Assembly (NCBI GenBank): GCA_964577565.1
Contig: CAZNZL010000001.1
Location: forward strand, 78,566 to 142,565
DNA: 64,000 bases
Origin: an uncultured Candidatus Saccharibacteria bacterium
GTDB lineage: Bacteria > Patescibacteriota > Saccharimonadia > Saccharimonadales > JAGQNJ01
Direction: 5' to 3'
Shown here in pieces: positions 1-64,000 of this stretch. Positions within the stretch are counted from its first letter, which is position 1. Every line of letters starts with the position of its first letter. The notes beneath the pieces are model-generated. The model was given only the letters and a program-made list of their open reading frames with translations, was not told the origin of the DNA and ran no database searches. Position numbers and translations under genes: made by a program.

Positions 1-2232
1 ACGTTTCCGAGCTTTGAGGTTGACCCGCTGGCGGCTATTACTGCCTCATTAGCCAAGCTCGAAGAAAATGAGCGGGCGGTGATTCAGTTTTTGGTACGCC
101 CAGCCTTTAATAGTTGGTATAGCAAGGCGCAAAAGTATGCTGCCAGCATTCAAAATGGCACCAGTTTTGGCGGTCTGGCAAAAGCCTTAATGAGCGGTAC
201 TGATAACACCACCGCTCGACAATTGAGCCCTGTAGAACAAGCGCGCATTAAAGCTGCAGAAGAAAAGAGCCAAAAATTAGCCTACGAGACCAAAATTCGC
301 GTTATTTATGAGGGTAATGTAAGTTCGGTAGAGGCGAATATGCGCCTGCAAGCCATCATTGCCAGCTTCAAACAGTTTAACTCAACTAATCTTAACGGCT
401 TCACGGCCAAGCGCAACCATACGTTTAACCCCGGTGACGCTTCAATTATAAACCGAGTTTTTAGCGGTACTGGTTTTGTGTGCAACATTGAAGAAGTTGC
501 TAGTTTGTATCACCTGCCCCACACCAACGTAGAAACGCCATTTATTCAGTGGGCTACGGCCCGAACCGCCGAACCACCGGCCAATTTGCCGATAGTTTCT
601 GCTAGTGGCTATGATCCGTCGAGCGTCAGCCCGATTGGTGTCACTAACTTTCGTGGCGGCAATACGGCGTTTGGCTTGCCCAGGACCGATCGAGGTCGGC
701 ACCTCTATATTATTGGTCAAACCGGCGTAGGTAAATCGGGTTTACTTGAGCTGTTGACTATATCCGATATTCATAGTCCGTTTGGCTTTGCGGTAATTGA
801 CCCGCACGGCGATTACGCTATTAATATTTTGCGGCGTATTCCGGCTTCACGCGCTAAAGACGTAGTTTATTTTAACCCGGCCGACACAGACTATCCGATT
901 GCCTTTAACCCAATGGAGGTTTATGACGACAAGCTTAAAACTCATACTACTTCAGAGCTTATCGGTGTCTTAAAGCGCATGTTTGAATCTTGGGGCCCGC
1001 GCCTCGAGTACATTTTGCGCTATACCTTGCTTGCCCTGCTTGATTATCCAGAGTCAACCATGCTTGATATTACGCGCATGTTAACCGACAAAAAGTTCCG
1101 TAGCGAGGTGCTTTCGTATGTCAACGACCCGGTCGTAAAAAACTTTTGGTTGGTGGAGTTTGCCAGCTGGAACGACAAATTTGCCGCCGAAGCCGTTGCA
1201 CCAGTGCTCAACAAAGTCGGTGCCTTTACGGCTAACCCAACCGTTCGTAATATTATTGGCCAGCCAAAAAGCAGCTTTAATATCCGACACATTATGGATG
1301 AAAAGAAAATTCTTATTGTTAATCTATCTCGCGGTTTGATTGGTGAGGACAACGCTGCCCTGCTTGGTGCGTTGTTGGTTACCAAAATTCAGATGGCGGC
1401 CATGTCGCGGGCCGATATTGACGCTAGCGAACGCACACCGTTTTATCTGTACGTTGACGAGTTTCAAAACTTTGCCACCGACTCGTTTGCAACCATCTTG
1501 AGTGAGGCACGTAAGTACGGTCTATGCTTAACCGTTGCCAACCAATACATTGCTCAGATGAGCCAAGAGGTACGCGATGCGGTGTTTGGTAACGTTGGCT
1601 CGACTGTTGCCTTTCGAATGGGTGCGGATGACGCTCGCGTGATGCAGCGCTACTTTGAGCCTAAGTTTGAAGAGCATGACCTGGTGCACATGCACAACCG
1701 CAACTTCGTTATTAGCCTTACTATTGGCGGCGAGAAAGTCCAGGCTTTTTCGGGTACCTCACTTAACTTGCCAGCTCGAACCGAGACTGACCAAATGAGT
1801 GCCATTATTGCTCATTCACGTGAACAATACGCGCGCCAATTGCAGCATATCGAGTCATTCGTACAAGAGCGCTACGTCACGCCGTCGGTGCAAGCGACCC
1901 AACCTAAACCACCAAAACCCACACCTAAACCTACACCCGTTGAGCCGCCCAAAGCCACACCACCCGCTAAACCTGCAGATGCTACCCCTGCGCCATCTGC
2001 GCTAGGGGCAGTTATTGTGCCCGAGCCAGAAGTTCTAGATGAAACAAAGCCCAAGCGTAAACGCCGTCGGCGCCGCAAAAAGAAGAACAGTGATAGTAGC
2101 CAGCCTGTCACGCAGTCCTCTACAACTACCGCTATTGAAGAGCGCCCTGAGCACGAGCTTGCCAAGCCAGAAGACGTTGCGCCGCCTAGTGATGGCCATT
2201 TGGGCGACGAAGACACCATCCACCTCCGGTAG
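1..2232 (+). CDS. Type IV secretion coupling-protein-like ATPase (TraD/VirD4/TraG type), 5' end outside window
   Basis: The frame is open from nt 1, with no stop upstream of the track start at 79. Walker A GQTGVGKSG; Walker-B-like FYLYVDEFQNF; C-terminal Pro/Lys/Arg-rich tail (PKPPKPTPKPTP...KRKRRRRRKKK). Confidence 0.75.
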   Translation, partial: TFPSFEVDPLAAITASLAKLEENERAVIQFLVRPAFNSWYSKAQKYAASIQNGTSFGGLAKALMSGTDNTTARQLSPVEQARIKAAEEKSQKLAYETKIRVIYEGNVSSVEANMRLQAIIASFKQFNSTNLNGFTAKRNHTFNPGDASIINRVFSGTGFVCNIEEVASLYHLPHTNVETPFIQWATARTAEPPANLPIVSASGYDPSSVSPIGVTNFRGGNTAFGLPRTDRGRHLYIIGQTGVGKSGLLELLTISDIHSPFGFAVIDPHGDYAINILRRIPASRAKDVVYFNPADTDYPIAFNPMEVYDDKLKTHTTSELIGVLKRMFESWGPRLEYILRYTLLALLDYPESTMLDITRMLTDKKFRSEVLSYVNDPVVKNFWLVEFASWNDKFAAEAVAPVLNKVGAFTANPTVRNIIGQPKSSFNIRHIMDEKKILIVNLSRGLIGEDNAALLGALLVTKIQMAAMSRADIDASERTPFYLYVDEFQNFATDSFATILSEARKYGLCLTVANQYIAQMSQEVRDAVFGNVGSTVAFRMGADDARVMQRYFEPKFEEHDLVHMHNRNFVISLTIGGEKVQAFSGTSLNLPARTETDQMSAIIAHSREQYARQLQHIESFVQERYVTPSVQATQPKPPKPTPKPTPVEPPKATPPAKPADATPAPSALGAVIVPEPEVLDETKPKRKRRRRRKKKNSDSSQPVTQSSTTTAIEERPEHELAKPEDVAPPSDGHLGDEDTIHLR

Positions 2233-2235
2233 CTA

Positions 2236-2265
2236 TTGACAAAACTGCACAAAGTATGCTATAAT
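2236..2265 (+). promoter_or_regulatory. Near-consensus sigma70-type promoter with extended -10
   Basis: TTGACA at 2236-2241, an 18-nt spacer, then TGcTATAAT (TATAAT at 2260-2265). It lies directly after the stop of the upstream gene and faces the 2445 ORF. Confidence 0.5.
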
Positions 2266-2328
2266 AGTAAGATAGGGTGTTGAGTATCTATATCTATTCC
2301 ACCCCTGTTATTTGACAAGCAGGCTTTT

Positions 2329-2379
2329 ACCAACGGAGCTACGGTTATATATAAAATGTATAACTATAACTCCGTTGGT
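2329..2379 (+). promoter_or_regulatory. Leader hairpin in the predicted 5' UTR
   Basis: ACCAACGGAG (2329-2338) pairs perfectly with CTCCGTTGGT (2370-2379). An inner AT-rich stem pairs GTTATA with TATAAC. Confidence 0.35.
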
Positions 2380-2444
2380 GAGATACAGAATACTCACGTC
2401 TTGCAGTGCAGGATGCCACTCTGGCAATGGAGAGGAAGGTAAGC

Positions 2445-2858
2445 ATGTCGGATTGTACATTCAGCAACCATGGCCGGACTGTTCAGTTCAGGGATGTCGA
2501 GATCACAATCAATCGTGACCTCGATCGGGAACGCCTGTGGATGTTGGCAGTCCTCTTCAACCCGCTAAGTCCGTCGTGGTCAACCATGGCTGGCGGTTTT
2601 CTACTGCCACTTCCCGAGGAGCGCACCAATGCGCGTGTCGAGGTCATGGTCGTTCGTAACGAGTACGCGGAGCCGCTGACCATCAGCATCCAGCTGCTCA
2701 ACGCAGCAGTGGATCTCAAGCAGTATGTCATGGCGGTCGACTTCCTCGCAAGGCTGATCTCTATGGGGGGTCTGAGCCACGAGCTCTCGCCCTTCGTCAA
2801 TGATCAGCCCATCGAGAGCGACCAGACGACGTACTCGCACGTGACGGTCCATCCGTGA
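2445..2858 (+). CDS. Hypothetical protein (orphan, GC-rich relative to neighbours)
   Basis: The in-frame ATG at 2445 is preceded by GGAGAGGAAGG. The ORF is 137 aa and I recognise no motif in it. Long shadow ORFs on the opposite strand (2483-2800, 2601-2852) are consistent with locally elevated GC. Confidence 0.5.
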   Translation: MSDCTFSNHGRTVQFRDVEITINRDLDRERLWMLAVLFNPLSPSWSTMAGGFLLPLPEERTNARVEVMVVRNEYAEPLTISIQLLNAAVDLKQYVMAVDFLARLISMGGLSHELSPFVNDQPIESDQTTYSHVTVHP

Positions 2859-2960
2859 TCCCCCGGGGGTAATGAGCAGACGTGAGAGTATGTAATTAAA
2901 TGAGTTGTGAGTAGTTACTAACTACGCCCTCTTTATTACTTATTCTGACGCCTGCTTGTT

Positions 2961-3015
2961 ATTCCCTCCATGAATGTGCGTTCATGCTGATGAGTCCAAA
3001 AGGACGAAAGCGAAG
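2961..3015 (+). ncRNA. Candidate type III hammerhead ribozyme
   Basis: CUGAUGA at 2987-2993. Stem II is G-UCC/AAAA/GGA-C (2994-3005). GAAA at 3006-3009. Stem I is the closed hairpin CATGAA-TGTGCG-TTCATG (2969-2986). Open stem III pairs 3009-3014 with 2962-2967 (5 of 6 pairs). Predicted cleavage is after the CUC triplet, at 2968/2969. Confidence 0.6.
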
Positions 3016-3054
3016 ACCCCCAATAATGTTCTTTCCAAAAGAACCAAACCCTCT

Positions 3055-3506
3055 CACACCTTTTGTATGGCCAAAAGGTGTAACCAAAAGGCCACTGGCG
3101 ACTGAAAAACAATGATGTTCATTCACGTGTCTGGTATCCGGATTCTACGTAACGACCCTTCGGGGTCGCCCGGCTTATTGCCGGGTGAGCCTCGAATCAC
3201 GGTATACCAGACTACGCTCATTCTCTTCAGTTTTTCAGAGCCAGAATCCTAGGCTCTGAACACACCCGAATAAGCCAGTCAAAGCTACAACTTCTAGGCC
3301 GAGGATGTTTGAGCCGGCAGCTGCCGGGGAGTTCCGCAAGGCTGTTGTAGTTCTTTGACATATGGCTTATGTCGAGTGGTGTTCAGTCGCCTAGTGGGGT
3401 TTTTGCCTTCTTTTTGACCTACAGCAAAAAGAAGGGCGCTTGAAGGTAACGAAGTTACCGAAGCGAAACTATTTAAACTTTGGTTACACTTTGGTCAATA
3501 CAAAAG
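3055..3506 (+). ncRNA. Large multi-branched structured element (candidate ncRNA; a MITE-like palindromic element is not excluded)
   Basis: Nested complementary segments: 3061-3085/3482-3505, 3092-3106/3382-3397, 3129-3140/3200-3212, 3141-3145/3194-3198 and 3262-3291/3344-3382. Local hairpins: 3154-3167 (UUCG loop), 3169-3185, 3235-3259, 3405-3415/3426-3437 and 3438-3464. Strand is uncertain; + is favoured by the upstream hammerhead and one G-T pair. Confidence 0.4.
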
Positions 3507-3516
3507 TTTCAAAGAC

Positions 3517-4974
3517 TTAAAGATTCTGCAGCTGTTGTTGGAGACGCCGAAGACTAACCTCTTTGCCCAAGACCGCGAGGGTCTCTGCTAAGCCCGGGCT
3601 GGCAGGTGCTTGTGTGACTGCAATGCGAATTAGGCTAAACAGTACAGCTGGCTTTTGGTCGGTGTCTTCAAGCAATTGGTTTAATCGTTCTGTGAGGTCT
3701 TCAACCGAAAAATCACTTTGCTCAATTGAGTTTATGGTAACCTCTAACAGGTTTTTAAGCTCTTGAGCCGACATTTTCTTGAGTTGCTTGTGAGAGGAAA
3801 TAAGCGCATTATCGAGCGGCAAATCTTTAAAGAAAAATATCGTTAATTCTGACAGCTCAGCAAAGTATTTTAAGCGTTCTTGCACAAGGCCCAACACCTG
3901 TTTTTTATATGCATCATCATAATCAGCAGCTTCTTTTGGCCAAAAGCCATCAACCCGGGCGTATAAGTCATCAAGCGATAGCTGTCGGATAAAGTGCCCG
4001 TTAGTCCAGGCCAGGCGGCGCTCATCAAAGTGCGCCCCACTTTTGCCAACACGGCTGAGGCTAAATTTTTGAATGAGCTCATCGGTAGTAAAAATCTCTT
4101 GCTCGGTGCCGTCATTCCAGCCGAGGGTCGCAATAAAGCTCCGCAGCGCTTCCGGCAAATAACCCCGTTTTATGTAATCAAGAATATCTTTGGCGCCATC
4201 GCGCTTAGAAAGTTTTTTGTTGCCTTGTTCATTTAGAATATGCGGCATCGTAGCAAAAATCGGTGGTTTTATGCCGAGGGCTTCGTACAAGTTGAGGTAA
4301 TTTGGTATGCTGGCAATAAACTCCTGGCCGCGAATAACGTGCGTAATCTGCATCTCTGCATCATCAACAATGTGCGCAAAATTATAGGTTGGGTAGCTAT
4401 CTGACTTAATAAGAATAAAATCGTCAATTACCTCCGGGCCGGTTGATAAATCACCCATGACCTCGTCATGCCATTGATAACTTTTAGGGTCGGATTTAAA
4501 ACGCAAGGGTTGGGTGCCATCCCAGGCTGGTGGGTTCTCTGGCCGGTGGTTGCGGTATAAAAATGGTTTTTTGCTTGCTTTAGCTTGTTCACGGAAGACC
4601 TGAACTTCTTCAGGGCTGTATGGGTCTGCATAGGCTCTACCCTGCTCAATTAATTTATTGGCCCATTGTTTGTAAATTTCAAGCCGCTCGCTTTGGCGAT
4701 ATGGCCCGAAGTCACCCGCTTTGTCTGGACCCTCGTCGTACTCCAAGCCAAGCGCATCAAGGCTTTGAATTAAATGTTCGGCTGAGCCTTCGACTTCCCG
4801 TTTCTTATCGGTGTCTTCAAGTCGTAATATAAATTGTCCGTTATGCTGGCGCGCTACCAACCAGGCAAATAAGGCGGTGCGGATGCCGCCAACGTGTAAA
4901 AAGCCCGTTGGGCTTGGCGCAAATCTAGTTCGCACCCTGTTCACTTGAGACTCCGTTATTAGAATGTGTCGCAC
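3517..4974 (-). CDS. gltX: Glutamate--tRNA ligase
   Basis: RFAPSPTGFLHVGG (HIGH-type motif) and KLSKR (KMSKS-type motif). Full length is typical of bacterial GluRS. The true start may be slightly downstream of 4974. Confidence 0.95.
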   Translation of the reverse strand: MRHILITESQVNRVRTRFAPSPTGFLHVGGIRTALFAWLVARQHNGQFILRLEDTDKKREVEGSAEHLIQSLDALGLEYDEGPDKAGDFGPYRQSERLEIYKQWANKLIEQGRAYADPYSPEEVQVFREQAKASKKPFLYRNHRPENPPAWDGTQPLRFKSDPKSYQWHDEVMGDLSTGPEVIDDFILIKSDSYPTYNFAHIVDDAEMQITHVIRGQEFIASIPNYLNLYEALGIKPPIFATMPHILNEQGNKKLSKRDGAKDILDYIKRGYLPEALRSFIATLGWNDGTEQEIFTTDELIQKFSLSRVGKSGAHFDERRLAWTNGHFIRQLSLDDLYARVDGFWPKEAADYDDAYKKQVLGLVQERLKYFAELSELTIFFFKDLPLDNALISSHKQLKKMSAQELKNLLEVTINSIEQSDFSVEDLTERLNQLLEDTDQKPAVLFSLIRIAVTQAPASPGLAETLAVLGKEVSLRRLQQQLQNL

Positions 4975-5206
4975 TATGCACTTTTAAAGCGTACCCTAGT
5001 TTAGCTACCCCACCCATGGTTAAGGCTAATCCGGTAACACCAGATATTCCACTTGGTACTTCGGGTATAAAGTCTACTACTGCTTCAGCAACAAAACCTG
5101 CGGCGACGACCAGATGACCTATCCCGATAAGGGCTAATTTATTCCGAAGAGAATGGCCTTCATGATCAATAGATGGATTGACTTCTTGGGGTTCATACTG
5201 TGGCAT
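4925..5206 (-). CDS. Small hydrophobic hypothetical protein
   Basis: 93-aa ORF with a Gly/Ala/Val-rich hydrophobic core. Its 3' end overlaps the annotated gltX start. Confidence 0.3.
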   Translation of the reverse strand: MPQYEPQEVNPSIDHEGHSLRNKLALIGIGHLVVAAGFVAEAVVDFIPEVPSGISGVTGLALTMGGVAKLGYALKVHSATHSNNGVSSEQGAN

Positions 5207-5275
5207 GTTTCAACTATTGTAACAGATATAGCCCTTTACCTCTATGACTTTGGCGGGCTGGTTTGGAGTGTGTGG

Positions 5276-6340
5276 TTACAGGCTGCTAGCTATGTTGACT
5301 AGCTGATCGCTGCTCAGTGACGTGCTTTCTATGCGATACCAAACGCCGCCGTTAACCCAGGTTGCATTACCCCTGTCGTACAGGTAGATAGTTTTGCCTT
5401 TTTCTTGTTCTATTTCAAACTCTTTGTCGTTGGTGGCAAGAAAGTTCTCTTGCAAGCTGCTGCTGTTCCAGTGGGATACTTCTTGCGTTAGAGTGTAAGC
5501 CCGATCGTCGGTATTTGAGTTAAACGAAATAACCACTTGACCAGGTTTGTAGCTAATAGGAGCTTTAACTTTATAACCCGATGGTTGATACTCGGGCAAA
5601 TTAGCATCAAAACCAGCGCGAGCACTGGCCAGCTGCATATTAAAGTTTGGAATATTCATATACGCTATAAAGCCAATGAGCGCCAGGCCGGCAAGCAGGC
5701 CGCTGCTCCAGGCAAACTTCTTACTCTTGCGATTTTGTCTTTTAGTGCGAGATTTTATTGCGGGCTTTGTTGCCTCGGCGCTGCGTTGCATAGCCTTATT
5801 AAACAGCTCTTCAGAGGCAGAAGATCGAACAGTTGCGTGCTCGGTGTGCCTTACGGGGGTGATAGGCTGGTGTAGGCGAGGCTTATGAGCGGGCGGCGTC
5901 TTCACTTGCAGTGGTTCGTGGCGCTTTTCTACGGGACGATGTACGGGGTGATTGCCAAATTTGCTGATGTATGGACTTTTAGCAATGGTTTGCGCTCGCG
6001 TTTCTCTTAACGGGTTAATAAGGCGTTGTCGATGAATTGGTTTTATTTCATTAATTTGACCCAGCGTAGCCGGCTTTTTAACTGCCCTGCGCATAAGGGT
6101 TTTTGACTTTTGTGGTTTGTGATGTTTGACACTATGACTGACATGCTGGCGCACCGGTTTTGGTTTTAGGGTTGGTGTGCTGCGCTGAGGGGATACTTTA
6201 GCGGGGCTGGCTTTTGTAGTAACTGATTTAACAACCCGGGGCTGTACAAATCCATCAACCGATTGCCCGCGTATTGGTACGCCAGTTCGTACATCGTACA
6301 CTCGTCCGTTAATTTCTAGAACGTTTTTGTGCTTACTCAC
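5276..6340 (-). CDS. Membrane-anchored hypothetical protein
   Basis: 354-aa ORF. It has a very basic Pro/Lys-rich N-terminal half, one hydrophobic segment (WSSGLLAGLALIGFIAYM), and a C-terminal globular part. Confidence 0.6.
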   Translation of the reverse strand: MSKHKNVLEINGRVYDVRTGVPIRGQSVDGFVQPRVVKSVTTKASPAKVSPQRSTPTLKPKPVRQHVSHSVKHHKPQKSKTLMRRAVKKPATLGQINEIKPIHRQRLINPLRETRAQTIAKSPYISKFGNHPVHRPVEKRHEPLQVKTPPAHKPRLHQPITPVRHTEHATVRSSASEELFNKAMQRSAEATKPAIKSRTKRQNRKSKKFAWSSGLLAGLALIGFIAYMNIPNFNMQLASARAGFDANLPEYQPSGYKVKAPISYKPGQVVISFNSNTDDRAYTLTQEVSHWNSSSLQENFLATNDKEFEIEQEKGKTIYLYDRGNATWVNGGVWYRIESTSLSSDQLVNIASSL

Positions 6341-6461
6341 AGATTAGTTGGCCCTCTGTTATGAATGTCCTTATAATCATAACCTCTTTATGTCGTCTTA
6401 CGCAAGCTTTAGCCTGCCCTAGTCTTATACTGGTCGACATGCTATAACTATAATAGTTGTT

Positions 6462-7940
6462 ATGGATTTTTTAGACCCAAACAAAAAACGCTCAAATCGA
6501 ATTAAATTGTACGTAGGCTACGGTCTTATGGCGATTTTAATTGGTATCGCTACTTCTATTTTGCTGCTTGCAGCTTCTGGCTATGGCTTAGATGGTTCTG
6601 GCAAGGTTATTCAAAACGGCTTAGTTTTTGTTAACTCGCGGCCTGGCGGTGCTGATGTGTATATTGAAGGTATTCATAATAAATACAAGCAGCAGGCCAA
6701 AACCGATACCCGCCTGGTGCTTAAAGAGGGCCGGTACAGACTTACGTTGGTTAAGGATGGTTATCGTTCGTGGCAACGAGAATTTAGTCTTGAGGGCAGC
6801 AGCGTAGAACGGTTTGCCTATCCATTTTTATTCCCAGAAAACATTAAAACCGAAGATGTTAAAACCTACGCCACCCCACCAAAGTTTATCGCGCAAAGTC
6901 CCTCACGCGAGTGGATTGTAGTTCAGCAGCCTGACAAGTTTGACACATTTGATGTTTATAACGCTAATGATCCAGACAAACCACCGGTTTCGTTTGCGGT
7001 GCCGGCCACTATTCTAACGCCTGCTACAAATGATCAATCGCTTGAGCTGGTTGAATGGTCTACCGATAACGCCAACATGCTGCTCAAACACACGTTTGAT
7101 GGCCAAGAAGAGTTTGTCGTAATTAACCGAGATCGTCCAGCAGAATCTTTTAATGTTACGGCGCGCACCAACCAACGCCCGTATCGAGTGGCCCTCAAAG
7201 ACAAAAAGGTCGATAAACTCTACCTTCATATGGCAAAGGATGGCCTTTTACAAGAAGTAGATTTGGCGTCCGGTGTCTTGACGCCGCTGGTAGCGCGAGC
7301 CTTTGCATTTAAACCGCACGGTGATGACATGGTGGTGTATGTTACGCCGCATGCAAGTAAAGCAGACAGAACATCGGTTCGCTTATTGACCCGTGAAAAA
7401 GACTATGAGCTGCGCGAGTTGCCCAGTAACACTACGTATGTCGTAGATGTAGCTCGTTTTGATGATGCCTGGTATGTGGTAGCAGGTGCCGCCAGCGAGA
7501 ACCAGGTGTTTGTTTACAAAGACCCGTTGAGCATCCTGACCAACGCTAATTCTAAAGAATCCCTGTTTGCCCGGACGCTGCGGATTGATAACCCCCAAAA
7601 AGTCTCGTTCTCTGCCAACGCAAGAATGATTGCGGCTCAATCAGGCCAGTCATTTGCGGTGTACGATGCAGAGACCGACCGCCAGTACCGCTATACGCTG
7701 CCCGCACCTATTGACTCCGGTCGCCCGGCCGAGTGGATGGATGGTCACCGTTTGCTAACCTCTACAGAAAAAACGGCTTACGTCTTTGATTTTGACGGTA
7801 TTAATCCGCAAAAATTACTCTCGGCTGACCCTTCGGTTACTATCATGTTCGATCGTGATTACGAGCTTTGTTACAGCGTAACAACCAATAGCGATGGCAC
7901 TGCCGTACTAAAACGGGGCAAGCTCGTCATCGAAGATTAG
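6462..7940 (+). CDS. PEGA domain-containing membrane protein
   Basis: N-terminal TM helix, then a PEGA-like segment (VNSRPGGADVYIEG...GRYRLTLVKDGYRSWQREF). Confidence 0.7.
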   Translation: MDFLDPNKKRSNRIKLYVGYGLMAILIGIATSILLLAASGYGLDGSGKVIQNGLVFVNSRPGGADVYIEGIHNKYKQQAKTDTRLVLKEGRYRLTLVKDGYRSWQREFSLEGSSVERFAYPFLFPENIKTEDVKTYATPPKFIAQSPSREWIVVQQPDKFDTFDVYNANDPDKPPVSFAVPATILTPATNDQSLELVEWSTDNANMLLKHTFDGQEEFVVINRDRPAESFNVTARTNQRPYRVALKDKKVDKLYLHMAKDGLLQEVDLASGVLTPLVARAFAFKPHGDDMVVYVTPHASKADRTSVRLLTREKDYELRELPSNTTYVVDVARFDDAWYVVAGAASENQVFVYKDPLSILTNANSKESLFARTLRIDNPQKVSFSANARMIAAQSGQSFAVYDAETDRQYRYTLPAPIDSGRPAEWMDGHRLLTSTEKTAYVFDFDGINPQKLLSADPSVTIMFDRDYELCYSVTTNSDGTAVLKRGKLVIED

Positions 7941-9124
7941 CCCGATAGCCACTCCATTAAGCGGCTCCATAAGCTCGGTGCATTACCTGGTACAATTGCT
8001 GGGCGTGCGTTTGCGGTGCGAGCCGTACTGGCTACATTTGTAGCGGGGTCAGGTGTGATTTGCTCACCAACCACAATCAGCCGATTAATCGAAGTACCGG
8101 GCGGGTCACAGGTAATAAGTGTGACTGTTGCAGGTTTATCGGTTTTGCCCAGTACTGATACATCAGTTGGTGACACAATTCTTTTCTCATAAATCCGGTA
8201 GACGTATCGTTTACCGTTCTTAGTGAGAGAAAACGTATCTCCCTCCTCGAGCTTATTAAGCAACACAAAGGCAAACTTATACTTACCGCGATTAAAGAGA
8301 TTGTTGCTTGAGTGACCGACGATGACACCATTACCTTCTTCACCAGGGTTAGGGGTTGTGGCATAGTGAACCACACCGTTCTCAAGTGCCGTCTGAATAT
8401 CTTTCTCTTGAATTGAATTAACGTTATAAACAACCGGCACTTCAACGTTGATTTTAGGAATTATCACTTTGGTTTCGGGGCCAACAGCGGTTGAATCGGG
8501 GTTAATAATAATTGGCGTTGAACTTACATTTCTGCTAGGGGTTATAAAAGGCGTAATAAACCGCTCGTTAAAAAAGCTAAACAATAAAATTACCATTACC
8601 GCAGCGCCAAGACCCAGCCCAAAAAGCAGCGACTTAAAGTTTTGTTTTGCAGTCGCGGTCGCTTTTCGCCGGTTTTTTACCGTGCGGCGAATGTGTGATT
8701 TAGTGGCTTGCAGGGACTTTTTAGGGGCGCGCTTTTGCGTCGGTTTTGGTTCATGATATGTATGGGTGGTTGTAGGTGGATGTTGCGCTGTAGGTTCTGG
8801 TGAAGGCTCGGGTTTATGCACTGCCTTTTTCTCGTGGGCTTTGTAAAATTCTTGCCAAACTTCGTGTTTTTCTTTGTCGTTTAAGTTTTGGTAGTATTCA
8901 TGCCACGCAGTTTGAATTTCAGCCATTGACTTGCCCGAATCAGTCAGCTCTTTCATGTATTGTTGATGCTTTGATAGCTTTCCGGTTTCTTGTGCCACCT
9001 CTTTAATTTCCGCCTTCGCGCTCGGTTCATCACCATAAATAGCATTAATTTTTGAGCGAATAAGATTAACCGCTGGATCTTCCGTTTGATTTTGCTGCGA
9101 CTGATTAGAGTGGTTATCTGACAT
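7937..9124 (-). CDS. Sortase family transpeptidase with long N-terminal extension
   Basis: TLITCDP (TLxTC catalytic Cys motif), a VGHSS His motif, and one TM helix. Confidence 0.8.
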   Translation of the reverse strand: MSDNHSNQSQQNQTEDPAVNLIRSKINAIYGDEPSAKAEIKEVAQETGKLSKHQQYMKELTDSGKSMAEIQTAWHEYYQNLNDKEKHEVWQEFYKAHEKKAVHKPEPSPEPTAQHPPTTTHTYHEPKPTQKRAPKKSLQATKSHIRRTVKNRRKATATAKQNFKSLLFGLGLGAAVMVILLFSFFNERFITPFITPSRNVSSTPIIINPDSTAVGPETKVIIPKINVEVPVVYNVNSIQEKDIQTALENGVVHYATTPNPGEEGNGVIVGHSSNNLFNRGKYKFAFVLLNKLEEGDTFSLTKNGKRYVYRIYEKRIVSPTDVSVLGKTDKPATVTLITCDPPGTSINRLIVVGEQITPDPATNVASTARTANARPAIVPGNAPSLWSRLMEWLSG

Positions 9125-9377
9125 AAGCTTTATTGAACTCTAGTTTAACAGATAAGACTATAGTATAATACCCCCCGTCATAAGATGCGACTTGCTGGTT
9201 GATGGATACAAGCATCTCGGATAGCCGCATTACGTATGGCTTGTAATTACTAGTTTTGCAAATTAAGGAGCGGCTTAGCCGACTCGACTGTTTGCAAAAC
9301 TAAAAGGAAGAAGCGACTAAAGCGTGAAACAAAAACCTTAATTAGTTTTTGTGGAAGGCGACCGTCGATTCTGACGC

Positions 9378-9462
9378 GGGCGAGTGGCGGAACTGGTAGA
9401 CGCGCACGACTCAAAATCGTGTATCTTCGGATGTGAGAGTTCGAGTCTCTCCTTGCCCACCA
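9378..9462 (+). tRNA. tRNA-Leu(CAA)
   Basis: Acceptor GGGCGAG/CTTGCCC, anticodon loop CT-CAA-AA, long variable arm, T arm GAGAG-TTCGAGT-CTCTC, encoded CCA. Confidence 0.9.
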
Positions 9463-9472
9463 ATCAATTACT

Positions 9473-10117
9473 ATGAAACAGATTTTTATACTAGGTGCCA
9501 GTAGTGTTTATGGTGTAGGTGCAAAAAACTCGGGCTGGGGTGATCTCATCAAGTCATACGTACATTCAAAGATGTATGATGACAATGGGGTTGGCGAAAA
9601 GTACGAAGTATTTAATTTCTCAAAAGCAGGTGCAACTGTCGAGTTTGTCGAGGATGCAATCAAGCCAATCTACAATTTATTTGCAAGAAACAAAGATCTT
9701 CTAACTCTGATATCTGTGGGCGGTAATGATGCAAAAGCAGAGCACAGCACAGAAAATTATGTGTGTTCACCAGACGAATTTGCAATTAAGATAGACAGAC
9801 TTATTAACAAACTTAAGAAGTACAGTAATCATATAGTTTTTGTTAGTAATAATCCTATCGATGAGTCAAAAACCAATCCAAAGCTTAGTCCCTTCGGTGA
9901 TAATAAAAAATCTTTCTTCACAAACGAGCGAAGAGCTCTATTTAACATCATTATCAGAGAAGTATGCGAGAGGCAAGGCATAAAGTTTGTGGTCACGAAA
10001 ATTGAACAACAAATATGGATCAACAATTATCTTTACAGTGACGGCTTGCATCCGAATCAAGCTGGCTATTATAAAATTTTTGAAAGCATTAAGCCGCTAA
10101 TTGATAGCTATCTATAA
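9473..10117 (+). CDS. SGNH/GDSL-type hydrolase
   Basis: GASSVYGVG (block I Ser), GGNDA, and DGLHPN (block V). A paralog lies at 37192-37845. Confidence 0.8.
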   Translation: MKQIFILGASSVYGVGAKNSGWGDLIKSYVHSKMYDDNGVGEKYEVFNFSKAGATVEFVEDAIKPIYNLFARNKDLLTLISVGGNDAKAEHSTENYVCSPDEFAIKIDRLINKLKKYSNHIVFVSNNPIDESKTNPKLSPFGDNKKSFFTNERRALFNIIIREVCERQGIKFVVTKIEQQIWINNYLYSDGLHPNQAGYYKIFESIKPLIDSYL

Positions 10118-10909
10118 ATTATTAAGTTCATAAATTGCCGTGGTGAGGGCGGCGAAGATTTTGCTGGGGTTTTGCATGGTCCACACAGCACAGCGCGTGG
10201 CGGTTTGTACGCGCCAGATGCTCTCGTCATTGCTGTCTTTGGTGGTTGAAACTTCACCGTCTTTGGCACAATAAAAGATATCATTGTGTTTAATAACAAT
10301 TGCAGCACTATGTATCGTCGTAAATAAATGTAGGTTTTCAACCATAATTGCAAGCGGCATATCATAGGTAAAGGCCTCTGTAAAACGCATGCCGGTTGCG
10401 ATTTTTTGCAGTTGAGCAAAACTGGCTACGATGGTAGTGTCGGCTCTGTCAATAAGTTTGTCAGGTAGATTCGTAAAGTAATCGAGCGCATCGTGCGTAA
10501 TGGTTATCTGGCCGGAGTATTTTTGAATAAACTGCTCTAAGACAACGGCGGTTTCGCTATTGCGACCCATATCGCCCGACAATAGTACTCCATCACTCCA
10601 TTGAGCAAAGTCAAGCCACTGGGCAAGCGCTTCTTTACTAAAGCTGCCGCTTTTTGTACTTGGTGCAAACTCGCCGTTTTCAAATATACGGCCAATGGTC
10701 TGTTTTAATGCGTCAGGTAGTAGTACTTTTACCGCGCCCGCTCCGGCACTTGCGGCAGCTTGATATGCCGTAGCGGGCACCGTAAAGCTATGAGCGTTAC
10801 CGCCAACTATAAGCAGCTTACCAGCGTGTTGCTTGTTTTCCGGCTTATCCCACAGTAGCTCGTCGTAAAGCGGTTTGTCGCCTTGTTTATGCCAGTATGT
10901 AGTGCTCAC
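10112..10909 (-). CDS. YjeF C-terminal-like (NAD(P)HX dehydratase-fold) protein
   Basis: HAGKLLIVGGNAHSFTVPATAYQAAASAGAGAVKVLLP resembles the N-terminal signature of YjeF_C. I did not recognise the C-terminal GxGD motif. Confidence 0.5.
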   Translation of the reverse strand: MSTTYWHKQGDKPLYDELLWDKPENKQHAGKLLIVGGNAHSFTVPATAYQAAASAGAGAVKVLLPDALKQTIGRIFENGEFAPSTKSGSFSKEALAQWLDFAQWSDGVLLSGDMGRNSETAVVLEQFIQKYSGQITITHDALDYFTNLPDKLIDRADTTIVASFAQLQKIATGMRFTEAFTYDMPLAIMVENLHLFTTIHSAAIVIKHNDIFYCAKDGEVSTTKDSNDESIWRVQTATRCAVWTMQNPSKIFAALTTAIYELNNL

Positions 10910-11597
10910 CTTGTTTCTCCAGTTGATAAATTACATTCTTTCTTTCGATAATTATCTTCCATCCATGCTGTTGAGCAATAGCAAAGAGCTCTTGGTTAGG
11001 GTTAAAGGCAATCGGGTTCTCTACCATCTCAAGCATAACCGCATCAGACTTGCTGTCGCCTATAGCATAACTATCCTTCAACGACAGATCGTGTAGTTTA
11101 ATGAGTCGTTCAAGCTCGGTTTGTTTGTGCAAACTGGCTATATACTTTTTGCCGGTAAAACCTTGTTCGTCTCGTTCGTAACGGGTACCGACGCTTGTAT
11201 CAAAACCATAGGTTTTAGCAATGTGCTCAACAATTTCTTCGTGTGAGCCCGACAATGCAATTAAAAAGTACCCCTGGTCTTTCAATTGTTTGGCTAGGTT
11301 TCTGGTGTAGAGATAGGTTTGTTTTTTATATTGCGTGGCAATCTCGTCTATCACCTCATCAAATTTGGCTGACTGAATGTAGGCAAGCGAGGCTTCGTAA
11401 ATTTTTACCAAAACACCCTCATAGTCGTGAAAAGCTTCTTCAGATTCACGGTTTTTCCAGCGCATAAGGGCTGATTGAAGTTGTTCATTGGCACCAGGCT
11501 TAAGGAGATCTTTCTTTGCCAAGCGGTTTACAATTGCGTGATACAGTTGCCAGCGTATAAGCGTGCCATCAATGTCAAACACGGCAAACTTTTTCAT
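10887..11597 (-). CDS. HAD-IB family hydrolase
   Basis: FDIDGTLI (motif I) and GDSKSD (motif IV-like). Size is typical. Confidence 0.8.
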   Translation of the reverse strand: MKKFAVFDIDGTLIRWQLYHAIVNRLAKKDLLKPGANEQLQSALMRWKNRESEEAFHDYEGVLVKIYEASLAYIQSAKFDEVIDEIATQYKKQTYLYTRNLAKQLKDQGYFLIALSGSHEEIVEHIAKTYGFDTSVGTRYERDEQGFTGKKYIASLHKQTELERLIKLHDLSLKDSYAIGDSKSDAVMLEMVENPIAFNPNQELFAIAQQHGWKIIIERKNVIYQLEKQGEHYILA

Positions 11598-11601
11598 AAG
11601 A

Positions 11602-12090
11602 CTATACTCTTAAAATATTTCCTACTATCACACCAATAAGAGTTGCGATGCCGCCGATTAGTAAAACTTCTAAAGCGCTTTTGAGAGGCGAAACTTTAAC
11701 AATCTTACCTTTGTAGTAGCCAAGTATAAATAGCGCAAGTAATGCCGCCAGAATGGTAACATTGCGCGAGTATGCCGGCGGAAACAATATGATAGTTAGA
11801 AGCGGAACAAGGCCTGCCAAAAAATAAGACCCAAACATTATCAACCCGCTGATAAACGGTACTCTGAATGAATCAGCCTTATCTAATTGATGGGCTGATT
11901 TTGAACTTAGGTACTGGCCAGAGCCCATCGACAGGGCTTCTACCAGTATGGTTACCACGCCAGCTAGAATAACCACTTGTTTATTATTGGTGCCGGTGCT
12001 TACGCCCACGATTACGCCCGTAGTAGAAACGAGCGCATCATTGAAACCAAACATAGCACTTTGTAAATACTCTTTTTTGACATTTGTCAT
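11602..12090 (-). CDS. VIT1/CCC1 family membrane protein
   Basis: FGFNDALVSTTGVIVGV motif and multiple TM helices. Confidence 0.7.
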   Translation of the reverse strand: MTNVKKEYLQSAMFGFNDALVSTTGVIVGVSTGTNNKQVVILAGVVTILVEALSMGSGQYLSSKSAHQLDKADSFRVPFISGLIMFGSYFLAGLVPLLTIILFPPAYSRNVTILAALLALFILGYYKGKIVKVSPLKSALEVLLIGGIATLIGVIVGNILRV

Positions 12091-12241
12091 ACCATCATAA
12101 TATCAGAAGGCAGTGAATCTATGCGTTTTTTAGTGAAGGCACTACTGTTATAGCATAGCTAATTAACATATCTTATTCGCGCCAAATTAAAAGTGCGCAG
12201 ACACGCTATATATGGTGTATATACGCTATATATAGCGTAGT

Positions 12242-13207
12242 TTATAGAACAATTTCGATACTAATTGGGCAATGGTCAGAGCCCATCTGCTTTGGGTGGA
12301 TTTCAGCTGTCTTAATCTTGTTTTTAAGTGATTCTGATACCAGAAAGTAGTCAATCCGCCAGCCAACGTTGCGTGCACGACTATTGGCAAAGTGACTCCA
12401 CCAGGTGTAGTAGCCCTTACCTTGTTTAAACATGCGAAACGTATCGACAAAGCCAGCTGCTAGCCACCTGTCAAAACCCGTCCGTTCTTCTTCGGTAAAA
12501 CCTTTTTTGCCTTTGTTCGGGCCAGGGTTTGCTAGGTCGTCTTCGGTGTGGGCTACATTCATGTCACCGCAGTAAATAACCGGCTTTCCTCCGGAGCTTT
12601 TTGCCACACCGGCCTGTCTTCTAGCAGAGCCAGAAGTACTGCCGTTGTTCTTGGCAGGTTGCTGCGTTGCTGCCTGCCGTGCTCCTTCATCGTACTCCTT
12701 GTACGTCTCAGTTTGCTCCTCAACTGCGCCTTGCTCTCTATACAAGCGAAAAGCTCCGGATTCTAAGGCTTTACAGTAGGCAATCATGGCTTGGTCCCAT
12801 TGTTGGCGCAACGGAATACGCGTGAGGTCGTCTTTGGCGTTTGGTGTATAGGCGGTTACAACGTAAAAATCATCAAATTCGGCAGCGATTACCCTGCCCT
12901 CATCATTACTATGGCCGTAGTTATCAAGTACCAAGCCACCTTCTTTCACAAATTTTTCGGGGATGTCATTAATAATTGCAATTGGCTTTATTTTGGTAAA
13001 AATTGCCGTGCCGCTGTAACCCTTTTTTGCTTTGGATGAGTTCCAGTATTCTTCATATTGCGGTAAGTCGATTACAGCTTGCCCCTGTTCTGCTTTGGTT
13101 TCTTGCAAGCATAGTATATCGGGGTCGTGCTCGGTGATAAATTTTTGAAACTCACCCTTACGTACGACGGCACGAATACCATTGACGTTCCAGCTATAAA
13201 TCTTCAT
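12242..13207 (-). CDS. xth: Exodeoxyribonuclease III with internal low-complexity insertion
   Basis: MKIYSWNVNGIRA, LCLQETK, and SDHCP at the C terminus. There is a roughly 55-aa Gln/Ala/Gly/Ser-rich insert (about aa 150-210). Confidence 0.9.
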   Translation of the reverse strand: MKIYSWNVNGIRAVVRKGEFQKFITEHDPDILCLQETKAEQGQAVIDLPQYEEYWNSSKAKKGYSGTAIFTKIKPIAIINDIPEKFVKEGGLVLDNYGHSNDEGRVIAAEFDDFYVVTAYTPNAKDDLTRIPLRQQWDQAMIAYCKALESGAFRLYREQGAVEEQTETYKEYDEGARQAATQQPAKNNGSTSGSARRQAGVAKSSGGKPVIYCGDMNVAHTEDDLANPGPNKGKKGFTEEERTGFDRWLAAGFVDTFRMFKQGKGYYTWWSHFANSRARNVGWRIDYFLVSESLKNKIKTAEIHPKQMGSDHCPISIEIVL

Positions 13208-13238
13208 GCCTAACAGTATATCATCGCTAATTATGTAT

Positions 13239-14033
13239 TCAGACCTGATACTTATCTAAGTCTGTTGCAATGTGTACGGCGCCCTTATATCCAGTTTTCT
13301 TGACTTGTGCTTTCATGTCGTTGGGATTGGACGAATAATGAGTCAAGACAAGTTTTTTGGTATTTGCTTGGATAGCTACTCGTGCGGCGCCACCTGCATT
13401 AACGTGCCTTTTATTGCTTTCTAGGCCTTCAGTTGGTAATGCTGCCTCACACAAAAACACATCAGCATCTTGTGCGGCAGCAATTAGGCCTTCGCAGATT
13501 GTTGCATCGCCTGAGTAGGCTAACGACTTATTGCTATCCTGGAGTTTATACGCCAATGCCTCACGGTCACCATGCACGACTTTATGTGCAGTTATAGCGA
13601 TACCTTTATATTCTAGCGTCTCCCCATTTGCTAATTCGCGGATATGTAGATCGATATTCTCTAGTAGTTTGATTTTAAATTGGCCTTCGCCCCAGGCGGC
13701 CTCCCAATTATTCACGATTTTCTCGGTAAGCCCTTTAGGACCAAAGATATCTAATGATAATTTTTCTTGCTTATTATTGAAATGATTTGTATGCCATCGA
13801 ACTAGATAATCTTGTAAAAAGCAGTTAGGTGAAAAGTGATCCGGGTGAAAGTGACTAAAAAAGATTGCATCGATATCTAAACTTGTAAGGCCGCATTTTG
13901 CCAATTGACCGCGCGTGCCATCACTGCAATCGAGAAGTAGTTTAACGTTGTTTGCGGTAACAAGATGTGCTGCCGTGTTTCTAAATTCTACGCCGATATC
14001 TGATTTGCCTGAGCCGAGTACAGTTAATTCCAT
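13239..14033 (-). CDS. MBL-fold metallo-hydrolase (RNase Z-like)
   Basis: HFHPDH metal-binding motif and downstream His/Asp ligands. Confidence 0.8.
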   Translation of the reverse strand: MELTVLGSGKSDIGVEFRNTAAHLVTANNVKLLLDCSDGTRGQLAKCGLTSLDIDAIFFSHFHPDHFSPNCFLQDYLVRWHTNHFNNKQEKLSLDIFGPKGLTEKIVNNWEAAWGEGQFKIKLLENIDLHIRELANGETLEYKGIAITAHKVVHGDREALAYKLQDSNKSLAYSGDATICEGLIAAAQDADVFLCEAALPTEGLESNKRHVNAGGAARVAIQANTKKLVLTHYSSNPNDMKAQVKKTGYKGAVHIATDLDKYQV

Positions 14034-14057
14034 ATGTAAAAGTTTAACACTATTTTA

Positions 14058-14149
14058 TGGCGGAGAGAGAGGGATTCGAACCCTCGATACGCCTCGCGAC
14101 GCATACACGCTTTCCAAGCGTGCTCCTTCAACCACTCGGACATCTCTCC
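14058..14149 (-). tRNA. tRNA-Ser(GGA)
   Basis: Reverse complement reads GGAGAGA...CT-GGA-AA...long variable arm...GAGGG-TTCGAAT-CCCTC-TCTCTCC-G-CCA. Confidence 0.9.
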
Positions 14150-14241
14150 GTATTTGCTGGATTATATCTTAAAAATTACTACATTTACATAGCTCTTAAC
14201 CTTGCTCTTCCCTTGATTAACAGCGTACACTAGAGGTAGAC

Positions 14242-15111
14242 ATGGCATTAATTGAGATTAAAGAAGTCAGCAAGCTGTTTGGCTTTGGCGACGCCGCTAC
14301 CATAGCGCTCGACGAAGTTGATTTTAGCGTGAACAAAGGTGAGTTTGTGGCTATTATGGGCCCGAGCGGTTCTGGCAAATCTACGTTGATGAACATTATT
14401 GGCTTGCTCGACCGTCCCACATACGGGGTTTATAATTTAAATGGTCGTTCTACTGCTAAACTGCGTACTAAACAACGTGCTAAAATACGGCGTGACAACA
14501 TCGGCTTTGTGTTTCAATCATTCAATTTACTACCTCGCCTAACCGCGATTGAAAACGTTGCCCTGCCGCTGGCTTATAAAGGTTTAACACCAGTACGCAG
14601 ACTAAAACGAGCCGAGCAAATTCTTGAGCGCGTGGGCTTGGCCGATAAAGATGCATTTTATCCCCATCAACTGAGTGGCGGTCAGATTCAGCGCGTCGCC
14701 ATTGCCAGGGCGCTTATTAATAACCCTGATTTGCTCATTGCTGACGAGCCAACTGGCAACCTTGATAGCTTATCTAGCCGCGTTGTTATGGAGCTGTTAA
14801 GCGAGATCCATGCCTCTGGCAACACCATCTTGATGGTAACGCACAACCCAGAGCTGACGCGGTATGCAAACAGAGTGGTTTATATGCACGATGGCGCGAT
14901 AATCCATGATGAAAAGAGCGCAATTGGTGAAGTCCCGACTGCTATTCGCCGCAGCCTCTATTTTGCGCCGCGCACAACTGAAGAAGATGATCTTGCCGGC
15001 ATCTCTGCTTTAATGAAGACTATCCCCGGCGACTTAGCACCGAAGCGTCAAAAGAAGAAACCGGCTAAAAAAGCCCGTAAAGTTTCTAAAAAGCGAGTGA
15101 GAAAAGTATGA
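14242..15111 (+). CDS. ABC transporter ATP-binding protein (MacB/LolD-like) with Lys-rich tail
   Basis: [24 protein letters not shown], and [12 protein letters not shown]. Confidence 0.9.
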   Translation: MALIEIKEVSKLFGFGDAATIALDEVDFSVNKGEFVAIMGPSGSGKSTLMNIIGLLDRPTYGVYNLNGRSTAKLRTKQRAKIRRDNIGFVFQSFNLLPRLTAIENVALPLAYKGLTPVRRLKRAEQILERVGLADKDAFYPHQLSGGQIQRVAIARALINNPDLLIADEPTGNLDSLSSRVVMELLSEIHASGNTILMVTHNPELTRYANRVVYMHDGAIIHDEKSAIGEVPTAIRRSLYFAPRTTEEDDLAGISALMKTIPGDLAPKRQKKKPAKKARKVSKKRVRKV

Positions 15112-16328
15112 TGAACGGCAACACCAGATTAGCTCTGCAGTCAATTAGAAGCTCTAAGTGGCGCAGCTTGTTCACTATGTTGGGCGTCATTATTGGCGTG
15201 GCATCAGTTATCACAACCGTAAGTTTAGGTGAAGGCGTTAAGCGTCAAGTCAGTGACCAAATCAACCAGTTCGGTAATGATCTTATAACCATTCGCCCAG
15301 GCAGCATGTCAGCAAAACAACAAAATAGTCCTTTTGGTATTAGCATATTTAATAATGTGACTACTGTCTTTAACGACAACGATGCACGTGTGGTAAGCAA
15401 AGTACCGGGTGTAGAATCAAGTGCGCCTCTTAGTCTGGTTAGTGCGGTGCCCCGGTACGAAGGTAGAGAATACGCTGGTGGCCTCGTGATGGGAACAACG
15501 TCTAACCTGCCCCAACTCATGAACCATAAAGTACAGTACGGTTCGTTTTTTAGTGTAGGTGACGAAGGCCGCAACGTTGCGGTTATGGGTCCTAGGGTAG
15601 CCCAAGAGTTGTTTCAAGAAAACGTACCGGTTGGTAAATCGTTTCAGCTGCGTGGAGAAGAGTTTATTGTGCGTGGTATTTTTGAAGAGTTTGAAAGCAA
15701 CCCCATTACACCTGGTGCAGACTTTAATAATGCTGTATTTATACCCTATGTAACCGGACAATCATTAGTAGATGGCAACACCCAGGTTTTTCAAATCTTT
15801 GCCAAACCCCAGGATGCTAGCCAGGTTGACGCAACAGCAGACGCTATCAAACAAGCACTGTTGCGCTCACGTGACAATCAAGAAGATTTCACTATCTTAA
15901 CGCAAGGAGAATCGGTGGCCGAAACCTCTACGACACTTTCACTCATTACGGCTATGATTGCCGGTGTTGCAGCAATTTCACTACTGGTAGGCGGTATTGG
16001 TATTATGAATATTATGCTGGTGTCTGTGTCTGAGCGTACCAGAGAAATTGGTATTCGTAAGGCAGTCGGCGCAACCAACCGTCAAATTATGCAACAGTTC
16101 TTAATCGAGGCCGTAATTTTAAGCCTGGTCGGTAGTATTATTGGTATTCTGCTTTCATTACTCGCAAACTTTCTAATCCGTCTGGCGACAGACCTAGAAC
16201 CGGCAGTAAACCTGACAGTTGCCGGCATTGCTATACTGGCAGCTATTGGGGTTGGTATACTATTTGGCGTGGCACCCGCTATTAGGGCAGCCCGAAAAGA
16301 CCCGATTCAAGCACTTCGTTACCAATAA
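15108..16328 (+). CDS. ABC transporter permease (MacB/FtsX family)
   Basis: The start overlaps the ATPase stop. N-terminal TM helix, a periplasmic domain, and a C-terminal FtsX-type 3-TM bundle (RTREIGIRKAVGA). Confidence 0.9.
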   Translation: MMNGNTRLALQSIRSSKWRSLFTMLGVIIGVASVITTVSLGEGVKRQVSDQINQFGNDLITIRPGSMSAKQQNSPFGISIFNNVTTVFNDNDARVVSKVPGVESSAPLSLVSAVPRYEGREYAGGLVMGTTSNLPQLMNHKVQYGSFFSVGDEGRNVAVMGPRVAQELFQENVPVGKSFQLRGEEFIVRGIFEEFESNPITPGADFNNAVFIPYVTGQSLVDGNTQVFQIFAKPQDASQVDATADAIKQALLRSRDNQEDFTILTQGESVAETSTTLSLITAMIAGVAAISLLVGGIGIMNIMLVSVSERTREIGIRKAVGATNRQIMQQFLIEAVILSLVGSIIGILLSLLANFLIRLATDLEPAVNLTVAGIAILAAIGVGILFGVAPAIRAARKDPIQALRYQ

Positions 16329-16373
16329 AAAACCGCCCTGAAAAATAACGGGCAGTTTTTTATTGGTAAAAAC

Positions 16374-16946
16374 TTAGCGTCGACGATTAGTTTTTGGTAT
16401 CTCTGGTTCTTCTGAAGCATGCTTTGCATCGATACCAAGTGCAATGAGCATAGGGCCGGCAAGTAGCGCGTAGAGGCCTAGAATCCACACAAAAGCTACT
16501 CCGCTAGTTTCTGGTTGGAGCAAAATAACGATTCCAACTACAACGGCCAAGCCTCCGCCGATAATCATTAAGGTTTTCTCGGTGGCGCTGTTGTCCTCCA
16601 GGACGGCCATTAATACTTCAAACACCCCTCGAGCAATTAAGACGAGTCCTAAAATAAGTATCAAAGTTGCAAACGATACATTAGGGTGTCGTACAAGGTA
16701 AACACCAACCCCTAACTCAGCAAAGCCAACGAGCAGTCTCCATAACCAAGAGCCGCGTCTACTGAGAGCCATTATTGCATCAACAATACTGACCACTCCA
16801 CTTACGAGTATGTATATACTAAATATATATACGAGTGTCACCAATGTTAACCCTGGCCAAAAGACGGCTGCTATTCCAAACAAAACACCAGCCACGCCAC
16901 GCAAAACCAGAGACTCCCACATTACTCCGAGCCTATCTGCACGCAT
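16374..16946 (-). CDS. HdeD/DUF308-like membrane protein
   Basis: Repeated TM pairs, with GVLFGIAAVFWPG typical of DUF308. Confidence 0.65.
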   Translation of the reverse strand: MRADRLGVMWESLVLRGVAGVLFGIAAVFWPGLTLVTLVYIFSIYILVSGVVSIVDAIMALSRRGSWLWRLLVGFAELGVGVYLVRHPNVSFATLILILGLVLIARGVFEVLMAVLEDNSATEKTLMIIGGGLAVVVGIVILLQPETSGVAFVWILGLYALLAGPMLIALGIDAKHASEEPEIPKTNRRR

Positions 16947-17077
16947 ACGTACCTCCCCTTCGTTAATTTATAATTTTGTTTTACTCCTCTTTTGAGACCT
17001 TGTCAAATAGTTGTTAAGATAACAACCAAAATACTTCTATAATGGTGGAGCGTGATGCGTTTAGGAGGTACTATTTG

Positions 17078-17317
17078 TTAGCGGGTACCAAGCAACATCC
17101 AGTTGCCGTTTTCATAGCGCAAACGATACGTGGTATGGCCGTCAGTCATGTCAAATAACCGAATAGCGCGAGAGCCCTGCTTAACTAAGTACTGAATGCC
17201 ATCAGTAAAGGTGCATCGAGTTGTGCCAAATTCGATTTGTTTGGGGTATGATTTTAGGTCTCGTCCGTTAGCAAAGTAAAAAGAGTTAACATTGATAATC
17301 TGATTTATAGCGTACAT
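17078..17317 (-). CDS. Hypothetical small protein
   Basis: The internal ATG at 17317 is preceded by AGGAG. The longer track start at 17353 lacks an RBS. Confidence 0.4.
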   Translation of the reverse strand: MYAINQIINVNSFYFANGRDLKSYPKQIEFGTTRCTFTDGIQYLVKQGSRAIRLFDMTDGHTTYRLRYENGNWMLLGTR

Positions 17318-17612
17318 ATTCAAACTCCTATAATGTAGTAATAAAAAAACCAACTCGCATGGCTACGAATTGAAACGGATTTTTGGGTGATGAGCTGCCC
17401 GGTAGAGGTCTCCGACCGTTAACGGATATGTCTCATGACAGGAAGCTGTTTGAATATGTATGGATTAGCAGTGACCGAAGTGTACCATCCAATCGAGTGA
17501 TAAAGCCTGTCAGCAAAAAGGGCGACCCAGTGCTCACATGACTACTAACATAGTAGCACGAGCGGTTTCGGTTTGTCTGTGGTATTTTTTGCCCCGATTT
17601 TACAACAATAAA

Positions 17613-17638
17613 ATACAGCTCTCGTAAGAGAGCTGTAT
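17613..17638 (-). terminator. Intrinsic terminator-like hairpin
   Basis: ATACAGCTCTC-GTAA-GAGAGCTGTAT, an 11-bp perfect stem. It lies just downstream of the 17660-17932 gene, with an A/T-rich flank. Confidence 0.55.
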
Positions 17639-17659
17639 AAAGCTACTGGCTTAATGCGC

Positions 17660-17932
17660 TTACAGGGCGCGATGCGAGCGTGATGTAAACATCTTGACGA
17701 TTGCTATCAAGACAATCGCTCCCAGCAACGCGATGATGAAGCTGGTGAGGTTAAAGCCAGTTATGCCCTCGGCGCCCAGCATCTGGGCAACTAAACCACC
17801 CAATATGGCGCCCGCTACACCAACCAGTATGTTGGCAATCGCTCCCTGCTCTTCGTCAGTTTTCATAATGAGCGATGCAATCCACCCAACCAGAGCTCCA
17901 AATAAGATCCACAGTAAAATTCCCATATTCAT
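17660..17932 (-). CDS. GlsB/YeaQ/YmgE family (transglycosylase-associated) membrane protein
   Basis: ILLWILFGALVGWIA plus Gly-rich TM helices; about 90 aa. Confidence 0.85.
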   Translation of the reverse strand: MNMGILLWILFGALVGWIASLIMKTDEEQGAIANILVGVAGAILGGLVAQMLGAEGITGFNLTSFIIALLGAIVLIAIVKMFTSRSHRAL

Positions 17933-18196
17933 TCCCTCCTGTTGTTAATGTTGTTCACGAATAGGGGTCGTCTCATAGTCACCCCAGCGTTCCAGCAGCT
18001 TTAGATCAGGATATTGCCGTGATTTTCTATCCATAAATTTATGGATCCTGTCCTCTACCGTGTAACTCATACCTCACCTCCTTATTGGTTACCACACCAT
18101 CAGCATAGCGACTACGGTACAGAAGGTCTGTAAGCTTAATTACATATTGTTTGTAATATAATTCACACACGTAAGAGTATAATCACCTACAATATA

Positions 18197-18895
18197 ATGG
18201 TCGGACTACGTAAACGAATAAGGGGTACTATGCTGACACATCTTGAGTCACTCTTAAACAATCACGTTAAGCGTAAGTTTAGCGCGGGGTCTACCATTTT
18301 GTACCAAGGTGAGGTGCCACGTTCGGCCTGCATAATTGTGAGCGGCATTGTGCGGGTCTTTAGCATATCGTCGCACGGCGACGAGCAAATTGTGATGTAT
18401 CATGTGCCGGGTGAGTTCTTTCCTTCTTCGTGGATATTCGATAAATCACCCGGTACGCTCTTTTTTTACGAGGCAGTTACCGATTGCGAGATTGCCTTTG
18501 TGCCAAAGCACGAGCTGGTAAATTATATGCTTGCCAAACCTGCCAGGTTATATGCCCTGCTTGATTATTTTACAACCAACTACTCCGCTTCGTTAATACA
18601 CGTAAATGCCCTCGAGCAGCCCAAAGCTCGCGAAAAGCTGCTGTACACCATTTATTACCTGTGTGAGCGCTTTGGCGAAAGACATCGTTCCAAAATACAC
18701 ATTCCCCTTACCCTTACCCACCAGAATTTAGCTAGTCTCGTAGGCTTAACACGCGAAACTACCGCGACAGAAATGAATAAACTAAAGAAACAAAAAGTTC
18801 TAAAATATGATAACCAGCGCTATATAGTTGATGAAGAACGTCTGCTTGATTTAATTGGCGAAGATAGTTTTCGCGGTATAAAAATTAGCGTTTAG
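18197..18895 (+). CDS. Crp/Fnr family transcriptional regulator
   Basis: N-terminal cNMP-binding-like beta-roll and a C-terminal HTH (LTHQNLASLVGLTRETTATEMNKLK). Confidence 0.85.
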   Translation: MVGLRKRIRGTMLTHLESLLNNHVKRKFSAGSTILYQGEVPRSACIIVSGIVRVFSISSHGDEQIVMYHVPGEFFPSSWIFDKSPGTLFFYEAVTDCEIAFVPKHELVNYMLAKPARLYALLDYFTTNYSASLIHVNALEQPKAREKLLYTIYYLCERFGERHRSKIHIPLTLTHQNLASLVGLTRETTATEMNKLKKQKVLKYDNQRYIVDEERLLDLIGEDSFRGIKISV

Positions 18896-19274
18896 CTGGC
18901 TTCTTAGAAGACAGCGTTTCTTTTACAAGCTGAGCTAGCTCGTTAGGTGATGCCCACGCTTTAAGCATGTAGCGGTCAGTGCCTAGCGAATATGCTTCGT
19001 CAATATCTTGCTGGGTGTCCAAATTACTAAAGACAATAACTTTAACGTTTGGATGGTCTTTCTGTAGGTTATAACGTTTTAAAAACTCGGTGCCGTTAAC
19101 TTTTGGCATACGCAAGTCAAGTAAAATTAAGTCTGGTTCGTCTTCCTTAGTTTTTTTAAGGGCCTCTTCACCGTTGGACGCAGTTGTAACCTGGTAGCCT
19201 TCTTTGTCTAAAATAGTTTTGTAAGCTCGGCTTAGAGCCGGTTCGTCTTCAACAATCAAAACTTTATACTTCAC
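18885..19274 (-). CDS. Stand-alone response regulator receiver protein
   Basis: VLIVEDEP, DLILLDLRMP, and a conserved Lys region. There is no output domain. Confidence 0.9.
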   Translation of the reverse strand: MKYKVLIVEDEPALSRAYKTILDKEGYQVTTASNGEEALKKTKEDEPDLILLDLRMPKVNGTEFLKRYNLQKDHPNVKVIVFSNLDTQQDIDEAYSLGTDRYMLKAWASPNELAQLVKETLSSKKPAKR

Positions 19275-19920
19275 GCTTACTCCTCTCTCATGCTACCTTT
19301 GTCTTTAAGATCTCGTTACTTGTCCATAATATAAAACAATAAATATTTACGTGTAATATATTTTACAGCTAGTTGGTTATTTGCCTTAAAAGTATTAAGA
19401 TTACATGCGCTATAGTATGAATTGTAGTGTGCGCATGAAAAAGCACCTGTTCCTGTATCAAACTTATGTGGCTGGATAGCAATGATAAATCTCAGCGTTG
19501 ATCAGGGCAAGGTGCTTCTGACGTTTTACCTCCTGTGGTTGGAGTGTGCGGTCGACTGTCTCTCAATCGACTACTTGTAGTGTAGGCAAGCTCCCCCCTA
19601 CTTGCTATGAATTATTTCACAGCTGACTCCTTACCCTTATCTGTTATAAGTACGCTATTCATCAAGCACTTTTCTCTTTGCGGCCGCGAAGCTGCCTTTA
19701 GGTTTTTGACAACACGAGGTATTGTTATGTTGTTACAAAGTCAACAATTGCTTTATAGCAACGTTTGCATAAGTGGTATTTCACTACTTTGTTTTCAGTA
19801 TCGGGTGGGCTTAGCAAAATTCCGCCGTAATCGTTGAGAGTGTTCTTGCATTTGTCGCATATTGGTTCTATAGCCATGTTTTTTATCCTAAATATTACAC
19901 TGAAATTTAATCACGACCAT

Positions 19921-20346
19921 TTATTCATCAATATAGGTCTTAACATGAGGAATACGCGCGATGAGCACAGCATACAATGCGGCCATGATTGCAATAACAT
20001 ACATTTCAAATCCAATGGCCATGCCAACCGCAGCCGAAAACCATATGCTGGCAGCGGTAGTGACATTGGTTACTTTTTTAGATTTTTCTGACTTTAAAAT
20101 AATACCGGCGCCCAAAAAACCAATACCAGATACAATTTGCGCTGCTATGCGGCCAGGGTCACCGCTATTCAACACGCCTGAAAAAAATGCAAACATCATA
20201 GAACCAGTCACAACTAAAATTTGAGTACTGATTCCTGCCGGCTTACGTTTTAGTTCGCGCTCAACGCCAATCAGCAACCCACAAATTAAGGCTACACCCA
20301 GGCTAATTGCAAACTGAATTTCGGTTGATCCCAAAACACTATCCAT
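19921..20346 (-). CDS. MgtC/SapB family membrane protein
   Basis: GLLIGVERE and GAGIIL motifs; 141 aa. Confidence 0.85.
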   Translation of the reverse strand: MDSVLGSTEIQFAISLGVALICGLLIGVERELKRKPAGISTQILVVTGSMMFAFFSGVLNSGDPGRIAAQIVSGIGFLGAGIILKSEKSKKVTNVTTAASIWFSAAVGMAIGFEMYVIAIMAALYAVLIARIPHVKTYIDE

Positions 20347-20423
20347 ATGTAGTCATTATAGCATTGATATAGGCATATCTCTTGGAGTAGTCACAAATCG
20401 TATGAATAGCGTATCATGAGACT

Positions 20424-20813
20424 ATGAACGCTGACATTCAAACATACAATGCTAATTTAAAGGTACATGATAAAACAATTTGCGATAAACTGGCGAATAT
20501 TATAACGCGCGGGCTACCAGAGGCAGAAAGCAAAATTTGGCATGGTTCACCAGTATGGTTTTTAGACGGCAACCCCATTGTTGGCTATGATAAGTTAAAG
20601 GATTCTGTTAGGTTATTATTTTGGAGTGGCCAATCGTTTGATGAAACGGGGTTAAAGCCAGAAGGTAGTTTTAAGGCGGCTGAGGTGCGCTACACTGACG
20701 CCAACCAAATTAATGAATCAGATATTCAACAATGGCTGCAAAAAGCTACAACTATTCAGTGGGATTACAAAAATATCGTCAAACGCAAAGGCAAACTCGA
20801 ACGCTTACAATAA
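20424..20813 (+). CDS. DUF1801 (YdhG-like) domain protein
   Basis: Size and the WHGSPVWFLDGNPIVGY pattern are typical of DUF1801. Confidence 0.65.
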   Translation: MNADIQTYNANLKVHDKTICDKLANIITRGLPEAESKIWHGSPVWFLDGNPIVGYDKLKDSVRLLFWSGQSFDETGLKPEGSFKAAEVRYTDANQINESDIQQWLQKATTIQWDYKNIVKRKGKLERLQ

Positions 20814-20859
20814 CTATTAATCATTGCCATTAACATACTTCTTTAGATAGTATAGTGGT

Positions 20860-21162
20860 ATGCTTAAGACAATGTTAGCTGAAGGCACGGCACACCAGTT
20901 GCCTGTTGATTTAAAAAAAGCTTTACTGTCAAACAAAAAGGCTCTTGCGGCTTGGCAAGACATTACACCCTTGGCGCGTAACGAGTGGATTTGTTGGACG
21001 GTAACGGTCAAACAACAAAAAACGCGCGACGATCATGTTAAGCGTACTATAAAAGAATTGGTTGAAGGCAAACGCCGCCCATGTTGTTGGGCTGGTTGCA
21101 TTCACCGGCAAGATAAAGCCCCGAGCCTATCGCAAAAATTTGTTTTTAGCAAGCGAAAATAA
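20860..21162 (+). CDS. YdeI/OmpD-associated family protein
   Basis: LPVDLKKAL...ALAAWQDITPLARNEWICW...KTRDDHVKRTI pattern. Confidence 0.7.
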   Translation: MLKTMLAEGTAHQLPVDLKKALLSNKKALAAWQDITPLARNEWICWTVTVKQQKTRDDHVKRTIKELVEGKRRPCCWAGCIHRQDKAPSLSQKFVFSKRK

Positions 21163-21313
21163 CGTATAGGCAGATTTTTTAAAACAGGTGCAATAATATT
21201 TGTTGCACATTCCGTAAAACAGTCCCCACATTCTAACTTTCTTAAGAATGTTAGAAATATTTTTTAGACAAGTACCTTACAAACTATTAACAACCCCTGT
21301 TTGAGTGTAATAA

Positions 21314-21775
21314 CTAGTACTCGCTGATAACAATTTTCTTTTGCTTCATTAAGGTGGCGAAGGCCCCGGGTTTTTTCATAAGCTCTTCCATGTTTGCAGG
21401 TATAATTTGCCAGCTCAGGCCATATTTATCTTTGCACCAGCCGCACTGTTCGGCTTCTGGCACGCTCGAAAGTTTACTCCAATAATAGTCAATTTCTTCT
21501 TGATCTTTACAGTACACTGCAAATGACACCGCCTCATTAAACGTAAATTCAGGGCCCGCGTTAATGGCCGTAAAACGGGTGCCATCCAAAACAAATTCAA
21601 CAGTCAACACCTGACCCGCTAAGTTTTGCTGAAAATCCGCCAAACCCTCTTCGGCGGTTTTAGGATAATGCGCGGTCGAGATAATTTTACTGTTCGGAAA
21701 AACCGATACATAAAAATCCACCGCTTCTTGTGCGTTACCATTAAACCATAAATTTGGTACTATTTTGTGCTGCAT
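21314..21775 (-). CDS. VOC family protein (PhnB / 3-demethylubiquinone methyltransferase-like domain)
   Basis: IVPNLWFNGNAQEAVDFYVSVFPNS and CGWCKDKYGLSWQI motifs. Confidence 0.75.
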   Translation of the reverse strand: MQHKIVPNLWFNGNAQEAVDFYVSVFPNSKIISTAHYPKTAEEGLADFQQNLAGQVLTVEFVLDGTRFTAINAGPEFTFNEAVSFAVYCKDQEEIDYYWSKLSSVPEAEQCGWCKDKYGLSWQIIPANMEELMKKPGAFATLMKQKKIVISEY

Positions 21776-21799
21776 ACGAACCCTTTCTTAAGACATTAT

Positions 21800-22435
21800 T
21801 TAAACAGTATACGTCTCTCCGGGAGTTACGTATATCAATTTTTGGTTTTCTAGCGCATTATTAACGAGGTAGTTGTTGGTAACTTTATTGCCGATATCGC
21901 TATTCAGTGCATTATGTGTTGCTAAGGCAACATTAAAATTACTTGCACGCAGAAACTCAATTGACTCAGAAACCTTAAACCATGGTCCTGATGTAGGAAC
22001 AGCCAGTACTTTTACAGAATCTGGAATGGTTTTGTATGAATCACTTGGGTAATACAGTAAATCATCTATCTTGATTGCAAGTGACCTGCATGGTGATTGC
22101 TGATAAACGACTGCGTGATCCGTCTCATAAAAAGTCACCGTGCAATTACCTAAAGTCTTTGTTTGTTCACCTGTGATAGCGGTTGCGGGTATGCCTTCTT
22201 TGACAAGTTCTTCAACGACAGTTTTAGTTGAAAATATTTTTGCATCAGGGCTCTGCTTTAGGATTTTACGAATATTTTCTACATTAAAATGATCGTAATG
22301 CTCTTCTGTTACGATGATAAAATCAATATTTTCTAGATTGCTGGGCAGGGTGGTGAAGCTGCCCGGATCAACTACTATGTTTGTTGATTCTTTTTCTATG
22401 AATAAGCATGCGTGTTCGTACTTTGTAATTTTCAT
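21800..22435 (-). CDS. MBL-fold hydrolase
   Basis: VTEEHYDHF (degenerate HxHxDH) and the beta-lactamase-fold pattern. Confidence 0.65.
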   Translation of the reverse strand: MKITKYEHACLFIEKESTNIVVDPGSFTTLPSNLENIDFIIVTEEHYDHFNVENIRKILKQSPDAKIFSTKTVVEELVKEGIPATAITGEQTKTLGNCTVTFYETDHAVVYQQSPCRSLAIKIDDLLYYPSDSYKTIPDSVKVLAVPTSGPWFKVSESIEFLRASNFNVALATHNALNSDIGNKVTNNYLVNNALENQKLIYVTPGETYTV

Positions 22436-23391
22436 TGGTTCTCCTCAATTTCTTTTAATGTCACGGGCTGTATGCCGGCTTTGTGAAACTGGAGCGTGCC
22501 AGCAAGCACTGCGCTACGAACGGCATTTTCAAGTGACTCTCCACCTAGTAAACGCGCACATAACGCTGCCAGTACTTGATCACCACAACCCGTCTCATCT
22601 TTGATTTTGCTTTTACTGAGAGATGGAATGGGAATATGCTGTTCTATTGTGTCGCTAAAAAGATACGCACCCTGCGCCCCGGCGGTGATAAGAATATTTT
22701 TAACACCTCGTGATTGAAACACTTTTGCTGCTTGCTTGGCACTCTCAAACCCTGAAATAGGAATACCACTTAAAACCTCTGCTTCATGTTCGTTGGGTTT
22801 AAATAAGAAAATTTTTTCATCTAAAAGTTGCTCTAAATTTTTAGTATCATCAGCGCCGCCCGGGTCAAAGACTACTCGTACGCCTGTTGTTGTAGCTTTT
22901 TCGATGGCGTATTTTGCGGTTTCAATCGGGCAATTACCGATGAATGCCATCAGTCCGTTATTGTTGCCAACTTCATTAAAAAGTGTCGAGGCGGCATCAA
23001 TATCTTCTGGTAAAAAATTTCTGGTAATGCCTGGGGCGCCAATGATCTGGTTATTCCCTTGCTGATCAACAAGAATTAACGCGAAGCCCGGCGATTGATC
23101 GGTGTGGGTACTAACTGCTACATACCTGGTATTAACGCCGGCTTGCTCTAAGGCTGTTACAGGGATTTCCCACAGGCCATACGGGTCTTTAGTAGTTTTG
23201 GAAACCATCGCTACGCTATTTTTGGGCATTAATATCCCAGCCATCGCCGCAATGTTACGTGATTTACCGCCGGGCCCGATTGAGAGAGTTTTACCATTTA
23301 TAAGCTCGCCCTTTTTAGGAAATCTCGGTAACCCATTTACGATGATGTCTGTATTGACCTCACCAATCACAATTAAAGAATGCGTACCCAT
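22432..23391 (-). CDS. PfkB family carbohydrate/nucleoside kinase
   Basis: N-terminal GG motif (GPGGKSRN) and C-terminal DETGCGDQ (DTxGAGD-like). Confidence 0.85.
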   Translation of the reverse strand: MGTHSLIVIGEVNTDIIVNGLPRFPKKGELINGKTLSIGPGGKSRNIAAMAGILMPKNSVAMVSKTTKDPYGLWEIPVTALEQAGVNTRYVAVSTHTDQSPGFALILVDQQGNNQIIGAPGITRNFLPEDIDAASTLFNEVGNNNGLMAFIGNCPIETAKYAIEKATTTGVRVVFDPGGADDTKNLEQLLDEKIFLFKPNEHEAEVLSGIPISGFESAKQAAKVFQSRGVKNILITAGAQGAYLFSDTIEQHIPIPSLSKSKIKDETGCGDQVLAALCARLLGGESLENAVRSAVLAGTLQFHKAGIQPVTLKEIEENQ

Positions 23392-23525
23392 AACTTTATT
23401 ATAGTGGTACGCTGTTGGTATTCAAATTGCTTGCGGTATATACCGGAAACCTGTGACAGATAAGTTTAGTTTTTTACTAGAAGTATTTTAGTAAATTTGT
23501 TTTAGAGTGTTGAAAATAAACTTGT

Positions 23526-23966
23526 TTACTGGATTAAAAGTTCTAGGTCTGGGTGACCTAGTGGCAGCGAAACCAAAAAGTTGTGTACGGGGCTAGTGTT
23601 ACGGGGGTCATCATTTGGAATATACAGATCAATGTGTAAGTCGGGAAGCTCACCGGCTACAACAAAACTAGAAAACTGATGACGAGGAGCCTCCACCACA
23701 AGCGTATCATCTGTTTCTAGCGTGCTACCCCTACTGCCTATAAAATGGCTTAGAAGAAGAGTATCAACAGCTTTACTATCTTTTTTTGCAAATACGACAA
23801 TACTCGAATCTGGATCGCATGTGTCTAGCTCACTGCGTAGGCTTTCTGCGGCCTGAAGAAGTTCATCACTAGTTTTCTCGACTGCCTTTTTGAGGCCCAT
23901 AAATTGGTTAAGTTTGCCAGTTTCTTTAGTGTCGTCTGTTGCTGCACCCTTAAGCGTTTCACCCAT
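23526..23966 (-). CDS. Hypothetical acidic protein
   Basis: 146-aa ORF with no recognisable motif. Confidence 0.45.
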   Translation of the reverse strand: MGETLKGAATDDTKETGKLNQFMGLKKAVEKTSDELLQAAESLRSELDTCDPDSSIVVFAKKDSKAVDTLLLSHFIGSRGSTLETDDTLVVEAPRHQFSSFVVAGELPDLHIDLYIPNDDPRNTSPVHNFLVSLPLGHPDLELLIQ

Positions 23967-24142
23967 ATTTAAACTTCCATGAAATTATATACTCTTAGCA
24001 TAAAGGTACAGTTTCTAAATGCAACCATATGCAACAAGCAGTTCTTGCAAAGCGTCCCTAGATATCTTTATCTACAGAGTCGCTTTTTTTGTGGCCTCCA
24101 ACGATTGAGGAAGTTATAGCGGTCATTAAAAAGGACTGTCGC

Positions 24143-24436
24143 TTAGCTTGAAGTGCCTTTAACAATCTTTTTGGTTATTGATCCTACAAACAGTCGGTAA
24201 GCTGGTCGGTTTTCTTTTTCGTAAATAATTCCAACTCCAAGAACAGAATTGCACTTTGAGCATATCAACTGACTTTTCGTGGTAGAGAAGCCTTCTATTC
24301 TGTCGTAATACATTCGTTTTAATGGGCCTGGGCCGTCCTTCTGGTAATAACAAATATGGTTACCACAATGCTCACAGCAAATATCGAGCATTCTTGACCA
24401 TCCGCCACGAGCTTTCTTGTACTTATCGGTTTTCAT
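24143..24436 (-). CDS. Small zinc-ribbon protein
   Basis: CEHCGNHIC ... CSKCNS (two CxxC pairs). A truncated copy of the first ~55 codons is repeated at 35384-35548. Confidence 0.55.
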   Translation of the reverse strand: MKTDKYKKARGGWSRMLDICCEHCGNHICYYQKDGPGPLKRMYYDRIEGFSTTKSQLICSKCNSVLGVGIIYEKENRPAYRLFVGSITKKIVKGTSS

Positions 24437-24542
24437 ATCTTAATTATCCCATAATTACTGATAAGGGTTTCAATTCTATTCTGGGTATACAAAAAGTCAG
24501 AACCATTTTCACAGTTCTGACTTTATCTTTTCTGGCTTGGCT
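24272..24542. repeat. Direct repeat R1, copy a (271 bp)
   Basis: Matches 35384-35654 at a constant offset of 11112 nt; I noticed only one mismatch by eye. It covers the 5' half of the zinc-ribbon gene plus its upstream region. Confidence 0.85.
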
Positions 24543-24642
24543 TACACTGGCAGACGCATTGCGAACTGCAAGTGTAAATATAAACGATTATAAATCACAA
24601 GCTATTAAAGAAATCTTAATCTAATTTGGATCTGACGGTATA

Positions 24643-24960
24643 TTATATTGAACTTGGATCTATGCCAGAATCTTCTAGGAAAACTCTGTCAGCTGCAATT
24701 CTTAATTCACGGTCGGCATTGTCTGGATCAAAAATAACCTTTTGAAGCATCGCAAGTGCTTCTTGTTTTTTGGCTTGTAATTCAGTGACAAGCTCAGTAG
24801 AAGGATCTTCAATCTCTAAAATTTTAGAATTCAATCGTGAATCGTGAGGTGTAAATACAGAAAATACTCTTCCGCTTTCATCAACTGTTAAATGGCTAGA
24901 GCCACCAGAGGGTGCTTTTTCAATTCTGTTGTAGTATAAATCTTTGTCACAAAAGGCCAT
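24643..24960 (-). CDS. Hypothetical protein
   Basis: 105-aa ORF with no motif recognised. Confidence 0.4.
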   Translation of the reverse strand: MAFCDKDLYYNRIEKAPSGGSSHLTVDESGRVFSVFTPHDSRLNSKILEIEDPSTELVTELQAKKQEALAMLQKVIFDPDNADRELRIAADRVFLEDSGIDPSSI

Positions 24961-24999
24961 AAAATCATAATACTATAATTATATTAATATGTCAAATCT

Positions 25000-25186
25000 T
25001 GGCCCCAGGGATAGGATGGATCAAAAAGATCCGCTACGTCGCTTTCTCGAAGCTAGCTTCTGCGACAGCTCCTTGCGAGCGCACCTACGACCTTTCTGTC
25101 TGCTATCTCATCCAGGTTCGTAGTTTCAAACCCTACCCAACCAATGAAAAAACGACCCTACAAAAAGAGTCGCTTTTCCATGGCTC
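25000..25186. repeat. Direct repeat R2, copy a (187 bp), beginning with a degenerate att-like/tRNA-3'-like sequence
   Basis: Matches 35822-36008 at a constant offset of 10822 nt, with a few substitutions. It starts TGGCCCCAGGGATAGGAT (compare TGGCTCCGGGGATAGGAT of the tRNA-Asn 3' end) and ends TGGCTC. Confidence 0.8.
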
Positions 25187-25213
25187 AGCATACGGGTCAC
25201 GGAATCAATAACA

Positions 25214-25771
25214 GTGTTAAACGAGACAAATGAGACACAGCAAGGACCTTTATGCAAAATCAATTGTGATAAGATTAAGGCTATGCAGAAATTTACTCAA
25301 AAATATACAATCATTTGTTTGCTAGAAGATATTAAAGAAGGATATGAATATCCTTCATCAAAATGGCCCCTTCATACTACCCTTGCGGACACTTTCTCCA
25401 TAGATAAATCCATACATGAATTAGAGGACCTACTGGATCGCATTGCTGCAAGCTCCCGGGGTACAGAGTTGGTCGCTACACACAGCGAATTCTTTGGCCC
25501 TACTCAAGAAATAAAGGTTACAATTTATGAAAAAAATGAAGGCATCAAAAAGCTTCATTATGACATAGTAGAAGCATTGCAAGATCTAGGCGTAGCCTTT
25601 AACGATCCGCAGTACACAAAAGACGGGTTTAAACCACATTCAACCGTCCAGAGTCACGCTGAAGTAAAAGTCGGAGATATAGTTAGGGTAAATAATTTAG
25701 CTATCGTCGATATGTTCCCCAATAAAGATCCTTTCCAAAGGAAAATCTTAAAAAAAGTTAGCTTAAAATAG
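25214..25771 (+). CDS. 2H phosphoesterase superfamily protein (LigT-like)
   Basis: Two HxT/S motifs (PLHTTLAD and KPHSTVQS) at the spacing typical of 2H enzymes. The likely true start is the internal Met (MQKFTQ). Confidence 0.55.
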   Translation: MLNETNETQQGPLCKINCDKIKAMQKFTQKYTIICLLEDIKEGYEYPSSKWPLHTTLADTFSIDKSIHELEDLLDRIAASSRGTELVATHSEFFGPTQEIKVTIYEKNEGIKKLHYDIVEALQDLGVAFNDPQYTKDGFKPHSTVQSHAEVKVGDIVRVNNLAIVDMFPNKDPFQRKILKKVSLK

Positions 25772-25775
25772 TAAG

Positions 25776-26390
25776 TTATAGCTCAAATCTTCTCGATAAG
25801 TATTCTAAGTACTCTGATTGTAAATCAAAATTATTGTAGATATGTATATCTGCTTCATCTCGAACTGCACCCATATTAACTCGTGCGGGATCTGCGTCAT
25901 CTCCTGGGTACATGTCTGCGTCTTCTTCTTCTATAAACTCATCGAAAGTTTTTTTGTCGTCTACCCTGCCTCGCACTGAATTGGATACTCTTTCATATCT
26001 TCTACCTGGCTCTGCGTCAACCCAAACCACAACTCCGTCATGTTCTTTAATTCGCATTGCCTCCTGAGGGTGTCGAATACTAACAACAGATAAACCTCGA
26101 TATCCAATCAGTGCTTTTTCGCCAATATAAGTATGTATCGTTTTGGTAACGAGAATTCCATGATCTCCTGATTCTTCTCGCCATTGCCGACTTAAATCTG
26201 AGAGATTCTTACGCTCAAGGGGAATCCCTTCAGCACGAAGATGCTCACGCAAAATGTCACTAACGGTAACATGTTTACAGGGCGCCTTAATAGACCGGTG
26301 ATATGCAAATGTATCCTTACCAGATCCATTTGTGCCTGCCACTCCAACAACCTCTGGTAGTTTCATGACGTAATTATACAATAAATTCAT
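25776..26390 (-). CDS. P-loop nucleoside/nucleotide kinase-like protein
   Basis: Walker A GVAGTNGSGKDT near the N terminus. Size is about 200 aa, as in dNMP or dephospho-CoA kinase-like enzymes. Confidence 0.55.
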   Translation of the reverse strand: MNLLYNYVMKLPEVVGVAGTNGSGKDTFAYHRSIKAPCKHVTVSDILREHLRAEGIPLERKNLSDLSRQWREESGDHGILVTKTIHTYIGEKALIGYRGLSVVSIRHPQEAMRIKEHDGVVVWVDAEPGRRYERVSNSVRGRVDDKKTFDEFIEEEDADMYPGDDADPARVNMGAVRDEADIHIYNNFDLQSEYLEYLSRRFEL

Positions 26391-26430
26391 CGATTGTCTA
26401 TTAATTACTCGAGAAAGATGGTACTATGGC

Positions 26431-28092
26431 ATGAAAATGAGTACAAAAACTACATTTAATGACTATCTTCATTTTTACCCTAACGAAACTTCAGAACTTG
26501 GTTTGCTTGCCCAATTAATCGACAGTGGTAGTGACATTTTTTCTAGGAAAAACTTTACTGGTCATATAACTGCTAGTGCGTTTGTGGTTAATGAATCAAG
26601 TAGGCAAGTTCTTCTACTGGAGCATAAGGCGTTAAAGAAGTTGTTGCAGCCAGGTGGTCATATTGATCCAGGAGATAAAAATCCAATTGCTGCCGCATTA
26701 CGAGAAGTAGAAGAAGAGACTGGGCTTAGGCCACGTGACCTTACATACCATCCAGCCGTGCCCGGCAGCGATCAAATACCTTTTGATATTGATACTCATG
26801 AGATACCGGAGAATAAAAATAAGGGAGAACCCTTTCATTATCACCATGATTTTAGATTTGTGTTCACAACCAATAAGAGTGATGTGGCTTATGATTCATC
26901 GGAATCTAATAACTTTAAATGGATTGATTGGGAGGATTTTAGAGAGCATCCCAACTTTCGTAAGATTGCAACTAAGATAGAGAGAATCTTCAACCCTAAT
27001 ACAGAGTTTTTCTTCCGCTCACTCACTTCCGGAACTAGTAAAAAAATATCAGTTATTGCCGTTTCGCATATAATTCCAAGTTCGGAAGAGTATATTAAAG
27101 CATTGCAGCAAAACTTCAATTTAATTGGTATAGTTCCCAAGCCGAAATCTATAAATAAAAACTCTCAACAAAGACTTGAGTCGGCTGGTGTAAAAATTCT
27201 ATACGATTTTAATAGAGAGACCATTCTAGAAAACCCAAAGAAATTTATTAGATTATTTAAAAACGAGCAAAAAGTTTGCTTGGTTGATATCGGGGGTTAT
27301 TTTAGCTCCATTACTAAAGAGTTAAAGAATCAACTAGGTGATAAGCTTATCGGCATTATAGAGGATACCGAGAATGGACACCAGAAGTATGAAAAGAATC
27401 CACTCAATGATGTAACGATACTCTCGGTTGCTCGGAGTCCGCTAAAAAACTACGAAGATCAACTTGTTGGTCACGGCGTTGCTCATGCCACTGAAACTGT
27501 GCTCAGACAGATCAATGTTTTAATGTCTTATCGAAGCTGTGGTCTTATTGGTTATGGAAAAATTGGACGTGGAATTGCTGAATATCTTCATCAGCGAAAT
27601 ATTCGCCCAAGGGTCAGTGATGTTAATCCCCTACGAAGCATCCAGGCATCTTGTGATGGGGCCTATGTGTGTAGTACCACTGATGTAATAAGTAAAAGTG
27701 ATATAGTCTTCTGTGCGACCGGAGCTCAAGCAATAGATTTGGTAAATATAGGTGAGCTAAAATCCGGTTCGTATATAGCATCTGCTACTTCATCGGATGA
27801 TGAGTTTAATTTTGAGAATATTGATAAGGAATACAAGAAGGAAATAGTTGACCCACACATAACCAGATACTATAAGCGTGGCCATGAATTCTATCTGTTA
27901 AATGATGGTAATGCAATTAATTTTCTGTTCTCTGCGGCAGTTGATAATTACATTAATCTAGTACAGGGTGAACTAATTTATACGATAGATAGAATTGCAA
28001 ATAAAAAGCCGAGTAAGAAAATACTAACTAACTCTGAGGCTGATCATCACTTTATTGCCAAATCTTGGCTAGACTTCATTAAGCGGCGGTAG
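26431..28092 (+). CDS. Fusion protein: N-terminal NUDIX hydrolase + C-terminal Rossmann NAD-binding domain (adenosylhomocysteinase / 2-hydroxyacid dehydrogenase-like)
   Basis: Nudix box GGHIDPGDKNPIAAALREVEEETGL. The C-terminal half has GLIGYGKIGRGIAEYL (GxGxxG). Confidence 0.6.
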   Translation: MKMSTKTTFNDYLHFYPNETSELGLLAQLIDSGSDIFSRKNFTGHITASAFVVNESSRQVLLLEHKALKKLLQPGGHIDPGDKNPIAAALREVEEETGLRPRDLTYHPAVPGSDQIPFDIDTHEIPENKNKGEPFHYHHDFRFVFTTNKSDVAYDSSESNNFKWIDWEDFREHPNFRKIATKIERIFNPNTEFFFRSLTSGTSKKISVIAVSHIIPSSEEYIKALQQNFNLIGIVPKPKSINKNSQQRLESAGVKILYDFNRETILENPKKFIRLFKNEQKVCLVDIGGYFSSITKELKNQLGDKLIGIIEDTENGHQKYEKNPLNDVTILSVARSPLKNYEDQLVGHGVAHATETVLRQINVLMSYRSCGLIGYGKIGRGIAEYLHQRNIRPRVSDVNPLRSIQASCDGAYVCSTTDVISKSDIVFCATGAQAIDLVNIGELKSGSYIASATSSDDEFNFENIDKEYKKEIVDPHITRYYKRGHEFYLLNDGNAINFLFSAAVDNYINLVQGELIYTIDRIANKKPSKKILTNSEADHHFIAKSWLDFIKRR

Positions 28093-28936
28093 CGCTAAGT
28101 CCTTTTAATGCCCTGCCAGTTGAGACGTGCGCTCTCCTCACGCATTCCTCGGTTTTTTCATTGCAAATAATTTTCTCAATAGCCACACAGGCGCTGAAAG
28201 TATCTCCTCCTCCAACTGGATTTATGATCCTCGTAACAGGAATGGGAATGGTAGATATATGTTTTGTACTATTGACGTCAACAAGCGTAGCGCCTTTGCC
28301 GGCTTGTGTAACTATCACCTCAAGATGCGTATTGATGGAAGCCCATTTCGATGCTTGAGAAATTGCATTTTCGGTATCCTCTTCAGACAAGATTATTAAA
28401 TTAAACCACTTAGCAAGTGAATCTATTTCCTTAAACGCCCGTGGGCTAATTGTGCCGTTTGCGTTAATATTGCGCATATATCCCTGAGGGAGCAATACTT
28501 TTAAGGCTCTAGAATTCGCATGCTTCATTAGGTCCGAAACATACTCGGCGTTATATTGCGGGGTCATTGGTGAAACGATTATAAGTTCACTCTCTTTTAT
28601 GCTTCTCGTGATGTGGCTATTGATCGGAGGCAAACTGTAATTTGGGGGTAGTTCACAAAATTGCGTTCTTTTTCCTGCTTGAACTATATTTCTGTAATGT
28701 AACGTTTTCGAAGATGTTGACTTGTTGAGTATTTTAATTGAAGCATCAATATACTCTAAGAAATCATTTCCATATGGACTAAATGCACTTACTACAAGTC
28801 CATATGTTTGATATAGATAATGAGCAATATACATGATCGATGAGCCCCATCCAGACATCTGTTTGCCTTCAATAGTATTGTTATCGATGCAAAGTTCGCC
28901 TGCTAAAAAGACCTTATGATTTTTAACTACTTGCAT
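28079..28936 (-). CDS. PfkB-like kinase
   Basis: C-terminal NPVGGGDTFSA matches PfkB signature 2. Confidence 0.6.
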   Translation of the reverse strand: MQVVKNHKVFLAGELCIDNNTIEGKQMSGWGSSIMYIAHYLYQTYGLVVSAFSPYGNDFLEYIDASIKILNKSTSSKTLHYRNIVQAGKRTQFCELPPNYSLPPINSHITRSIKESELIIVSPMTPQYNAEYVSDLMKHANSRALKVLLPQGYMRNINANGTISPRAFKEIDSLAKWFNLIILSEEDTENAISQASKWASINTHLEVIVTQAGKGATLVDVNSTKHISTIPIPVTRIINPVGGGDTFSACVAIEKIICNEKTEECVRRAHVSTGRALKGLSATAA

Positions 28937-29639
28937 AATCGTTATTTACAATTTTACCGAAAATAGCCCTGTGATCTGAAACATAACTTTTTAGACATAC
29001 TACTTCGTCAAAATCATAGCCATTATCCGGGATAACGATATAATCAAGGGTGCCGTTATCTTTGGGATAAGAAACATAAGGGGTAAATTCCGTACTTATT
29101 CTATAGTTATGTAAAATATTTTTGTAATTGTCTAGTTTATAGATATTAAAATCGCCTAAAATAATGGGCAGTATTCCTTTGTCATGCATTAAATTCATGG
29201 TTTGTTTTAACTGTCTTTCTGCCGCACGATCATTATTTTCAAAATGAACATTACAAATGTGCAGGCTTTTATCCTTAAATTTAATCTTGGATAATACGAT
29301 AATGGCCTGTTCATTATCCTCAGGGAGTTTTTCTAAAAATATAGCTTCTGACTCTAATATTGAATACTTTGAAAGTAGCGCCAACCCATGGTCGACGTTT
29401 CTCTTTTCTACGCCTTCAGTAATTACTTTTTTATGGGAGGGAACATAGATACGGTATTTGTAATCGCATAATTTTGCAATTATAGATGATTGAGGTTCCT
29501 GAAAGAACTTATCATCACTTCTTACTTCTTGAAGGGCAACAATATCGGGCTGCAGTTCATTCAAGATTCCAGTTATGTTATTTTTGCGATTAGACCAGTC
29601 ATTAAATCCCCAAAGGTTTAATGTCAATAACTTAATCAT
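28923..29639 (-). CDS. Endonuclease/exonuclease/phosphatase (EEP) family protein
   Basis: LTLNLWG, IVALQEV, GDFN and SDHRAI motifs. Confidence 0.75.
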   Translation of the reverse strand: MIKLLTLNLWGFNDWSNRKNNITGILNELQPDIVALQEVRSDDKFFQEPQSSIIAKLCDYKYRIYVPSHKKVITEGVEKRNVDHGLALLSKYSILESEAIFLEKLPEDNEQAIIVLSKIKFKDKSLHICNVHFENNDRAAERQLKQTMNLMHDKGILPIILGDFNIYKLDNYKNILHNYRISTEFTPYVSYPKDNGTLDYIVIPDNGYDFDEVVCLKSYVSDHRAIFGKIVNNDYASS

Positions 29640-31021
29640 TACATGATTATTTCTTTGTCTTTGTAATAACGCAAGGCTTTTTCTTTTGTTTCACGAGACG
29701 ATTTTGGGTTTCTCGTTATGAGTTTTAATAAGTAAGCACCCTTTTCATTTTCATAAAGCCACTCAGATAATTCAGAAAGCATTAGATCGCTCGTATCCGG
29801 TGAGCAAGCAACTGCCATTAGCCCACCCCACACTCGATCAATGGACTGCGACATTAAGCTTCTGGCTATAGCATCCATCTGCTGGGTATCTGGGCGTCTT
29901 CGCATTAGCATCCATGAAGAGAAAGATATTAATGATTGGGGATTATCAAGATCTGCATTTTGGATTATTTCAACAGTTCTTTTTACTAATTCATCTGTTG
30001 GTAAATCAATAATCTCCTTAAACGCCTCCTTATCAGGATGATTATTTAGTACCGCATTAAATAAGCTGTCGACACTAAATTCTATCTCTCGTCTCGCTGC
30101 CTTATAGGACTGGATGAAGTGGTTTGCATCTTTGTAGCCGAGTGCCACAAACTTATCTCTACAATAGTCGTAGATTAATCCAAGGCTGTGGTGAGATACA
30201 TATCTGCTGCGTCGATCACCCGTTTTATCAAAAACTGATATTGCAGCGTTCTTGACGGTGAATATTAAATTCACAGCCTCGATTGGAGGAGTTACTCCGT
30301 GGTTTTGATTGGCGGTTTTCATTACTGAAATAATTTCCGGCAAACTGCCCCTTGAGGCCGGGAATTCGCCAGTCTCGATTCTGCTCATCATGTTAAAAAA
30401 TATCGTATCCCTACTAGAACCGGTACTATACTTTAGATTCGGTCCCATATCGGTGGTTTTCTGAGTAAAATCAAAATAACGATAATAAAAATATTCGCAT
30501 AAGTTGTTTGCATGCTGTCTGTCTTGAGTATTAACTTCACGTATCATCTGACCAATCTCATCTGTTGGTACAGGCCCTATACCCCTTCCGTCAATGAATC
30601 TATTTGCGTCTACATATGAATATTGTAAAAGATCTCGCAGTCTATCCTTCGTAATATGGCCTATTTCAAATTTATCAACGCCGTAAACTATAATTTCATT
30701 TCTAGGCTGATCTTCGTCATCATAAACCACAAACAAATCGATATCTGAGTTTGGCATCATCTCTCTTCTGCCCATTGATCCACCAACCCAGAGCATGTTA
30801 CTGGGAAAATGTCTACTCAGTTCGGCTAAATAGTTCTCAGCTGCTTCCGACATTTCGAACATGGCATCGAAAACAGTAAACGATGGATCATTAAATAGCC
30901 TGTCTGCTACGTGCCTTCTTATATCTTGAAAGTCACTAGCTTGCATTTGTTCACGACTTAAACGTCCGCTATCGATATGTTCAATGCTATTCATTGCACA
31001 TATCCTCAACGATCTTTTCAT
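29639..31021 (-). CDS. Pol-beta-superfamily nucleotidyltransferase with large helical C-terminal domain
   Basis: GGSMGRREMMPNSDIDLFVV (GS...DxD) followed by about 330 aa of helical sequence. Confidence 0.6.
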   Translation of the reverse strand: MKRSLRICAMNSIEHIDSGRLSREQMQASDFQDIRRHVADRLFNDPSFTVFDAMFEMSEAAENYLAELSRHFPSNMLWVGGSMGRREMMPNSDIDLFVVYDDEDQPRNEIIVYGVDKFEIGHITKDRLRDLLQYSYVDANRFIDGRGIGPVPTDEIGQMIREVNTQDRQHANNLCEYFYYRYFDFTQKTTDMGPNLKYSTGSSRDTIFFNMMSRIETGEFPASRGSLPEIISVMKTANQNHGVTPPIEAVNLIFTVKNAAISVFDKTGDRRSRYVSHHSLGLIYDYCRDKFVALGYKDANHFIQSYKAARREIEFSVDSLFNAVLNNHPDKEAFKEIIDLPTDELVKRTVEIIQNADLDNPQSLISFSSWMLMRRRPDTQQMDAIARSLMSQSIDRVWGGLMAVACSPDTSDLMLSELSEWLYENEKGAYLLKLITRNPKSSRETKEKALRYYKDKEIIM

Positions 31022-32321
31022 ATTCCGTTAGAAGCGCGGCTAGCTGAGACGGCGAAAAAATATGATCATAATCTGAGAGTGAGCCCAGTGCATCCCTTGC
31101 ATCGGTGTCCATATCAAATCTATTAGCAACATTATCAATTGTGCTGGCATTATCTAGCCTTGAAATTTGACTAAGCTCTACTATTCCTTCAAAGAGTAGT
31201 ATATCCTTGAACATTTTAAGGCTATACTTTTTGAATTCTTGTGTATCTTCTGGCGATAACGCAGCCATAACTCTTAATCTTGATAAATATTCTCTCACAG
31301 TGATCATTAAAGAGGGTCTAATAGAATCAAGATCTAAACTGGTTACGATATCGGCATATATATTGTCGCCGTAAAGTATCTTGCCCTCTGCTAGAACCTG
31401 CATAAAGAACAGACCTTTAGTGCCATCATGAAATATGATATTTCCTTTTCTGTCGACTATATCCTTCAAGTACATAATACTAAGGTCAACATTAGGATAA
31501 TCCTTGAGGATTTTATTAAGCTCAATTGTAAGCGCAGTGCTTGGTTGATCTAATACAATTTGCACATCAAAATCCGACCTAGCGTGGACATCCTGTTTAT
31601 TTTTTCGAGAGCCAAACCAAATAACAGATTTTAGATGTGACCTAATGACTTCATTCTCGGCGAGCAGATAATTGATTTCCATTGGATCTATCATTTCTAT
31701 GTCAAGCTCATCAGGTCTAGCTCCTATTTGTTCAGGAATCCACAATTTGTCGGTTTTACTGAAGACGCTCAGTGATACATGATCTGGTCGGGTATTATAC
31801 GTTCGCTCATGGGTCCAATCTTCAAGATATGAGGCAAGTGCTCTAATTGCACCGCCATGCGTAAAGGCGAAAACAATGCCGTCACTCTGCTCGCTAGCGG
31901 TAGTTAGCCAATCAAACATTCTCTCTCCGACATCATTCATGGATTCACCATTAGGTGATCTAAAGTCTTTACCTAATTTTTCAATTTCCGCAACTTGAGA
32001 TTCTGTGAAAATTTCAGTTGCGACACTGCCCGTCCAGTCACCAGTATGCTGCTCTAAAAGCCTCTCATCCTCAATTCGATCAGCGTTAAGGCCCATTCCG
32101 GCCAGTGCAAAATGTCCCGTTTCGATTGCGCGCCTTGCAGTCGAAGTGTAGACGGCATCTGGGATTAAGCCGATTCTTCTTAAACTTAATCCCAAATCCC
32201 TTGCCTGTTGAATCCCCTGGTCTGTTAACGGTGCATCTAGGGCCTGACCAGCAATGGTGTTTGCTTGGATATTGTTCATAGCCTCACCGTGGCGAATAAG
32301 GTAAACACGGGCATCCGACAT
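30987..32321 (-). CDS. Fusion protein: histidine phosphatase (PGAM-like) + Pol-beta nucleotidyltransferase
   Basis: N-terminal LIRHGEAMNN and a later FTHGGAIRA; central FGSRKNKQDVHARSDFDVQIV (GS...DxD); helical tail. Confidence 0.6.
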   Translation of the reverse strand: MSDARVYLIRHGEAMNNIQANTIAGQALDAPLTDQGIQQARDLGLSLRRIGLIPDAVYTSTARRAIETGHFALAGMGLNADRIEDERLLEQHTGDWTGSVATEIFTESQVAEIEKLGKDFRSPNGESMNDVGERMFDWLTTASEQSDGIVFAFTHGGAIRALASYLEDWTHERTYNTRPDHVSLSVFSKTDKLWIPEQIGARPDELDIEMIDPMEINYLLAENEVIRSHLKSVIWFGSRKNKQDVHARSDFDVQIVLDQPSTALTIELNKILKDYPNVDLSIMYLKDIVDRKGNIIFHDGTKGLFFMQVLAEGKILYGDNIYADIVTSLDLDSIRPSLMITVREYLSRLRVMAALSPEDTQEFKKYSLKMFKDILLFEGIVELSQISRLDNASTIDNVANRFDMDTDARDALGSLSDYDHIFSPSQLAALLTEYEKIVEDMCNE

Positions 32322-32374
32322 AATAAGAAAAATTATAAACTAAAGTAGTTAAATAACAAAAAATATATTATTAC

Positions 32375-33427
32375 TTAAGAAAGATTGGTTATTTCGCTTG
32401 GGCTGAGTAGAGCTCCGTTATTGTTTGCGGATTCACGAGCGGTAATGGCTAAATTTAGCGCAATTCTAGCATCTTCAATACCTGGTGAAGGTAAAGTATT
32501 TTCTATAATAGAGGCTATAAATGCATCAATTTGGTTTCTATACGATTTTGCAAAAACATCAGTTACGGCTGGGGCTTTATCATTTTTTTGAATCACAGAA
32601 AAATTTTCAATGTTATTCTGACTAATTTTTATAATTCCATCTGTGCCGATGATTTCGAGGCCAATATCGTAGCCATATGTGGCATATCTGCTCCATTCGG
32701 TATTGATAACAATACCCTCCTTTGTAAGCATGGTTGTGATGGCGGTATCATAATCATCATAGTCTTTCAGCGCTTTATGATGGACAACTGCGCCAATTGC
32801 ACTTACTTGAGATATTTCCTGCCCCAGGATAAATCTAGCTGCATCATAATCATGGATGGCGGCATTTAAAAACAGTCCGCCATTCTTATCTATCCCCCAG
32901 TTTACAGGATTTGAAGCGTCAGGATCTCTACCGTATGCTTTATACATTAAAGGCTGGCCTATTTTGCCCGAACCAAGTAATTCTTTTGCTTTTATGAAGC
33001 GATCGTCCCACCTCCTTTGAAAGCCTATCTGGAAAGTTATATTTGCCTGACTGATTGTGGAGAGAACATTATCGGTTTCTTCCATCGTTAGACCTACTGG
33101 CTTTTCGGTGAATATTGCAATGCGGTGTTTGCTGGCTTCTTGAATGTGTTTTAGGTGCTCGGGTGTGCTCGAGGCGATAACTACCCCATCAAGACCAAAG
33201 TTAAAGAAATCCCGGACATTATTAAACGTGGCGCATTGATATAAGCTTTTTGCATTTTCAAGCTTGTCTTCGTCAAGATCACAAATGGCCGCTACGAATG
33301 CTTTTTTGGACTTTGAAACATTATTGGCATGAATTCCGCCTAATTTACCAAATCCAATAATACCAATTTTTAACATAGCTGAATGATAAAATGCCCTAGC
33401 ATTTAGTATATTTATATTGTTTAGCAT
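32375..33427 (-). CDS. Gfo/Idh/MocA family oxidoreductase
   Basis: KIGIIGFGKLGGIHA Rossmann motif and an EKP motif (FTEKPV). The probable start is the internal Met before KIGIIGFG. Confidence 0.8.
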   Translation of the reverse strand: MLNNINILNARAFYHSAMLKIGIIGFGKLGGIHANNVSKSKKAFVAAICDLDEDKLENAKSLYQCATFNNVRDFFNFGLDGVVIASSTPEHLKHIQEASKHRIAIFTEKPVGLTMEETDNVLSTISQANITFQIGFQRRWDDRFIKAKELLGSGKIGQPLMYKAYGRDPDASNPVNWGIDKNGGLFLNAAIHDYDAARFILGQEISQVSAIGAVVHHKALKDYDDYDTAITTMLTKEGIVINTEWSRYATYGYDIGLEIIGTDGIIKISQNNIENFSVIQKNDKAPAVTDVFAKSYRNQIDAFIASIIENTLPSPGIEDARIALNLAITARESANNNGALLSPSEITNLS

Positions 33428-33465
33428 TATATAATTAAGAGTAATCTAATACAACAATAAGGAGA

Positions 33466-34671
33466 ATGATGGCAGGCCCCGGCGCATATTATTTTGGCAA
33501 AGAAGAACGCAAAGAAGTAATGGACGTTTTATCAAGCGGACATTTATCCAGATATGGGGATCCTAATGACCCAGGATTCAAAAAAAAGGTGTATAAATTT
33601 GAGCAGGAATTCTCTGCATACTGTGAAAGTAAATATGCGGTCGCAACAAATTCTGGCACTGCATCTCTTTTAATCAGCTTGCTAGCTCTGGGGATTGGTC
33701 CCGGTGATGAAGTTTTAGTTCCTGGCTACACCTACGTAGCTTCAATATCATCGATCGTACATGCCAGGGCTACTCCAGTATTGGTTGAAATAGATGAGTC
33801 CCTAACAATAGACCCAGATGATATTGAAAGAAAAATAACCAATAATACAAGAGCAATTATGGTTGTACATATGCTTGGTAATCCGGCTGCAATGGATGCT
33901 ATATGCGCAATCGCTAAAAAGCATAAGCTACATATAATAGAGGATGGCTGTCAAGCTGCTGGCGCGTCATTTAGCGGTAAGAAAATTGGTTCCTTTGGAT
34001 CAACTGGCGCATTTTCGTTAAACCGGTACAAGAATATTGCGGCTGGCGATGGCGGAGTGGTTGTTACCGACGACGAAGAGTTATACAAACGACTTTTTGC
34101 TATACATGATCAAGGGCACACGCCTAATCGCATAGGAAAAGATGCAACAGGCAGTTTAGTTGGCTTAAACTTTAAGATGAATGAGCTAACGGGCGCTGTG
34201 GCACTGGCCCAACTTAGAAAACTCGATACCATGCTAAAAGTTTTAAGGCAAAATAAAGCAAAACTAAAAACGCTAATTGGTGAGATTCCAGGGGCTCAAT
34301 ACAGAAGAATCAATGACCCTAACGGAGAGTGTGCCACACTCTTATCGATAATTTTTGATGATAAAAGCAGAGCCGAAGAAGTTGCCGAAAGGTTAGCTAC
34401 GCGAACGCTTATTCATTCAGGGTGGCATGTTTACAGAAACATGAATCAAATTATTGAACATAAGACTCCGACAGAGAATTGGTCTCAACCTTCACGTTAT
34501 GCCCACCCTGGCGACCTTCCGATTACCGATGATATTCTATCGAGAACTATTAATCTCAGCATCGGCGTTGTTGATGCGGGCTTGGGCTCGGCTTTCGGTA
34601 TACATATTAACTCTAATGAGCAAGAAATACATAACGTAGCTGAAAAATTAAATAGGGTCCTAAAATCGTAA
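33466..34671 (+). CDS. DegT/DnrJ/EryC1/StrS family PLP-dependent aminotransferase
   Basis: NSGTASL, an HMLGNP-type region, and FSLNRYKNIAAGDGG (Lys-containing PLP motif). It is divergent from the oxidoreductase gene. Confidence 0.85.
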   Translation: MMAGPGAYYFGKEERKEVMDVLSSGHLSRYGDPNDPGFKKKVYKFEQEFSAYCESKYAVATNSGTASLLISLLALGIGPGDEVLVPGYTYVASISSIVHARATPVLVEIDESLTIDPDDIERKITNNTRAIMVVHMLGNPAAMDAICAIAKKHKLHIIEDGCQAAGASFSGKKIGSFGSTGAFSLNRYKNIAAGDGGVVVTDDEELYKRLFAIHDQGHTPNRIGKDATGSLVGLNFKMNELTGAVALAQLRKLDTMLKVLRQNKAKLKTLIGEIPGAQYRRINDPNGECATLLSIIFDDKSRAEEVAERLATRTLIHSGWHVYRNMNQIIEHKTPTENWSQPSRYAHPGDLPITDDILSRTINLSIGVVDAGLGSAFGIHINSNEQEIHNVAEKLNRVLKS

Positions 34672-34731
34672 CTTATTATGATCGGAGTTGTGTCCAAATC
34701 TATATACTAAGGTGTATGGTAATTTGGACAA

Positions 34732-35379
34732 ATGGCAAAGTTAGTGAGATATTATAGGCATATGCAACAATCAATTCCGTTTTTGAGATGGTTTGAAAAA
34801 GATAAAAAACGAAAAAGCAGTATTACTAGTGTTGCGCCGGAAGCACTATATGTATTTGTGATTGTTATGTCATTCAATTCTTGGCCAACGAAATTAAATA
34901 TGGTCAGTGATTACATATTCTTTGCGATATGGGCGTTAGTTGCAGGGATGTTGTTTGCCTTAGCGATAGACAACGAAAGAACAATGCTTCTCAAAAACGA
35001 GATGATAAGCAAGTTATTGCTCATTGTACTTGTATATCGGTTGGCTGAATCTGTTCGGCTCGAATCATTTAGCAATATTCCCGATGCACTCTTTGGCACG
35101 GTGATACTTGGAGGTTTTCCGTATCTCTTGTTTCAAATTTCTCAAGGTAAGTGGATAGGTGGAGGTGACGTAAAACTTGGTTTCGTTGCTGGATTATTAT
35201 TAGGCTGGAAACTGGCCCTAGTTGCACTAGCTTTATGGGTGATGTTCGGTTTACTGGCGTTTTTGTTGATCAAGGTATCTGAAACAAAAAGTAATTCTAG
35301 AATACCGAGTGGCGTCATATGGGTGGTAATAGTATTCGTCACCTTTTTATATGGTGAAAAGCTAATTAGTCTACTATAA
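34732..35379 (+). CDS. Prepilin peptidase (A24)-like membrane protein
   Basis: Multiple TM helices and GGGDVKLGFVAGLLLG (the second catalytic Asp motif of A24 peptidases). No N-terminal methyltransferase region. Confidence 0.5.
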   Translation: MAKLVRYYRHMQQSIPFLRWFEKDKKRKSSITSVAPEALYVFVIVMSFNSWPTKLNMVSDYIFFAIWALVAGMLFALAIDNERTMLLKNEMISKLLLIVLVYRLAESVRLESFSNIPDALFGTVILGGFPYLLFQISQGKWIGGGDVKLGFVAGLLLGWKLALVALALWVMFGLLAFLLIKVSETKSNSRIPSGVIWVVIVFVTFLYGEKLISLL

Positions 35380-35548
35380 ATTTACTTTTCGTGGTAGAGA
35401 AGCCTTCTATTCTGTCGTAATACATTCGTTTTAATGGGCCTGGGCCGTCCTTCTGGTAATAACAAATATGGTTACCACAATGCTCACAGCAAATATCGAG
35501 CATTCTTGACCATCCGCCACGAGCTTTCTTGTACTTATCGGTTTTCAT
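35366..35548 (-). pseudogene. Truncated duplicate of the zinc-ribbon gene
   Basis: The first ~55 codons are identical to 24143-24436. Homology then ends at the R1 boundary (35384) and the frame runs into unrelated sequence. Confidence 0.55.
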
Positions 35549-35654
35549 ATCTTAATTATCCCATAATTACTGATAAGGGTTTCAATTCTATTCTGGGTAT
35601 ACAAAAAGTCAGAACCATTTTCACAGTTCTGACTTCATCTTTTCTGGCTTGGCT
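35384..35654. repeat. Direct repeat R1, copy b (271 bp)
   Basis: See 24272-24542. Confidence 0.85.
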
Positions 35655-35667
35655 CCGGGGATAGGAT
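35648..35667. repeat. attL-like 20-bp direct repeat (copy of the tRNA-Asn 3' end)
   Basis: CTTGGCTCCGGGGATAGGAT is identical to 44719-44738. Confidence 0.75.
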
Positions 35668-35821
35668 ACGCTTCGCTTGCACGGATCTCGCTTGATCGGT
35701 GCAAGCACCTGCACGCTCAATCATGTACGAACCTTCGTTCGCTTTGCTCACTACAAGATTCTCATCTTCGCCATAAAAACAAATGAGTCTACCTAGAACA
35801 TAAAAGTTCGAGCCAGACTCG

Positions 35822-36008
35822 TGGCTCCGGGGAAAGGATGGATCAAAAAGATCCGCTGCGTCGCTTTCTCGAAGCTAGCTTCTGCGACAGCTCCTTGCGA
35901 GCGTACCTACGACCTTTCTGTCTGCTATCGCATCCAGGTTCGTAGTTTCAAACCCTACCCAACCAATGAAAAAACGACCCTACAAAAAGAGTCGCTTTTC
36001 CATGGCTC
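35822..36008. repeat. Direct repeat R2, copy b (187 bp)
   Basis: See 25000-25186. It starts TGGCTCCGGGGAAAGGAT and ends TGGCTC. Confidence 0.8.
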
Positions 36009-36122
36009 CGTCTAGTGGAAACTCTACGAACCGCCAGCAATAACTTTGAGGATTATGAGTTTGAGGATTTGGCAGCCGCTGTTAAGCAATATGAGCCTGA
36101 ACTTGCGTTATCGTTTAGCGAG

Positions 36123-36485
36123 TTATAAACCTTTGAACAACTGTTCAAGTGACATATCAAGTGATTTAGCGATTTTAAAGAGTGTAGATAGTGTTGGTTT
36201 TCTGCGACCTTGCTCTATAAAACCCATATGTGAGCGGTCTATACCACTATTAGCAGCCAGCTTTTCTTGGCTCATACCCTTATCATTACGCCCTTTAACA
36301 ATACGTTTGCCAAGCTCGGTATAGATGTGGTCAACAGATGATTGTTTCACATCTTTTAGCGTATTGCTTACAATTGTAAGTAACCACTGACAAATGTCAG
36401 CTAATGGTATATACTGATGACAATTGTAATCAAGAAAGGACAATTCGTTATGGCAGATAAAAGTAAAAATTGGTTCGTAAGGCAC
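36123..36485 (-). CDS. XRE-family HTH transcriptional regulator
   Basis: ELGKRIVKGRNDKGMSQEKLAANSGIDRSHMGFIEQGRRKPTLSTLFKIAKSL. The true start is probably the internal GTG near 36350, which would give a roughly 75-aa protein. Confidence 0.75.
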   Translation of the reverse strand: MPYEPIFTFICHNELSFLDYNCHQYIPLADICQWLLTIVSNTLKDVKQSSVDHIYTELGKRIVKGRNDKGMSQEKLAANSGIDRSHMGFIEQGRRKPTLSTLFKIAKSLDMSLEQLFKGL

Positions 36486-37025
36486 AAAATACTTACAGGT
36501 ATTTTGGTGTTAGTTGTACTTGGTGTGATTGTGAGTGCGGCAGGTGGTGGTACTGACACAAGCAATAACCAAGCAAACAACAGTGGTTCAAGTGACACCT
36601 CAGCGAGTGAAAAGCCAGCAGCTACAACTGCTAAGATTGGCGAGGCTGCACGGGACGGCAAGTTTGAGTTTACCGTTACTGCTTTCAAGTGTGGTGCTAA
36701 AACACTTGGCGATAATGAGTTTCTACGAGAGGAAGCCCAGGGTCAATTCTGTGTGATGGACGTAACTGTTAAGAACATTGGCAACGAGGCTCAAACTTTC
36801 TTTACATCTGAACAAAAAGTTAAAAATGCAGAGGGACAAGAGTTTTCTAATGACACCTCAGCAGAAATTGCCGTTGCAGGCGGCGATGCTTGGGTAAACG
36901 AGATAAACCCAGGTAACACAGCTAAGGGTAAAGTAGTGTTTGATGTGCCTGCTGACGCAACTATCGTTTCAGCTGAACTACACGACAGCTCATTCTCAAA
37001 TGGCGTTGAAGTAAAACTGAACTAG
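36450..37025 (+). CDS. DUF4352-like secreted/membrane-anchored protein
   Basis: Start taken at MADKSKNWF (GAAAGGA upstream). TM helix, a Ser/Thr/Asn-rich linker, then FEFTV...CVMDVTVKNIGNEAQ...GKVVFDVP, typical of DUF4352. Confidence 0.65.
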   Translation: MADKSKNWFVRHKILTGILVLVVLGVIVSAAGGGTDTSNNQANNSGSSDTSASEKPAATTAKIGEAARDGKFEFTVTAFKCGAKTLGDNEFLREEAQGQFCVMDVTVKNIGNEAQTFFTSEQKVKNAEGQEFSNDTSAEIAVAGGDAWVNEINPGNTAKGKVVFDVPADATIVSAELHDSSFSNGVEVKLN

Positions 37026-37191
37026 CACCCTAATTACAGGTTGGACAAAACTTAGGCAAGTCTTAGGCAGATTTGCCTATTTTTGTGTCAAGGTATAGGG
37101 GGGTACTGCCCCTTAGTTCCCAGATTTGGGATACCGCATATGAAATACCGAATTTTTTCGGCTGCAAAAATACCAACGTTTTTTTGGTCGG

Positions 37192-37845
37192 CTATTTATT
37201 GCCCAAATTACTATCAATGACAGGTTTTAATGCCTCAAAAACCTTTTGGTAACCTGCTTGGTTTGGGTGCAAGCCATCACTGTAAAGGTAATTTTTTACC
37301 CAAGTGTCTTTATTAATATCAACGCTTACAAAATCTATGCCCTTGTTCTCACACACTTGCTTAGTAATGTCGTTGAACAAGGCACGCCGTTCATTCGTAA
37401 AATATGAAACCTTGCCATCGCCAAACGGACTTGGCTTGGGACTTGTTTTCGTCTCATCTACAAAACCATTGCTCACGAAAATAACTTTTTCGCTGTACTG
37501 TTGCAATGTTTTAAAAAGGTTTGTAACTTTATCTTTAAAATCATCTGGCGTACAAACAAAATTATCAGGTTCATTTTCAGCCTTTGCGTCATTGCCGCCA
37601 ACTGAAACAATAGTCACTACATCACTACTGCGAGCATACTTGTCAAAAATCCAAGCTGCACTATCTGCTACAAACTCTATTGTTGAGCCTGCTTTTGAAA
37701 AATTGAAAACCTCATACTTTTCGCCAACTCCATTAGCACCATACATTTTTGAGTGCAGATATGCCTTAATAAGGTCACCCCAGCCATCTGTTTCTGCACC
37801 AACACCATAGACGCTACTAGCACCAATAATAAAAAACTGTTTCAT
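37192..37845 (-). CDS. SGNH/GDSL-type hydrolase (paralog of 9473-10117)
   Basis: GASSVYGVG, GGNDA and DGLHPN. It is collinear with the chromosomal copy over its full length. Confidence 0.8.
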   Translation of the reverse strand: MKQFFIIGASSVYGVGAETDGWGDLIKAYLHSKMYGANGVGEKYEVFNFSKAGSTIEFVADSAAWIFDKYARSSDVVTIVSVGGNDAKAENEPDNFVCTPDDFKDKVTNLFKTLQQYSEKVIFVSNGFVDETKTSPKPSPFGDGKVSYFTNERRALFNDITKQVCENKGIDFVSVDINKDTWVKNYLYSDGLHPNQAGYQKVFEALKPVIDSNLGNK

Positions 37846-38336
37846 ATTCCAAGCTCGCTTACAATCTGGTTCATTGCAGGTACATATTTGTCTGGATTTG
37901 TTGCTAACTCTTGTTTCATTTGCTCAGTATCTACCCAAGCAAGCTCATCAACCTCGTTCTCTTGCATAACAAAACTGTCAACATCTCGGTCTAGTGTTAC
38001 AAAATACCACTGGCAAAAGTATGTACGAGGGTGCTTAATTAGTATTTTAGGACCTTTTTTAAACTGCTGTCCTGTTAGCCCAATTTCCTCATCTGCCTCT
38101 TTATAGATGTTTTCATCATAGGTTTCACCCTCATCAATTGTGCCAGCAACGGCAGGTCCCCATTTGCCTGGGTCTTTATCTTTTACAATTGCCCTTTTTG
38201 CAAGTAGTGTTTGACCTTTTGAGTTAGTTAGCCAGAGTGCAGACACACGGTAAATATCGGACTGAAAATCAACCTCTGAACGTTCCTTGTTTGCTACAAA
38301 CTTATCATTTTCATCAACTATTTGTATTTTCATCAT
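37842..38336 (-). CDS. NUDIX hydrolase
   Basis: Nudix box GTIDEGETYDENIYKEADEEIGL. Confidence 0.7.
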   Translation of the reverse strand: MMKIQIVDENDKFVANKERSEVDFQSDIYRVSALWLTNSKGQTLLAKRAIVKDKDPGKWGPAVAGTIDEGETYDENIYKEADEEIGLTGQQFKKGPKILIKHPRTYFCQWYFVTLDRDVDSFVMQENEVDELAWVDTEQMKQELATNPDKYVPAMNQIVSELGI

Positions 38337-39067
38337 TTACCCTTTATCGAATATCCGCCATCAGCAAGGTAGTCAGAACCAGTAATGTAACTTGCATCAT
38401 CAGACGCTAAGAACATAACAAGCGTGGCAATTTCATCTGGTTTAGCAATCCTGCCTAAAATCGTGCCGTTGTTGATACGGTTAAATGTTTCCTCGTTCCA
38501 GTCATTGACTTGGTCGGTTTCAACGTAGCCAGGGGTAACAGTATTAAAGCGAACTGACGGATAGGATTTAGCAAGTGCCTTTGTAAGCGAAATGACACCA
38601 GCTTTGGCAGGTGCATAAGTGAGCGTACTCATAGTGGCTAGATTTGAGTAACCCTTGATTGAGCTAATGTTAATGACGCTACCATTACCTTTTTCTATCA
38701 TTTTAGGCAAAACAGCTTGAACACAGTGGACCGTGCCGAGTACATTTACTTTATATTCCTCAATAGCCTTTTCGTCATCAACTTCTGATATGTCTTTGAT
38801 AAAATTACGAGCAACACCAGCGTTATTAACCAGCACATCAATTGTTCCCACTTCTTTGAGCAGCTCAGATATTGCTGAGTGAGTTGCTTGCTTTTCGGCA
38901 ACGTCAAATACAGTTTTTAGCGACCCATTTAGCTGCTTATGAACTTTGTTTAGCTCGCTACTGTCTGACTTGCCGTGAATTATGACCTTATATCCTTGCT
39001 TATGAGCAAGTGACGCAATTGCTTTGCCTATGCCTCTGCTTGAACCTGTAACTAGAATTGTTTTCAT
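38333..39067 (-). CDS. Short-chain dehydrogenase/reductase (classical SDR)
   Basis: TGSSRGIGKAIA, NNAG and YAPAKAG (YxxxK). Confidence 0.9.
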   Translation of the reverse strand: MKTILVTGSSRGIGKAIASLAHKQGYKVIIHGKSDSSELNKVHKQLNGSLKTVFDVAEKQATHSAISELLKEVGTIDVLVNNAGVARNFIKDISEVDDEKAIEEYKVNVLGTVHCVQAVLPKMIEKGNGSVINISSIKGYSNLATMSTLTYAPAKAGVISLTKALAKSYPSVRFNTVTPGYVETDQVNDWNEETFNRINNGTILGRIAKPDEIATLVMFLASDDASYITGSDYLADGGYSIKGK

Positions 39068-39085
39068 TTCATATCCTATCCTATC

Positions 39086-39811
39086 CTATACAATTGGCGA
39101 GCTTAGACCGCCATCAATTACTAACGTTGTTGCGTTAATACCATTATTTTTAATAATTTGTTCCGTTAAATCAGCTATTTCGTCAGGCTCAATTAACTTA
39201 GTAACCAAGTGTTTTTCGGATACCATTTCAGCTATGTCTTGCTCAGACATATCTTTGTTCCAAGCACTCCTAACCCAACCAGGTGATATGCCAACGACCC
39301 TTATACCCTTTGAGTGCCAACGTTTTGCATAGTTTTCGGTTAGTAGATTGAGTGCGGCTTTTGATGAACCATACATTGTAAACTGCATATCGCCCATATA
39401 TGGCTGCCCATAGGTTGACGATATGTTCACAATCACACCATTGTCATTAACTAGGCTATCAGCGTGTGCCATTAACATACCTGCTGACGTAGTGTTTATT
39501 GCAAAGTTTTTTTGCCACTCGTTCCAGTTAAGCTGTGTTTTCCAATCATCTGCCTCTGCGTAGTAAACAGCTCCGTTTACAACAACGTCGAACTTACCAG
39601 CTTTTAATACTTGTTGCATAAAGCCAGTAAAGCTCGCTTGGTCCGCAAAATCAGCTTGTACAAAAGTTGCTTTCGAATAGTCTCTCTTTAGTTCGGCAGT
39701 AATTTCGTTATCGCTATGGTAGTGTGCTGTTACCTCATAGCCCAGCTTGGTTAGTCTATCTAAAATGGCTTTGTTAACAAGGCTGTTTGCTCCTGTAAGC
39801 AGTGCTTTCAT
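39086..39811 (-). CDS. Short-chain dehydrogenase/reductase family protein
   Basis: LTGANSLVNKAI (degenerate TGxxxGxG) and YGSSKAA (YxxxK). Confidence 0.8.
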   Translation of the reverse strand: MKALLTGANSLVNKAILDRLTKLGYEVTAHYHSDNEITAELKRDYSKATFVQADFADQASFTGFMQQVLKAGKFDVVVNGAVYYAEADDWKTQLNWNEWQKNFAINTTSAGMLMAHADSLVNDNGVIVNISSTYGQPYMGDMQFTMYGSSKAALNLLTENYAKRWHSKGIRVVGISPGWVRSAWNKDMSEQDIAEMVSEKHLVTKLIEPDEIADLTEQIIKNNGINATTLVIDGGLSSPIV

Positions 39812-39993
39812 TACTTTTGCTCCATCAATTTTAGTAAATCGCTTTTTTTGTAACGTCTTAAATTACGTCCGCCAATACGGACAGCTTTGAGCGTGCCGTT
39901 CTTGTCCCAGTTACGCAATGTGTTTGGGTGTACTTGCAGCAACTCGCTTGCTTGTTTCAGTGTTAGTAATTCTGGTAATTCTTTCTGTGACAT
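39811..39993 (-). CDS. Excisionase/MerR-type HTH DNA-binding protein
   Basis: LLTLKQASELLQVHPNTLRNWDKNGTLKAVRIGGRNLRRYKKSDL, the canonical excisionase-family HTH pattern. Confidence 0.75.
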   Translation of the reverse strand: MSQKELPELLTLKQASELLQVHPNTLRNWDKNGTLKAVRIGGRNLRRYKKSDLLKLMEQK

Positions 39994-40029
39994 AAAACCT
40001 CACAATTGATACTATTATGATACAAGAGT

Positions 40030-41313
40030 GTGAACACCTGCGATAGTGCAGTTTTGGAAAATGTGATGAAAAAAGATGACAAGCAGCCCAAGAAACCAAA
40101 CAAAAAGCCGCAATCAAAAGCGGCTAAGCAGCCTGTCAAAAAACCAAAGACCGATGACGTTAAACCAGTCGAGATAACTCTACCTGCAAAACAAACACCG
40201 CCAGAGGCAACGCCAGCACAAGTTTTTCGTGATAGACGTATCGCTAGGCAAAAGAGTTATGACCTAGATTTGGACGCTAAAAAGTATCGTTCTGGGTTGT
40301 CTGTTGATGAGTGGCAAGAGTTACTGAAAAAAGACCCTAGTCTATTAACGCCAAGACAAGCAAAGCAACTTGAACAAGCCAACGAAATGGCTATGGAAAT
40401 AGCAAAGCGTATATCGGCTCAGTATGACTTTTCAGGCATTGCCAAGATGTTTAGTACGCTGGAAACCCTGCCAATGGCTCGTATTGCACAAGACGCTCAA
40501 CGGTTTGCCCTCGCAACCCAAAAACTACAAACCAGCTTTATTGTGCCTGCTCAACAGCTCGTCTCAATACAGCAAAAACTCGCTATTACTACTGGCATAA
40601 TCGGACAATCGTTTATGGCAACTGCTCACGCTGCAAATCTTACTCGCAGTCTGTTTGAAAGCATAAACTCAATGAGCGAAATGATTGTTAAGGCATTTGC
40701 TGTTGACCTAGCCTCAATCAGTACGACATTTGCTAAGTTTACGCCTGTTGAAACAATCAACCTCGATGACATTGAGGTAATTGACCGTGACGGCAATGTA
40801 ACCGTTGTTAGCGACACAAGCCGCACAAAACGCATAGATGATGACTACCAGCTTATAGAAACGGCTAGGCTAGATTTGTTGTTTACCGAGCTAAAAGCCA
40901 CACGCAGCGAGCTTAGCGAGGTAAAACGGCTCGTTACAGGCAAGCTGGAAAGTGGTATTACAAAAATTGCATATGCAGATATTAAGTTTTTGATTGAAAG
41001 CTCAAAGCTGCTTATCAAAGGCTATCCAGTGTTCGTACAACGCAGCTCAAAGCAAGCCAAGTTTTGTAACTTTTTCTTTAACTCAATAGAAAACTTTACA
41101 AAAAAGTGGGACGTTACACATCTGATGGAACTGGTATTTACAATGCATATTGGAACTGATGGCAGTGAGGACAACTTTAATGCGATTATCAAAGGCTATG
41201 TTGAGGCGTTGAATATCAAGATTGCAGCAGCTACAAAGGGTCAAGTAACTGACTTTTTCGTACTTTTGAACTACGAGGTTTATATAAACCCAAAATACTT
41301 ATCTAATCTGTAA
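40030..41313 (+). CDS. Hypothetical protein with Lys/Pro-rich N terminus
   Basis: 427-aa ORF, divergent from the excisionase-like gene. No motif recognised. Confidence 0.55.
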   Translation: MNTCDSAVLENVMKKDDKQPKKPNKKPQSKAAKQPVKKPKTDDVKPVEITLPAKQTPPEATPAQVFRDRRIARQKSYDLDLDAKKYRSGLSVDEWQELLKKDPSLLTPRQAKQLEQANEMAMEIAKRISAQYDFSGIAKMFSTLETLPMARIAQDAQRFALATQKLQTSFIVPAQQLVSIQQKLAITTGIIGQSFMATAHAANLTRSLFESINSMSEMIVKAFAVDLASISTTFAKFTPVETINLDDIEVIDRDGNVTVVSDTSRTKRIDDDYQLIETARLDLLFTELKATRSELSEVKRLVTGKLESGITKIAYADIKFLIESSKLLIKGYPVFVQRSSKQAKFCNFFFNSIENFTKKWDVTHLMELVFTMHIGTDGSEDNFNAIIKGYVEALNIKIAAATKGQVTDFFVLLNYEVYINPKYLSNL

Positions 41314-41372
41314 AATCACAATTATCCACAAGTTTAAACTCGGCTAAATGCTGAGTTTGTCGTAATGGCTGT

Positions 41373-41561
41373 ATGCAGCAGCAAGACAGCCAACAACCTA
41401 ACGCCATCAGCTTGCAAGAGTTTCTTGCCGAGCTAGGTCGAGATGACGTAGCCACTGCCAACCTAGTTGGCTATTTTGACGTGCTGATAGAAATGGACCT
41501 TGAACTAAAAGAGCAAGAAAGGATTGATGATGAACGAGGAAACAAAACAACGGATAGCTGA
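41373..41561 (+). CDS. Hypothetical small acidic protein
   Basis: 62-aa ORF in the co-directional element gene string. Confidence 0.35.
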   Translation: MQQQDSQQPNAISLQEFLAELGRDDVATANLVGYFDVLIEMDLELKEQERIDDERGNKTTDS

Positions 41562-41832
41562 TAGCGTTTTGGCTTGGTGTAACGACTGCCGTCTTTATGC
41601 CGCCCAAGTGGTTATATGGAACGCTGAACTAAGCGAGGTTGAACATTTGATAAAGATTGCTGAGGGTTACTTACCTGCCGATATTACAGGAGATGAAACC
41701 TCAAACAAGATTAAGTCTTTGTTGAGCCAGTTGGACCACAAGCAAATGCGTGCAATACGAGCATACATAAGTTTAACACTTGAAGGTCCGTGTAAAACGG
41801 AACAGTGCCAAAAGGATTGCAATGACAATTAG
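41524..41832 (+). CDS. Hypothetical small protein
   Basis: 102-aa ORF whose stop overlaps the next start. Confidence 0.4.
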   Translation: MMMNEETKQRIADSVLAWCNDCRLYAAQVVIWNAELSEVEHLIKIAEGYLPADITGDETSNKIKSLLSQLDHKQMRAIRAYISLTLEGPCKTEQCQKDCNDN

Positions 41833-42169
41833 CGAGGTAAACATAGTGCCGATTAAGCCAAATAGTGGTCTTGTAGCATTTGCCAGCGTGGTAATTGATG
41901 GCAGTCTCTATATTGGCTCAATTGGCATACATAGTCGCTTAGACGGCACGTATCGTATTACCTATCCGACCAAGAAAATCGGTAAAAAAGAGTTGAACCT
42001 GTACCACCCAATTAACAGGGTTGTTGGCAACCTGATTGAGCAAGCCGTTTTAGCTGAGTGCAAGCGGCTTTTTAAAGGACGTGATGACGATGATAGACAC
42101 AATAAAGCTGGTAATCAAAATGGACAAACCATTGCACGCAAGAGCCAACTTCCAGCCAACGCTGGATAG
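41822..42169 (+). CDS. SpoVG-like protein
   Basis: Start taken at MTISEVNIVPIK. The pattern V..IKPNSGLVAFASVVIDGSLYIGSIGIH....G.YRITYPTKK......LYHPIN resembles SpoVG. Confidence 0.55.
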   Translation: MTISEVNIVPIKPNSGLVAFASVVIDGSLYIGSIGIHSRLDGTYRITYPTKKIGKKELNLYHPINRVVGNLIEQAVLAECKRLFKGRDDDDRHNKAGNQNGQTIARKSQLPANAG

Positions 42170-43211
42170 CATTAACCCAGACTACTTTGGTTATTTTAAG
42201 GCTGTGTCAAATCCGTCAGCCGCATATAAGAAACTCGGCAAGTATCAGCCACGACTAACATACACACAACGACCAAGAGGCTATAAACGTGCCAGTTACG
42301 AGCTTGCAATTGAGCTTAGCCTACCGAAAATTACTTTTGGCAATAACTTTGACGAACTAACCAACGCTGACTACTCGCTTGTCATTAGCCAATTGCAGCT
42401 GACGTTGAGAGAAATGGGCGTTTGGCTATTCACTAAGCAAATTGAGCAAGCTGAGGTACGAGCGTTGCATTACAGTAAAAACTTTGTGTTCAACGATTAC
42501 ACCTCTTGTTCTGCTGTGCTACAAATGCTCAGAGCAGCTGATATTAGCAAAACCTACGATGTACAAAATACCGACTTTCGTAATGGCGGCTATGTACTGC
42601 ACGTTCACACTAATTCGCTTGATATTGCGATTTACGACAAATTAGCCGACTTACGACAGTCAAAGGTTAGTGAAAAACGCACACAGGAAAAAGATAACTT
42701 TGTGCAGCTTGATTTGCTAGACCAATTGGCTCGCACACAGCCAGTGGCAGTTATGCGTTACGAGGTACGACTAAACGGCAAAAAGAAAATAACAGACGCA
42801 TTAAATGCAGTTGGGTTTGACGAGCCACTGACTTTTAAAAACGTGTTTTCTGCTGAGTTAGCAAAGGCATTGCTGCAACACCATTGGCAAAACTTTTTCA
42901 GCAACCTGCCTAAGCTGGCACTAGATAGTAATGACCCTCACAAGATATTGGCTAACATTTTGCAGACTGATGAGCTAAAAGGTCCGCAACAGGCAGCGGC
43001 ACGGCTTGGTATGGCTCTATTGCTTACAAAAGCTGACCAACGCCACGTTAGAGCATTGTTTGAGGACCGTTTTGGTAAACACGCTTGGTCACGATTAAAG
43101 CCGCTGACAAAGCCAACACAAAAAGTTCAATACAAAACGATAGTAGGCATTAACCAAATGCTTGAACAATTTGAGCCGACAGTAATGGACCAAATAAAAG
43201 GCTCATTATAA
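42081..43211 (+). CDS. Putative phage/plasmid replication-initiation-like protein
   Basis: The N-terminal MIDTIKLVI... pattern and the ~370-aa size resemble gene II/X-type or Rep_trans initiators. Assignment is tentative. Confidence 0.35.
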   Translation: MMTMIDTIKLVIKMDKPLHARANFQPTLDSINPDYFGYFKAVSNPSAAYKKLGKYQPRLTYTQRPRGYKRASYELAIELSLPKITFGNNFDELTNADYSLVISQLQLTLREMGVWLFTKQIEQAEVRALHYSKNFVFNDYTSCSAVLQMLRAADISKTYDVQNTDFRNGGYVLHVHTNSLDIAIYDKLADLRQSKVSEKRTQEKDNFVQLDLLDQLARTQPVAVMRYEVRLNGKKKITDALNAVGFDEPLTFKNVFSAELAKALLQHHWQNFFSNLPKLALDSNDPHKILANILQTDELKGPQQAAARLGMALLLTKADQRHVRALFEDRFGKHAWSRLKPLTKPTQKVQYKTIVGINQMLEQFEPTVMDQIKGSL

Positions 43212-43262
43212 TTGTCACTAATTGTTATATAATGGTATATAGTAACAGAGAAAGGATAATCT

Positions 43263-44735
43263 ATGAAAACTAAGGCATTTTTAATAGCAAGGGTATCAGA
43301 CCCTGAACAACGGCAGGCACTACCTGCACAGGTTTTACGGCTTGAAAAATACGCAAAAGATAAAGGCTACGACTACGAACTATTTGAGTTTGATGAAAGT
43401 GCATATAAAGATAACCGCAAAACTTTCAGCAAGATTGTTGAAAGCATACGCAACTACCCTGAAAACTGCATTGTGGTCTTTGATAAGATTGACCGCTATA
43501 CAAGGGATAGTTCGGCTGATGAGGTTAAGACACTGAACAAGCTGCGTGAGGACGGCAAGATTGAAATACACTTTCCGTCTGATAACTTGGCTGTTCATAA
43601 AAACTCGCCAGCACCTGACTTGTTCCGTCTAGGTATTGGCGTTGCACTTGCTCGCTACTACTCTGACAGCATTAGAGATAATGTTAAACGCCGCTTTGAG
43701 CAAAAGCTGAACGATGGCGAGTGGCCTGGTAAAGCACCGATTGGCTATGTAAATCACAGGATTAGCGACAAAGAAACAACGGTGCTACTTGATCAAGAGC
43801 GAGCTGGCTATATCAAAAAGGCATTTGAGCTGAGACTAATCGGTACACCATATAGAGGCATTGCCGCCCAACTCAAAAAAGAGGGTTTGCGAAACAATAC
43901 AGCCAAGCGTACACCAATTGGGCAAGGCTATATTGAGCAGATACTAAAAAATCCGTTCTACTATGGCGTTATGCGGTACAACGGCAAGCTGTACCCTCAC
44001 AAGTACGAGCCACTTATCAGCCGCAAGATGTTTGATAAGGTCCAAGCCGTAAATGAACAGCGAGGCACTAATCGCACCAAGAAACAAGCAATTGACTACA
44101 CCTTTAACGGCTTACTGAAATGTGGCAGTTGCGGTTGCAGTATTTCGTCTTATACAGCCAAAGGTAACGTCTATATGCAATGCAGCAAAGGCAAAGGTCC
44201 GTGCAAACAGCCACACATCAAAGAAAAGGACCTTGTGCCGCAGGTTGCTGCTATGGTTGGTCAGCTTGAAATGAACGAGGATATTGTTAACTACGTTATT
44301 GATGAACTACGCAAGCACCACGATAACCAACAGCTGTATTATGCAAATGCCATTGAGCAGACACGCACCGAGTACGACACAATACAGAAAAAGCTGCGTG
44401 TTTTGTATGACGATAGGCTCGATGGGCGTATTACTCTCACTGACTATGACGAATATGTAAAGGACCTAAAAGCTCGACAAGAGCAATTAGACGAACAGCT
44501 AGTTAGCTTGACGCATAACGATAAGAGTTTTATGCTAACCAGTTCGTATCTGTTAGAGATAGCTACAAAAGCCCCTCAATTGTTTCAAAGTTCGAAAGCG
44601 GCTCTAAAATCTAAGTTATTAAGGTTTTTACTTTCGAACTTGGTAATTCACGATAAAAAGCTCGTTTTCAATCTAAAAGCACCCTTTGATGTAATCGCCG
44701 AGTGCTCTCAAACTCAATCTTGGCTCCGGGGATAG
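43263..44735 (+). CDS. Large serine recombinase (integrase)
   Basis: N-terminal resolvase-type catalytic region (FLIARVSDPEQ), a recombinase domain, a Cys-rich zinc ribbon (CGSCGCSISSY...CSKGKGPCKQPH), and a coiled-coil tail. The last 5 codons and the TAG stop lie inside the tRNA-Asn 3' end. Confidence 0.9.
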   Translation: MKTKAFLIARVSDPEQRQALPAQVLRLEKYAKDKGYDYELFEFDESAYKDNRKTFSKIVESIRNYPENCIVVFDKIDRYTRDSSADEVKTLNKLREDGKIEIHFPSDNLAVHKNSPAPDLFRLGIGVALARYYSDSIRDNVKRRFEQKLNDGEWPGKAPIGYVNHRISDKETTVLLDQERAGYIKKAFELRLIGTPYRGIAAQLKKEGLRNNTAKRTPIGQGYIEQILKNPFYYGVMRYNGKLYPHKYEPLISRKMFDKVQAVNEQRGTNRTKKQAIDYTFNGLLKCGSCGCSISSYTAKGNVYMQCSKGKGPCKQPHIKEKDLVPQVAAMVGQLEMNEDIVNYVIDELRKHHDNQQLYYANAIEQTRTEYDTIQKKLRVLYDDRLDGRITLTDYDEYVKDLKARQEQLDEQLVSLTHNDKSFMLTSSYLLEIATKAPQLFQSSKAALKSKLLRFLLSNLVIHDKKLVFNLKAPFDVIAECSQTQSWLRG

Positions 44736-44738
44736 GAT
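44719..44738. repeat. attR-like 20-bp direct repeat
   Basis: CTTGGCTCCGGGGATAGGAT is identical to 35648-35667 and overlaps the CCA, acceptor and T arm of tRNA-Asn. Confidence 0.75.
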
Positions 44739-45052
44739 TCGAACCTACGACCTAGTGGTTACACATTACCCATTATTTTCATAATGGCATGGACTATCTC
44801 ATCATCCGGCTATTGCCGGATGCTGGGCGCTAGTGAAGGATTATTGTTGGGCTCACCTTCTAGTCTCTGAACCTTCCGAAGGGCATGACCCCACCTTCGG
44901 CTTGGCTGCGGATTACCATGTCCGCCTTCTGGCGGATTTAGGCTTCCCGCAATTCACCCAGTTTTCACTGTTTTGTTGCCAAAACAGGCTGCACTTTATT
45001 GAGTAACTCAATGTGACTACAGCCACCCGCTCTACCGCTGAGCTACCCCGGA
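44721..45052 (-). tRNA. tRNA-Asn(GUU) interrupted by a group I intron
   Basis: Exon 1 (45052-45019) is TCCGGGGTAGCTCAGCGGTAGAGCGGGTGGCTGT. Exon 2 (44761-44721) is TAACCACTAGGTCGTAGGTTCGAATCCTATCCCCGGAGCCA. Joined, they give the loop CU-GUU-AA, a 5-nt variable loop and discriminator G. The UCC...GGA-G-CCA ends match my recollection of E. coli tRNA-Asn. Confidence 0.8.
44762..45018 (-). ncRNA. Group I intron (IC3-like), 257 nt, in the anticodon loop
   Basis: The 5' exon ends in U, and the P1 guide GCAGCC (44987-44992, reverse complement) pairs with GGCUGU with a terminal U-G. The intron ends in G. Core blocks AGCCAAGCCGAAGG, GGAAGGUUCAGAGACUAGAAGG and AGAUAGUCC resemble the tRNA-Leu and Azoarcus-type introns. 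Confidence 0.75.
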
Positions 45053-45294
45053 ATAAATTGTGATATGTACTCTCGACCCTTGTGCGACTTGAGTTGTTTT
45101 TCTCTCTCGATCGCTTCAGAGCGAGTGGCAAATGATTCTTTATAAATCATCTCCCATCTACCCTGAAATCGTGCAGTATAACTTTTTGATTTATGTTTAT
45201 TATTGTGCGCAATAAGTCGCGCGTCAATATTCTGGGTCTGGCCAATGTATACTTTCTTTACCGTGGGGTTGTATATTACATATACAAAAAACAT
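45043..45294 (-). CDS. GIY-YIG nuclease family small protein
   Basis: FVYVIYN...KVYIGQTQNIDARLIAHN...AIEREKQLK. The stop codon overlaps the first 10 nt of tRNA-Asn. Confidence 0.8.
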   Translation of the reverse strand: MFFVYVIYNPTVKKVYIGQTQNIDARLIAHNNKHKSKSYTARFQGRWEMIYKESFATRSEAIEREKQLKSHKGREYISQFIPG

Positions 45295-45304
45295 ATCTGA
45301 ATTA

Positions 45305-45348
45305 TAAAACAGCCACCCTCCGGCAACTGCCGGATGAGCTACCCCGGA
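45305..45348 (-). pseudogene. Degenerate duplicate of the tRNA-Asn 5' half
   Basis: Reverse complement is TCCGGGGTAGCTCA-TCCGGCAGTTGCCGGA-GGGTGGCTGT. It equals exon 1, with the D-loop segment replaced by a 16-nt palindrome. Confidence 0.6.
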
Positions 45349-45385
45349 TTATTAATTGTGCATATTCAGGCTATCTCAAAAATAT

Positions 45386-45401
45386 GAGCTACCCCGGAAT
45401 A
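45386..45401 (-). repeat. Third copy of the tRNA-Asn 5'-end boundary (16 nt)
   Basis: GAGCTACCCCGGAATA is identical to 45040-45055. Confidence 0.5.
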
Positions 45402-45524
45402 CGAATGATTATTATATACAATTACCCTGTTTTCCACAATCCGTTTTATCTTAAAAAAGTTTATGTTTACATTATAAAAAATGCTAAAATAAGTATATTA
45501 TTAAACTGTAGACGTACAGGTAGA

Positions 45525-48500
45525 ATGGGTAAAATCAAAGAGAAGTCAAAACGCGCTGTTCGCGTTGCTGCCCACAAAGGCAAGCGCGCTACTATAAAAA
45601 CCGCTCTCACCGCTAAAAAAGCGGCAGCGTTACCTACCAAAGGCGCCAAAATGGTTGCCAACACTAAAACCTACCAAAAAGCCAAAACATCTTATAAAAA
45701 AGCCCATCACAACGTAGCCGAAACCCCCCATAAACGTCTTATGGAGCAGTCTCCTCGCTACGCTGCCTGGCACAGTTGGCAGTATAAGAAGGTTCACCAC
45801 GGCCATATACACGGTGCTGTGGTACTTGCCTGGGTATTGTTTGTAGTATCGCTTATTGGTGCTGTGGTGCCATCTGTCTCTGCTCTTAATGTTTGGGAAC
45901 AAAACGATTGGAGCGGAGGCCAAGGCACGAATACAGGGAGTCAGTATAGTACCAGTAGCAGTATTGATACCTCTACTGAAGGTCAGCTATCATTAGCAAA
46001 GTCTGATAACTACTTTTCTAATGGGGGCTTTGATTCAAATACAGATTCGTGGAATGGATATGGCTTTTCGCATGAAACCACCACAAAATATGAGGGATCA
46101 GGATCGGCCAAAATACAAGCTGGGGTGCAGTCGTCCTCAAATTTTTATGCACATACTACTTACGATGGCGCTTCTACCAGGCAGCGGCGTATGGCAAGCG
46201 GTGATCTCAATGGAGATGGTAGAGATGATGTAGCTATTGCGAATATCGATAACTACACAATATCAATTCATTGGGGTGGAGCTTCTGGCCAGCTTTCTAC
46301 ACCTACCACGGTTGCTACACACACTTCTGGCAACCCATATGATGTAAGTATTGGCGACATTAACCGTGACGGGCATTTGGATATGGTGCTTACCTATACT
46401 GCAGGCGTCAATCTTTCAGTATTTATTAACGATGGCGAAGGTGGATTTGAGCGGAGTGACTTTACGGGCATTTCAGGTCAATGTGCGCACACGTTAGGAA
46501 ACTTTAACAACGACGACTATTTGGATATTGCTGCGCTCTGCGTCCACTCAAGCAGCTACTTGGTGTACACCAATACTGGCAGCAGTACCTACTATGGTAA
46601 TTCTCCGCAACAGTTTGGCATTGGAGCTAGTGCAGGGTCAGACAGGAATATCGCAGCAGTAGATATCAATGGGGATGGATATGACGACCTGAGTGTTGGT
46701 GTGAACGGCCGGTCTGATTGCAAACTATACTATTCTTTAAGTAACGGCGGTGGATTTGAAGCTGGTACAACGGTCGATATCAATGATTGCGGCCCTACAA
46801 ATTCACAGGGCTATATGGTCGCCGGTGGTGATTTCAATAAAGATGGGTACGAAGATATTGCAGTGGGTCGCAGAACAGGTACGGGTGGCACGAGTGCAAG
46901 TAGTCGTAATATGCTTACCATCTATCTTGGGGCGAGTGATGGTGTGCTTACCTCACAAGCCGACTATGGGGCTGTTGGCAACATGTCAGTCATGGGGTCG
47001 ATGATGGTATCGGACTACGACCTAGATGGCCACCTAGATGTATCGGTGGCCAATAGCTCGAGTAATATCTCAGTTTTCTACGGGGTCGGTGATGGTACGT
47101 TTGGAAATAGAACGGAATTTCCCATGACATCGAGCGCATTTTATGCAGTAACCGGGGATATGAACGGTGATGGTAAATACGACATCGCTACATCAATCAA
47201 TAGCAGTACTACTACGGTAAATAGCGTGGGCTTATTTATAAATAAAATAGGCGGAGACGCGGTTTCTCAAAAAGTAACACTCGGTAGCGCCGGAACGTAC
47301 TATTTGAGCGCTTATGTGTATACAACGGGCGATGAGGTAACAGCGGAAGATGTAGATTTGTACCTGGATGGTAAAAACGTGCCAACCCAATATTCATCTA
47401 CGAATATTTCGGGATGGTATTCGCTGAGCGCTGAAATAGAGATCAATGAGCCAACTGAGAAAATAGCAGGAGTTATCGCTAAGCAAGGAAAAACTATCTA
47501 TGTCGATAATGTAGCCTTATACAAATTTGCTGATGCAGGTACGCTTGTCTCTGCTGTGCATGATTTAGGTTTTGGTGGTGATTGGGGGACGCTAACCTAC
47601 ACTACCTCACACCCACAATTGACTACCGTAAAGGTTAGGACAAGCGACAGTCCTACCATGGATGGCGCACCCGAATTTAGTGGCTGCCCTAGTCTTGTTA
47701 GTGGTACGGACCTCACTGATCAAAATTGCGTTACCAATAATCACCGGTATGTACAGTACCAGGTAAGTTTAGTTGCCGATGGCGAGACGCGCCCCACCTT
47801 AACAGAAATAAGCATAGCCTATGCGCCATGGGATACAACCCCGCCTGTAGCGAATGCCTCAGATATCATCATGAAGAAAGAGGCAGGCGGTGCGACAATT
47901 AATTCGAATGGTTGGACTAATGGCCCTGCCCCCTATTTTGAGTGGACCGAAGGAGCTGATGGCGAAGGTGAAAGCGGCATTAAGGGTTATTGTTTGTATC
48001 TTGGCCAAGACTCGACCGCCAATCCCGTTACCGCTAAAGGTTTGCTGGGAGCTAGTCCGCTGAATACAGACGGCGTGTGCCAGTTTGCGGTTAGTACAAC
48101 CAACATAGATTTGAGTGTTGATGGGCTCATCTCTACGGCGCTTACTACATCGGACGACCCATATTATTTGAGTATCCGTACCTTTGATAACGCCGGCAAT
48201 GTCTATGAAGAGAATGCTCAATTTCAATTTAAATTCGATAATACACCGCCTACTAATCCAGCTTTTATATCGTCTCCGTCACAATTTGTGGCTGATAAAA
48301 CAGTGACGTTAACGTGGCCTAATTCTGGAGACGGTGCACCAACTGACGCGCACTCCGGCGTTGCTGGCCTACAGTATCGCATTGGGTCAAACTCGTCTTG
48401 GTATGGAGACGGTGAGAATGGTGATGGATTATTAGAAAACGACGGCTCTTATACTACACGCGATGCGCTTGACTTCGACAACATCACAGAAGGTAACAAT

Positions 48501-50402
48501 GTCGTCTATATGCGGACGTGGGATCAGGCCGGTAATATCACGACCCAGTATGTTACCACGGTAATTAAACTAAACACTGCTTCCCCGGGTAGCCCACAAA
48601 ACGTGACGGTTACCCCAACCACAAATACTACTAATAGTTTTGCCTTTTCATGGATGCCTCCAAGCTCATTCCAGGGTTCGGCCAGTAATCTTACCTATTG
48701 TTACACCGTTAATACAACCCCAACCGTAAATACATGTACATTTACAACAGCAGGTCAGACTTCTTTACCAGAAGGAGCCTACGCAACGCAGCCGGGCGAA
48801 AACACCTTTTACGTCGTTGCGAAAGACGAGGCTGGCAATATTAACTATGCCACAGCAGCGTCTACTACTTTTACTGCCAACACGTCGGCACCCGGTATGC
48901 CGCTTGATCTTGATATTGCTGACGTTTCAATTAAAGCTAGTGCGTCTTGGCGGTTGGCGTTATCGTGGAATGTGCCCGCCAGCACGGGTGCGGGAATCGC
49001 CTCGTACCGTATCTTAAGATCAACAGATAACAATAATTTTTCACAGGTAGCTTCAACGGCCGGAACAAGTTATGTTGACAGCGGCTTAGGCCAAAGCAAA
49101 TATTTTTATAAAATTCGCGCGTGTGATAGTGCCAATAACTGTGGTGCGTTTAGTTCAACGGTTTCGCTGACACCAACCGGAAAATTCACAAGCTCTGCTA
49201 CACTGACAGCGCAACCAAGCGTATCTGGCGTCAGTACCAAAAAAGCTACCATAAAATGGGCTACTAACAGAGAGAGTGACAGTAGAATTTCTCTGGGTAC
49301 TAAACCAGGTGAATATGCGCCCTTCCAAGTTGCCAGCGCCGAGCAAGTAACTGACCACAATGTTGAACTTAATAACCTAACGCCCGGTACAACATATTAC
49401 GCAAAAGCCTCGTGGACAGATGTTGATGGTAATACTGGTTCGTCAAGTGAGTTTATCTTTAAAACCGAGCCGGCACCTTCAACGCAAGAAGTTCAGACAT
49501 CGCGTGTTACGCTTTCGACGGCACAAATCACGTTTACGTCTGTGAGCGCTGCCAAAGTAGTAATTCAATACGGCAAATCAGATAGTTTTGGCGGGGTTAA
49601 AGAAATCCAGACTTCACTGGCAAAATCCACCTATGCGGTTGAGATTAATGGGCTTGATGATGGCTCTAAGTACCTTTACCGACTAAATACATTTGATGCC
49701 GAGGGTAATGAATATACAGGTAGTACTGTGCTTTCATTTACTACCCCTGCCCGCCCTCGCATTGAAAACCTGCGTTTTCAACCCATTGATGGAGAACCCA
49801 CCAGCACCCAAAAAATAACGTGGACTACCAATGTGCCCGCCTCATCACTCGTGCGCTTTACTCCTGAAGGAGGTCCTTCACGTGAGGTTAGTAGTTCACA
49901 ATTGGTTAGTGAGCACGAAGTTATAGTAAGGGACCTCCATGATGATACCAACTATACGCTTGTGGCTGAGTCACGCGATAAGGATGGTAACCTAGCGGTT
50001 TCAGATGCACAAAATTTGCGTACCGCCCTTGATACGCGTCCACCAAAAATTAGCGATATAACTGTAGAAACCACCATTCGTGGTGCTGGCGCTGAAGCGC
50101 GTGGACAAATAATTATTTCATGGAAGACTGACGAACCAGCTACAAGCCAAGTAGGTTATGCTGAAGGTTCTGAAGTGACAACCTTTAATAACCGGTCATC
50201 TGAAGATACCGGCTTAGCAACTGAGCATGTAGTTATTGTGTCAGATCTACCAACCTCTCGGGTCTATAGTATTCAACCCATTTCAAGAGATCGTTCCGGC
50301 AACAGTGGTGTGGGTGAGATTGAAACAGCGATTATTGGCCGTGCTTCTGATAGCATTATAACGATAGTGCTTAATACATTACGAAAGGTATTTGGTTTTT
50401 AA
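45525..50402 (+). CDS. Giant surface protein with FG-GAP/VCBS-like repeats and multiple FN3/Ig-like modules
   Basis: Start taken at MGKIKEK (45525). The longer track start at 45384 runs through the tRNA-fragment repeats. The protein has a basic N terminus, a TM helix, at least 6 repeats of type GDxNGDGxxDhxh, then serial beta-rich ~90-aa modules and a hydrophobic C-terminal end. Confidence 0.85.
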   Translation: MGKIKEKSKRAVRVAAHKGKRATIKTALTAKKAAALPTKGAKMVANTKTYQKAKTSYKKAHHNVAETPHKRLMEQSPRYAAWHSWQYKKVHHGHIHGAVVLAWVLFVVSLIGAVVPSVSALNVWEQNDWSGGQGTNTGSQYSTSSSIDTSTEGQLSLAKSDNYFSNGGFDSNTDSWNGYGFSHETTTKYEGSGSAKIQAGVQSSSNFYAHTTYDGASTRQRRMASGDLNGDGRDDVAIANIDNYTISIHWGGASGQLSTPTTVATHTSGNPYDVSIGDINRDGHLDMVLTYTAGVNLSVFINDGEGGFERSDFTGISGQCAHTLGNFNNDDYLDIAALCVHSSSYLVYTNTGSSTYYGNSPQQFGIGASAGSDRNIAAVDINGDGYDDLSVGVNGRSDCKLYYSLSNGGGFEAGTTVDINDCGPTNSQGYMVAGGDFNKDGYEDIAVGRRTGTGGTSASSRNMLTIYLGASDGVLTSQADYGAVGNMSVMGSMMVSDYDLDGHLDVSVANSSSNISVFYGVGDGTFGNRTEFPMTSSAFYAVTGDMNGDGKYDIATSINSSTTTVNSVGLFINKIGGDAVSQKVTLGSAGTYYLSAYVYTTGDEVTAEDVDLYLDGKNVPTQYSSTNISGWYSLSAEIEINEPTEKIAGVIAKQGKTIYVDNVALYKFADAGTLVSAVHDLGFGGDWGTLTYTTSHPQLTTVKVRTSDSPTMDGAPEFSGCPSLVSGTDLTDQNCVTNNHRYVQYQVSLVADGETRPTLTEISIAYAPWDTTPPVANASDIIMKKEAGGATINSNGWTNGPAPYFEWTEGADGEGESGIKGYCLYLGQDSTANPVTAKGLLGASPLNTDGVCQFAVSTTNIDLSVDGLISTALTTSDDPYYLSIRTFDNAGNVYEENAQFQFKFDNTPPTNPAFISSPSQFVADKTVTLTWPNSGDGAPTDAHSGVAGLQYRIGSNSSWYGDGENGDGLLENDGSYTTRDALDFDNITEGNNVVYMRTWDQAGNITTQYVTTVIKLNTASPGSPQNVTVTPTTNTTNSFAFSWMPPSSFQGSASNLTYCYTVNTTPTVNTCTFTTAGQTSLPEGAYATQPGENTFYVVAKDEAGNINYATAASTTFTANTSAPGMPLDLDIADVSIKASASWRLALSWNVPASTGAGIASYRILRSTDNNNFSQVASTAGTSYVDSGLGQSKYFYKIRACDSANNCGAFSSTVSLTPTGKFTSSATLTAQPSVSGVSTKKATIKWATNRESDSRISLGTKPGEYAPFQVASAEQVTDHNVELNNLTPGTTYYAKASWTDVDGNTGSSSEFIFKTEPAPSTQEVQTSRVTLSTAQITFTSVSAAKVVIQYGKSDSFGGVKEIQTSLAKSTYAVEINGLDDGSKYLYRLNTFDAEGNEYTGSTVLSFTTPARPRIENLRFQPIDGEPTSTQKITWTTNVPASSLVRFTPEGGPSREVSSSQLVSEHEVIVRDLHDDTNYTLVAESRDKDGNLAVSDAQNLRTALDTRPPKISDITVETTIRGAGAEARGQIIISWKTDEPATSQVGYAEGSEVTTFNNRSSEDTGLATEHVVIVSDLPTSRVYSIQPISRDRSGNSGVGEIETAIIGRASDSIITIVLNTLRKVFGF

Positions 50403-51203
50403 ATGGGCGGTGGGCTACTAGATAAAACTAACATTATTAACGTTCAAAACGTTCAACAACAATTTATTGTAGGTGGCGAGGTAGTGCCAGCACTGCGTGA
50501 TGTAACATTCACGATCCAGGCCAACTCATTTAATATTATTTTTGGGCCATCAGGAAGCGGTAAATCTACGCTTCTTAACGTTTTGGCAGGCTTGCAGGCT
50601 CCGGTTAGTGGACAGGTTGTCGTTGAAGGCAGTGATATATATTCCCTGAAGCCAGACGAGCTGGCAAACTATAGGGCAAACCGGGTTGGTTTTGTGCACC
50701 AAACCAACCATTGGATAAAAAGTTTAAATGTTATAGAGAACATTGCTATACCGCTTTACTTTTTAGGCTACTCAAGAGCCAAAGCTGAAAAACTGGCAGC
50801 CATTGCGCTAGAGCGTGTAAATATGGGCGAATACGCCAAAAAGTCTCCAATGCTGCTATCAGGCGGTGAGCAACAACGCCTTGGTATGGCGCGCGCTTTG
50901 GCTAATGACCCGCTTTTTATTATTGCCGACGAGCCAACCGGCAACCTTGATACCGCCAATGGCGATATTATAATGAATTTACTGCTAAATTGTCAGACTG
51001 AATTTCGGCGCACCGTCATATTGGTTACGCACAATATGGAATATATATCGTTAGCAGATCATTTATTAAAGATTCAAGACGGTGAGGTTGAAGATATTCC
51101 AAGCGGTGATACCGACAAAGTTATGAAAGTTCTTTTGCAAGACATTGAGGACAGAATAGATCATTTATCAACGGTAAAAAAACATGCAGCCAAAGCCTCC
51201 TAA
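50403..51203 (+). CDS. ABC transporter ATP-binding protein (MacB/LolD-like)
   Basis: [24 protein letters not shown] and [11 protein letters not shown]. It starts 1 nt after the giant gene stop. Confidence 0.9.
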
Positions 51204-52410
51204 AACTAAATACGTATCGATTCCCTTTCATGTAGAGTTATATCTTGCATGGCGTAATCTTGTTACAAAAAAATTACGCTCGTTCCTGACTATCATGGGT
51301 GTCATTATTGGTATTGGCTCTATATTTTTCTTGTTGTCGCTTGGCCTGGGCCTTGAAAATCTAGTGACCGAAGAAATAATTGGTAATCAATCGGTTAAAT
51401 CAATTGATGTTACTAGCCCCAATTCAAGGATAGTTAAACTCGATAAAGACGCTGCGGCAAAAATTGAGGGCTTGTCGCATGTGGAGTCGCTCGGTACCTC
51501 ATATTCATTTGCAGGTAGCCTCAAGCTAAACAAAAGCGAGATTGACACAATAGTATACGGAATTGATACTGACTATCAAAAACTGGCAACGCTTGAGGTA
51601 GAAAACGGTCGATTACTAGAAAAAGACGATCAGAATGCGGTCTTTATTAATAAGGCAGCACTTGAAGCAATCGGTCTTACCAAACCAGATGAGATAGTTG
51701 GCAAAGACCTTGAACTGCGTATTCCCGTTAAGCTCGAAGATACGTCAGAAACTACGATACTCGAGCAAAAAATGAAATTGGTCGGTATCATTAACTCTGG
51801 TGCCGGTAGCGAAGTCTTTATACCTGGCGAGATTTTTGAGCAAGCCCAAGTGAAGCAGTATTCTCAAGTAAAGTTGTTGGCTGACGCAACCGAAAATGTA
51901 GGTGAACTGCGTCAGAAAGTCGAAAGTATGGGGTTTGAGACGTCTTCCCCGGTTGATACAATTGACCAGATCAACCAAATTTTTAAGTACTTTAATGTTA
52001 TTTTGGTGGGCTTCGGAGCTATTGGTATGATTGTGGCAGTGCTGGGTATGTTCAACACCCTAACCATCTCGTTGCTTGAGCGCACCAAAGAAATTGGCCT
52101 GATGATTGCGTTAGGTGGTCGGCATAAAGATATGCGCACTCTGTTTATTCTTGAGGCAGTGCTGCTATCACTGATTGGTTCGGTAGTAGGCATTGTTTGT
52201 GCCATTATTGGTGGCAAAATCATAAACCTTGTGATGAACCATCTCGCGTCAAACAATGGCGTGCGCGAAGGCTTTAACTTATTTGCAACGCCACTGTGGC
52301 TGATTGGCGGACTCATTATATTTATGGTGGTTGTTGGTCTACTGGTTGTCTTGTTACCTGCTCGACGAGCACAAAAAATTAACCCAATAGACGCTTTGCG
52401 TCGCGAATAA
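51184..52410 (+). CDS. ABC transporter permease (FtsX/MacB family)
   Basis: It overlaps the ATPase gene. N-terminal TM helix, an extracytoplasmic domain, and a C-terminal FtsX bundle (RTKEIGLMIALGG). Confidence 0.85.
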   Translation: MQPKPPKTKYVSIPFHVELYLAWRNLVTKKLRSFLTIMGVIIGIGSIFFLLSLGLGLENLVTEEIIGNQSVKSIDVTSPNSRIVKLDKDAAAKIEGLSHVESLGTSYSFAGSLKLNKSEIDTIVYGIDTDYQKLATLEVENGRLLEKDDQNAVFINKAALEAIGLTKPDEIVGKDLELRIPVKLEDTSETTILEQKMKLVGIINSGAGSEVFIPGEIFEQAQVKQYSQVKLLADATENVGELRQKVESMGFETSSPVDTIDQINQIFKYFNVILVGFGAIGMIVAVLGMFNTLTISLLERTKEIGLMIALGGRHKDMRTLFILEAVLLSLIGSVVGIVCAIIGGKIINLVMNHLASNNGVREGFNLFATPLWLIGGLIIFMVVVGLLVVLLPARRAQKINPIDALRRE

Positions 52411-52851
52411 CTATACCCTTACATCGCGCATTTGATCACGCTTTTTAATTGCTTCGCGTTTGTCGTAACGTTTTTTGCCCCGCCCTACTGCTATTCGTAG
52501 TTTGATATAGCGGCCCATTGTTAAAAATTCTACCGGAACAATAGTTTTACCTTGTTGTTTTGCTTCAGCAAGCGCCGCGATTTGTTTTTGGCTTAAAAGA
52601 AGCTTTCGGCTTCTGGTTTGTTCTGTCTCTGGAATAGAAAAGGTGTTAGTACTGGTGACGGTTGCATTAATAAGTATTACTTCTCCATCTTTGATTGTTA
52701 CGTAAGCACCACGCAGATGACCATGACCCTTTCGAAGCGCCTTAGTTTCTTTACCTGTTAATACGATCCCAGCTACAAGCTCATCGCCAAGCTCGTAATC
52801 AAAACGAGCCCGTCTGTTAACAATTTTGCCGGGTGAGTTTTTTCTCTTCAT
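52411..52851 (-). CDS. smpB: SsrA-binding protein
   Basis: NRRARFDYEL, GTEVK-like GKETKALR, and a basic C-terminal tail. Confidence 0.9.
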   Translation of the reverse strand: MKRKNSPGKIVNRRARFDYELGDELVAGIVLTGKETKALRKGHGHLRGAYVTIKDGEVILINATVTSTNTFSIPETEQTRSRKLLLSQKQIAALAEAKQQGKTIVPVEFLTMGRYIKLRIAVGRGKKRYDKREAIKKRDQMRDVRV

Positions 52852-52887
52852 AACTATAGTATCACAATAATTATCAAAAAAAGCAAG

Positions 52888-54093
52888 TTACGAACACGGT
52901 AAGCGATGTTTGTCTTTACTATTTAGATCTGGACAGCTTTCAAGCGAGGTTTGCAAGCGCTTTATTTCTTCGCGAGCGACATCCCAGACGCCTGTATCGT
53001 TGTGCTTGACTTTACGCCAATACCACCACTCAACACCCCACAGATACATCTCTTTCATGCCCGTAGCTCTGCCATATTCAAAACGGTCTCGAAGCCGTTC
53101 AGGGTTAAGCGATTTGTCTTGCTCTTCTAGACTGGCTGCCTTAGTTTCAATTGGGGCCCACGGCTCAGCCTGGAGCTCATGAATAATCATATCTTTGCCA
53201 GTAACGATCTTACCTGCTCCGGCCAAGAAACCGTAAAACCAAGCCGGAAACGGGTATTCAAAATAGCGCTTGGTAATCGTTTTGTCCCACACTCGTTTAT
53301 AAATTGAAACAGCAAACATATCTGGTCGTGGTTGGCCAATCGGTATGCCGGCGGCATTATTACTGCGACTTATGATGACGGGACGAGTGGGGTCGTGCTG
53401 TTTGACATAATTAAACTCATCAATTAAGCGATCGCGTGAATGATCGGGGCAAATACCAAATACCTTCATAAAAAATTCATTTTCAAGCTGATAGCTGACC
53501 AATGCAGGGCTATGCTTGTAACGCTCTATGACAGCCTTCATATAGTCTTTTAATAAGGGCTGCCATTCTTCGCGCGGCATATTTTGTGCCCAGGCTGGCA
53601 TATGGCATTCTGGCCAGCGTGGTTGGCGCAAGCCGATTGCCAGCGATACTTTGGCGTTAGCTTCCTCGGCATAACGAAATTGCCAATCAAGTTCAGAAAA
53701 ATCATAATTGCCACGAACCGGCTCGTGGTCATCCCAGTAGCTAACTAACCTGAATTGTTTTATGTTTAATTCATCAATAAGCGCGCGCATGGTTTGTTGG
53801 GGGTCGAGCTCATAATACCGAGCGTAACGCGGAATAAACGTTACACCTACTATGGGTGCCTTGTTGCCGTTCTGGGCCATATACCAACGAGCAATACCAT
53901 ACATACATCCAACCACGACAGTAACTACTATTAGTAACCAAATCACAATTTTTTGAAATAACCGGCGTGTTTTGTACCAGCTGTGTGCCCGGCGGGCATG
54001 CGGTGAGACGCGTTTGTGGACGTGGCGAACTGCTTGTCGCGGCGCATGGCGTAGGCGGTGCGGGAGTTTATTGTTTCGGTGTTTTTTATTCAT
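52888..54093 (-). CDS. Membrane-anchored clan GH-A-like glycoside hydrolase (GH42/GH5-like)
   Basis: TM helix, WDDHEPVRGNYDFSELD (the W..EP..G.YDF..LD pattern), QLENEF (candidate acid/base) and HELQAEPW (candidate nucleophile). Confidence 0.45.
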   Translation of the reverse strand: MNKKHRNNKLPHRLRHAPRQAVRHVHKRVSPHARRAHSWYKTRRLFQKIVIWLLIVVTVVVGCMYGIARWYMAQNGNKAPIVGVTFIPRYARYYELDPQQTMRALIDELNIKQFRLVSYWDDHEPVRGNYDFSELDWQFRYAEEANAKVSLAIGLRQPRWPECHMPAWAQNMPREEWQPLLKDYMKAVIERYKHSPALVSYQLENEFFMKVFGICPDHSRDRLIDEFNYVKQHDPTRPVIISRSNNAAGIPIGQPRPDMFAVSIYKRVWDKTITKRYFEYPFPAWFYGFLAGAGKIVTGKDMIIHELQAEPWAPIETKAASLEEQDKSLNPERLRDRFEYGRATGMKEMYLWGVEWWYWRKVKHNDTGVWDVAREEIKRLQTSLESCPDLNSKDKHRLPCS

Positions 54094-54111
54094 TTGGTAC
54101 TATAGTTAGAC

Positions 54112-54954
54112 GTGAGCAAACAAACATTAACGTTATCAATTATTATACCAGTTTACAACGAAGAAAGTCACCTAAAACGGTGTCTAGAAAGTATTGCAAA
54201 TCAAACACAGCAGCCCGATGAAGTCCTTGTGGTTGATAATAACTCCACCGATAGATCGGTTGCCATTGCTAATAAATTCGATTTTGTAAGAGTAGTTCAC
54301 GAGCCGAAACAAAGTGTTGTTTTTGCTCGTAACCGCGGCTTTAATGAGGCACAATGCGATATAGTGGGTCGCATTGACGCTGATACCATTCTAGAACGCA
54401 ACTGGTGCAAAGAGGTACGAAAAATTTTTACTGATAAACGAGTAGGAGCCGCAACGGGGCCGGTTATGTACTATGACATGCCTTTTAAGCGGGTCGGATA
54501 TCATTTGGACAACACCATTCGCCGTAGTATTAAAAAATTGAGCAATAACTTTCCTTTTTTGTTTGGTGCCAACATGGCTATGAGGCGAAGTGTGTGGGAA
54601 GCGTATAAAAATGACTTTTGTTCGCGCAAGGACATACATGAAGATTTAGATCTTGCAATTCATCTGAGCCAGGCAAATGTCGTGATTGCCTATCGGCCAA
54701 AAATGGTAGCAGGAATGTCAGCTCGCCGCTATGATGACAAACCAAAAGATTTTTACCGGTATATGTCTTTTTATAGGTCTAGTTTTGAAAAACACGGCAT
54801 AGAATCAAATACCCCCGCTTTTGCCATGGCAGCATTTATATTTGGCTATTTTTTACTTAAGCCGCTCAGGTGGCTGTATGACCCGGTTAATGGTACGTAT
54901 TCTCCGCGGCAGCTTTTACGGCCAAAAGTCGCTCGTAAAAATCCAATGGATTAG
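54112..54954 (+). CDS. Family 2 glycosyltransferase
   Basis: LSIIIPVYNEE, VVDNNSTD and RIDAD (DxD). Confidence 0.85.
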   Translation: MSKQTLTLSIIIPVYNEESHLKRCLESIANQTQQPDEVLVVDNNSTDRSVAIANKFDFVRVVHEPKQSVVFARNRGFNEAQCDIVGRIDADTILERNWCKEVRKIFTDKRVGAATGPVMYYDMPFKRVGYHLDNTIRRSIKKLSNNFPFLFGANMAMRRSVWEAYKNDFCSRKDIHEDLDLAIHLSQANVVIAYRPKMVAGMSARRYDDKPKDFYRYMSFYRSSFEKHGIESNTPAFAMAAFIFGYFLLKPLRWLYDPVNGTYSPRQLLRPKVARKNPMD

Positions 54955-55538
54955 TCTTCTGGATTAATGGTATTAAAGCCGTTCTTATCTATGCCTGTTT
55001 GGCAGCTTCCCCACAAACCAAGGCTTTGCTCTCGGGCGGTTCTTTCGTATGATTTAAACTCCTCTTTTTTAGTAAACGGAAAGCTCGTATATGCAAAGCC
55101 GTAGCCCTGTTTGATAATTTCGGCGTTTAGAAGCACGTCGTCTACATATACATAACGGAGTAAACGATTGTAGCGATCGCGATTCGTGTTCTCTGGGTCA
55201 GCTTCTAAGCGGACACTCTTATTGGTAACTACGTTCTTTGTAAACTCGCTGGCTGCTCGGCCAAAACACTGAACAGGCTTACGTGGGTCTTGTGTTTCTG
55301 GTGTGTCAACGCCAATAAGACGAACGCGCTCTTCTCTGCCCTCCATTGCAATGGTAATCGTATCGCCATCTTCGGCACGAAGTACGTGGTACATACCTGG
55401 TTGCAAAATTTGATTAACTGGCTCTATGTTGGTTTGCGGAAGATTCCAGCCTAATTTTTCAGTTAATACGCCCAAACCAAGAATACACAGAGAGGTTACT
55501 ACATAGATTAACTTTTTACGATTCTGCCTGGTTACCAT
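54951..55538 (-). CDS. Thermonuclease (SNase-like) family protein
   Basis: TM/signal segment, DGDTI, RLIGVDTPE and YVYVDD...N.E....G. Confidence 0.85.
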   Translation of the reverse strand: MVTRQNRKKLIYVVTSLCILGLGVLTEKLGWNLPQTNIEPVNQILQPGMYHVLRAEDGDTITIAMEGREERVRLIGVDTPETQDPRKPVQCFGRAASEFTKNVVTNKSVRLEADPENTNRDRYNRLLRYVYVDDVLLNAEIIKQGYGFAYTSFPFTKKEEFKSYERTAREQSLGLWGSCQTGIDKNGFNTINPED

Positions 55539-55558
55539 CTCTATCCTTACGTCGCTGA

Positions 55559-56143
55559 TTAATAGTCAATGCCCTTATTTGCGAGATATTTATCATCAAA
55601 ATGATGTTTGATCTTGGTCATGTTGGTAGCTATGTCAACAAAGGGCAGCAATTGGAGCGGGAAGTTCCTGCCCGTTAGACACAGGCTGGTATTGGCGTGT
55701 TTGCTGGCTATTAACTTTTTAAGATCTGCCGTTGTGAGTAGGCCGTCATGAACGGCATTGTTTATCTCGTCGCAGATAACAACGTTAAACATACCACTTT
55801 TTATTGCCTTGAGCGCTTCTTGGTATGTCTCTTTTGCTGCTTGTTTGTGTTGGTCAGCGGTTACATGCTGGGGGCTAAGGTCGCCAGCTTTGTAAAATCC
55901 CTTACCGCCTTTGTAAAAGTACAGTTGGTCTTCATATAAAGACTGAATATCCCGAATAAAGGCATGTTCGCCCACGCCCCAATATTTTATAAATTGAATA
56001 AACGCAACATTCCATCGATTACCCAGTGCCCGCACCATTAACCCCAGTGATGCGCTTGTCTTACCCTTACTGTCACCAGTGTACACAATTACCACAGAGT
56101 CTTTCTGTTTGTAGTCCTCAAAAGCCATAAAGCTATTGTACAA
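55559..56143 (-). CDS. Cob(I)yrinic acid a,c-diamide adenosyltransferase (CobA/CobO/BtuR type)
   Basis: YTGDSKGKTSASLGL P-loop variant and VICDEINNAV. Confidence 0.8.
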   Translation of the reverse strand: MYNSFMAFEDYKQKDSVVIVYTGDSKGKTSASLGLMVRALGNRWNVAFIQFIKYWGVGEHAFIRDIQSLYEDQLYFYKGGKGFYKAGDLSPQHVTADQHKQAAKETYQEALKAIKSGMFNVVICDEINNAVHDGLLTTADLKKLIASKHANTSLCLTGRNFPLQLLPFVDIATNMTKIKHHFDDKYLANKGIDY

Positions 56144-56146
56144 GAT

Positions 56147-56662
56147 TTAGGCGGCGGTAGAATCGGGACTGTCAGTCGGCACTATATTTTTGGGTAGTGG
56201 CTGCACTGTTGCATTTGCTCGTTGACTCGCAATAATAGCTACTACCGATCGACGTATACGTAGTGCATGTGCAAAATCTTCAGGTTTTCTATCGTATCCA
56301 ATTGAGGTGCGACGAATGCGGTCCATGAGCATTTGCACTACCCTATCGTTAGAAATCACATCTTCTAAATCATCGTCATACAGAGCGGTATTGCACGCAA
56401 GTTTGCCAGCATATGTTGCCCGATTATATCTGCCTAAAAACTCTGCGGAGAAAGGTTGTTCAACCATTCGATCAATAACACTGGTTTCGTCACCAGGTTG
56501 CTGGTACGCATCAAGTTGCTGGATATCTGCTGGGTCAAAAGTAGCTACTAGTTCATCGAGGGGAACATCCGTCAATTCAGCAACTTGTAATTCAGCTACT
56601 TGCTCTTGCCAGGTCTGTTGGCGATGTTGATCGGGTGCTTGTTCAAAACTTTCTCGAGGCAT
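56147..56662 (-). CDS. Hypothetical acidic protein
   Basis: 171-aa ORF with no motif recognised. Confidence 0.45.
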   Translation of the reverse strand: MPRESFEQAPDQHRQQTWQEQVAELQVAELTDVPLDELVATFDPADIQQLDAYQQPGDETSVIDRMVEQPFSAEFLGRYNRATYAGKLACNTALYDDDLEDVISNDRVVQMLMDRIRRTSIGYDRKPEDFAHALRIRRSVVAIIASQRANATVQPLPKNIVPTDSPDSTAA

Positions 56663-56737
56663 ATAATACGTTATACACCAAATATAGGGGTACGGTCTGT
56701 GAATAACGCTACATATAGTGTGTGATAAATATCACAA

Positions 56738-56980
56738 CTATTTAATGAGCTTCTTTTCGCGCAACAGCGCATCAATTCGTGGCCGATCAAAACCAATAAC
56801 CACATTGCCCTCAATGTCGCTTACTGGAACGGCTAATTGCCCCGTATGATTTAATACCCACTTCTGAGATTCAACATCTTGCGTAAGGTCTTTTTCGGTA
56901 AATTTTACCTTACGAGAATGAAGGTATTCTTTCAAGGCATGGCAAAATGCGCACGTTGGTGTTGTATAAACAGTAACCAT
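56738..56980 (-). CDS. Glutaredoxin-like (NrdH/Grx) protein
   Basis: Start taken at MVTVYTTPTCAFCHALKEYL (CxxC). The upstream 36 codons in the track ORF look non-coding. Confidence 0.8.
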   Translation of the reverse strand: MVTVYTTPTCAFCHALKEYLHSRKVKFTEKDLTQDVESQKWVLNHTGQLAVPVSDIEGNVVIGFDRPRIDALLREKKLIK

Positions 56981-57117
56981 ATACTCAGTATACCATGTAT
57001 AGTTACTATTGCGCCACTGTTTTACCTCTGATACAATAAATAAAAGATGATTACTTTGGGCGGCACCAGTGTGACGACTATACCTCAAGCTGTGTACAGC
57101 TTTGGAGGCGATGCTTA

Positions 57118-57975
57118 ATGCTGCCGCGTATTTTTGCTGCGAGCTCTGGTATTCATATTAGTTTGCGGGCAGAACCTTTGTTTAAGCTGGGTCCGTTAAC
57201 CGTTACTAATTCTATGATTTATGGTCTGGTTTGTGCCGTCTTAATCGGCGCCTTGCTACTATGGGCCTCGAGGCGTATCAAAATCAATGGGCAAAAAGGT
57301 TTTTCACAGATTCCAGAAATTTTACTGGAATACGTCATTAACTTATTGGAAAGCCCGCTGGGTACGCGCGCGCGGGCAATAAAATATGCTCCTATCTTTG
57401 GTACATACTTTTTATTTATTATCTTCACAAACTTCTTAGCCCTTTTGCCTGTTGTTGGGCCAGGCCTGACAGTGCACACTGCTGCTGGGCATACCCCCCT
57501 GTTTCGCCCCTTTACCGCTGATCTCAATGGAACAATTGCGATGAGTGTCATCGCTATAATTATGGTGCAGGTCTTATCTGTTCGTGAGCAAGGCGGCAAA
57601 AAGCACCTTCAACATTATTTCAGTAATAAGCCACTTAACCCCATAAATATGTTTATCGGTGTATTAGAGGTCTTCGGCGAGTTTACACGCATCTTAAGCC
57701 TTAGTCTGCGTCTTTTTCTTAATACTGCAGTTGGTGAAATCTTGATAGCCGTCTTTACTTCTATGATTGCTGCGGGCGGTAGAACGCCGTTTGCGGTGCT
57801 TCCTATTTTGCTGTTTGAAATGCTTGTTGCCGGTATTCAAGCCTACGTCTTTACGATTTTATGCGCAACGTATCTGGGTCTTGCCATCGCCCATGCTCAT
57901 GATGGCCACGATGATGATCACCGTCCTGCTGAAATCCCTAAAGAGGTCGACTCAAGGGGTATGCACGGTGGTTAA
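57118..57975 (+). CDS. atpB: F0F1 ATP synthase subunit a
   Basis: Multi-TM protein with the LSLSLRLFLN region (essential Arg) and position at the head of the operon. Confidence 0.9.
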   Translation: MLPRIFAASSGIHISLRAEPLFKLGPLTVTNSMIYGLVCAVLIGALLLWASRRIKINGQKGFSQIPEILLEYVINLLESPLGTRARAIKYAPIFGTYFLFIIFTNFLALLPVVGPGLTVHTAAGHTPLFRPFTADLNGTIAMSVIAIIMVQVLSVREQGGKKHLQHYFSNKPLNPINMFIGVLEVFGEFTRILSLSLRLFLNTAVGEILIAVFTSMIAAGGRTPFAVLPILLFEMLVAGIQAYVFTILCATYLGLAIAHAHDGHDDDHRPAEIPKEVDSRGMHGG

Positions 57976-58033
57976 ACCATTTAATAAAGGTAAAATTAAT
58001 GGCGTTTTTTTAGCGCCTAAAAAGGAGAACTAA

Positions 58034-58273
58034 ATGGTACCAACACTAACAACCTTCGCAGCAACAGACCCAATTATGGCCAAAGCCTTAATGCTTGGGG
58101 TAGCTTTGGGTGCTGCAGCGCTTGGCCTAGGATGGGTCGGTGCAAACTATATGAAGGCTTTGGGGCGTAACCCAGAAGCAGGTAAGGCAGCTGGCCAGAT
58201 TATTATTATCGCGGCCATGATTGAGGTGACGGCCCTACTAGCCTTTCTATTGGGCGCCTTCTTGCTAAGCTAA
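58034..58273 (+). CDS. atpE: F0F1 ATP synthase subunit c
   Basis: 79-aa hairpin proteolipid with GRNPEA in the loop and a carboxylate in helix 2 (AMIEVTAL). Confidence 0.9.
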   Translation: MVPTLTTFAATDPIMAKALMLGVALGAAALGLGWVGANYMKALGRNPEAGKAAGQIIIIAAMIEVTALLAFLLGAFLLS

Positions 58274-58380
58274 TTTCATGGCACGGGACGTTGTTGTCTT
58301 TCAAAATTTTTTGCTTCACTGTACCCACAAGTACACCTCAACAAAAAATTTTGAGGCGCCTCGTCCCGCACTAATGAAAT
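58274..58380 (+). other. ~107-nt imperfect long hairpin in the atpE-atpF spacer
   Basis: TTTCATG...ACGGGACG (58274-58290) pairs with CGTCCCG...ATGAAA (58362-58380). An inner perfect 12-bp stem pairs TCAAAATTTTTT (58301-58312) with AAAAAATTTTGA (58343-58354). Confidence 0.5.
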
Positions 58381-58427
58381 GTAACTTAGGCAGAATAATG
58401 AGAATGATATAATTAACAGAGGAGAAC

Positions 58428-58976
58428 ATGGAGTTTACACATTTGATTACAATTTTTGGTGCAACTGAGGCTGAGCCGCAAGGTATAGCTGCGCTAGGTA
58501 TTGATCCGCTTGCTATTTTGGCGCAAGCTGCCACGTTTTTACTTCTTTTCTTTATCATTAAAAAATTCGCACTGGATAAAATTGTAAAGACACTTGAAGA
58601 TAGGCGTCGTACCATTGATGATGGCGTACGTTTGGGGCGAGAAATGGAGGCCGAGAAAGAGCGCCTCAACGAGGCGGTTGATAAAAAGCTTCAAGAAGCT
58701 CGTGTTGAGGCAGATAAGATCATTGCTGTCAGCCATGAAGAAGCCGGCGCAATCATGAGAGAAGCACAAGAGGCTGCTACTCGTAAGGCCGATGCTATTC
58801 TGGCAGATGCGCATGCCAAAATAGAAGAAGATATTATTAAGGCGCGTGCTGGTCTTCAAAAAGAGATCGTATCGTTAGTGGCTGATGCTACGGCTGTCAT
58901 CGTAGAAGAAAAGATCGATGCGCAAAAAGATATGAACATGATTGAGCGTGCGTTAGCAAAGGTGCGAGGAGTTTAA
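58428..58976 (+). CDS. atpF: F0F1 ATP synthase subunit b
   Basis: One N-terminal TM helix and a long charged Ala/Glu/Lys/Arg helix. Confidence 0.8.
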   Translation: MEFTHLITIFGATEAEPQGIAALGIDPLAILAQAATFLLLFFIIKKFALDKIVKTLEDRRRTIDDGVRLGREMEAEKERLNEAVDKKLQEARVEADKIIAVSHEEAGAIMREAQEAATRKADAILADAHAKIEEDIIKARAGLQKEIVSLVADATAVIVEEKIDAQKDMNMIERALAKVRGV

Positions 58977-58977
58977 G

Positions 58978-59367
58978 ATGGCGCGTCCAAGTCGCAAAGA
59001 TATTGCAAAGAGCATCCTTGCTTTAAGTGACAGGCAGCCGGCTACGTCTTTGGCGCGCGCGGTCGCAGCGTATTTAATACAAGAACGACGAAGTTCAGAG
59101 CTTGATGTGATTATGCGTGAAGTTAATCGCTTGCGTGAGCAACAAGCTAACATTGTTGAAGCTACGGTTACCACTGCCTCTCCGCTTAATCAAAAGATTG
59201 TGCAACAGATAAAACAATTACTGGGCGATAAAGTGATTGTGAATAATATTATTGATAAAAAGGTGATCGGTGGTGTACGAGTGGAGACAAGTGATCTTAA
59301 TTTGGATCTAACCGTACGCAACCGATTAGAACGGTTGAAAACCAGCAAACAAGGAGCAATAAACTAG
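58978..59367 (+). CDS. atpH: F0F1 ATP synthase subunit delta (short form)
   Basis: C-terminal OSCP-like VIGGVRVETSDLNLDLTVRNRLERL. At 129 aa it is shorter than the usual ~175-aa delta subunit. Confidence 0.7.
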   Translation: MARPSRKDIAKSILALSDRQPATSLARAVAAYLIQERRSSELDVIMREVNRLREQQANIVEATVTTASPLNQKIVQQIKQLLGDKVIVNNIIDKKVIGGVRVETSDLNLDLTVRNRLERLKTSKQGAIN

Positions 59368-60897
59368 ATGAACGATATTTCAGTAAAAGATTTAAGCCAA
59401 GAGGTACGAAACGCAATTGAAGAACTTAAAAGTACTCCCGGGGTTGAACAAGTTGGTGTTGTAACGCGGGTTGGAGATGGTATTGCTTGGATTTATGGGC
59501 TGCAAAATTGTGGTTTTAGCGAGATGATCGAGATTGACGGCGTAGACGGTAATGCGGTGCCGGCGTTTGCCCTGAACTTAATGGAAGACGAAATTGGTGC
59601 GGTATTGCTTGGTGATGAAATAAACGTACGCGCTGGTGCTAAGGTTCGGTTAACGGGCAAAATCTTAGAAGTTCCGGTTGGTCCCGAGCTGGTTGGTCGC
59701 GTGGTTGATCCGCTTGGCCGCCCGTTGGATGATCGAGGCCCGATCAATACTCGCCGCACGAGCCCTGTTGAGCGACCTGCTCCCGGTGTGCTTGATCGTA
59801 AAAGTGTGCACGAGCCCCTCATGACTGGATTGCTCGCAATTGATGCGATGGTACCAATTGGGCGTGGCCAGCGTGAGTTGATTATTGGTGACCGCCAAAC
59901 TGGTAAAACTGCTGTTGCGGTTGACACCATGATTACCCAACATCGTACAGGATCGGGGGTTATTAATATTTATGTAGCTATTGGCCAAAAGTTAAGTAAG
60001 GTTGCGCGATTGGTTGAGCGCCTCAAGCGCGAAGGCGTTATGGATCAAACAATTATTGTGGCAACGTCAGCTTCTGACGCGGCAAGTTTGCAGTACCTTG
60101 CGCCATATGCCGGTACCGCCATGGGTGAATATTTTCGCGATAACGCCCAACACGCGCTAATTATTTATGATGATTTAACTAAACATGCTGCGGCCTATCG
60201 GCAAATGTCATTGTTGCTTCGTCGTCCCCCTGGCCGAGAAGCATACCCTGGTGATGTCTTTTATTTGCACTCACGCTTACTTGAGCGGTCTGCAAAATTA
60301 AGTGACAAATTAGGCGGCGGTAGTTTAACTGCCCTGCCAATTATTGAAACCCAAGCTGGTGACATCAGTGCCTACATCCCTACCAACGTGATTTCTATTA
60401 CTGACGGCCAGATCTTCATGGAGACAAACTTGTTCTACCAGGGTATTCGGCCGGCTATCTCGGTTGGTTTGAGCGTATCACGCGTGGGTGGTTCGGCTCA
60501 GACAAAAGCCGTTAAAAGCGTAGCTGGTAACTTGCGCCTGAGTCTTGCGCAGTTTCGGGAGCTAGCCGCGTTTGCTCAGTTCTCTACCGATCTTGATGCC
60601 GAGACAAAACAGCGTATTGAGCGTGGACAGCGTTTGACCGAGCTCTTAAAACAGCCGCAATATTCCCCACTAAGCGTCTGGCAGCAGACTGCTAGTTTGA
60701 TGGCGGCTAATGAAGGCGCGTTTGATACCGTGCCAGTTACAGATATTAAAAAAGCCCAAGATGCCTTGCTGTCTACCCTTGCTCGCCAGCATAAGAAAGA
60801 AATGCAAGAGCTTGATAAAGGAGATAAACCAAGCGACAAAACGACTGCCCTGATTATTAAAGTGGCGAATGCGATCGCCAAGGAGTATAAGGATTAA
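59368..60897 (+). CDS. atpA: F0F1 ATP synthase subunit alpha
   Basis: GDRQTGKTA (Walker A) and the conserved ITDGQIF block. Confidence 0.95.
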
Positions 60898-60899
60898 AT

Positions 60900-61376
60900 A
60901 TGGGTGAATCTGAACGAAAAATTAATGAGCGAATTAATAACGCACGTGAGCTTGCAGATCGTTATTTTAATCGGGTAATAAGACGGCATCCTGCTAATAT
61001 ACCGCTGTCTGGAGTTATCAAACTACCCAACGGAGCAGAAGATACGATCGCGGTTGATGCTCCGGCAGGCTTGAGACAAGTAGAAGGCGTATGGGTTCCA
61101 CCAGAAGAGAGACTTGATCTGGCTTTTCAGCTTGGTGTGGCTGTGGGCAGTGCTTCGCTTAGAGGAGTGAGCATTGAAGCTGCTACGAGCCAAGGAGGTC
61201 CTGCAACAGCATTTCCGGGTCTTGTGCGTCCCGGTAGAGCACATACAAGTGAAAAAGCAGGTGAAGATACCGGACCCCAAGGTCGAACTAGTTATGAGGT
61301 TCTTGAACATACGGATCAAATACCTGATCAAGCAACCTTGTCGCCTGCTGACATGACAAGGTCGGAGGCAGAGTAA
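60900..61376 (+). CDS. Hypothetical protein encoded between atpA and atpG
   Basis: 158-aa ORF starting 3 nt after the atpA stop, with AAGGA 6 nt upstream of the ATG. It ends 13 nt before atpG. No motif recognised. Confidence 0.5.
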   Translation: MGESERKINERINNARELADRYFNRVIRRHPANIPLSGVIKLPNGAEDTIAVDAPAGLRQVEGVWVPPEERLDLAFQLGVAVGSASLRGVSIEAATSQGGPATAFPGLVRPGRAHTSEKAGEDTGPQGRTSYEVLEHTDQIPDQATLSPADMTRSEAE

Positions 61377-61389
61377 TCAAGATAATATT

Positions 61390-62256
61390 ATGGCTAACAC
61401 CACCGCGCTCAAGCGCCGAATTACCAGCGTAAAAAACACCAAGCAGATCACCAAAGCTATGGAGTTGGTGTCTGCGAGTAAAATGCGTCGCGCGCAAGAG
61501 CAAGCGCTTAAAACTCGTGATTATTCGCATTTGGCTCGGGCAATTTTAACGCGCCTTCGTGAAAAAACCGATGTAACAAAACACCCACTATTCATTAATC
61601 GACCCGTTGTTTCTAAGCTTTATATTGTCATAACAAGTGATCGTGGTTTGGCCGGAGCCTACAACAGTAACGTCTTGCGCCAACTAACGCGCGCCTTACA
61701 AGAAGATCAAGACAACAATGTTTCTGTGCAGCTAATTGTTGTCGGTAAGCAGGCGACTCGTTTTGTCTCGCGCTTTAAAGATGTTGAGATTCTTGCCGCT
61801 TACACCGATTTTTCTGAGCAGCCAACCGCAAATGATATCCGGCCAATTCTTAATACTGTTACCGAGCTATATGAACAAACTGCAGTAGATGCTGTAGATG
61901 TTATCATGACAGATTATAAATCAAGTATTAACCAAGAAGTTGAAGTACAGCGATTGTTGCCAGCCGCTTTTACCGATGTGCATATATACCCCGATATGGA
62001 TAACGCTATTTTTGAACCCTCACCGCAAGCAGTGCTCGACAACGTTACACTGCGACTGATTGAAGCCCAACTTGCGCAGATGTTTTATGAATCGCAAGCC
62101 AGCGAGCATTCAATGCGCATGATGGCCATGAAGAACGCGACTGATAACGCGAATGAGTTGGTAGATGACCTTACGCTGGCATTCAACACAGCTCGACAAG
62201 CAAGCATTACACAAGAGTTAGCAGAGATAACCGGTGGCGCGGAGGCGATAAAATGA
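61390..62256 (+). CDS. atpG: F0F1 ATP synthase subunit gamma
   Basis: N-terminal LKRRITSVKNTKQITKAMELVSASKMRRAQ and C-terminal ARQASITQELAEITGGAEA. Confidence 0.9.
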   Translation: MANTTALKRRITSVKNTKQITKAMELVSASKMRRAQEQALKTRDYSHLARAILTRLREKTDVTKHPLFINRPVVSKLYIVITSDRGLAGAYNSNVLRQLTRALQEDQDNNVSVQLIVVGKQATRFVSRFKDVEILAAYTDFSEQPTANDIRPILNTVTELYEQTAVDAVDVIMTDYKSSINQEVEVQRLLPAAFTDVHIYPDMDNAIFEPSPQAVLDNVTLRLIEAQLAQMFYESQASEHSMRMMAMKNATDNANELVDDLTLAFNTARQASITQELAEITGGAEAIK

Positions 62257-62705
62257 TAAATCCTACTCGACCTTCTATAAGTCCCGAAATCAACCCTGAA
62301 GCATATGATGCAGCAGAGGAAATATTAGGTGATGTTGTACAAAATTTAGCCCTTCATCTACTTGCAGAGTCTACTCACGAACAATATCACATGACTTTTT
62401 TTGGTAGACGTTATTCTCGTCATCTTGCTCAAATAGTCGACAATAACGCCAACTATGTTCGATACGTTGCGTTGCCAGATGCGTATGATGTAATCAGCGA
62501 CGATCGGATTCCTCTTGATGAAAGACTGCAATATGTTACTGCTCTAGCGGTTAATGAGTCTATAAACGGATACGATACTCCTAGAATATTTCCAGATTTA
62601 AGACATAAAACGGTTAGGCGTATCCAGTTTGCTATTAAGGGATTTGCTAGAAACTATGTTAATGACATGATTCAACTTGTCGCTGGTACGGAGGCAAAAA
62701 AGTGA
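62253..62705 (+). CDS. Hypothetical protein (cassette ORF 1 after atpG)
   Basis: Its ATG overlaps the atpG stop (ATGA). 150 aa, no motif recognised. Confidence 0.5.
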   Translation: MINPTRPSISPEINPEAYDAAEEILGDVVQNLALHLLAESTHEQYHMTFFGRRYSRHLAQIVDNNANYVRYVALPDAYDVISDDRIPLDERLQYVTALAVNESINGYDTPRIFPDLRHKTVRRIQFAIKGFARNYVNDMIQLVAGTEAKK

Positions 62706-63094
62706 ATAAAGCTGACAGTCCGGAAATTGTGATAATTCATGATATTGATCATGGTGAATATTCGCGCGTATTGAAACAACTTGATGGTCTTGAACTGCCT
62801 TTTGTTGTTACAAGCCTTACAGATTTAGTTGACCAAAAAAACCCTTATAATGAAGGCGATCGCGCTAGAACTGCCCTTGTATCCGCCGACAGGTTAATCA
62901 TTCAAGCTTCACTTATGCGTCCTATGACACCCCTCGTAAGACTAGCCCTGGCCGCGACTCTATCGCAGCCTGGTCTAGGTACCGAATATGGAATTTTTGA
63001 TGACGACTATAAATACCAACCACTGCAGCACGAACAAAGTATGCACAATGACGGCTTACCATTGCTAACAGGTGGCCCGGGGGTAGTTAAATGA
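62702..63094 (+). CDS. Hypothetical protein (cassette ORF 2)
   Basis: Its GTG start overlaps the previous stop (GTGA). 130 aa. Confidence 0.45.
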   Translation: MNKADSPEIVIIHDIDHGEYSRVLKQLDGLELPFVVTSLTDLVDQKNPYNEGDRARTALVSADRLIIQASLMRPMTPLVRLALAATLSQPGLGTEYGIFDDDYKYQPLQHEQSMHNDGLPLLTGGPGVVK

Positions 63095-63432
63095 CCGAAC
63101 GACCGCGTGCTGATTATTTTGTTGAGCTGACTCCGCTTGAAGGAGCTAGAATGGTTAAAGATTCAAAAGAAAAAATAGAATCAGCGGGATTGCCTACTGA
63201 CATTACTAGTACTATCTTTGCTAATATCCACGATGCAATCGATCGACGTAGGCTCGATAACCTCGATGTCGATTATACTTCCAGTGAAGAGGTAACGGGT
63301 TTAGTAAGTGCTGCTATGGGCGGGTTTGACCACTTAATGCCAGCCAGACGGGCGTTATATAGATACGTTGTAGGTATTATACAAACTAATGATGAGGCAC
63401 TACGTTCGGTTGATGCTGGAGATAATTTATAA
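63091..63432 (+). CDS. Hypothetical protein (cassette ORF 3)
   Basis: ATGA overlap with the previous stop. 113 aa. Confidence 0.45.
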   Translation: MTERPRADYFVELTPLEGARMVKDSKEKIESAGLPTDITSTIFANIHDAIDRRRLDNLDVDYTSSEEVTGLVSAAMGGFDHLMPARRALYRYVVGIIQTNDEALRSVDAGDNL

Positions 63433-63758
63433 TGGAAGGCACATCAAGGCTTGAAGCAATGGTTGGGATGGTTCGTGATGCAGCTCTGGTTGAGCAAGAT
63501 GCTCGTTCACCAGAGTCAGCTTTACCAGAAGATGTTTCTATTCATCAAATAGTATGTCTCGCCTATCTTGTTGGTCGTTGGGATCAAATCGTTGAGAGTC
63601 GTAGCATGCCGTTTACAAAAAAAGGAGTTAAGGCTGAAGAACTTCAGGAAGTAATTGCAACGGTGTCTGATTCTTTTCTTAACGGTGAGCTAAAGCTGGA
63701 GTTATCGCAGCTATTTTCTAAAAATAGAGGCATTGTATCTACAGAGGTCATAAAATGA
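63432..63758 (+). CDS. Hypothetical protein (cassette ORF 4)
   Basis: TAATG overlap with the previous stop. 108 aa. Confidence 0.45.
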   Translation: MEGTSRLEAMVGMVRDAALVEQDARSPESALPEDVSIHQIVCLAYLVGRWDQIVESRSMPFTKKGVKAEELQEVIATVSDSFLNGELKLELSQLFSKNRGIVSTEVIK

Positions 63759-64000
63759 GTGAGATAAACGTGACTTCCCCCGAGACAATTATATTAACCG
63801 GAGAGGCTGTTGAGTTCGCTGAACAAACATTAGAGCAAATGCACGCTGATTTACTGGTAGACATACCTCCAACAGGTCGGGCAGCGCACGATAGTGTCAA
63901 CGCCGACTTACGAGAGAAAGATCGGACGATTCAGCGAGAACTTGAAGGTACGGGATTTATTTACTTTGGGCATACGAGGAAGATCTGGCCGTATATGTAC
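63755..64000 (+). CDS. Hypothetical protein (cassette ORF 5), 3' end outside window
   Basis: ATGA overlap with the previous stop. My own translation (MSEINVTSPETIILTGEAVEF...) stays open to the window end. Confidence 0.4.
   Translation, partial: MSEINVTSPETIILTGEAVEFAEQTLEQMHADLLVDIPPTGRAAHDSVNADLREKDRTIQRELEGTGFIYFGHTRKIWPYMY

Follow-up and report, generated by a model that had tools for sequence, protein, structure and literature searches.

The window, that is, the whole 64,000-nucleotide stretch of DNA analyzed here (contig CAZNZL010000001.1 of an uncultured Candidatus Saccharibacteria bacterium), harbors a tRNA-Asn(GUU) gene into whose 3' end the open reading frame of a large serine recombinase (LSR) converges (table 1). 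A 257-nt group I intron (Rfam RF00028, 91.9 bits) lies inside the anticodon loop of this tRNA, a feature absent from an earlier reading of the same DNA made from the sequence only. ARAGORN did not call the tRNA-Asn gene on the unspliced window because the intron splits it, when the spliced sequence was recognized as a 75-nt tRNA-Asn(gtt) with an encoded CCA. This agrees with the claim of the sequence-only reading that an element sits at the 3' end of tRNA-Asn and leaves the tRNA whole.

The gene content previously proposed for this element (an excisionase-type HTH, an XRE regulator, a SpoVG-like protein, two SDRs, a NUDIX hydrolase, and an SGNH hydrolase) was recovered by Pfam, and by PHROG for the excisionase. 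The XRE and DUF4352 genes form a left-end pair that adjoins attP on the circles L086 and L098 described below. Next comes a cargo block that varies among relatives, the modules on either side of it being conserved. The HTH_17 gene is kept in every related element, which makes its product a candidate recombination directionality factor, and it is followed by three syntenic genes whose 427-, 62-, and 102-aa products had no Pfam or PHROG match. The SpoVG-like gene occupies the same position in L001, L005, L086, and L098. As for the Rep-like gene, its product shows only a weak PHROG match (phrog_702) by itself, yet 24 of its 62 homologues match PF05144 (G2P rolling-circle initiator), and residues H174, H176, and Y185 are invariant among these homologues, which bears out the earlier designation.

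Table 1. Features of the tRNA-Asn locus, in window positions.
Feature	Position	Strand	Details
Older island array	24263-35654		D1 280-nt repeat 24263-24542 and 35375-35654, 99% identical; D2a 24997-25186
Orphan 20-nt tRNA-Asn 3' fragment (left repeat)	35648-35667		Exact match; joined to native downstream flank of tRNA
tRNA-like filler units	35668-36002		S4 35668-35821; S5/D2b 35822-36002
attL core TGGCTCCG (left boundary)	36003-36010		Conserved left end in relatives; BLAST homology begins at 36003
Detached 41-codon integrase C-terminal tail and stop	36003-36128	plus	WLRLVETLRTASNNFEDYEFEDLAAAVKQYEPELALSFSEL then stop; in frame with integrase in circular (attP) form only
XRE-type HTH gene, left-end module	36123-36485	minus	PF01381 (HTH_3), E = 2e-12
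DUF4352 protein, left-end module	36417-37025	plus	PF11611, E = 2e-28
Variable cargo	37192-39811	minus	GDSL/SGNH hydrolase 37192-37845; NUDIX 37842-38336; SDR 38333-39067; SDR 39086-39811 (Pfam)
HTH_17/MerR-type excisionase-like gene	39811-39993	minus	PF12728, E = 8e-14; phrog_66 excisionase
Three conserved genes	40030-41313; 41373-41561; 41524-41832	plus	427, 62, and 102 aa; syntenic in all related elements
SpoVG-like protein, conserved module	41780-42169	plus	PF04026, E = 6.5e-8
G2P/Phage_CRI-like rolling-circle replication initiator, predicted	42081-43211	plus	HUH motif H174, H176, and Y185
LSR, integrated short isoform	43263-44735	plus	490 aa; PF00239, PF07508, PF13408
attR core TGGCTCCG (right boundary)	44721-44728		L098/L099 circle-junction alignment stops or overlaps exactly there
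tRNA-Asn(GUU)	44721-45052	minus	5' exon 45019-45052; group I intron 44762-45018; 3' exon 44721-44761; CCA encoded

The sequence-only reading had delimited a 9.1-kb element by a 20-bp direct repeat, CTTGGCTCCGGGGATAGGAT (35648-35667 and 44719-44738). The repeat itself stands: its two copies are identical, 100 dinucleotide-preserving shuffles yielded no comparable match, the right copy is the genuine 3' end of the tRNA, and the left copy is indeed an orphan, adjoining a strong minus-strand hairpin (about 35605-35636; -17.7 kcal/mol, z = -3.6). Two further copies with two mismatches, at 24998 and 35820, had not been mentioned. The boundaries, however, do not hold, since relatives and circle junctions place them elsewhere. 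BLAST homology between the window and its relatives runs from 36003 to 44728, and all relatives share a conserved left end (TGGCTCCG followed by TCTAGTGGAAAC, at 36003 in the window). The left end TGGCTCCG followed by TCTAGTKGAAAC is kept in L003 and in L005-L013, with unrelated DNA to its left, and L005 and L006 diverge exactly there. In the 65 tRNA-abutting loci, the tRNA/integrase junction always falls at the CCA. A long orphan tRNA fragment is carried by only 9 of 65 related loci, the other 56 being without. Judging from these comparisons, the integrated element spans 36003-44728 (~8.7 kb), flanked by the 8-bp core TGGCTCCG. This core is the complement of the last 8 nt of the tRNA (CGGAGCCA, CCA included) and thus covers, on the opposite strand, the last four acceptor-stem bases, the discriminator base, and the CCA. 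About 8 bp is a typical core length for LSRs. Given the conserved left end, the circle junction, and the rarity of orphans, the identity block used by the enzyme is of ~8 bp rather than 20 bp.

Circular forms and presence/absence variation, the two checks put forward with the sequence-only reading, were both found, in relatives, the circular forms coming from public assemblies. L098 is an 8685-nt contig whose 30-nt (k-1) terminal overlap closes an 8655-bp circle, and L099, from an independent sequencing run, contains the contiguous junction (integrase 3' end, TGGCTCCG, TCTAGTGG, XRE) with an integrase identical to that of the window at 469 of 490 positions (96%). L099 aligns to the window in two parts, which share exactly the 8 nt of the core and join the equivalents of 44728 and 36003. 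Likewise, L086-L090, five contigs assembled from as many runs, are perfect rotations of a single 8733-bp circle, and L091 is a 10,877-bp circle; circularity is read here from k-1 terminal overlaps and rotated contigs, and multimers arranged head to tail would produce an identical junction. These circles belong to relatives with integrases 79-96% identical to that of the window, and the attB/attL/attR/attP set is accordingly pieced together from different, related genomes. Exact searches for the attP of the window element in IMG/VR and for a 30-mer of the window tRNA in JGI metagenomes gave no match. As to loci lacking the element, L102 is syntenic with the window on either side and carries tRNA-Asn without an integrase, over 1.5 kb versus 22.9 kb in the window. 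In L100, a non-integrase flank is joined to the core and to an identical tRNA 3' half, and this flank agrees with the attL flank of L006 in 24 of 27 positions. L094 and L096 have arisen by deletion and retain both ends.

The full-length LSR described earlier is confirmed, its Resolvase, Recombinase, and Zn_ribbon_recom domains all being present, and it is not degenerate: the catalytic Ser12 and four Cys are invariant in family alignments, and Arg10 is conserved. An AF2 model of a homologue (P0006, 79% identical to the integrase of the window) displays a long coiled-coil (pLDDT 83.5) and resembles in fold full-length LSR-att complexes (9dxd/9dxh, Bxb1 9iu2, PhiC31 9tep, and 4kis; Foldseek E = 3e-19 to 1e-11), when the nearest solved structures by sequence alone are IS607-like catalytic domains. 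The claim that the tRNA supplies the last five codons and the stop of the integrase holds in part: the last 15 nt of the ORF (44721-44735) are antisense to the tRNA 3' end, but they amount to four codons (W-L-R-G) and the stop within the mature tRNA, five codons being counted only within the 20-bp repeat. In the circular form, the ORF runs on for 41 codons across attP, a continuation that had gone unnoticed. attP thus lies within the 3' end of the integrase's own ORF, such that the circular form codes for 527 aa including a conserved 41-residue tail and the integrated form for 490 aa ending in W-L-R-G. L098/L099 and P0006/P0008 carry the tail fused to the integrase, and an ORF of exactly 41 codons is found in 14 of 15 unique homologous left arms. 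Among the 120 closest integrase homologues, 88 have tRNA-antisense ends (..DSN..) and 10 have conserved attP-type tails.

To our knowledge, tRNA genes are not the usual targets of serine-type integrases. The sequence-only reading had called such targeting unusual, which the literature supports, a 2026 survey having still found a preference for coding sequences among the targets of proviruses that use serine integrases (PMC13626063). Among 419 stretches with relatives in the GTDB species-representative genome collection, we kept 79 loci, nearly all from Ca. Saccharibacteria, and in 64 of them the integrase adjoins a convergent tRNA (tRNA-Asn in 33, tRNA-Gly in 27, tRNA-Asp in 3, and tRNA-Trp in 1). 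An integrase ORF running into the CCA end of a tRNA is a family-wide behavior.

Taken together, we consider it likely that the locus holds an integrated ~8.7-kb circular replicon whose LSR joins attP to an attB at the CCA end of tRNA-Asn via the 8-bp core. By sequence comparison, 36003-44728 is the integrated copy of a small replicon of a Ca. Saccharibacteria-type (Patescibacteria) host, in which a rolling-circle Rep of the G2P/HUH type accompanies a variable cargo block and the LSR. The recombinase joins attP to an attB straddling the CCA end, with the crossover dinucleotide presumably inside the core. As attP and attB have the same core, the tRNA stays whole, and its native downstream terminator ends up beyond the left end of the element. 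Integration cuts the integrase ORF after codon 486-489, leaving the tail codons 8.7 kb away at attL, and the W-L-R-G end of the 490-aa form is read antisense from the tRNA. Excision might then be carried out by the short isoform with the HTH_17 gene product, and the two isoforms may differ in activity, stability, or directionality. If so, the element would possess a built-in sensor of its own integration state.

Alternative views of the outer layer must be weighed here. That the 20-bp repeats are the recombining att cores of an element spanning 35648-44738 draws on their identity, far above chance, on the classical island signature of an orphan fragment paired with an intact tRNA (PMC4383910), and on orphans of 18-28 nt left of the elements in L013, L028, L056, and L072. 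We nevertheless give it almost no credence: in the junctions of L098/L099 and L086-L091, tRNA sequence is limited to the 8-nt (or 7-nt) core and S4/S5-like DNA is absent, the tail ORF begins at the inner core, as does the homology of relatives, and most loci lack a long orphan. As a matter of fact, the orphan lies 355 bp outside the left core, separated from it by two tRNA-like units of ~170-180 nt. In both, a 60-66-nt insert splits a tRNA 3' end within the T-loop, and the 5' strand of the T-stem, a hairpin resembling a terminator, and the next core follow in turn; L013, L023, L028, L056, and L072 show this layout as well, and an Rfam search of the two units matched no family. The 20-bp repeat is a scar left by an older insertion, further out at the same hot spot, and the serine-integrase element lies innermost in an array at tRNA-Asn. 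In L096, a flank homologous to the native tRNA flank that the orphan is joined to directly abuts a core. Whether these scars were left by another type of element crossing over in the T-loop (e.g., with a tyrosine integrase), which entered earlier and rebuilt the tRNA 3' end and terminator before the serine-integrase element inserted there, is a possibility that we hold tentatively. All long orphans end at the same T-loop position, each unit closes with a terminator-like hairpin and a core, so recreating a usable attB, and L005 carries a 28-nt orphan plus an insert of 2.8 kb, lacking an integrase, that separates its integrase element from the real tRNA. Yet no tyrosine integrase was seen in the arrays, a simple attL would not show the recurrent hairpin insert of 40-80 nt with the T-stem 5' strand after it, and the units are very short, with D2 occurring twice in the window at 96% identity. 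Moreover, a 25-nt motif of S4 recurs in the corresponding unit of L023, a locus with an integrase only 53% identical, and such a common motif suggests a function. This possibility concerns the outer layer alone and is compatible with the serine-integrase replicon.

With regard to the tail, the ~120 nt right of the left core could be conserved as DNA, either as an attP half-site or as a terminator/operator of the XRE gene, rather than translated. An integrase half-site must sit in the first 20-25 nt, the region adjoins the XRE stop codon (36123), and AF2 models the tail with low confidence (pLDDT about 50-58). This nonetheless seems quite improbable in view of the three-base periodicity of substitutions (variable columns by codon position: 16/11/31), the excess of synonymous over non-synonymous pairwise codon differences (1035 vs. 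706), the stop at codon 42 in 14 of 15 arms with a sharp drop of conservation right after it, and the many stops in the other two frames. Tails are also conserved as protein in P0042, P0052, P0055, and P0058, with integrases ~50% identical to that of the window, and in the Gly-targeting clade. The detached tail is under coding selection. The copy could also be rightly delimited but a fixed relic, its tail-less integrase being inactive, on the model of archaeal "suicidal" integrases, and its excision needing full-length enzyme from an incoming circle. Such a fate would fit the loss of 41 conserved residues on integration, a precedent from archaea, in which an att site lies within the integrase gene (PMC8371274), the frequency of deletion derivatives (L094, L096), and the persistence of old layers as arrays at the tRNA site. 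We deem it unlikely, though worth bearing in mind, as no recognized LSR domain or catalytic residue is lost from the 490-aa form, Rep, the HTH_17 gene, and the two cores are likewise intact, and closely related circles in nature imply that excision or replication occurs in the family.

Beyond the integrated replicon, canonical LSRs recombine attP with attB only, a rule that leaves some arrays unaccounted for, namely L003, where an integrase is followed by the arm of another element, the single-gene cassettes of L005, and S4/S5 of the window. Further left in the window, a 10.5-kb cargo segment (25181-35649) opens with the core TGGCTCAG followed by CATACGGGTCACGG.

Comparison with relatives gives the integrative element of the window as 36003-44728, a unit that ends on either side in an 8-bp core, TGGCTCCG, located at the very tip of a tRNA-Asn gene that is itself preserved. 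The sequence-only reading had drawn the limits wider, at 35648-44738, from an exact 20-bp direct repeat whose right copy was taken for a real tRNA 3' end and whose left copy was taken for an orphan. The repeat withstands scrutiny: the 20-mer CTTGGCTCCGGGGATAGGAT has exactly two exact copies in the window (35648-35667 and 44719-44738), none of 100 dinucleotide-preserving shuffles produced an exact match, and additional copies with 2 mismatches, on which that reading was silent, occur at 24998 and 35820. The limits, however, have to be redrawn. Among relatives with integrases 98% (L003) or 91% (L005 and L006) identical to that of the window, a module made of the HTH_17 gene, three unknown genes, the SpoVG gene, the Rep gene, and the integrase gene is conserved, as is the XRE/DUF4352 left end, and the cargo between them varies. 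This left end starts with TGGCTCCG followed by TCTAGTKGAAAC in every relative, which in the window corresponds to position 36003 and not to 35648. The element and its right flank are the same in L005 and L006, which diverge immediately left of the octamer; this left end recurs in L007-L013, taken from GTDB species-representative genomes, as well as in six loci from metagenomes. On the right, homology stops at the octamer 44721-44728, beyond which the window has the tRNA body, L005 and L006 have a tRNA fragment of 28 nt, and L003 has the arm of another element.

The same limits can be read from a junction on the independent contig L099, in which the integrase 3' end runs without interruption through CAATCT, TGGCTCCG, and TCTAGTGGAAACTC into the XRE gene. 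Its alignments to the window end at 44728 and start again at 36003, with an overlap of exactly the eight core bases; this is the attP junction, and it settles the limits of the window element at 36003-44728. Since attL, attR, and this relative's attP have only TGGCTCCG in common, a short site such as LSRs (large serine recombinases) use, the 20-bp block is not what recombines; in the Asp-targeting clade, the core is 7 nt. Whole circles of relatives are also present among assembled contigs: the homologous integrase P0006 is encoded by five Logan contigs (8742-8763 nt), each from a different sequencing run and each with its own start point. Four of them have 29-30-nt terminal overlaps (k-1), and by rotation all five give, without a mismatch, a single circle of 8733 bp. 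L091 is a similar circle of 10,877 bp, and L098, with an integrase identical to the window's at 469 of 490 residues, is a circle of 8655 bp, versus 8718 bp for the window unit. The excised form anticipated for the element is thus found in its relatives; its own attP junction was not found in IMG/VR, a 30-mer of the window tRNA was not found in JGI metagenomes, and a metagenome scan with the attL/attP pattern returned six loci, all six of the attL type.

Sites lacking the element, as the sequences indicate, also exist in synteny with the window. The 79 integrase loci retained for analysis themselves contained no empty Asn or Gly(GCC) site, and element-less sites were reached through the ABC-transporter gene situated right of the tRNA, used as an anchor. 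L102 shares synteny with the window to either side of the site, with homologues of the window genes at 20424, 20860, and 21314 on the left and the giant surface protein, the ABC ATPase, and the FtsX permease on the right; no integrase and no core repeats were found at its locus, its tRNA-Asn is preceded by a terminator-like flank, and 1.5 kb separate the last shared left-flank gene from the tRNA, versus 22.9 kb in the window. The presence/absence polymorphism that the sequence-only reading had looked to is therefore seen between genomes. In L100, whose ABC gene is 93% identical to that of the window and whose tRNA has an identical 3' half and no intron, a non-integrase flank is joined directly to the core and the tRNA, and 24 of its 27 positions match the left flank of the L006 attL. 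L011 has one element, directly beside a homologue of the window gene at 21314, and in L094 and L096, the elements are internally deleted with both ends retained.

The target tRNA gene was not called by ARAGORN on the window because a group I intron interrupts it. On the minus strand at the right repeat, a tRNA 5' half and 3' half lie ~260 nt apart, 44770-45011 matches Rfam RF00028 with 91.9 bits against a gathering score of 50, and joining the exons between U35 and U36 yields an ARAGORN call of a 75-nt tRNA-Asn(gtt) with an encoded CCA. Both marks of a group I intron, a covariance-model match and exons that rejoin into a cloverleaf tRNA, are thereby found together. The right repeat is the true tRNA 3' end plus two trailer bases, and the left repeat is an orphan. 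The bacterial tRNAs known to host group I introns are those for Leu, fMet, Arg, and Ile, for which reason tRNA-Asn may be an unusual host. The intron-bearing tRNA-Asn also occurs in L001, L007, and L011, and the gene is intron-less in most relatives and in the very close L100. A tRNA carried as cargo of the element is ruled out by circles that hold no tRNA.

Coordinates of the features discussed (window positions unless a locus is named)
Feature	Coordinates	Strand	Basis or remark
tRNA-Asn(GUU) gene	44721-45052	minus	Rfam intron match and ARAGORN on the spliced sequence
Group I intron, 257 nt, in the anticodon loop after U35	44762-45018	minus	RF00028
HTH_17 excisionase-type gene	39811-39993		Candidate directionality factor
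Integrase ORF	43263-44735		490 aa when integrated
tRNA-like unit S4	35668-35821		Between orphan (35648) and left core (36003)
tRNA-like unit S5	35822-36002		One copy of a 190-nt repeat; other copy 24997-25186
Recurrent units of ~150-180 nt, hairpin insert 40-80 nt	L013 2224-2400; L023 3300-3450; L028 3342-3490; L056 979-1125; L072 3062-3210

That a serine integrase works at a tRNA 3' end, as proposed from the window alone, proves to be general in this family. The GTDB species-representative genome collection contains 419 stretches that encode integrase relatives, and the 79 loci kept for analysis are nearly all from Ca. Saccharibacteria; in 64 of these 79, the 3' end of the integrase gene meets or overlaps a tRNA gene of opposite orientation (33 Asn(GTT), 27 Gly(GCC), 3 Asp, and 1 Trp). 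The junction between element and tRNA is always at CCA, whose complement is the invariant Trp codon TGG. Among the 120 closest database homologues, 88 end in the antisense translation of the T-loop (..DSN..), 6 stop within four codons as the window protein does, and 10 have attP-type tails.

By every feature testable here, the enzyme is an LSR, and its description as full length stands. The N-terminal resolvase-type catalytic domain (PF00239, E = 2.5e-15, residues 6-153), the recombinase domain (PF07508, E = 4.7e-15), and the zinc ribbon (PF13408, E = 1.2e-6) are all present; the nucleophile S12 in the motif ARVSD is invariant and R10 nearly so in alignments of 17 and 79 homologues, and the four zinc-ribbon cysteines (C287, C290, C307, and C314) are all invariant in homologue alignments. 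It is the fold comparison that places the protein among LSRs, which the sequence searches did not do: phmmer against PDB sequences matched no solved LSR (E > 0.001), and a profile search matched only the catalytic domains of IS607-like serine recombinases (3lhk, 6dgc) among solved structures. The AF2 model, made for the homologue P0006 (79% identical) and not for the window protein, has a pLDDT of 83.5, with low confidence over the tail, and coiled-coil helices at 339-387 and 392-417, and its best Foldseek matches are full-length LSR-att complexes (E = 3e-19 to 1e-11). The nearest solved structures by sequence are thus IS607-like and not classical phage LSRs, and the predicted fold is that of a full LSR.

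Several homologous integrases, P0006 among them, are longer by 25-40 residues and have in common the ending W-x-x-LV-x-TLRT...YEF. Sequence comparison places attP within the integrase ORF and gives the enzyme two isoforms. In the circle, the ORF crosses the core and continues for 41 codons, to 527 aa; in the window, these 41 codons are found at 36003-36128, detached from the integrase gene. Among distinct left arms, 14 of 15 have an ORF of exactly 41 codons, past whose stop similarity collapses; variable alignment columns number 16, 11, and 31 at the three codon positions, and synonymous codon differences outnumber non-synonymous ones (1035 vs. 706), the other two frames being full of stops. 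From this ORF conservation, codon-position pattern, and synonymous excess, the tail is selected as protein, and only the circle can supply it, as in the integrated state it is entered by no ORF. Similar conserved tails occur in integrases only ~50% identical to that of the window (P0042, P0052, P0055, and P0058); a second tail type, TTIExVIT, is present in the family, and the Gly-targeting clade has a conserved tail of its own.

As for the other genes, Pfam or PHROG matches agree with the earlier calls of HTH_17, XRE, SpoVG, two SDR, NUDIX, and GDSL/SGNH genes in the element. The Rep-like call is less uniform: the window protein has only a weak PHROG match and lies below the threshold of PF05144, the family for the N-terminal domain of G2P, which initiates rolling-circle replication in filamentous phages, and 24 of its 62 homologues match that family (best E = 1.3e-7); the HUH motif (H174 and H176) and Y185 are invariant in all 62. 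A profile of the Rep family had no meaningful match in the PDB.

Several known systems resemble parts of this arrangement and can be weighed against it. Close in enzyme are the LSRs of phages and ICEs (PhiC31, Bxb1, TP901-1, the A118/LI integrase, and SPbeta SprA), with which the present one has in common the resolvase, recombinase, and zinc-ribbon domains with a coiled coil, a fold that matches full-length LSR-att complexes, a short identity core of ~8 bp, and the terminal position of the integrase gene, a small HTH gene being here the candidate directionality factor. Here, however, the target is the CCA end of a tRNA and not a coding gene or an intergenic site, attP lies within the integrase ORF so that the C-terminus depends on the integration state, and the host is a member of the Patescibacteria, in which the carrier seems to be a small rolling-circle replicon. 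Close in target are the tRNA islands of tyrosine integrases (Islander signature; P4-like), likewise inserted at a tRNA 3' end that stays intact, with a tRNA fragment at the far end, the integrase gene beside the tRNA, and elements that accumulate in tandem at a single hot spot; the window has this layout (intact tRNA-Asn, cores at 36003 and 44721, and the outer 20-nt orphan at 35648). It departs from them in enzyme family and chemistry: no tyrosine recombinase gene was found among the scanned ORFs of 19000-47500, where the sole integrase is the serine recombinase, so that the tyrosine-family integrase of the Islander signature is missing. The 8-bp core at the extreme 3' end also compares with an average att core of 43 bp in tyrosine-integrase elements (PMC13626063), and the integrase element does not rebuild the downstream tRNA terminator. 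A tRNA is an unusual target class for LSRs: in a 2026 survey, serine-integrase proviruses preferentially target coding sequences (PMC13626063), and Durrant et al. do not mention tRNA. A literature search found no element of this kind in Saccharibacteria or Patescibacteria, with incomplete coverage and with island databases that may contain unremarked cases.

In layout, the present case resembles the "suicidal" integrases of the archaeal SSV type (SSV1, pTN3, and pT26-2), which likewise carry att inside their own gene, insert at a tRNA gene, and have their product altered by integration, an alteration that has been proposed as a built-in directionality control (PMC8371274). The present case has att within the ORF, which in the circle extends 41 codons past the core, and nevertheless falls outside the SSV type: SSV-type integration splits a tyrosine recombinase gene (PF16795) into two inactive parts, whereas here the enzyme is a serine recombinase that exchanges a 41-residue tail and keeps all its catalytic and DNA-binding domains within the 490-aa ORF. 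Such att-in-integrase tyrosine enzymes are exclusive to archaea according to a review (PMC8371274). Integrons offer a likeness in the arrays, since L005 has head-to-tail single-gene units beside a recombinase element, each with a hairpin and a short core, and the window has several layers; here there is no IntI tyrosine recombinase and neither attI nor attC, and the units end in a hairpin plus a tRNA-derived core. G2P/Phage_CRI rolling-circle replicons, that is, filamentous phages and RCR plasmids, are alike in a putative HUH + Tyr initiator of the PF05144 type and in circles of 8.7-10.9 kb, but here integration is by an LSR at a tRNA, and the reading as a filamentous phage was not adopted, neither morphogenesis (pI/Zot-like) nor coat genes being recognised among the element genes. 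Finally, integration-dependent immunity is reported by Broussard et al. in 2013 for mycobacteriophages such as BPs and Brujita, which are said to have attP in the 3' end of the repressor gene, from which integration removes a C-terminal segment, altering the protein. The two cases have in common a gene with attP in its 3' part; in those phages, it is the repressor that is shortened and the integrase is a tyrosine enzyme, and here it is the serine integrase that is truncated.

The left-hand orphan has a different status from the element: it is a genuine older scar of the hot spot, in which the serine-integrase element is nested. Between the orphan and the left core lie the two tRNA-like units S4 and S5, which start with a tRNA 3' end from CCA to the T-loop, have a 60-66-nt hairpin-forming insert at the identical T-loop position, continue with the 5' strand of the T-stem, and end with a terminator-like hairpin on the minus strand (for S5, 35960-36005, -22.2 kcal/mol, z = -7.5), after which comes the next core. 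The same architecture is found in L013, L023, and L028 (Asn) and in L056 and L072 (Gly), and overall in only 9 of 65 loci. The motif CTGCACGCTCAAnCnTGTACGAACC is common to S4 and the unit of L023. The units are not themselves tRNAs, as the acceptor 5' strand is absent, and a relaxed-threshold Rfam search of 35560-36130 gave no credible family for them.

Further left, a 280-nt direct repeat (24263-24542 and 35375-35654, 99% identical) brackets a 10.5-kb segment of sugar and nucleotide metabolism genes. It combines the initial 58 codons of a small gene of zinc-ribbon-like type (complete copy at 24143-24436, for which an exact look-up returned no match) with the native tRNA terminator, and suggests either that a chromosomal flank was captured or that island arrays recombined with each other by homology. 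The segment starts at 25181 with a core and then CATACGGGTCACGG, which is also found right of cores in L003 and L005 and encodes the ..IQVTDF.. tails of five homologue clusters. A second motif, C(A/T)TACAGGTCACGGA, recurs right of cores and in L003 (11459) follows an intact integrase. In L005 (900-3700), five single-gene units each end in a hairpin and a core TGGCTC(C/A)(G/C); cassette-like units there include a glyoxalase, an unknown gene, ABM, and ADH. Left of integrases, 7-mer cores occur twice as often on the tRNA-sense-compatible strand (56 vs. 26), and 13 of 65 loci have two or more left cores. Arrays occur in only ~20% of loci.

A possible but rather doubtful reading of the whole is that a large, hitherto undescribed family of Patescibacteria serine integrases has evolved to use the universal CCA end of tRNA genes as attB and carries attP in its own ORF, that integration swaps a long circle isoform for a short chromosomal one as a control of directionality or stability, making it the serine counterpart of the archaeal "suicidal" integrases, and that the same enzyme builds integron-like arrays of single-gene cassettes and tRNA-like mini-units through alternative left-hand sites. 

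In the mechanism favoured here, crossover would take place inside the 8-bp core, the HTH_17 product would serve as directionality factor for excision, the circle would replicate by rolling circle, and the change of isoform would carry a regulatory meaning; arrays may form at "terminator + core" sites that have been regenerated or by use of alternative left-hand sites.

Tyrosine integrases, as a rule of thumb, go to tRNA genes and serine integrases to coding genes. The present family breaks this rule across hundreds of Saccharibacteria species, with clades for four tRNAs, and the evolution of target switching by LSRs is directly readable in it because the last codons of the enzyme co-vary with the acceptor stem that they overlap. 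An att site within the integrase ORF would be a natural, sequence-encoded sensor of integration with two isoforms to compare, a pair relevant to the still open matter of directionality control in LSRs. Short-site serine integrases are tools of genome engineering, for which an attB at the conserved tip of a tRNA could give ready-made landing sites. In Patescibacteria, genomes are tiny, and mobile elements and genetic tools are known in very small number; integrative, putatively rolling-circle replicons of 8.7-11 kb with exchangeable cargo offer a path for gene flow as well as a candidate vector.

The surroundings of the tRNA-Asn gene deserve a last mention, as it is invaded at three places: the 5' end, the anticodon loop, and the 3' end. 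Directly upstream lies a GIY-YIG nuclease ORF (45043-45294, minus strand; PF01541, E = 1.6e-17), which shares 10 nt with the tRNA 5' end; that 5' end (TGAGCTACCCCGGA) recurs in two additional copies at 45335-45351 and 45385-45401, and 45300-45348 resembles a tRNA 5' half with a hairpin in place of the D-arm. On the 3' side, the antisense of the last ~25 integrase codons (44640-44722, minus strand) forms a strong hairpin (-23.3 kcal/mol, z = -3.4) that begins ~6 nt downstream of the CCA and could be a candidate substitute for the tRNA processing/termination signal when the element is integrated. Immediately beyond the tRNA, a 1672-aa FG-GAP/fibronectin-type surface protein (45384-50402) forms a second variable region beside the hot spot, its N-terminal half being replaced in L005, L102, and L103 (Laminin_G or F5/F8 type C) and its C-terminal ~880 residues conserved.
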